NCBI GenBank assembly: GCA_012862495.1
Contig: BLSG01000168.1
Location: 1-32,701 of the forward strand
Direction of reading: 5' to 3'
Length of the DNA: 32,701 bases
From: Thraustochytrium aureum
Lineage: Eukaryota
Shown: piece after piece, positions 1 through 32,701 of the stretch
Position numbering within the stretch: position 1 is the stretch's first letter
Layout: each line of letters begins with the position of its first letter
Program-made: the position numbers and the translations under genes
The notes under the pieces: model-generated
Told to the model about the DNA's origin: nothing
Seen by the model: only the letters and a program-made list of their open reading frames with translations
Database searches by the model: none

Positions 1-2
1 CG

Positions 3-3000
3 GGCTAGCTCCGTGGCGCGCTGTGCCGCTTCTAAAGAGGCTTGGTGTTTGCTTTGTCGGGCGAGGATACGAGCCACGTCGAGCAGCAGGGCTGACCCGA
101 GCTCGCGCTCGCGGGGCGCAACGAGTGCGTCCTCGATCGTAGCCGTGAGCCTAACGAGGTTGCTGGAAAACCACACGTCCAACTTGGCGCGGACTGCCTT
201 GGTGATGCCGTCGAGTCCGCCGAGCTCGCTGGCTGCACCGATGAGAATCTGCGTGTCCTGTGCCCTTGCACAGCCGGCCGAACGCGCGTCCACCATGGCA
301 AACCCGTCTCGAAGGCCCGTGAGAACGCTGGCCAAGTTGCTGGCGTCCTCACGCACAGCGGCAAGCACAATGTCCAGCTTTCGCGCGTGCAGCAGCTCCC
401 AGAGGCACCAAGACCGGTGCAGCGGACGAGGCAACTCCGAAACAGGGTCGTCATCGAGACAAAGCACCACACTGGAAAACCTGCCAAGCGCGTCTGGCAA
501 CGCAGACGAAACGAGCTCTTCGAGCCTCCGCTGCGGTGCCTTGCCTGCCTCAAGCGCCAGTACCCAGGCCTGGTTGACGCTGAGCTCGTCCAGCCACAGA
601 AAGGGCGCCACGCCGCTGTTCTCTGGCGCGGCGAAAAACTTGCCCACTGACGCGCAGAGGTCGGTGAGGCGCGTTGCCCTCGAGTGGCTCACAAAAACGC
701 CCGCGTAGGGCTCTCCCACCGCGTTGGGCTCGGATTTGCGCAGAAGATCCACGTAGCACTTTTTCTTGGGCACCGCTTCAACCTTGACGACATGATCGCA
801 TATGTCGGCGAGGCTCCAGTCCTTGCGGTCCTTTGGTTCTACCGCCGCCGCAGGAAGGGTCAATTTTTGGCCGTTCCATGGCAGGCGCACCACGATCGAG
901 CCGTCGCAGGACGACGCTTGGCCCTTCACGACGAGAGCGGTAACCCCCTTGCGCGCGACGAGTTTGCCATCCATGCTGTAGCTGCTCGCAAAGGTGCACA
1001 AGTTGGTCCCAGCAGCGGCTTTGCCACTGCCCACGCGCTCTGCGAGTTCAACAAGCCATCTGAGGGACACGCCAGCAAAGTCCCAGTGTTTGCGCTTGGC
1101 CTTGCGAGCAGAGATTGGTGACGCTATCGCGGCCGCCGCGCGGGCTGCGCGACTTTGCTGCGGCTTTTTCTCGGAGGCGGCCAAGGCAGGAGATTGGCCC
1201 TTTGCAAGCCGGCTCGCGCTTTGGCGGCGCTGCGCCGGGGCTGACTCGACAGATGCAGCGCCGTCCGGCCGCACAACAGAGGGCTGCATTTCGTCTCCGT
1301 CCGCGGGGGCCTCGAGGTGTGAGGCATGCGACCCTGCTGACGCGGACCCTGCTGACGCGGACCCTGCAGACGCGCGGCTCGGCCGCGCTCTAGCGGCGCT
1401 GTTCCGCCGCAAGGGATGAGCATCTTCATCCTGACTCGTCTGCGATCGGCTGGTTCGCGCAGGGCTGTTGAGCGCCGCTGAACTCGCTGCAGCGAGGGCG
1501 GTCCAGTCGACACTAGAACGGCGTTCCCCGGGAGTGGAGGCGTTCGGGGAGCGGCCAGCGGCTTGCGCCCGGGCATCGAGCTGCGCTTCCATTGTCGGAG
1601 GCGACGCCTCTTTTGGCGTCGCACGAGGTTCAGCAGCAAGCTGCTCGGCAGGACGCGACTGGCTGTTCCGGGCAACAGGTGACTCGTTCTTCATGCCGTC
1701 GAGCGGGTCGAGGGGGGGGAGCGGGGGCATCGGTGGCGCAAGGCTGGCCCGGCTTGGCTTTGGCGCAGGGCTTCCTGCAGCAAAGAATTGCGGGCTGAGT
1801 ACGGCCGATTCCGCGGTTTCCTCGACCTGGTCCTTTGGAGACTCGCGCGACTGGGCCACCGGCTCGGCTCCGTCTCGAGCTGGCGGCGAACTCTTGTCAG
1901 CAAACTTGATGAGCGGGGAGCTTGGCGTCGGCGCAACGGCGCTTGGGGCGCCGCTGGTGCCGAACGAGCTCGTGAAACGGTTCTTGAGCGCTGCAGCATT
2001 CATTACGTTGCTGAATGCAGCGAAGACGTGCGTGCGCGGGAGCGTGCGCGAGTTGCGCACCGGCTTGAAGCGGCCCAGCTTGGCTGGTTTCAGAGCAGCG
2101 CCGGGGTCTGATGCAGAAGTGGTCGCGCGGCTAGACCCGATACTTGCGAGGCCTGAAACAGACAACCTCTTGCGCGCGTCGGCCGCCGCCGCGCCGGTGT
2201 CGTCGTCGTCCTCTCGACTGGGGCCCGTGTCGTGGAGCAAGTGGCTCAGGTGCTCGAGTGCTTTGGCGTGGTCAGAGCCAAAGCGCTGGAGGGCGAGCAC
2301 GGTGGCCTCGTCCACCCAGTTTGGAAGGACACGCACCTCGTTCGTGCAGAGCACTGCGCACCCGTGGATGTACTTGCTGAAACCCGGGACGTGCTCCATC
2401 CCCCCCCCTCGACGAGCTGCAGGAGCCAAATTGGGAGTAAGGGCGGCTGCTGCGAGAGGCGCCCTGTTGCCGTCTGGTCAATGTTAAGCACGCCGTGGTC
2501 AAAGTCAGTGTTGACGATTGGAGTCTTGCCGGAGAGGGGCGTGAACCAACGCGATTCAATCGCAGAGTCCAGGCCCACGCTTGGCGTCTCAAGAACCATG
2601 GTCACGAAGGAGTCCAGCGAGATCCGCAGACTCGGCAGCCGGTGCGTGTCAAAGCATACACGCTTGTAGATTGTCCTCAAGACGGGGCGAAGCATCTTGG
2701 AGACGATCTGGTCGCGAACCTCGGTGAAAAGGCGCTCGACACGCGCCTGCTCTTCAATAGACTGGCCAGCAGCCCGCATCTCCGCGAGTCTCTCCTCGAC
2801 GGTGTACTCGCCGCGGAGGAAGGCCATGACCAGACCCTCCCGGAGAGTAAACGTCTCCCTCGTGACCACGTCGCTGAGCTCGGAGTGTGTGAGCCGCTCG
2901 ACGAAAACCAGCTCGGGGCTCGCGGTGGCAAACCAGCGCAGCCTGATCGAGGTCCCATTGCGCCTGCCAATCACGCGCCCATGGTACGACTCCAGCTGAA

Positions 3001-3718
3001 CGTTGTCAAAGTAGACCGTGCTGCAGATGTGAGACTCGCCCTGGAGCGCATCGACCACGGACTGGTCCTGCCGCCGCTTGGGGAGGTGAGCCGACAGCTC
3101 GTTGGCGACCGCATTGACGTGCGCCTTGGGAATCAGAAACGATTTGCGGCCCGTCGCGAGCTCCGCAGAGACGTGCGGCGAGGCAAAGTCGAGCGCGGCC
3201 TCGGGGACCACGGCATCGTGGAGCCGCCGGAGCAGAGGCAGCAGGTCGGCGCAATCCCGGGCGACCCAGTGTTGGTCATGGATCGCGCCCACAAACGAGG
3301 GGAGCCGCTCCACGCGAAGGAAGAGGTCGTGCAACTTGACCAGCTCTTTGATGCAGAGCAGGTGCAGGTTGATGAAGGACTCGAGGCGCTGGAACCGGTT
3401 GGCCAGGGCGCGGATCTCTTTGGCGGCGGTTTGCCGCTTTTCGTCAGAGTCTTCGCTGTCCTCGACGCGGCCGAGCAGCCGCTCAGCCTCTGCCTGAAGC
3501 TCGTCCCAGTTCCGCTTGCAGAACGCGTCCAACGCGCTCAGCCCGGCGACGTACTCGGCCACGAGGGCGGCCTCGGCCTCCTGGACCTCGTTTTCGGGGT
3601 GCCCCTGGCGTCGAGCGGCTGCGGCGGCCTTGATCTCGTCCTTCCAGCTCCTGAACGCAAGGCCTTCGCCTCTCCACTCGGGGTCCACACTCGCCTCGTA
3701 AAACACGACGAAGTTCAT
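3..3718 (-). CDS. SPX-VTC-linker-TIR/HET-like-(TPR) fusion protein; 3'-partial (runs off the window); one frameshift at the C9 run 2400-2408
   Basis: ATG at 3718 (MNFVVFYEASVDPEW, SPX-like start). VTC motifs STVYFDN, IRLRWF, VFVERLTH, LRPVLRTIYKR and LRISLD lie in ORF 2246..3910. Adding one G to the G9 run gives VEGGGMEHVPGFSKYIHGCA, the VTC terminal motif. I translated that frame by hand and it has no stop from 2399 to base 3 (about 799 codons). It encodes GVSLRWL, VFVSHS, WLDELSVNQ and RSWCLWEL. Confidence 0.8.
170..1075 (-). other. TIR/HET-like alpha/beta domain of the protist FVSH..WLD..NQ..RxWCxxE type
   Basis: Hand translation: GVSLRWL (1053-1073), DICDHVVK..CYVDLL, FVSH (684-695), WLDELSVNQ (570-596), VVLCL, RSWCLWE (396-416), then VDARSAGC...D...GGLDGITKAVRAKLDVW. 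As I recall, this motif order is typical of protist TPR-associated TIR/HET-like domains. Confidence 0.7.
1330..1374 (+). repeat. 15-bp coding tandem repeat x3 (GACCCTGCTGACGCG)
   Basis: Three near-perfect units. They encode SAGSA repeats in the linker of the minus-strand fusion protein. Confidence 0.85.
2330..3150 (-). other. VTC (CYTH/TTM tunnel) polyphosphate-polymerase-like domain
   Basis: Ordered motifs RKSF, STVYFDN, IRLRWF, FVERLTH, RPVLRTIYKRVCF, LRISLD, FDHGVLN and, after the frameshift, VPGFSKYIHG. Confidence 0.88.
3320..3718 (-). other. SPX-like N-terminal domain (degenerate)
   Basis: MNF..(x)..PEW...FRSWKDEIK at the start and LESFINLHLLCIKELVKLHD at the end match the SPX pattern MKF..W...Y..LKK / F..LN..GF.KI.KK.DK. 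It sits directly before a VTC domain, as in Vtc2/3/4. Confidence 0.7.
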
Positions 3719-4250
3719 GGTTGCAGCAGCCGGGCCGTCTCGTTGCTCTGGCGGCGCCGCCACTGCGCTGGCTGCTCCGCCTGGCTTCGGAGCGCAGCTA
3801 CGGGTCTGTCCGCAGACGCGCCAATTGACGGATTGGCGCTCGCTCTCGGCACGATGGAGGAGGGAGATGGATGAGGCGCGCGCCCCCTCGCGCAACGCTG
3901 GTTGGTTCATTCCGAGTCATGCCAGGTCATGAGAAAACGACAGAGTAAGTACCCTCGCTGCTGCTGAGCACTGGCAATTATGTATGTACGTACTCAGTAC
4001 TCTTCTGGTCTGGCACGCGTACTTCGAGCTCCACTGCACGGTCTTTGCAGTGGTAGTGGCGGTGTTGCGCGTGCACCTTTGCCCGCTTTCCTCTTGCCGC
4101 TGGTTGCCAGTGCAGGTCGGTGCAGGCTCCTTGGTGCAGGCAAGGGGATCCGACTTGGTGCGGGAAGTGTGAGCGTGGCACGGCGCCCTCCCATCAATCG
4201 CAGAGTCTTGGCAAGCGCCTCGGTCAGAGGAGCGGAGGGAGAAGAGAACG

Positions 4251-4273
4251 CCACCCACCCACCCACCCACCCA
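4251..4273. repeat. (CCCA)n microsatellite
   Basis: ccacccacccacccacccaccca, shortly before the N-gap. Confidence 0.9.
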
Positions 4274-5092
4274 TCGGCGTGTGGCGCATTTGCANNNNNN
4301 NNNNNNNNNNNNNNNNNNNNNNNNNNNNNNNNNNNNNNNNNNNNNNNNNNNNNNNNNNNNNNNNNNNNNNNNNNNNNNNNNNNNNNNNNNNNNNNNNNNN
4401 NNNNNNNNNNNNNNNNNNNNNNNNNNNNNNNNNNNNNNNNNNNNNNNNNNNNNNNNNNNNNNNNNNNNNNNNNNNNNNNNNNNNNNNNNNNNNNNNNNNN
4501 NNNNNNNNNNNNNNNNNNNNNNNNNNNNNNNNNNNNNNNNNNNNNNNNNNNNNNNNNNNNNNNNNNNNNNNNNNNNNNNNNNNNNNNNNNNNNNNNNNNN
4601 NNNNNNNNNNNNNNNNNNNNNNNNNNNNNNNNNNNNNNNNNNNNNNNNNNNNNNNNNNNNNNNNNNNNNNNNNNNNNNNNNNNNNNNNNNNNNNNNNNNN
4701 NNNNNNNNNNNNNNNNNNNNNNNNNNNNNNNNNNNNNNNNNNNNNNNNNNNNNNNNNNNNNNNNNNNNNNNNNNNNNNNNNNNNNNNNNNNNNNNNNNNN
4801 NNNNNNNNNNNNNNNNNNNNNNNNNNNNNNNNNNNNNNNNNNNNNNNNNNNNNNNNNNNNNNNNNNNNNNNNNNNNNNNNNNNNNNNNNNNNNNNNNNNN
4901 NNNNNNNNNNNNNNNNNNNNNNNNNNNNNNNNNNNNNNNTGCCGTCGCTGTCAAAGTCCTCCTCGTGCTCGTCGCCCATTGCCGCAACGCCCTCCTCGTC
5001 CTCGGCCTCGCCGCCTACCGGCCCGTGAAGCGCCCTGTGCCAGCGGCGAAGGCCTTGCGGGCGTTGCTGCGCCTTCTGCTGGCGCGCGCGGG

Positions 5093-6202
5093 ATGGGGCG
5101 GCTGCGGCCCAGCGACGAGGCGGCGTGGCGCGAGCGCGGGTTTAGCGTCGTGCAGGACCTGGTCCGCCCCGAGGCTGTGCTGGCCGCGCGGGCAGCATGC
5201 TACGGGGAGGCCGACGCGCTGGCGCAGGGGCGGATGCCCTTTGGGAGCAGCGGCAAGTGGGAGTTTCCGTCCAGCAACACTGCTCTCAACACGCTGTGCT
5301 TAAGCGTGGAGCTCATGGAGGCCGCCGCTCAGCTGCTGCAGACCCGCGACATCAGGCTCACGCAAGCAGACGCGTGGATCAAGCACGGCGAAAGCGCTGG
5401 CGCTGACCCGCGCGACAGGCCGTACTTTGCCAGCGTTGAACAGCGCATGCACATGGACTTCGCAAACCACGACTTGGCGCATCCGCGTCCGTGGGCTGAG
5501 CCAGACGCGGTGGCCGTCATTATCTTCATGGATGACTCCCGGGCGTGCGGCGGGCGCACCGGCGTGGTACCTCGCTCTGGCCCGGCCGACCCTGCCTACC
5601 AAGCGCCGTACATCGGTCTCCCTGGCGTCGGCAAGCTCCCGTGGATCAACGACCGCCAGCAAGCGGAGGCGCACATCGCGCGCAGCGACCCAGCGCTGGC
5701 AGCGTTTCGCAAGGGGCTATACGAGCGAGAGGAGCTGGTCGACTTTAGGCCAGGCAGCGTGCTGCTCTACCGGCACGACCTGTGGCATCGTGGCCGGCCC
5801 GTTGAGACGGGGGCCCGCCGCCTCGTGTGCAACCTCGTCTTTCGTCGCGCCGGCGCCGGCAATATCAACCGCTGGAACCCGGGCTTTGCGCGCTTCTTCT
5901 ACAACATTCGGGCCATTCTGCAAGGTGCGGAATCCGCCAAGGAGCCTCGTGTCGGCAACGTTGAACAGCTTTTCGTCGAGGCGTCGCCGTGGCAGCGCCT
6001 CGTGCTGGGCTTTCCCGCTCCGGGCGACCCCTTTTGGGACGAAGCGGCTTTGAGTTGGTGCCAAGCGCGCTGGGGGCCGCTTGGGATGGACATGTCGCCT
6101 TATTGGCGTGCACTAAAGGAGAACCGAACGCTGACCTCCAAGGTTGCCAAGCTGCGCGCGCAGCTTGCCGAAGCGCAGGAGGAGATCCTGAGCCATATCT
6201 AA
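5093..6202 (+). CDS. Phytanoyl-CoA dioxygenase (PhyH) family Fe(II)/2-oxoglutarate dioxygenase, 369 aa
   Basis: ATG at 5093. N-terminal WRERGFSVVQDLV (PhyH GY.VV..L pattern), HxD iron motif MHMD, GGRTGVVP, and PGSVLLYRHDLWHRG with the distal His. C-terminal coiled-coil-like tail. Substrate unknown. Confidence 0.75.
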   Translation: MGRLRPSDEAAWRERGFSVVQDLVRPEAVLAARAACYGEADALAQGRMPFGSSGKWEFPSSNTALNTLCLSVELMEAAAQLLQTRDIRLTQADAWIKHGESAGADPRDRPYFASVEQRMHMDFANHDLAHPRPWAEPDAVAVIIFMDDSRACGGRTGVVPRSGPADPAYQAPYIGLPGVGKLPWINDRQQAEAHIARSDPALAAFRKGLYEREELVDFRPGSVLLYRHDLWHRGRPVETGARRLVCNLVFRRAGAGNINRWNPGFARFFYNIRAILQGAESAKEPRVGNVEQLFVEASPWQRLVLGFPAPGDPFWDEAALSWCQARWGPLGMDMSPYWRALKENRTLTSKVAKLRAQLAEAQEEILSHI

Positions 6203-6516
6203 AACACATTGCTCGCGACGTCAAATTCTACTGGACGAGAGAGCCTCTTGGCGGTTTGATTGTGGGGTGGTGCGCAGCAGTTTCTTCGCACTCCTTTGCA
6301 ACTACGAGCATCGCACCGCAGCGGGGCAAGGCGCTGCCCAACCTCAGGGGTCACCGATTGGCCACCCGCACCGCCACGACACTCGAGCACGAACGAGCGG
6401 GTTCGATCTAGAAAGCAAACCGTTCTCCCTTTCTTTAGAATGAATTCTCTGGCTTGGCGAGGCGAGCCGGGCCGGCATACACCCGCCATTCTGCGCATGG
6501 GCTATAGGAGCCTAGC

Positions 6517-9500
6517 TCAACCGAGAGTAGTGACGTTCTCCGTCCCGTGCCCGCGCAGCATGATTACGGTTTTCAAGCCTGCAGTAAGCTCCTCCGTGTA
6601 GAGCACAAATTCGTTCGTCGGCGTCACACGCGAGAGCGGCAGGTTGAGCACAATGAGGTCCGCCTTACTCGAGTGCTCGCGGATCTTCTCATTCAGGTAT
6701 GCCGCTGTTGCCAGGCGCTTCGCGAGGCGACGTTTGTCCCGTGACTTACTTGCGAGGATGCCACGGCGCACTTGAAACGCAGCGGAGGACTCGACATCGA
6801 ATGGTTCTTCCAAGTTGTGCGACACGGCCGCCGATTCCGCGCTTCGCTGCGCAGTGGCGCTCGAGGCGCCGAGCACAGAGACTTGGCACACCGGTGGCAC
6901 AGCAGTGTTGGACGGCTCTGCCAAGGCGCCAATTGTGGAAACCGGCGGGACTGGCGGGCGCTGCAGGTCGACCACCGGCGCGGCGATTGAGCCGGACGGC
7001 ACTGTGCCAGGGCCATAGCTGCTTGCGAGCGCATCTGACTCTTGCGCGTGTGCCGCATCCTCCTCCTCGTCGCCATCGCCCTCGTTAATATCGTCCATTG
7101 GCGCAAAGAGCGACGAGAGGTTGGAGGCGGCTGCCTTGCCGCTGTACTTTTCCGAGATCCAGCGCTGCGTCTCCTCCCCGCTGCTCTCCTTGATGAACTG
7201 CGCAATTTCAGCCACCTTGGCAGGGTCGGCAACAGGCTCGCTTGGAGCGCCGTCTGGGACGGCGAGACTGCTCTTGTCGCCGGAACCGCTGCGCCGCCGC
7301 GACAAGCGACGACCAAGCGACCGGCGGGAGCCCTTGGACGGAGTTGACGCAGCACCAACGCCAGCCCCCGAGTCGCCTCCATCCTGGCCGCTCGCCTCGG
7401 GGACCCCGCCGCCCCCGCTCTCGTCCACGGGCGGAGCAGCGCTAACAAGCGGCTGGAACAAGTCTGCCGAGAGGATCGCGCTCGGTTCCGCGGCTTCAGG
7501 CAGCTTGGGTGCCTAATCATCACAGTTCTGTTCTGGTCCACGTCGCGGGCTGCGNNNNNNNNNNNNNNNNNNNNNNNNNNNNNNNNNNNNNNNNNNNNNN
7601 NNNNNNNNNNNNNNNNNNNNNNNNNNNNNNNNNNNNNNNNNNNNNNNNNNNNNNNNNNNNNNNNNNNNNNNNNNNNNNNNNNNNNNNNNNNNNNNNNNNN
7701 NNNNNNCTCGATGCGGAGGTCTTGCAGGTGCCGCGAAAGGATCGCGTGCGATGCGGAAAAGTCTACCAAGTCGTCCGCAATCGCGAAGATCCGAAGCTTG
7801 GCGCTCGCCCAGACCTTGTGGCGCTGCAGCAGGTAGGGAAGGAGGACCAGCATGTCCCCGTCATGGAGCAGCCACCACACGTCTATTCGCGAAGTGCGGT
7901 CGTCATTGCTCGGGAACCGCTTCTCAGTCTTCACAACAATGATGGCCTTTTGGCACCCGATCGCGTCTTTCAACATGCCCACGTACGAGTGCTGGTGCCG
8001 CTTGGAGGAGATCGCGCCCTGCTGAGGGCCTCCACCCGCGCTGCGCGGAGAAAGCGGGGCTGTCGCACCTGGGTCCGGCCGCCATTTGCGCGGCCACCCG
8101 CACATGATCGTGTTTGGACTCAGCATGCCAAGACCCTTGCTCTGGAAGAGCACACGAAGCGGCTCGAGCAGATTCGGCCCGGACGCCAAGACCACGTCCG
8201 TAAACCCGCTCACGTCGCCCGACTGCAACGCAAAGGCAAGAAAGCGACGCGCTCGCGCACAGCGTACCTTGGAAGCGTCATCGAGCACATCGCCATGCAA
8301 CACGGTGTTGACAATCGTCAGCCCGTGGCCTTTCTTGAGCTGCGAGGCCAGCCGGAGGAGGCCTGGCTGCGTGATCCTGAATCCGCCGCGGCGGTCTGGT
8401 CGTTCCTCTAGCTTGCACAGAACGAGAATTTGCGGCCGCCAGTCCCGTTCTGTCATCGTGCCGCCGGCCTGCTCCTCAAACGCCTCGTTTGCCAAGATGT
8501 CGTCCTCAAAGTCGACGAGGTCGTCGTCAAAACCTAGCGAGCGGGTCGAGGACCTTCGGTCATCCCCAGCGATTTCCGGATCGTGAGCCTTGCGGGGCTC
8601 TTCCTCTGGGTCCCACCTGTCCAGGCAGGGGCAGCAGAAGGCCGCAAAGTCGGAAAGCCACGCGCACCTGCCCCGTGGCTTCCCCGCCTGCTCTGAGGCA
8701 TCAAATGCTCCCGGAAGGCGCGCCCGCGTCGGGGTAGAGTTGAGCCACGAGCCGCGGCGGCCGCCCACGCGCCTTTTGCGGCGACGCAGCTCGGCATGGC
8801 GCTTCTGCAAGTAGATCGCGCTGAGCTCGAGCAAAGCGTTTTTGGCCTGATCGAGGCGCAGGCCGAAGAGCGCGTCGCCCCACTCCTTCTTTTCGCGGTG
8901 GTGGCGGATATACAGATAGATCGCGGAGACTAGCAAAAGGGCCACAAACGCATAGAGCACCGAAATGACAAACATGAGCACCGCGCACAGCATGAATCCT
9001 AGTAGCGCAGTGCTCCAATGAAAGTATTTCCACGTGGGGCGGAACTGCGGCGAGCGGAGAATGGCCGACAGGAAGCACGCCAAGTTGATGCTCCCGTACA
9101 TGGTGAGGAAGAACATCGTGATGATCGGCGTAATGTAGTCCAGGTTCCCAGCAAGGCAGACGAGCGCGGTGAGCGTCGTGGTCACAACCACGGCTCGGCG
9201 AGGCTCGTCGTCCCCCTTGGCGGTGCCGAAAGGCCGAAGAAACGGGATGTGCCCGTCATTAGCGATCGAGCGTAGGAGCTGCGGAGCGCCTGTCAAGGAC
9301 TGGAGACCGGCCCCGTAAGTGCTGAGGATGATGCCGATGGCCACGATGTACCGGTGCGGCCACGCGATGAAGGAGGCCACGAGCTTGTTGTCCTTGAGCG
9401 TCTCGTTGGCGACCACCAAGCCAAAGAGCAGGATCGTCACGATGTATAGCCCAGTGGTGGTCGCGATGGCCCCAAGCGTTCCCTTCGGGATGGATCGTCC

Positions 9501-10541
9501 TGGCGTGGCGAGCACGGCGCTGCGGTTCGTCCCTGCCATGATTCCAGTCACTGAGGGGTAGAATAGCGCGATCATAAATACAAAGTTGGGCACGATGCCT
9601 GTCTCCGGATCGATCTCGTAGCTGGGCGACAGGTTCTCCTTCGCGGAGGCGGCCTTGGCCACGCCCTCCGGTTCCCAAACGCCGGCAGCAAAAAGGATCG
9701 CCCCGAGAAACATGAAGAAAACAGCAAGGAGGACGATCGCGAGGAAAAGCGAAGCCACTCGTGCGACGTACTTGACACCAGCAAAAACGATGATCCCTTG
9801 AGAAAGCGTCGTTAAGATCGCAAAGACTTGTCGGTCGAACGCGAACAGCTCGCCCTGGGGCACAAAGTTGGTGTAGATCGCCTCTACGCCACCCAAATTG
9901 TACATGGTGGCAGCGATTGTGGTGCCCAAGTAGAACAAGACACCGATGGACCCGCCGATCTCGGCGCCCATGGAGTCGAGCACGATCGCGTAAGGCCCGC
10001 CAGCACGGATTTCGCCGTTTGTGGCCAGCGCGCTCAAGCTCAGCGTCGTTAGCGTCGTGGAGGCCACGCAAATGAACACGACCACGATGGCCTGCACGAT
10101 GCCGGCCTGGCCAACGATCCAAGGCAATCGCAGAAACAGGATCACGCCCAGGATGTTTTGCAAGCATGGCAGGTACACCCCTGCCAAAGTCCCAAATTTT
10201 CTGACGACAACGTCCTCCGGACGGGCCGGGCCTACCAAGCCCGGGTTCCCCGGTGCTGAGTGCGCCATGTTGCCTTTCTTCCGTAGCCGCAGCGTGTCAT
10301 CGATCTTTATGCTTTCCTCGAAGTGCTCATAGAAGCTGTTCTGCCAGCGCAACCGCCCTCCGTCCTCGCCCATGCCCACCATGCTTCCCTCGGCAAACTT
10401 GTCGAGTGCCTCTTGGTCGTCCTGCGCGAGAACCCTCGCGCGATTCTCTACCTCGTCCCCGAGCGCTTCGTCCTGGCTCAACGTCTTGGCGACTCCAACC
10501 GGTGGGCTCGAGCTTGGCGCGTTGACGGATTGCATCTCCAT
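6517..10541 (-). CDS. Cation-chloride cotransporter (SLC12/CCC family, KCC-like); spans gap 7555-7706 and one frame change near 7510
   Basis: GTLAGVYLPCLQNILGVILFLRLPWIVG, LSLSALATNG, FYPSVTGIMAGTNRS, SLTGAPQLL, FRPTWKYFHW, WGD, WRPQILVL and IDVWWLLHDG. The family C-terminus (LNEKIREHS..LIVLNLP..EELTAGL..VIMLRGHGTENVT) is in ORF 6517..7461. Likely ATG at 10541. Confidence 0.93.
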
Positions 10542-10595
10542 CGCGCTGCTTCCGCTGGCCCTCTCGCGATCGGCCTCTCGCACTCGCCAGTGATT

Positions 10596-10638
10596 GCCTG
10601 GCTGGCTGGCTGGCTGCCTGGTTGCCTGCCTGCCTGGC
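10596..10638. repeat. Imperfect (GGCT)/(GCCT) tetranucleotide repeat upstream of the CCC start
   Basis: gcctggctggctggctggctgcctggttgcctgcctgcctggc. Confidence 0.8.
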
Positions 10639-11038
10639 TTTTGTGCTGAGCACAGGGCTCTCTTTGCCTTTGGTGCTGGTTGACGTCGTGGCAAACGGTG
10701 GTGGCGCCAACAATGCGTCCGGACCACGAAAGTCGAAGGCCGCTGCGCAGGCGCGTGTGCCCCCCCAAGCCGCCTCGTTTGCGCGCCTGCTCTCTGTTTG
10801 CCGCAGGGGTGGCTAGCCGAGCAACCGGCGCGAAAGTAAAGGGCGGCGGTCGGCCCGCAAACCCTCTCCGTTTGCTCGTTCACCGACCCGTTGCACGTTG
10901 CCGTCACACAGCAGCGTGGAGCCTTGAATGAAACAGCCCCCAAGCAACAGGACCACCCACCCCCTCGCTCGCTTGTTCGATGGCCCGCCTGCTGCAGCGC
11001 TGCGCGATTGATCGATCAGCACTGTGGCACTGTCTGCT

Positions 11039-11064
11039 CGATCGATCGATCGATCGATCGATCG
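11039..11064. repeat. (CGAT)n self-complementary microsatellite
   Basis: cgatcgatcgatcgatcgatcgatcg, a perfect palindrome. Confidence 0.9.
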
Positions 11065-11223
11065 GTTGATGAAGGCTGGTTCGAGCCGGGAGGCTGGAGG
11101 GATGAAGCTGGGACCGATCGGACGCAGCAAGGTCGGTTCGCCAAGCGAGCCGCGATGCTTCGCGGTTGGCGCCAGTGAGGAGCGATCTCTTTTCTTTATC
11201 TACGGCCAACCGGAGCTCGTCAG

Positions 11224-12630
11224 TCATGCGGACTCGTCAAAGGCAACCAGACTGGCGCCAAACTCAAAGAGCCCCACGGCGCGCGTTCGCTGCAAGACAG
11301 CCGGCTCGCCCTGGCGGCGCAGCGCAAACTCCCACATGCCCAGGGCCTCATGAATCTCAAACGTGTCTTCGTGCATAAGGAAGGCGTGCTGCCACAGCCC
11401 TGCGCCCGCCCCGCGCGCAATCGTTATGTCCAGTACATACTTGGCTTGCAGAATTCCAATTTGGAACCGAAACGTGCTGCCAAGCGTAGCGTTTCCGATT
11501 CCGCCGGGCGTGGGAGGTGCTGCAAACCATTCTGGAGCAATGGCGTCCATCGGGGTTGCCCCGCTGAAGGAGGCGCAGCTCCCATCGTTTGACATGAGCC
11601 CGCCCAGCACCATGTTCTGCAGCGTGTTGCCATACTCTGTAAATGCGCCAGTGAGGTAGGTGTACGGCGTGCCGTCCACGACGAGGGGCTCCTCAAAGCG
11701 CACGGCTGGCCACCAGATATATCGCCGAATGAACGCCCAGTTTCGGATCCCAAAATTGTGGTCGCGCGAGCCGTCCAGGGCGTTGAGCTCCACGACGGCA
11801 TCGCCCTCAACCCCGCCTTTAAACGTGACATGCCCGTCCACCTTGTCGGCCAGACTCGCGTACCGCTCTTGGTTTTGCGCGCGAAGGTTTCTCCAAAAGG
11901 AGGCGGTCCAGGGCTTGCCCGCCATCGCCCGGCCGGCAGCGAGCTCGTCCCAGTGGATTTGGTACTTGAACACGTTCTCGCGCCGCATGGTGAGGACGAA
12001 CGTGGCAGATACCTCGCGGCGCTCGCCGGTGGACAGGTTTTCCAAAACGCCGTCATAGCTGATGACCCACTCGCGCATCGGGTCGGTGCAGATGAACCGA
12101 AGCGTCCCGAGGCTGCACTTTGCCTCGATAGGTCCGCCTTCCTGCCGCGGCGTGACCATGCTTTGAAACTCGGCAGGCAGGTTCCAGCGCTCGCCGTCCA
12201 GCTCGAAGTGGAACCATGGAATAACCTCTGACGCGCCCTTTCCGTAAAAGCTCAGTCTCACAGTGTACAGAAATCTGGGCCCCGCTGGCTTGCGGCTAGT
12301 CGAGCCGTCTGCGAACACGGCGTCCCGAGAGTTGGCCCAAAAGTAGTAGTTTTCGGTGAAGAAGCTGCTTTCCTTCAGGTCCGCCCGGTCCTGGCCAAAG
12401 TTGTTGAACACGAGCTTGTCGTGGAAGCCCTCCATGTCAGCGTCGCTGGGGGGCTCTTTCAGCAGACGAGCCAGACGCGGAAACTGGCACAATGCAAAGG
12501 CTGCCATATCTTTGACAAAGCCGCCCCCGAACGGCGCTAGCTCGCTCGCGTTGTACGCTGCCCAGCGAGCGCTGGGCAGGGCGACGGCAGCAGCGACCGC
12601 AACAGCTGCTGCGAGCTGGGAAAGCCCCAT
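11224..12630 (-). CDS. Uncharacterised protein with signal peptide/anchor; probable AttH/CrtC/tocopherol-cyclase-like double beta-barrel, 468 aa
   Basis: Intact ORF with hydrophobic N-terminus (LAAAVAVAAAVALP). Aromatic beta-rich motifs ENYYFW, LRFICTDPMREWVISYDG and GSRDHNFGIRNW resemble the E.WYF / P...W / G.RDHSWG.R.W pattern of this clan. The fold assignment is from memory. Confidence 0.65.
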   Translation of the reverse strand: MGLSQLAAAVAVAAAVALPSARWAAYNASELAPFGGGFVKDMAAFALCQFPRLARLLKEPPSDADMEGFHDKLVFNNFGQDRADLKESSFFTENYYFWANSRDAVFADGSTSRKPAGPRFLYTVRLSFYGKGASEVIPWFHFELDGERWNLPAEFQSMVTPRQEGGPIEAKCSLGTLRFICTDPMREWVISYDGVLENLSTGERREVSATFVLTMRRENVFKYQIHWDELAAGRAMAGKPWTASFWRNLRAQNQERYASLADKVDGHVTFKGGVEGDAVVELNALDGSRDHNFGIRNWAFIRRYIWWPAVRFEEPLVVDGTPYTYLTGAFTEYGNTLQNMVLGGLMSNDGSCASFSGATPMDAIAPEWFAAPPTPGGIGNATLGSTFRFQIGILQAKYVLDITIARGAGAGLWQHAFLMHEDTFEIHEALGMWEFALRRQGEPAVLQRTRAVGLFEFGASLVAFDESA

Positions 12631-12998
12631 TTCTCGATGGCGTTGCCCGTCGTCCCACTTTGCTTGCCCTCTCTTCGCGCGCGAGGCTTTCCTTGGCCGC
12701 GGGCCGCCAGCTCTTTTCTGACGACTCCTTCGAAAGGGCGTTCTGCTGCAGCGGACTGTCGCCGGTCAGCTGTGGTGGCGTCCTCATCGCGATCATCGAT
12801 CCCGGAAGCGACGAAGAGTTCGCTCCGTGCGAACGCGAGATGATAGGACGATCACGCAATGAGAAAATGAGAATGACTCGCATGTCCATGGATGACTCGA
12901 CGACTCAACTGAAACTGCAGGCTTGCAGGCCACTTACCCACGCACTCAGCATCGGGCAGGCAGAGCAGTCACTGATTGGACAGCCCCGCGCGCTCGAG

Positions 12999-14384
12999 AT
13001 GGCGCTCAAGGGCGTCAAGGTGCTCGAGCTGGCTGGCCTTGCGCCTAGCCCGTACGCAGGTTTGCTCCTCCAGCAGAACGGGGCTGAGGTCATTCGCGTG
13101 GACCGACACGATGGGTCGCCCAAAGACCCCGCAGGCGGCGCCCTCCACATGAAGCCCTCCGTGGCGCTCAATCTCAAGACGGCGGAAGGCAAAGCCGCTC
13201 TCGTCAGACTCGCAAAGTCAGCCGATGTGCTGCTCGATCCGTCAGACCAGGCGTTCTCGAAAAGCTCGGGGTCGGCCCTCAAGCGCTCATGGCTGCCAAC
13301 CCTCGCCTCATCGTTGCACAGCTCACCGGATGGGGTCAAGAAGGCCCGTTCAGCCAGCTGGCTGGCCATGACATCAACTACGTTGGCCTCACTGGGGCAC
13401 TTGACGCGATGCGGCGTGCCGGGGAGACGGAGCGGCCCCTACCGCCCATCAACCTGCTTGGCGACTTTGCGGCAGGCNNNNNNNNNNNNNNNNNNNNNNN
13501 NNNNNNNNNNNNNNNNNNNNNNNNNNNNNNNNNNNNNNNNNNNNNNNNNNNNNNNNNNNNNNNNNNNNNNNNNNNNNNNNNNNNNNNNNNNNNNNNNNNN
13601 NNNNNNNNNNNNNNNNNNNNNNNNNNNNNNNNNNNNNNNNNNNNNNNNNNNNNNNNNNNNNNNNNNNNNNGCGGCAGGCGGCATGCTCTGCGCTCTAGGC
13701 GTGGTCATGGCACTGGTCGAGCGCGCTTCCTCTGGGAAAGGCCAGCTGGTTGACGTCTCAATGGTGGATGGTGTGGCCCACCTCGCCACGTTTGTGTTTC
13801 GCCTCCGCGCGGCCGGGGCGTGGCATGACGCGCCAGGGACAAATGTGCTCGATTCGGGCGCGCCCTTCTACGACACCTACATTTGCAAGGACGGCAAGTA
13901 CATGGCTGTTGGGTGCATCGAGCCGCAGTTTTATCGCTTGCTTTTGCGCGGGCTCGGCCTAGACGCGGACAAGACGATGCCCAAGCAGATGGACGCCAAG
14001 CGCTGGCCAGAGCTCAGGGCGCGCCTCGCCGCCCGTTTTCTCACGCGTACGCGTGACGAGTGGACCGAGGTGTTCTCTGGCCCACTGCAAGATGCGTGCT
14101 GCACACCGATCCTTTCGCTCGCCGAGGCACCGTCACACCCGCATATGGCGCGCTCCTTTGTGCGAGGCGAGGGCGAATTGGACGTTCAGCCTGCGCCGGT
14201 GCCGCGATTCTCGCGGACGCCAGGGTATCCTAGCGCGATGGGCAAGGGCAGCGTGCCGCGAGACGGAGCGAACACGCGCGAGATCCTCCTGCGAAGCGGA
14301 TTTTCTCGTGACGAAGTCGACGCGCTGATCGCAGGTGGCCATGCCGTGCAAGCCGCTCCGCGCGAAGCGTCTTCGAGACTGTAG
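12999..14384 (+). CDS. AMACR: Alpha-methylacyl-CoA racemase (CaiB/BaiF family III CoA-transferase fold), peroxisomal; 1-nt deletion near 13242 and gap 13478-13670
   Basis: [18 protein letters not shown], then DVLLDP(F)RPGVLEKLG after restoring one T. GHDINY and [10 protein letters not shown] carry the catalytic His and Asp. Also [48 protein letters not shown] and C-terminal SRL (PTS1). Confidence 0.9.
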
Positions 14385-14650
14385 TGGAGGCCCGGGCTCA
14401 GTAGCAAGAGAATATGCTCGTATTGGAGCGCTAGCTAGAGTTGCGTTTTGCTCGTACATACACCTCGAGTAGCTGCCTGATTCTGTGCCAGCACAGTTGG
14501 CTTCCCCAGACCCAAATGCACAGTCCTCTCGCTGAACCTTTGGAGCCGGCGCTGAAGGCCAAAACGTGCTCGCGCTTTACGCAGGCAAATTCTAAAACGG
14601 TCCTGGAGATTGGTTCACCGAGCTTTGCTCTCTCTCGTAGAGAGAGAGCT

Positions 14651-15844
14651 CTAGCCCGTCTCTCCTTTGGAGGGCTTGGCTGCGCTGGAACCCACTAGTT
14701 CCCGCGCGGTTTCGATCAGTCTGACGCACTCGTCTCGCGTTCGCGTGAAACGAGCCACGAGGACTTCACGCTCCTGCTTTGCGCTCCGATCCCTGGAAGC
14801 GGCTTGGCGCCGGGTCGCTTCAGCCTCTTCACGTGCAGCGCGCTCCGCAGATTGCGACTCGTGAAGCGCCTGCACAAGAGCCTCCACGGTGTGCGCGAGC
14901 CGGCCGATATGTGCTCGCGCGCGCTCGGCGGTTTGATAGGGGTCAACAGACATGTCGTGTTGAGAGCGAACAAGCCACTGCTTGGCTTTGTACACTCGCT
15001 CGGACGCGGCTCGTGGGAGATCCGCAGCACTGTCGATCTCCGCGTGTTCAGACAGGCGACCTTTTCGAATCAGCCTTGCGGCACCAGATGGAGACCGGCG
15101 CAGGGAACCAGCGGGTTCTGGGTCCCCCAAACCTCGGCGTCTTTCTGCCAGGGATCTACTTTGGTGCCCACCTCGCTCTGCAATCGCACTAGCGCCAAGC
15201 CTAGCCGGTTCATCACGTCCATAGTGGGCAGCCTCTGGGCTCCTATCAGGTTTCCTATCAAACTCAGCCAGAGGCTGTAAAGTACGGACAGGAGACGTTG
15301 CCCCAAGGCTTGCATAAAACACGTCGCCGGCCCGTTGCGGCCAACTGTGCTCGCTGGGAGGCCGCCATGGTCGTTGCAGAGTCTGACTTGTGTTGAGTGA
15401 GGCGAGACCGGCAAATGCGCCCCCTTTCAGAGCGTCTTCCCGCGCTTTGGGCGGCTCCGCTTGACGTGGCACTGCTTTCTGCTCCGGCGCCATTTCGTTT
15501 GAAGCGATCTGCCCTTTGGCGCCTTCAAGGCGGGCCAAGTACTCGTCTGCTTCGTCCATCACGCTCCGCGGCGCTGGCTGCCTGGGCCTTTCACGCTCGT
15601 GCAGCTTCCTCTCTATCGCCTCCCCCGACAAGGGCGACCGCGGGCTTCCCGCAATCGCCTCATAGGCAGCGCTGAACGTGCTGGGCTTGGCCAGGCCTCG
15701 CAGCTCGGGTTGCGACTTGAGAATCTCCCTCACGTGGTTGTCGCTGTTGACGCCCTTCAGCAGGGACTTGCGGGACACGGTCCCCCTGTCGTCGTGTCCG
15801 AGGGCCGCGAATAGCTCCTCCACGAGCCCAGCGCCCTGCGGCAT
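14651..15844 (-). CDS. Hypothetical protein with degenerate EF-hand-like N-terminus and C-terminal coiled coil, about 397 aa
   Basis: First ATG of ORF 14651..16066 is at 15844. ELFAALGHDDRGTVSRKSL resembles an EF-hand loop. LAHTVEALVQALHESQSAERAAREEAE.. has heptad character. It fills the space between AMACR and dynein. Confidence 0.55.
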   Translation of the reverse strand: MPQGAGLVEELFAALGHDDRGTVSRKSLLKGVNSDNHVREILKSQPELRGLAKPSTFSAAYEAIAGSPRSPLSGEAIERKLHERERPRQPAPRSVMDEADEYLARLEGAKGQIASNEMAPEQKAVPRQAEPPKAREDALKGGAFAGLASLNTSQTLQRPWRPPSEHSWPQRAGDVFYASLGATSPVRTLQPLAEFDRKPDRSPEAAHYGRDEPARLGASAIAERGGHQSRSLAERRRGLGDPEPAGSLRRSPSGAARLIRKGRLSEHAEIDSAADLPRAASERVYKAKQWLVRSQHDMSVDPYQTAERARAHIGRLAHTVEALVQALHESQSAERAAREEAEATRRQAASRDRSAKQEREVLVARFTRTRDECVRLIETARELVGSSAAKPSKGETG

Positions 15845-16668
15845 CCTCGCGAGCAGGTCGCCTGGATCTGCGCTATTCCGTCCATTGGCTGCCTGCCAGT
15901 GGGCCTCTGTGCCGAGTAGCCCCAGCGCAACTGCCGCGTCACAGGCTCCTCTGTGTATCGTCACGTGCCCTAACGGTAATGCACTTCTGCCGTGCAAGAA
16001 CACCTTTTTTTCACTAGTAAGGACAGGGCGCAAGAACCCCGGAGCCAGAGGACAGAGGCACGTCAATGCCGCAACGGTAACATTGCCCTTGCACCTCGCT
16101 CGACTTCCTGCAAGCGACGAGGCGGGCCTCCAGGGGCCGGCGATGGCCAGGCGAGCGCAGGGCCAGGCGAGCGCAGCGCAGAGGCGCCTTCTTGGCGGCG
16201 GGATGCGCCGACTTCAATTTCACTTCGCTCGCTTGGGCAGTCGGTTCACGCCGGGTTCGATGGAAAGAGGCGGGTTGTTGACGACTCGGAGGACAAGTCT
16301 GAAAGAGGGCCGTTGACGAACGAANNNNNNNNNNNNNNNNNNNNNNNNNNNNNNNNNNNNNNNNNNNNNNNNNNNNNNNNNNNNNNNNNNNNNNNNNNNN
16401 NNNNNNNNNNNNNNNNNNNNNNNNNNNNNNNNNNNNNNNNNNNNNNNNNNNNNNNNNNNNNNNNNNNNNNNNNNNNNNNNAGGCAGACGTGCTGGCAGGC
16501 AGCAGAGCGCGCCGCAGTGGCCGACTCGCGCGCGGGACAGCAGGGGAAGGACTCACAGGCTGCGCGCCGCTCCTCCAAAAGTAGGGGTCCTGCAGCACGA
16601 AGGCGGCGCGCCGCTGGCTGACCGACCGCCCGTCCGCTCGACCGGACAGCGCTGGCCCGGCGGCCGCA

Positions 16669-19600
16669 ATGGACGGCCGGGAGCAAGATGCCACACAGGA
16701 CGCGCAAAAGGGCAAGGCGCAGGATGTGGCCAAGGCGAAGGCCGACGGTAGCACAGCAACAAATGTGAGCCTGGGGTTCGAGTACCCAAGCGACAGCAAG
16801 GCCGCCAGCAGCAAACCGCGCAGAGCCAACGCCGAGCTCAAGGCGGGTGCGCGCCGACTCAACACGACGGCAAGCGAGAGCAAACTCAGCAAACTCAAAC
16901 GCAGGTTCCCGCAAAAGCTCCCTGGCATCCGCCAGAACGCGGCGACCGCCAACCTCCTGCCAGAACTCGACTTTCTGGGCGAGGACGGGCGAGCCGCCCC
17001 GTCAGGGCTGGGGAGAAAGACCCTCTCGAAGAGCGCTGCAGAGGACGAACGTAGCGAGTTTGACTCCGAAAATGCTGCTCTTGGTACAATCGAGCAAAAG
17101 GACCATGGCGCAGACGACGGCAGTCGCGGACGCGAGCAAAGGCCCTCTCGACGCCGCGCCGGCGCCGCTGACCCGCTCCCTTTTACTGAGAGCGTCAAGC
17201 ACCTCCCAGAGCTCAAGGACTCGGAGGATGTGATTGCGTTCTTTGCCCGCAACCGCGACGACGGCGATGCTGGACTCCGCGGGGACAACACTTTCGCCCC
17301 GCTCAAGTTTGTCACTTTGAACCGCCTCGACACCCAGAGGCGCTTTCGCCCTTACAGCCTTGTCGCCGTTGAGCCACGCCACGTGAATCCGAACGAGTAC
17401 TACGTGATGACGGCCACGTCGGTCATGCAGTTCGGCACACCGAGCGACGGCCGCAGCGCGGAGACGGGCGCGGGATCACTCAGCGATGAGGACAAGGCGT
17501 TTGCACAGAGTTCGGCAGCCGTTCTACCAGGCCGGCTGGGCAAAGCGATCCCGACCGACATCATGCCAATGTCGCAGTGGATCCATGAATCAACGTGCTT
17601 TCGCGTGATCTCAAACCTGGGCACTTTCAAGTACTACATGGAGCGCAAATCGATTCGCAAGTGGCGCGCTGCAGTGCGCTACAGCAAGTTCTGCCGGGTG
17701 CAACGGAAGGTTGAGAATCTCTTGCTTCTCGCCAAGCCGCACTTTCGCGAGGTGCACCATCTCGTGCTTCGCGAGATGGAGGCGCTTCTCGAGAGCCCGG
17801 CGTTCACCCTCGAGTCTCGTCGGTCCTCGAATTTGTCCGCCTTTGCGCAGCGCCAGATCGAGAACCTAGAAGGACGGGTCATGTCCCAAGTCGCGCAGAT
17901 CGGCCACACTCTTGGCCAGAGTGTGGTCCGCGCCACGCACGCGCTAAAGAAGGACTTGCGGATGCTGAACGACCAGCTTGTGCGGAACAAGAACAACCTG
18001 AACAGCGCAACCAAGAGCATGGTGGAGGCTCGCGTGGAGCGCGAGTCCACTCTCAAGGCGATCCAAAACACAGAGTACAACCTGCGTCGTTTGCCCGAGT
18101 TTTGCCGCATGCTCAACTACGTCGTTTTGGGAAAGCTGCTCGGCCTCATCATTGATTCCTACGAGACGCTCGTGGGCTTTGTGGCAAACCCTATTAGCAC
18201 GCACTCTGGCGTCTTCAAGGTGATGATCGAGCTGCGGCAAGAACAGGCTGCCCTCGAGGCGCGAACCGAGGCCGTGCAGCCAAACCAAGATGACCCAGAC
18301 GGGTCTGCGCCAGAGCTGCAAGACCCGCTCGCTGGCGTGTACCACGTCATGGACCCATCCGAAGACGAGATGTTCAATTCGTTCACTGACTTTTGCACCA
18401 AGCTCCTCGACACGGTGGACTCTTTTCCATTGCTCATGGTGCCCGACAAGGTCACCGGCGACGTCAGCGCGGTTCCGCCCTATGACCCTGACGCAAACCA
18501 CGCTCCAGTGGAGAACCGCATGAGCCCGATGACGAGCGTCACGGCGACGTGCGCCGACTACGACTCGCTCAACGCCACCTTCGAGCGCCTCTATGAGGCG
18601 ATCGAGCGCTCCTACCGAGAGGGCAACGCGTTCGGCGAGACGTTCTGCCAGCGGTTTCAGGAGATCTTCGTTGGCCTGCAGTCCTTTGATGCAGACCAGT
18701 ACGTCGCCCAGAACCTCGACTTTCTCACCTTGCAGAAGGATCTCTTCATGTTCAGCGACTGGGGCAAGGAGATCAACAACATGAAGCTCGAGACCAAGTG
18801 CGGCACGCTCATGGTCATCGAGACGCGCTCCTTCAAGGACAAGCTTCTGGGCTTGCTCAACCTGCCTCTCAGCACCTGCAAGGATGCCTAGAGCGACTTG
18901 GCCGCGACCAGGTCGCCGCTTTGGCCGACCAATTCCGCGTCGCATGCACCGAGCCTGGAAGTGGACCAGAACGCCAACCTCTCCGCGCACTCGGCCTACG
19001 TGGAGAACTTTAACCACCACCAGGCCGCGCAAAAGTTTCACGAGCGGACCTTCGACCTGATCCAGGACATCTACTCCCTGATGAAGCAGTTCCAGGTGCG
19101 CCACTCCATCGAAGACGCGGCGCGCCTCGAAGAGGTCGCGGAGGAAAAGATCCGCTTCGAGGAGTCGGTAGCTCGCGCGCGAAACTACATTGCAGCGCAA
19201 AACAATGCCTACGTGGACAAGCTCAAGCGCGGCATCAAGACCATGGAGGACTATTGCGAGCAGATGACGCTTCAGCTCTCGCGCGAGCCCTTCAACGACC
19301 CCGAGCAGGAGACAGAGGCCATGGTCGAACAGCTCGACAAGCTGCAAGCCAAGTGGGACGCCCAGCTTGAAAAGGCAAAGCAGTACGCAAACCAAATGGA
19401 GCTCCTTGTGGGCGGCAAAAAGCGCCCCGAGGACAAACCCTCTGTTACGTACAACTACGAGGTCGGGGCCGTCGAGAATTGCCGCAGCGTGCTTGAAAAG
19501 CGCAGAAACGTCTGGGGCTGCTGGAACCGCTGGAACCAGGACTACTTTCGCTGGTGGAATACCGACATCTCGGTCCTCCTCAACCCAGAGAAGAACGAGG

Positions 19601-22600
19601 ACGGGCTAACGGGCCCACAGCTCGAACGCACTGTCGAAGAGTACTTTCAAGAGTGTGTCAGCTACAACCGCAAGTACAAGGGCGACGAGGTTGTCGAGGT
19701 GCTGCTCCAGACGGTGCGCGAGACTCGCTCCAAGGTTTCCTTCATGGTCATGTTTGGCCACCCGAGTCTCATGCCGCGCCACTACCAGACCATGTACACC
19801 GACGTGTTTGGCGTGCGCTTTGTGGACGCCGCCGGGACCGTCCACGTGCCAAACACCAATGCTGACGAGGACCCTGCAGCAACAGCTGGCGCGCAGCGGA
19901 CGGGACAGCCGGCGACGCGGCTAGCGGCCCGACCAGCGCCGCTGCGGGCGAGGCAGCGCCGGCGGACCCGGCCAGCGAGGCGGCAAATGGGAGCCAAATC
20001 GTCGAGCCTGACCAGAGCAACGCTTTGGGAACCCCAGAAGAGCACGAAGAGGAGGAGCCAGAGCCGACGATTCCGACGGTGGAGGAGATGGCCAAATTCG
20101 GACTCTTCCTCGAGGCCAACACGGAGCCGCTTGAGGAGATCTGCGGCGCCGCTGCAAAGGAATACTCGCTCATGAAGGCGATGGACAAGATGGAGGAGGA
20201 CTGGGTTCCGCTAAAGTTTGGCGTCCTAGAGTACAAAGACACGGGGACCTCGATCTTCAGGTCCATGGAAGAGATCGAGCAGACCTTGGATGACCAGATT
20301 GTGCGAACGCAGGCCATGCGCAGCTCCCGCTACATCAAAACAATGGAAGCGCGCTGCCTCGCCTGGGAGAGCAGACTCAAGGAGCTCGAAGAGATTATCT
20401 CAAACCGGCTCGCCATGCAGGGCACATGGCTGTACCTCGAGCCCATCTTTTCAAGTCCGGACATTTGCAAGCAGATGCCGTCCGAAGCCAAAATGTTCAA
20501 AAAGGTGGACGCGCTATGGCGCGACTCGATGGAGAAGACGATCGAAAACCCCGACGTCATGGCGGTTTTCGAGCAGGTCGGCTTGCTCCCCAAGCTCAAG
20601 CGGGCCAACGTGATGCTCGACGAGATCCAGAAAGGCCTTGCAGACTACCTCAACGCGAAGCGCGTCTTCTTCCCGCGCTTCTTCTTCCTGTCCAACGATG
20701 AGCTGCTTGAGATTCTCAGTGAGACCAAAGACCCCAAGCGTGTGCAGCCACACTTGATCAAGTGCTTTGAGGGCATCGCCAGCCTCGAGTTCACCAACAC
20801 AATGGACATTCGCGCCATGATTTCCTCTGAAGGAGAGGTAGTACCGTTCGCTTACGATGACGTCAAAGAGAAGGTGATCAACCCGAACGAGGCGGGCGGG
20901 TGCGTCGAGATCTGGCTCGACCTGATCCAGACCATCATGCGCAAGACAGTGGCGCACGTCTTCGACCTCGCGATTGCGGATTACATGCAGCGCGAGCGTA
21001 CCGAGTGGCTCAAGCACTGGCCGGGGCAGGTCGTGCTCGGCGTCTCGCAGACGTACTGGACTCAGGAATGCACCGCGGCCATTGCCAAGGGGCCCGCAGC
21101 CACGGAGGTGTACGCTGGGGTTCTCACAGAGTACATCAACGACATCATCAAGATGGTGCGCGGCCAGATCCCAAAGCTGGTGCGCAAAACCGTGAGCCCC
21201 CTGGTCGTGCTCGACGTGCACGCTCGGGACGTGACCGCAGAACTGGCCCGCATCGGCACAAGCGACCCAAACGACTTTGACTGGCTTAGCCAGCTGCGTT
21301 ACTACTGGACCGAAGGCCGCTACAGCGCGATGTCGGGGGACCCAGGCTCCGTGACGTGCCGAATGATCAACGCCGAGCGCCTCTACGGCTACGAGTACCT
21401 CGGGAACTCAATGCGGCTCGTCATCACCCCGCTAACAGATAGGTGCTACCGCACCCTCATGGGTGCCGTTCACCTCGACTACGGTGGCGCTCCCGCCGGA
21501 CCTGCTGGGACCGGAAAGACAGAGACCACCAAGGACCTCGGCAAAGCCATCGCGATCCAGTGCGTTGTATACAACTGCAGCGACAGTCTCGACTACAAGG
21601 CGATGGGCAAGTTCTTCAAAGGCCTAGCCGGTACTGGGGCCTGGGCTTGCTTTGACGAATTCAACCGCATCAATCTCGAGGTGCTGTCTGTGGTGGCCCA
21701 GCAGATTCTCACGATCCAGCGCGCCAAGGTGGCCAAGGTGGAGACGTTTGACTTTGAAGGCGAGATCATCAAGCTGCGCGTCACCTGCAACACATTCATC
21801 ACCATGAACCCGGGCTACGCTGGCCGTCAAGAGCTCCCGGACAACCTCAAGGCCCTATTCCGAGACGTGGCAATGATGGTGCCCGACTATGCCATGATTG
21901 GGCAAATCATCCTGTACAGCATGGGCTACCTAGAGGGATTCAAACTCGCCAAGAAGATCGTCATGACCTACAAGCTCTGCTCGGAACAGCTGTCCAACCA
22001 GTCCCACTACGACTATGGCATGCGCGCCGTGATGGCAGTGCTTCGCGCGGCAGGCAACCTCAAGCAGCAGCAGCCCGAAGAGGACGAAAACATTCTCTGC
22101 CTGCGCTCGATCATCGACGTCAACCTCCCAAAGTTTCTCGCGCCTGACGTGCCACTCTTCAACGGCATTGTGTCGGACCTGTTTCCGGGGGTCAAGCTCC
22201 CGGACACCGACTACTCGGTGATGGACAAAACCATCCNNNNNNNNNNNNNNNNNNNNNNNNNNNNNNNNNNNNNNNNNNNNNNNNNNNNNNNNNNNNNNNN
22301 NNNNNNNNNNNNNNNNNNNNNNNNNNNNNNNNNNNNNNNNNNNNNNNNNNNNNNNNNNNNNNNNNNNNNNNNNNNNNNNNNNNNNNNNNNNNNNNNNNNN
22401 NNNNNNNNNNNNNNNNNNNNNNNNNNNNNNNNNNNNNNNNNNNNNNNNNNNNNNNNNNNNNNNNNNNNNNNNNNNNNNNNNNNNNNNNNNNNNNNNNNNN
22501 NNNNNNNNNNNNNNNNNNNNNNNNNNNNNNNNNNNNNNNNNNNNNNNNNNNNNNNNNNNNNNNNNNNNNNNNNNNNNNNNNNNNNNNNNNNNNNNNNNNN

Positions 22601-25600
22601 NNNNNNNNNNNNNNNNNNNNNNNNNNNNNNNNNNNNNNNNNNNNNNNNNNNNNNNNNNNNNNNNNNNNNNNNNNNNNNNNNNNNNNNNNNNNNNNNNNNN
22701 NNNNNNNNNNNNNNNNNNNNNNNNNNNNNNNNNNNNNNNNNNNNNNNNNNNNNNNNNNNNNNNNNNNNNNNNNNNNNNNNNNNNNNNNNNNNNNNNNNNN
22801 NNNNNNNNNNNNNNNNNNNNNNNNNNNNNNNNNNNNNNNNNNNNNNNNNNNNNNNNNNNNNNNNNNNNNNNNNNNNNNNNNNNNNNNNNNNNNNNNNNNN
22901 NNNNNNNNNNNNNNNNNNNNNNNNNNNNNNNNNNNNNNNNNNNNNNNNNNNNNNNNNNNNNNNNNNNNNNNNNNNNNNNNNNNNNNNNNNNNNNNNNNNN
23001 NNNNNNNNNNNNNNNNNNNNNNNNNNNNNNNNNNNNNNNNNNNNNNNNNNNNNNNNNNNCATCGACCGGACCATGCTCGAAAACACGTTTCTCTTCTGTC
23101 TGGTGTGGTCGATCGGTGCTGTCGTTGACGACGAGGGCCAACGCCTCCTAAATGAGTTCCTCCGCAGCTTTATGGCAGACTGGCGCGTTGTCGAGACCAA
23201 GGAGATGAAGGCGGTCAACACGATGCTGCAACTGCGCAGCTGGAAGTGCCCCGCATTTGGAGCGGGCGGCGCGGCGCACGCGTACCCCTTTGAAACTCCC
23301 ATCCCGTCAGCCGGGTCTGTTTTTGATTACTGCTTCATTGGCGGAGGCGGCAAGACGATCGGGTCCAAAGAGATTCACAAGGCGGAGAAGACCTGGATGG
23401 ACTGGACCGAGACATACGCTCTGCCAAAGCTCGAGGCCGGGGCCGAGTTTAGCTCACTGGTTATCCCCACGCGCATTACTGCACAGATGGAGCGCATTCT
23501 CGTGCTTCTTCTCACGAACGACTTTCCTGCGCTCGTTGTGGGCCCGACAGGGGACAGGCAAGTCGATGTACGTGAGCAAGGTGCTCAGCGAGATGCTCGA
23601 CCAGGACGTGTACAAGACCGTCGACGTCGCGTTTACGGCCAAGTCAAGCGCGAATCAGACGCAAATGATTGTCGACGCCAAACTTGACAAGCGCCGCCGC
23701 GGGATCTTTGGGCCCCCGCTGGGCTGCAAATGCATGATCTTTGTTGACGACTTCAACATGCCCGAAGTGGAGGAATACGGGGCCCAGCCTCCCATCGAGA
23801 TCCTGCGTCAACTTGTCGACAACGGGGGCTGGTACGACCTCGCCGAGAAGGACTTTCACCAGATCGTGGATTCTCAGCTTGTGGCCGCGATGTGCCCACC
23901 AGGCGGCAGCCGAAACCACATTACCCCGCGGATGCTGCGCCACTTTGGGATCCTTTGCGTGTCCAGCTTTGACGGGGACACGATGAAAGGCATATTTAAC
24001 ACGATTCTCTCCTGGCACATGGAGTCGCAGGGGATGCCAGAGGAAGTCGCTTCTTTATCGAACCGCCTCGTCGACGCCACCTTGGAGATCTACACGCGCG
24101 CAATCAGCAACTTGCTCCCCACGCCGCTCAAGTCGCACTACACGTTCAACCTTCGAGACTTCTCGCGTATCGTGCAAGGCGTCATGCTCGTCGAGGCGTC
24201 TCCTGGCTTTGGCGCAGATTCGTGCAAGCGACTTTGGGTGCACGAGACCGCACGAGTTATGATGGACCGCTTGATCGACGTCGATGACCAGAGGTGGATC
24301 ACCGGGGCCATGGACGAGGTTCTGCGCGAGACGCTTGATGCACCGGCCGGACTTGCCGGGCTTGTAAGCCACCTCGCGGATGCGCCCGATGCAGGCGACG
24401 CAAGCGCAGGGGAGGCAATCGACGCGCTCGATGCGATGCGCAACCTGTTCTTTGGGAACTTTGCCAACCCCGACAACCCGAAGAGGCCCTACGAGGAGAT
24501 CACAGACATCCCCGCTCTTGTGCCGCTAACCCAAGACTACCTTGAGATGTACAACTCGGAAAGCAAGACTCCGATGGGCCTCGTGATGTTCCAGTTTGCG
24601 ATCGAGCACATCTCGCGGATCTCGCGCGTGCTTACGATGCCGCGCGGCAACTTGCTGCTCGTCGGCGTGGGCGGAAGCGGGCGGCAGTCGCTAACGCGGC
24701 TGGCGTCGTTTGCGGCAGACTATTCGCTCATGCANNNNNNNNNNNNNNNNNNNNNNNNNNNNNNNNNNNNNNNNNNNNNNNNNNNNNNNNNNNNNNNNNN
24801 NNNNNNNNNNNNNNNNNNNNNNNNNNNNNNNNNNNNNNNNNNNNNNNNNNNNNNNNNNNNNNNNNNNNNNNNNNNNNNNNNNNNNNNNNNNNNNNNNNNN
24901 NNNNNNNNNNNNNNNNNNNNGTCGAGCTCTCCAAAAACTATACGGAGGCCGAGTGGCGCGAGGACCTGCAAGAGGTGCTCAAGGGAGCCGGGACGGGCCC
25001 CAAGCCGATGGTGTTCCTCTTCGCAGACACGCAGATCAAGTACGAGAGCTTCATCGAGGACATCAACTGTATGCTCAACACGGGCGAGGTGCCCAACCTG
25101 TTCCCCTTGGACGTTAGGATGGAGATTCTCGATCGAATGCAAAAGATCGCCAAGGAGCAAGGCGTTCGGGACGCCAGCCTCCCCGAGCTGTGGCGGATGT
25201 TTATCGACCGCGTGCGCTCGCGGCTGCACGTTGCTCTTGCGTTCAGCCCCATTGGCAGCGCGTTTCGCGACAGGCTACGCAAGTTTCCTTCCCTCGTGAA
25301 CTGCTGCACGATCGACTGGTTTTTCGCGTGGCCGGAGGACGCGCTGGTCGCGGTAGCGCGAACTTTCTTGGCTGACGTCGAGCTGGACAGCAAGGTCCGC
25401 GAAGACATTGTGGCGACTTGCCAGTTCATGCACACATCGGTGTCCGACTTGAGCGACCGCATGCGCGTCGAGCTGCGGCGCATCAACTACGTGACGCCCA
25501 CGTCGTACCTCGAGCTGATTCGGAGCTTCAAGGGGTCTCTTGCCAAGTGCCGTGATGAGGTCCACCAAGCGCGCCGGCGGTACGAGATTGGGCTCGAGAA

Positions 25601-28600
25601 GCTCGCCTTTGCGGCAGAGCAGGTCGGCACCATGCAAGCGGAGCTGACGGATTTGATCCCAGTCCTTGAGACAAGCAAGAAGGAGACCAACGAGCTCATG
25701 GCCGTGATCGAGGAGCGCCTCCCCGGGGTGGAGGCTATGAAGAAGACCGTGAGCGAGGAGGCCGCGGTGGTCCAGGTCCAGGCCGACGAGTGCGCGAAAA
25801 TGAAAGGCGAGTGCGAGAACGACCTTGCGGAGGCGATCCCTCTGCTTGAAGACGCCATGCGCGCCCTTGACACGCTCAAAGCGTCGGATATCGGCGAGGT
25901 CAAGGCGATGAAGACGCCGCCTTCCGGTGTGGTCTTGGTCATGTCCGCGGTGTGTCAGATGATGGGGGTGAAGTCGGACCGCATCAAAGACCCGAACGAC
26001 CCAACCAAGAAGGTGGAGGACTACTGGGGCCCCGCGAAGAAGTTTCTTTTGGGGGACCCCAAGTTCCTTCAGCGGCTCAAGGACTACGACAAAGACAACA
26101 TCTCTGAGAAGGTGATTGCGATCCTGGAGGCCAAGTACATTGGCAACGAAGACTTTGAGCCGTCCAAGATCAAGCAAGCCTCTCTCGCCGCTTTCGGGCT
26201 GTGCAAGTGGGTCCGCGCGATGCACGCTTACGACAAGGTGGCCAAGGTCGTCGCCCCGAAGAAGGCAAAGCTGGCTGAAACGGAGTCCACTCTTGCCACG
26301 ACCATGGAAACGCTCAACAAGAAAAAGTCCGAGCTGCAAAAGGTCGTCGACGACCTTGGCGCGCTGCAAAACAACCTGGAGGGAGCCAAGCAAAAGAAGG
26401 CGAAGCTCGAGTTCGACGTCGACCTATGCGAGAAGAAGCTGGTGCGCGCCAAGCAGCTGATCGACGGCCTTGGCGGGGAGAAGACGCGATGGACAGAGAA
26501 CGTCGAGACGCTCAAGCTCGAGTACGTGGACCTCACTGGGAACGTGCTCATCTCGGCGGGCGTGATCGCCTACTTGGGGGCCTTTACTGCCGAGTACCGC
26601 GACGAGGTGTGCAGCAAGTGGACCCACCTCTGCAAGTCCAAGCGCATCCCTAGCAAGAGCAACCCGACGCTCTCGGAGACGCTGGGCGATCCCGTCAAGG
26701 TGCGGCACTGGAACGTGAACGGGCTCCCCACGGATAGCTTCTCTGTGGACAACGCAATTGTGCTTTTCAACTCGCGGCGGTGGCCGCTCATGATCGACCC
26801 CCAGGGGCAAGCGAACAGGTGGATCCGCAACCTCGAGGCCGCGAACGATCTCAAGGTGATCAAGCTCTCTGATCCGACGTACATGCGCACCTTGGAGAAC
26901 GCCGTGCAGTTCGGCAACCCGGTTCTCCTGGAAAACGTTGGCGAGGAGATCGATCCGAGTCTGGAGCCGGTGCTGCAAAAGGCGACGTTCAAGCAGGGCG
27001 GCGTACTTTGCATCCGAATCGGCGACAGTGTGGTCGAGTACTCGGACTCTTTCCGTTTCTATGTGACTACCAAGCTACGCAACCCGCACTACCTGCCCGA
27101 GGTCAGCGTCAAGGTGACGCTGCTCAACTTTATGATCACGCCCCAAGGGCTGCAGGACCAGATGCTTGCCAAGGTGGTCAAGGCGGAGAAGCCCGAGCTG
27201 GCCGCTGAAAAGGAGCGGCTCATCGTCGAGGGCGCCAACAATGCCGCAAAGCTCAAGGAGTGCGAGGACAAGATCCTGCACATCCTCTCGAGTAGCTCTG
27301 GCAACATTTTGGAGGACGAGTCGGCCATCGACACGCTAAAGTCGAGCAAGACGATCTCCGATGACATCAAGGAGAAGCAGGCCGTGGCGGTGGTTACTGA
27401 GAAGAAGATCGACGAAGTGCGGGCCGGGTACGTCCCGGTCGCCTTCCACGCGCAGGTGCTGTACTTTTGCATCGCCGATCTGGCCAACATCGAGCCGACC
27501 TACCAGTACGCGCTCGACTGGTTCGGCAACTTGTTCCTGCGTGCGATCGACGACAGCGAGCAGAGCGACGACCTGGGGAAGCGGCTGGAGATCCTGTCCG
27601 ACTTTTTCACCTACGCGCTGTACCAGAACGTGTGCCGCAGCCTGCTCGAAAAGGACAAGCTCTTGTTTTCGTTTCTGCTGTGCGTGCGGCTCCTAGGAAG
27701 TCGGAACGAGATTGACGCGCAAGAGTGGATGTTTCTCCTGACCGGAGGTGTCGCCACCGACAATGTGTACCCCAACCCTTGCCCCGAGTGGCTCTCGGAC
27801 CGCGGCTGGGGCGAATTGGTGCGCCTGTCGGATCTAGCTGCGTTTGTGGGGCTTCGTGAGGCCTTCGAGGCCGACCTGGACGGCTTTCGGCGCATCTACG
27901 ACGCGTCCGAGGCGCACAAGGTCCCCTTCCCAGCCCCGTGGGAGGAAAACCTCAACAGCTTTCAGCGCATGTTGCTGCTCCGCTGCCTGCGCCCCGACAA
28001 GATCAGCCTGAGCATCCAAGACTTTGTCATCGACAAAATGGGCGAACGGTTTGTGAGCCCGCCCACCTTCAACCTCAAGGCGTGCTTTGACGACGCAAAC
28101 TACATCACGCCACTCGTTTTTGTGCTGAGCGCCGGGTCGGATCCGATGGCGCAGCTGATCAAGCTGTCGGAGGAGGTGCGGGCGCGTATCGACTCGATCT
28201 CGCTTGGCCAGGGCCAAGGGCCAAAGGCGGAGGCCATGATTGAGCGCGCCCAGAAAGCGGAGAATGAGAGGGTCTGGGTGGTGGTTCAGAACTGTCACCT
28301 GGCCGTGAGTTGGATGCCCTCGCTGGAGCGCATCGTGGAGCTCACGGACCCGACAACGTGCAACCGCCAGTACCGGCTATGGTGCACTACGTACCCGACG
28401 CCCGACTTTCCGGTCTCCATCCTGCAAAACAGCGTCAAAATGACCCTGGAGCCGCCGCGAGGGCTGCGCGCCAACATTCTCTCGTCGTACAAGAGTGACC
28501 CGATCTGCGACCCGTCGTTTTTCTCCTCGGTGTCGAAGAACGGGGGGCAGGAATGGCGCCGGCTTTTGTTTGGGCTCTGCTTCTTCCACGCCCTCGTGCA

Positions 28601-30023
28601 AGAGCGGCGCAACTTTGGGACCCTGGGCTGGAACATTCCGTACGAGTTTAGCGCGAACGACATGATCATCTCGGTCAAGCAGCTCGCCATGTTTCTTGAC
28701 CTGTACGAGGACTCGTTCAAGGCGCTCGTGTACTGCACCGGGGAGGCCAACTATGGCGGTCGCGTCACGGACGACAAAGATCGCAGGCTCCTGCTGACGA
28801 TTTTGTCCAAGTTTTACAACGAGGGCGTCTTGGAGGAGGGCTTCGAGATCGCAGAAGGGTACCCGTTCCCGCCAGATGGGTCGTACGGGGACTATCTCAA
28901 GTTTATCGAGCAGATCCCGCTCGTGGACAGCCCAAAAGTGTTTGGGCTGCACGACAACGGCAACATTACGAAAGGCCAGAAGGAGACGCAGAGCTTGTTT
29001 CAGTCTATTCTGCTCACCCAAAAGGCGGCCGCCGGCCCGGCCACCGATAAGAATGATGATGAAGAGGACGCGGAGGGCGGGGCCGACGCCGAAGAGGCCA
29101 AGGAGTCTGAGGCGGCCGAAGAGGCGGAGGTCGCCGGGCCCCAATCCGAAGAAGACGTAATCTTTGAGGTGGCGTCTGGCGTCCTGGCAAAGCTCGAGGA
29201 GCGCTTTTTCGACCTCGCGCTCGCAGAGCTCAAGTACCCGGTCCGTTGGGATGAGTCGATGAACACCGTTCTGACGCAGGAGTGCAGCAAGTTCAACGGC
29301 CTCAACAAGGTGATCGTAGACTCGCTTCGCGAGCTGAAGAAGGCGGTCCGGGGTTTTGTGGTGATGTCCGAGGAGCTCGAAAAGGTCGGGCGCTCGCTTT
29401 TCTTGGGCACGGTGCCGGCGAAGTGGCTCGGCGCGTCATACCCGAGCCTCAAGCCGCTTGCCTCGTACGTGGCGGACTTGTGCCGCCGCCTCGACTTTCT
29501 GCAGGCCTGGCTGGACGGCGGTATGCCACCAGCGTACTGGATCAGCGGTTTCTTTTTCACCCAGGCGTTCCTGACGGGGACCCTGCAAAATTATGCGCGC
29601 AAGTACGCCGTCCCCATCGACGAGGTCGTGTTTGACTTCAAAATGCTGCCTCTGCGCGAGGACTCGTACACGACTTCGCCAGAGGACGGAGCGTACGTGT
29701 ACGGCCTATTTGTGGAGGGCGCGCGGTGGGACAAGGAAGTCAACACCCTGGCAGACTCGCTGCCCAAGATTCTGCTCTCGGAGGCGCCGGTGATCCACTT
29801 GCAGCCGAAGCGCAAGACGGAGATTGTGCCGATTCACTCGTACCAGTGCCCGGTGTACCGCACCTCGGAGCGTCGCGGTATCCTGAGCACGACGGGGATG
29901 AGTACGATGTTTATCTTTTACCTGGACGTCCCGATCCCAGAGCCAAGCGACAGCGACCCGCGCTCCAAGCAGGACTACTGGATCATCGCCGGGGTGGCAA
30001 TGCTGGCCGCCACGGACGACTAG
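16669..30023 (+). CDS. Axonemal dynein heavy chain, single-headed inner-arm type, roughly 4400 aa; broken by indels (about 18888, 18955, 19890, 23550) and two gaps
   Basis: [32 protein letters not shown]1 GPAGTGKT (21498), CFDEFNRI, P3 GPTGTGKS (after removing one G at 23550-23553), [12 protein letters not shown]4 GVGGSGRQ, stalk/[47 protein letters not shown] and CPVYRT. AAA2 falls in gap 22237-23059. Confidence 0.97.
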
Positions 30024-30295
30024 AGGAGGGAGGGGGCTTGCCGGGCTGCCGAGTAGGGAAAGATCGAAATACAACTTCCATTTAGTTCGCAGCAGAGGCT
30101 TGGCTAGGTTTGCTTCGACTTTCTTGTTCAAGACCGCCAACAGGCCCCGACGAATCAAAGTCTGCTTCGGAAGCAGGCGGCGCAGAACGCGGCGACACCC
30201 TCGGACTCTTCTTCGGCAGCGAGCAACCACCGGGTGACGCCGAACCGACACCCGGAAGGCACGAGCGAAGAGCGTCACGAAGCACCTTGGCAAGG

Positions 30296-31658
30296 TCACT
30301 TTGGAGCCCTCGGCGTGGCAAAGAGGATGTGCTTGGCGACCTGCGAGAGCTGCCCCTGGAGCTGCTCGACGCTCAGCTCGCAGCTCGTTCTTGTGCCCTT
30401 GTCCAGAGGGGTCATTGCGGATTTGGCATCGATCCGCAGACCTTGGCCCGTGCCCGAGTATGCCGCGACACGGCCTCCGTGCTTGAGGGCAACAGAGCTC
30501 TCGCGGAGGCGGTCGGTGAGGCCGTTGACGCGCTCGGCAAACCTATCACGGTTTTCCTTTTCCAGGACCGGGGTCGAGGAGATCGCGCTCATCCACAGAT
30601 AGTTTTTCGAAATGAGCCCCAGCATGTTGCTGCTCAGCGAACTCATAAAGTAGCGGACCTCCATGGCGTGGTACCGGTTCCAGCAGGAGCCCCAACGCTC
30701 AACGCGGTTCTTGTCTTCCATTTCGATTGTTCCGTCCGGGGTCTCGTTGGCAGGGGCGGTAAACTCGGGCGGATAGGCGCGGAATGCCCCCATTTCGGGT
30801 TTGCCTTTCGCGAGGGATCGGAGCGGGTCGATAACGATCGCCAGCCATGGGTTTCCGTTTCGGTCTTCCGCTCGCTGCCATCCAAGCTGGGTGGCAATGT
30901 CCGTCGACGACATGAAGCAGTGAGTGTGCACGTCGACGTCAAAGGGATGGCTGTGGTACCAGCCCATGAAGCGGTCGGTGCGTGTCTCTTCAAGAGACTC
31001 CCCAAGGTCGATCATGAAATTCATCACTTCTTGGTCATCGGCCAAGACGCGCGTCTCGGCTCCTTCGACTGGGAGCGGGAACGCGTCTGTCACGACCAGA
31101 GTGTCTGGCATGTCAGGGCATAGGTGCCCGAGCATGAGCCCCATCACCTCGACGGGTTTGCCTCCGCCATTCATGCCTTTCTCGACTCCCGACACAGCGT
31201 GGGACATCTGTTGGTGATGGTCGGCCGGGTCAGCGTTCGCGCCCAGTGTTCATCCGCGTTGGCCCATCGCATGGTCGTCTCAATCGACGGCCCGCTCGTA
31301 CGCGAAATGCAAGATGTGACTTACCATTTTCATTGCCGCGCCTGCCGAGAGATGGACGGATTTGAAAAACTTGGGGCTGTAGCAAACAAAAGCGTCAGCC
31401 GGGATTACGCGCGTCTGGGCGAATTGGTAATCACCAAATAATTACCCACCGAGGACGCACCAATCAACAACCGCCAGCAAGCGCCTCCAGCATGCGGGCC
31501 AGACTCTTCTTGCACAATTCTGGCAGCAAACGAACTCACTCGTTCATCCACGGCTTGTCATCTCGAAGCTGATTGAGCCTGGTCTCGTCGCACTGCAGTA
31601 GGACGTCCGCCAAGGGCCTCTCCCCCGACGGAACTGCGCCAGGGGCGGTCGTCGCCAT
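30296..31658 (-). CDS. CSN5: COP9 signalosome subunit 5 (JAMM/MPN+ deneddylase); 3 exons 31658-31540, 31376-31325, 31207-30296; 360 aa
   Basis: Spliced product reads MATTAP..DDKPWMND/PKFFKSVHLSAGAAMKM/MSHAVSG..EVMGLMLG..DAFPLPVEGAETRV..GWYHSHP..S..D..AIVIDPLRS..GAFRAYP, matching the CSN5 KPW..DP.YF...ISA.A..KM pattern. Exon phases are consistent. Confidence 0.93.
31208..31324 (-). other. Spliceosomal intron 2 of CSN5 (117 nt, phase 0)
   Basis: Donor GTAAGT at 31324, branch-like GCTGAC, acceptor CAACAG ending at 31208. Confidence 0.9.
31377..31539 (-). other. Spliceosomal intron 1 of CSN5 (163 nt, phase 2)
   Basis: Donor GTGAGT at 31539, then GCTGAC, pyrimidine tract and CTACAG ending at 31377. 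Joining gives GA|C = Asp of the conserved PW..DP. Confidence 0.9.
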
Positions 31659-32647
31659 CGCTTAATGAACCACGCAAGCCAGTCCCCACCCGCAAGGACG
31701 ACGATTGCTCCGAGCGCGGATACGCACGCAGCCTTCACCAGTGGACCCCGCAAGGCAACGCAACGCCCCTTCCCCTTCCGCTGCTCGAGGAAACGACCAG
31801 CGTTTCTCCAGTCGACAGCGGAGTAGCAGGAATCGCTTGAATCCCTCCCTTCCTTCGCTCCACAGAGCGCCCGGCGAGCGGTCGACCGGAGCGAGCTCGC
31901 TACTCGACCGGTCGGATCAGGCAGGGCCTCGATCGCTGACGGCCAGCGCCAGCCACCTGAGCTGTTGCACGACGACGCTTGTGAACAGAGCCTGCCTGCC
32001 GTCGAGCCAAGAAAATCTTCCACTGTCGGTCGCCCCCTCTCTGTCCGCTTTTAGAACATTCCGCTGTTCGGACCTTCGTTCGTCGTTCTCAGCGTTGGAA
32101 GCCAGCAGAAATGTGCCATCAGACAACATCAATTCAGAACCGATGTCTTTGCTTGCTCGCCGACGGTGGAGCGTGGGATCCGCGTGATAGTCGAGTCGAG
32201 TAGTATCCCTGTCCCACGAAGGACTTTTGTGAATTATTGGCCTGGTTCGCAAAGACGTTTTGATTTATTGGTCGGCTCAGGAACGAAAAAACGCAATTCT
32301 TGGTGCTGTGGGCACTTCGGCTCTGTCCGGCAGTGGAGCTTGCATCATGCTCCTCTAAGCTGGAGCAAGCAAGCCATGCAGCTTGGTGAGCTTCATCATG
32401 CGGGTTTGGAACGCCCTGCGAGAGTTCCGGCAGGTTTGCAGCTTCCGATTCGGTCGCGCCGTGGCTGAAAGACAAGAGGATCTGATCAGATGATCTGATC
32501 TGCAACTGCACAACACAAACATGCAATGCGACGCACGCACTCCAGCAACTTGAAGGTCCTTTCTTTCGTGTCACAGAATCCCCATGCAAGCCGCTGGTGG
32601 TTGCGGCTTACCCGGTAGGTAGCTCGACAGTGGAGGTGCCTTCGGAC

Positions 32648-32701
32648 GCTTCGCGTGCTTCGCGTGCTTCGCGTGCTTCGCGTGCTTCGCGTGCTTCGCG
32701 T
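32648..32701. repeat. 9-bp tandem repeat (GCTTCGCGT) x6, running off the right edge
   Basis: Six perfect units up to the last base. Confidence 0.95.

Follow-up and report, generated by a model that had tools for sequence, protein, structure and literature searches.

A probable SPX-VTC-TIR-like-TPR fusion gene with a predicted inactive polyphosphate polymerase module in Thraustochytrium aureum

The VTC domains that we found described in the literature belong to membrane-anchored polyphosphate (polyP) machines. According to bioRxiv 2023.01.27.525886, alanine mutants of yeast Vtc4 at K200 or K281 make less polyP, E426 is the Mn ligand, the inactive Vtc3 TTM is stacked on the Vtc4 TTM, and yeast Vtc2 and Vtc3 carry Ile/Leu in place of K458 with the other tunnel residues retained. 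PMC9911596 gives E426N as one of three changes used for inactivating Vtc4, divides the InsP-binding SPX residues into the PBC (Y22, K26 and K133) and the KSC (K129, K132 and K136), and reports lower InsP6 stimulation in mutants of either. In addition, Vtc4 SPX is bound by Vtc2 SPX (PMC10167327). Among effector domains, some protist TIRs that retain the Glu are active as NADases (bioRxiv 2026.04.20.719644), and HET (PF06985) is a TIR-related death effector for which stramenopile homologues are reported (PMC4986451).

In the present study, we analysed a gene at the start of a 32,701-nucleotide stretch of DNA from T. aureum (contig BLSG01000168.1; hereafter the window). On the minus strand, from 3718 to 3, it encodes in order an SPX domain, a VTC domain, a linker, a TIR-like domain with an SH3 insert and a first TPR hairpin (Table 1). 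The gene is open at the window edge, its C-terminus lying beyond position 3, and a contig of run X3 runs 495 nt past the window start. ORF A extends from the ATG at 3718 to a stop at 2246 (490 aa). ORF B (825 aa) has no stop between 2477 and 3, where it runs off the window, and its first Met is at 2399. ORF B contains the VPGFSKYIHG motif, the linker, the FVSH, WLD..NQ and RSWCLWE motifs and the TPR-like helix, and is the single stop-free frame to which an initial annotation had assigned them; the linker, put there at about 400 aa, measured 405 aa.

Table 1. Features of the fusion gene in window coordinates
Feature	Position	Strand	Basis
Tentative transcript 5' end region	3778..3798	-	contigs of three RNA-guessed runs end at 3798, 3785 and 3778
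SPX domain, aa 1-174, InsP-binding clusters degenerate	3199..3718	-	single-sequence model and structural matches
VTC/TTM tunnel domain, predicted pseudo-enzyme	2300..3160	-	PF09359, Vtc4 alignment
9-G run with frame change	2400..2408	-	X2 contig with extra base; Vtc4 spacing; similar indels in neighbouring conserved genes
Linker, 405 aa, Ala/Ser/Pro/Arg-rich, predicted disordered, stop-free	1086..2300	-	composition, variants
Protist TIR-like domain, unannotated	171..1085	-	homologues, model, TIR_2 profile match
SH3-fold insert, within N-terminal extension of TIR-like domain	833..1010	-	Foldseek, fold comparison
TIR-like motif F131-S133	695	-	C-half residue numbering
TIR-like motif W164-D166	596	-	C-half residue numbering
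TIR-like Q172	572	-	C-half residue numbering
TIR-like R224-W226-C227-E230	416-398	-	E230 = predicted catalytic Glu
TPR array start (helical hairpin)	3..170	-	helical-hairpin matches, model residues 306-361

The sole frame break of the gene is the 9-G run, where the initial annotation had proposed an extra G joining the two frames. Adding one G there gives gap-free spacing against Vtc4; 10 G are present in one contig of the DNA run X2 (contig 2342-2564, depth 2.8); and the CoA-transferase and dynein genes in the same window are broken by indels of like kind. Hence, the true run is most likely 10 G, misassembled as 9. Contigs of four runs together tile the gene, with no single record spanning the whole of it, and those of all three RNA-like runs (X1, X3 and X4, taken as RNA by guess, no listed run being recorded as RNA) break at the G run. 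This tiling, together with the near-silent variation in both folded parts given below, agrees with the earlier view of one gene, and the fusion is very likely real. A spliced intron across the G run (10 GT-AG candidates) was considered and judged unlikely, as contigs of X1 extend across 2394-2413. The 5' end of the transcript is weakly placed, since contigs cannot show starts and the DNA run X2 likewise stops at 3733.

The VTC domain was recognised by PF09359 (E 9.9e-26, 91 bits against a cut-off of 23). Yeast Vtc4 is matched by ORF A as far as about residue 444 (E 1e-25), the matches to Vtc2/3 being at E 1e-12 to 3e-10, and the last Vtc4 strand (residues 450-481) is matched by the VPGFSKYIHG motif of ORF B (E 0.017-0.026); since each frame aligns to a different part of Vtc4, the 9-G run divides the domain between the two frames. 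Six of nine Vtc4 tunnel residues are retained at equivalent positions (R264, R266, Y359, R361, S457 and K458) and three are replaced (K200 by S193, K281 by L276 and E426 by N412, the K200 position being assigned from a profile of 8 bacterial VTC proteins); K428 is likewise changed, to D414. With the Mn ligand E426 and both lysines, K200 and K281, replaced, polyP synthesis is predicted to be lost. No transmembrane helices (DUF202) were found after the TTM in the in-window part, where ORF B has no Pfam match and a top 19-residue hydropathy of 1.24, as expected from the earlier claim that no membrane anchor follows. The 'VTC' of PMC6514570 is an unrelated domain and was set aside.

The single-sequence model was poor for the VTC part (pLDDT <50) and was used for SPX only. 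The SPX region had no Pfam match, but the top 8 structural matches of its model were all SPX domains, with a Z score of 14.4 against the C. thermophilum Vtc4 SPX (rmsd 3.1, 171 aligned), which upholds the N-terminal SPX of the initial annotation despite the Pfam silence. At Vtc4 positions Y22, K26, K129, K132, K133 and K136 it carries F22, K26, E125, K128, L129 and L132, mapped through a weak XPR1 SPX alignment (E 0.28) that is gap-free at both motifs. Two of the six InsP-binding positions are kept, and loss of InsP sensing is predicted because the other four are replaced (Y22F, K129E, K133L and K136L).

Sequence variation separates the linker from its flanks. The linker (A 20%, S 15%, P 10%) contains a 15-nt tandem repeat near 1330-1375, carries one in-frame 15-nt deletion in run X1, and shows 11 silent and 16 replacement variants with 0 stops. 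In the two folded parts, 11 of 12 variants are silent: 5 silent and 0 replacement in SPX-VTC (P 0.0009), and 6 silent and 1 replacement in TIR-TPR (P 0.001). Both halves are thus under purifying selection, and the SPX-VTC module, although predicted dead, is still constrained, as its 5 silent and 0 replacement variants indicate.

The TIR-like domain was modelled with a pLDDT of 93.7 as strands alternating with helices. Its profile matched that of 24 bacterial TIR_2 domains in hhalign (P 8.9e-6, probability 83%, 111 columns, score 38.8; controls: 60 column shuffles <=17.2, reversed 10.7, bacterial VTC 10.3), with the strand A motif, the strand B W-x-D and the helix C Glu lined up. E230 aligns with the TIR catalytic Glu of helix C and is found in 112 of 113 aligned homologues; D166, Q172, R224, W226 and C227 are retained as well. 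The TIR-like identity therefore holds by profile comparison. A TIR/HET fold had been claimed for 170-1075: its TIR-like part is borne out by the profile match and the kept Glu, whereas solved TIR structures were absent from the top 50 of three PDB fold searches, the lists being filled by SH3 and helical hairpins. In a viral fold search the top match was a TIR/WD40 protein, at a weak level (E 0.005, TM 0.22). The TIR models of Pfam, NCBIfam and PADLOC did not match the domain, the last two returning TPR only. PF06985 (HET) gave no match to the query at E<=1 and was not among the listed families (25 of 38) for 34 homologues, and no HET match was obtained in 251 genomes, in which the controls were silent too.

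The SH3 insert matched Src-family SH3 (Foldseek prob 1.0, TM 0.7; Z 7.0, rmsd 2.6, 53 aligned). Neither this insert nor the losses of catalytic and InsP-binding residues had figured in the initial annotation. The TPR tail which it did propose was recovered as the tabulated hairpin and as TPR families in 25 of 30 scanned homologues; the hairpin directly follows the TIR-like domain, and NB-ARC/NACHT is absent between them in the in-window part (Pfam, model). The TIR-like domain has 194 homologues at E<=1e-3 (clusters at 50% identity), the closest at 37% identity (E 2e-26). In a family tree made by a quick method (145 rows, 6 short or weak rows excluded), the fusion protein joins a clade in which 68 of 79 rows have the SH3 insert, as scored by profile coverage, and its branch is long (1.39). 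Because near-conserved family sites are changed (W216>S in a gappy stretch, F140>L, A135>S) and the branch is long, the putative NADase activity may be reduced.

The same architecture was not located in the literature, as the initial annotation had supposed, and neither SPX nor VTC is present in any of 150 listed C-half homologues, most of which begin directly with the TIR-like domain; an orthologue in a second species, for which it had suggested a search, was not found among these. Word-index protein searches with the C-half (longer lengths) and the SPX-VTC half (longer or near lengths) returned nothing, a blank of little weight because ordinary Vtc4 was also missed. Exact look-up gave no match, JGI metagenomes (either half as query) and a viral scan gave no relative, and plasmid and phage tblastn gave chance matches only. 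An alignment too varied for pattern scans found nothing in 201 prokaryote genomes, and Atlas matches, all <0.9, are leads only.

The explanation that we favour, tentatively, is that one gene encodes a predicted dead, Vtc2/3-like SPX-VTC dock which would hold a likely NAD-cutting TIR-TPR unit at the polyphosphate polymerase. A Vtc gene copy would have lost its membrane anchor and become joined to a gene of the TIR-TPR family, which is expanded in labyrinthulomycetes. Both the inactive TTM and the SPX would dock on a presumed canonical Vtc4, in the manner of Vtc3 TTM and Vtc2 SPX in yeast; clustering on the VTC complex, or a TPR ligand, would gather TIR domains, in which E230 would cleave NAD+. 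In favour of this explanation are the purifying selection on both halves, the residue replacements, the docking of inactive yeast subunits and the TIR profile match with E230. Against it, the 10-G reading comes from one contig of depth 2.8, no record spans the gene and contigs of all three RNA-like runs break at the G run; the PDB searches listed no solved TIR structure in their top 50 and the viral match is weak; this copy departs from its family and has a long branch; no orthologue with the fusion was found among the listed homologues; and K458 is retained, unlike in yeast Vtc2/3. Somewhat unlikely, in our judgement, is an immune role, in which the dead SPX-VTC would sense damage to or hijack of the polyP store and fire a TIR NADase of a family mislabelled as kinesin light chains.

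It is unlikely that the non-polymerising tunnel instead binds cytosolic polyP, whose chains would align copies of the protein and switch on the TIR. Retention of most triphosphate-site residues (R264, R266, R361, S457 and K458 among the six of nine), the missing metal ligand, the lack of an anchor after the VTC domain and the purifying selection would suit such a polyP sensor, but K200 and K281, both lost here, are two of six basic triphosphate ligands, and yeast Vtc2/3 retain more such residues and act as structural partners (bioRxiv 2023.01.27.525886). Also unlikely is a real fusion with a TIR-like non-NADase, acting through SH3 and TPR as an adaptor on the VTC complex. The departures from family consensus and the long branch are in keeping with it, as are some Glu-bearing TIRs found inactive in vitro (bioRxiv 2026.04.20.719644), but all six motif residues from D166 to E230 are retained in a TIR-like domain under purifying selection.

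It is very unlikely that the 9-G run is genuine, whether because the allele is frameshifted or because there are two genes, so that a truncated SPX-VTC and, from Met 2399, a separate linker-TIR-TPR protein would be made. The run does have 9 G in the window, an ATG is present in ORF B itself and no record spans the gene; however, such a split would sever the K458 strand from the VTC domain, and against it stand also the 10 G of the X2 contig, silent-only variation on either side, and the same kind of indel in the two neighbouring genes. The version of the initial annotation, with the TIR coupled either to a functional InsP/ATP sensor or to a soluble polyP polymerase, is highly improbable: the SPX and VTC folds are intact and the K26, K132 and K458 equivalents retained, but four of six InsP-binding and three of nine catalytic residues are replaced, where engineered mutants lose function.

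If the favoured docking explanation is true, an anchor-less, selected, dead VTC copy on TIR-TPR would amount to a sensor or docking domain integrated into a stramenopile protein and would tie phosphate storage to NAD-based signalling, as seen in one lineage. Apart from the fusion, the TIR-like family, with its near-invariant predicted catalytic Glu, is missed by Pfam, is named in databases after its TPRs and is directly assayable.

Compared with known systems, the fusion protein starts, like Vtc4, Vtc2 and Vtc3 (SPX-TTM-DUF202), with SPX followed by VTC/TTM, and is nearer to Vtc4 than to Vtc2/3 by E value and by K458. It differs from all three in ending, within the window, in TIR-like and TPR parts in place of TM helices, from Vtc4 in its replaced K200, K281 and E426 and degenerate InsP clusters, and from yeast Vtc2/Vtc3 in retaining K458 while losing other tunnel residues. 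Its TIR-like domain and KLC-type TPR tail resemble protist proteins labelled 'Kinesin light chain' or 'Nephrocystin-3' (Hondaea GBG28694.1 and GBG33660.1), to which, among the 150 listed, it adds SPX and VTC. By profile it shares the strand A motif, W-x-D and Glu with TIR NADases (TIR_2 PF13676; bioRxiv 2026.04.20.719644; TeTIR, bioRxiv 2026.09.21.753143). Unlike them, it has an extended fold with the SH3 insert, missed by TIR models, and lacks a STAND ATPase within the window. The W-x-D...Q motif may resemble that of fungal HET, from which the protein differs in having no PF06985 match and no NACHT-WD40. Some plant NLRs carry integrated decoy domains. Unlike NLR/STAND receptors, the fusion protein has no NB-ARC and no known pathogen effector; by analogy with those decoys, a housekeeping domain that has degenerated is here linked to repeats and an effector of immune type.

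The single-gene fusion proposed in the initial annotation is very probably real, and contig tiling, an extra base in one DNA contig and the spacing known from yeast Vtc4 argue for it. The gene, on the minus strand at the start of the window, joins an SPX-VTC module, a linker, a TIR-like domain and TPR, known parts brought together in a new way in a single lineage. No description of an SPX-VTC-TIR protein was found in the literature searched, most subscription journals being outside its reach.

Coordinates of the fusion gene and its neighbours in the window
Feature	Position	Strand	Length or basis
ORF B (last VTC strand, linker, TIR-like domain, TPR start)	2477 to 3	-	825 aa, open at window start
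ORF A (SPX, most of VTC)	3718 (ATG) to 2246	-	490 aa
PhyH-like 2-oxoglutarate dioxygenase	5015-6202	+	Pfam E 0.0011, below cut-off
SLC12 cation-chloride cotransporter	6517-11015	-	PF03522 in C-terminal piece
ORF	11224-12765	-	about 510-520 aa; no Pfam match at E 0.01
CoA-transferase family III / AMACR-like	12516-14384	+	named from motifs
ORF	14651-16213	-	about 510-520 aa; no Pfam match at E 0.01
Dynein heavy chain	16585-30023	+	recognised from motifs, five ORF pieces
COP9 signalosome subunit 5	30296-31249	-	JAB and CSN5_C

The C-terminal half received no name from Pfam, NCBIfam or PADLOC models. HMMER against 1.84 billion representatives returned 194 relatives (best 37% identity). When 30 were scanned, 25 carried TPR families, two LRRs and three had no match at E 0.001; SPX or VTC appeared in none of the 30, and none of the 150 relatives listed matched the SPX-VTC half. 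Organisms were obtained for 9 of 20 relatives looked up (Hondaea 4, Durusdinium 3, Aplanochytrium 1, Thraustochytrium 1), under the database names TPR protein, kinesin light chain or nephrocystin-3; from these the host is probably a protist of labyrinthulomycete-like kind. In the model of this half (pLDDT 93.7), residues 26-85 take an SH3 fold, beside a core of alternating strands and helices and a TPR hairpin. The profile built from 150 cores matched that of 24 bacterial TIR_2 domains (P 8.9e-6, 111 columns), with the motif of strand A, the W-x-D and the catalytic Glu in register, and the controls (60 shuffles, reversed profile, VTC profile) scored less than half as high. The domain first annotated as TIR/HET is TIR-like by this profile, but no solved TIR structure was among the PDB matches listed; the best viral fold match, a weak one, was a TIR/WD40 protein. 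HET homologues have been reported from stramenopiles (PMC4986451). The large protist TIR-like family (P0003-P0152), which Pfam does not detect and databases name as kinesin light chain or nephrocystin-3, has a near-invariant R-x-W-C-x-x-E motif, and its members are also fused to LRR, ankyrin, kinase, NEL E3 ligase, EF-hand and PH domains. One subfamily carries the SH3 insert: in a quick tree it occurs in 68 of the 79 rows of the fusion copy's clade (support 93) vs 5 of 65 others.

By analogy, the SPX-VTC module may have a Vtc2/3-like docking role, a reading which we favour, though tentatively. The predicted pseudo-enzyme would dock onto Vtc4 in the fashion of Vtc2/3; an inactive Vtc3 TTM stacked on that of Vtc4 (bioRxiv 2023.01.27.525886) and Vtc4 SPX bound by Vtc2 SPX (PMC10167327) are described. 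The 405-aa flexible linker would fit tethering better than allostery, and the TIR domain, when clustered, would cleave NAD+. Such cleavage is reported for several protist TIRs, including one from Chlamydomonas whose clade also has thraustochytrid members, from a set of proteins annotated as TIR that may or may not include the present family (bioRxiv 2026.04.20.719644). That the protein senses polyP chains is unlikely. The predicted catalytic Glu (E230, C-half numbering) is kept in 112 of 113 homologues; the family W216 and F140 are missing from the fusion copy, which lies on a long branch. A TIR-like domain acting as a non-enzymatic scaffold is slightly less probable than a polyP-chain sensor.

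In ORF A, Pfam finds a VTC domain (E 9.9e-26), and the ORF aligns with yeast Vtc4 (E 1e-25) to about residue 444, and the equivalent of Vtc4 450-481, with S457 and K458, is located in ORF B. The switch between the two frames falls at a 9-G run (2400-2408), where one more G leaves exactly five residues between the aligned blocks, as in Vtc4, and gives a visible protein of 1239 aa. Contigs of four public runs (X1 to X4) were compared with window 1-4300. One contig of the DNA run X2 that bridges the 9-G run (2342-2564, depth 2.8) carries the extra base, although a single-contig difference below depth 5 may be error and X2 is possibly not independent of the window's own source. Overlapping contigs tile the gene (X3 2439-3785, X2 2342-2564, X3 1345-2388, X2 364-1510, X3 1-1359), which makes a linker misjoin unlikely; no joints are listed among the contigs of the four runs over 1-4300. 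That there is no fusion protein is improbable: no contig of the four runs spans the whole gene, and those of X1, X3 and X4, whose RNA nature is a guess only, break at or near the 9-G run, but the X2 base, the restored Vtc4 spacing and indels of the same kind in the CoA-transferase gene (13221-13264) and the dynein Walker A motif (23529-23574) stand against it. The X1, X3 and X4 contig ends at 3778-3798, 60-80 nt ahead of the ATG, are compatible with a transcript and no proof of one; an X3 contig extends 495 nt beyond the window start.

The CoA-transferase gene has bacterial relatives up to 46-52% identical, and its frame change is probably an assembly indel. The broken dynein gene, with frame changes near 19849-19925 and at the Walker A motif, an in-frame stop (18889-18891) and N gaps, shows the indel background of the assembly. 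An N gap and a frame change interrupt the SLC12 gene, and the PhyH-like gene is divergent to the fusion gene with an N gap between.

Among 39 substitutions, which are few and contig-derived, silent and replacement changes numbered 5 and 0 in SPX-VTC (P 0.0009 against site counts), 6 and 1 in TIR-TPR (P 0.001) and 11 and 16 in the linker (P 0.07). No substitution across the gene created a stop, and the sole deletion among the contigs is 15 nt, in frame, in X1. Constraint acts on both halves, which a pseudogene would not be expected to show. The linker holds a 15-nt tandem repeat (1330-1375) whose copy number differs between runs, this being the X1 deletion.

In a single-sequence model of the N-terminal half, poor over VTC, the 8 highest-ranked structural matches to residues 1-174 are all SPX domains (Z 14.4, rmsd 3.1, 171 aligned). 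Of the Vtc4 InsP ligands Y22, K26, K133, K129, K132 and K136 (PMC9911596), the equivalents of K26 and K132 alone are retained, by a mapping alignment of E 0.28. Vtc4 binds triphosphate and Mn through K200, R264, R266, K281, Y359, R361, E426, S457 and K458 (bioRxiv 2023.01.27.525886); in the fusion VTC, K281 is Leu and E426 is Asn by the Vtc4 alignment, and K200 is, less certainly, Ser by alignment to a profile built from 8 bacterial VTC proteins, with a Lys one residue earlier. E426N is part of a triple mutant that inactivates Vtc4 (PMC9911596). From these losses we predict that the module is a pseudo-enzyme in which InsP sensing is weak or absent. Both phosphate-handling sites are worn down with selection still acting, and a working InsP sensor or polymerase, including the InsP/ATP sensor suggested initially, is highly improbable. 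In agreement with the initial annotation, the visible protein has no transmembrane segment downstream of VTC; three such helices are given for all diatom Vtc subunits (PMC7283521). Yeast Vtc2/3 have lost K458, whereas the fusion VTC is predicted to be inactive by another route, through the loss of other ligands.
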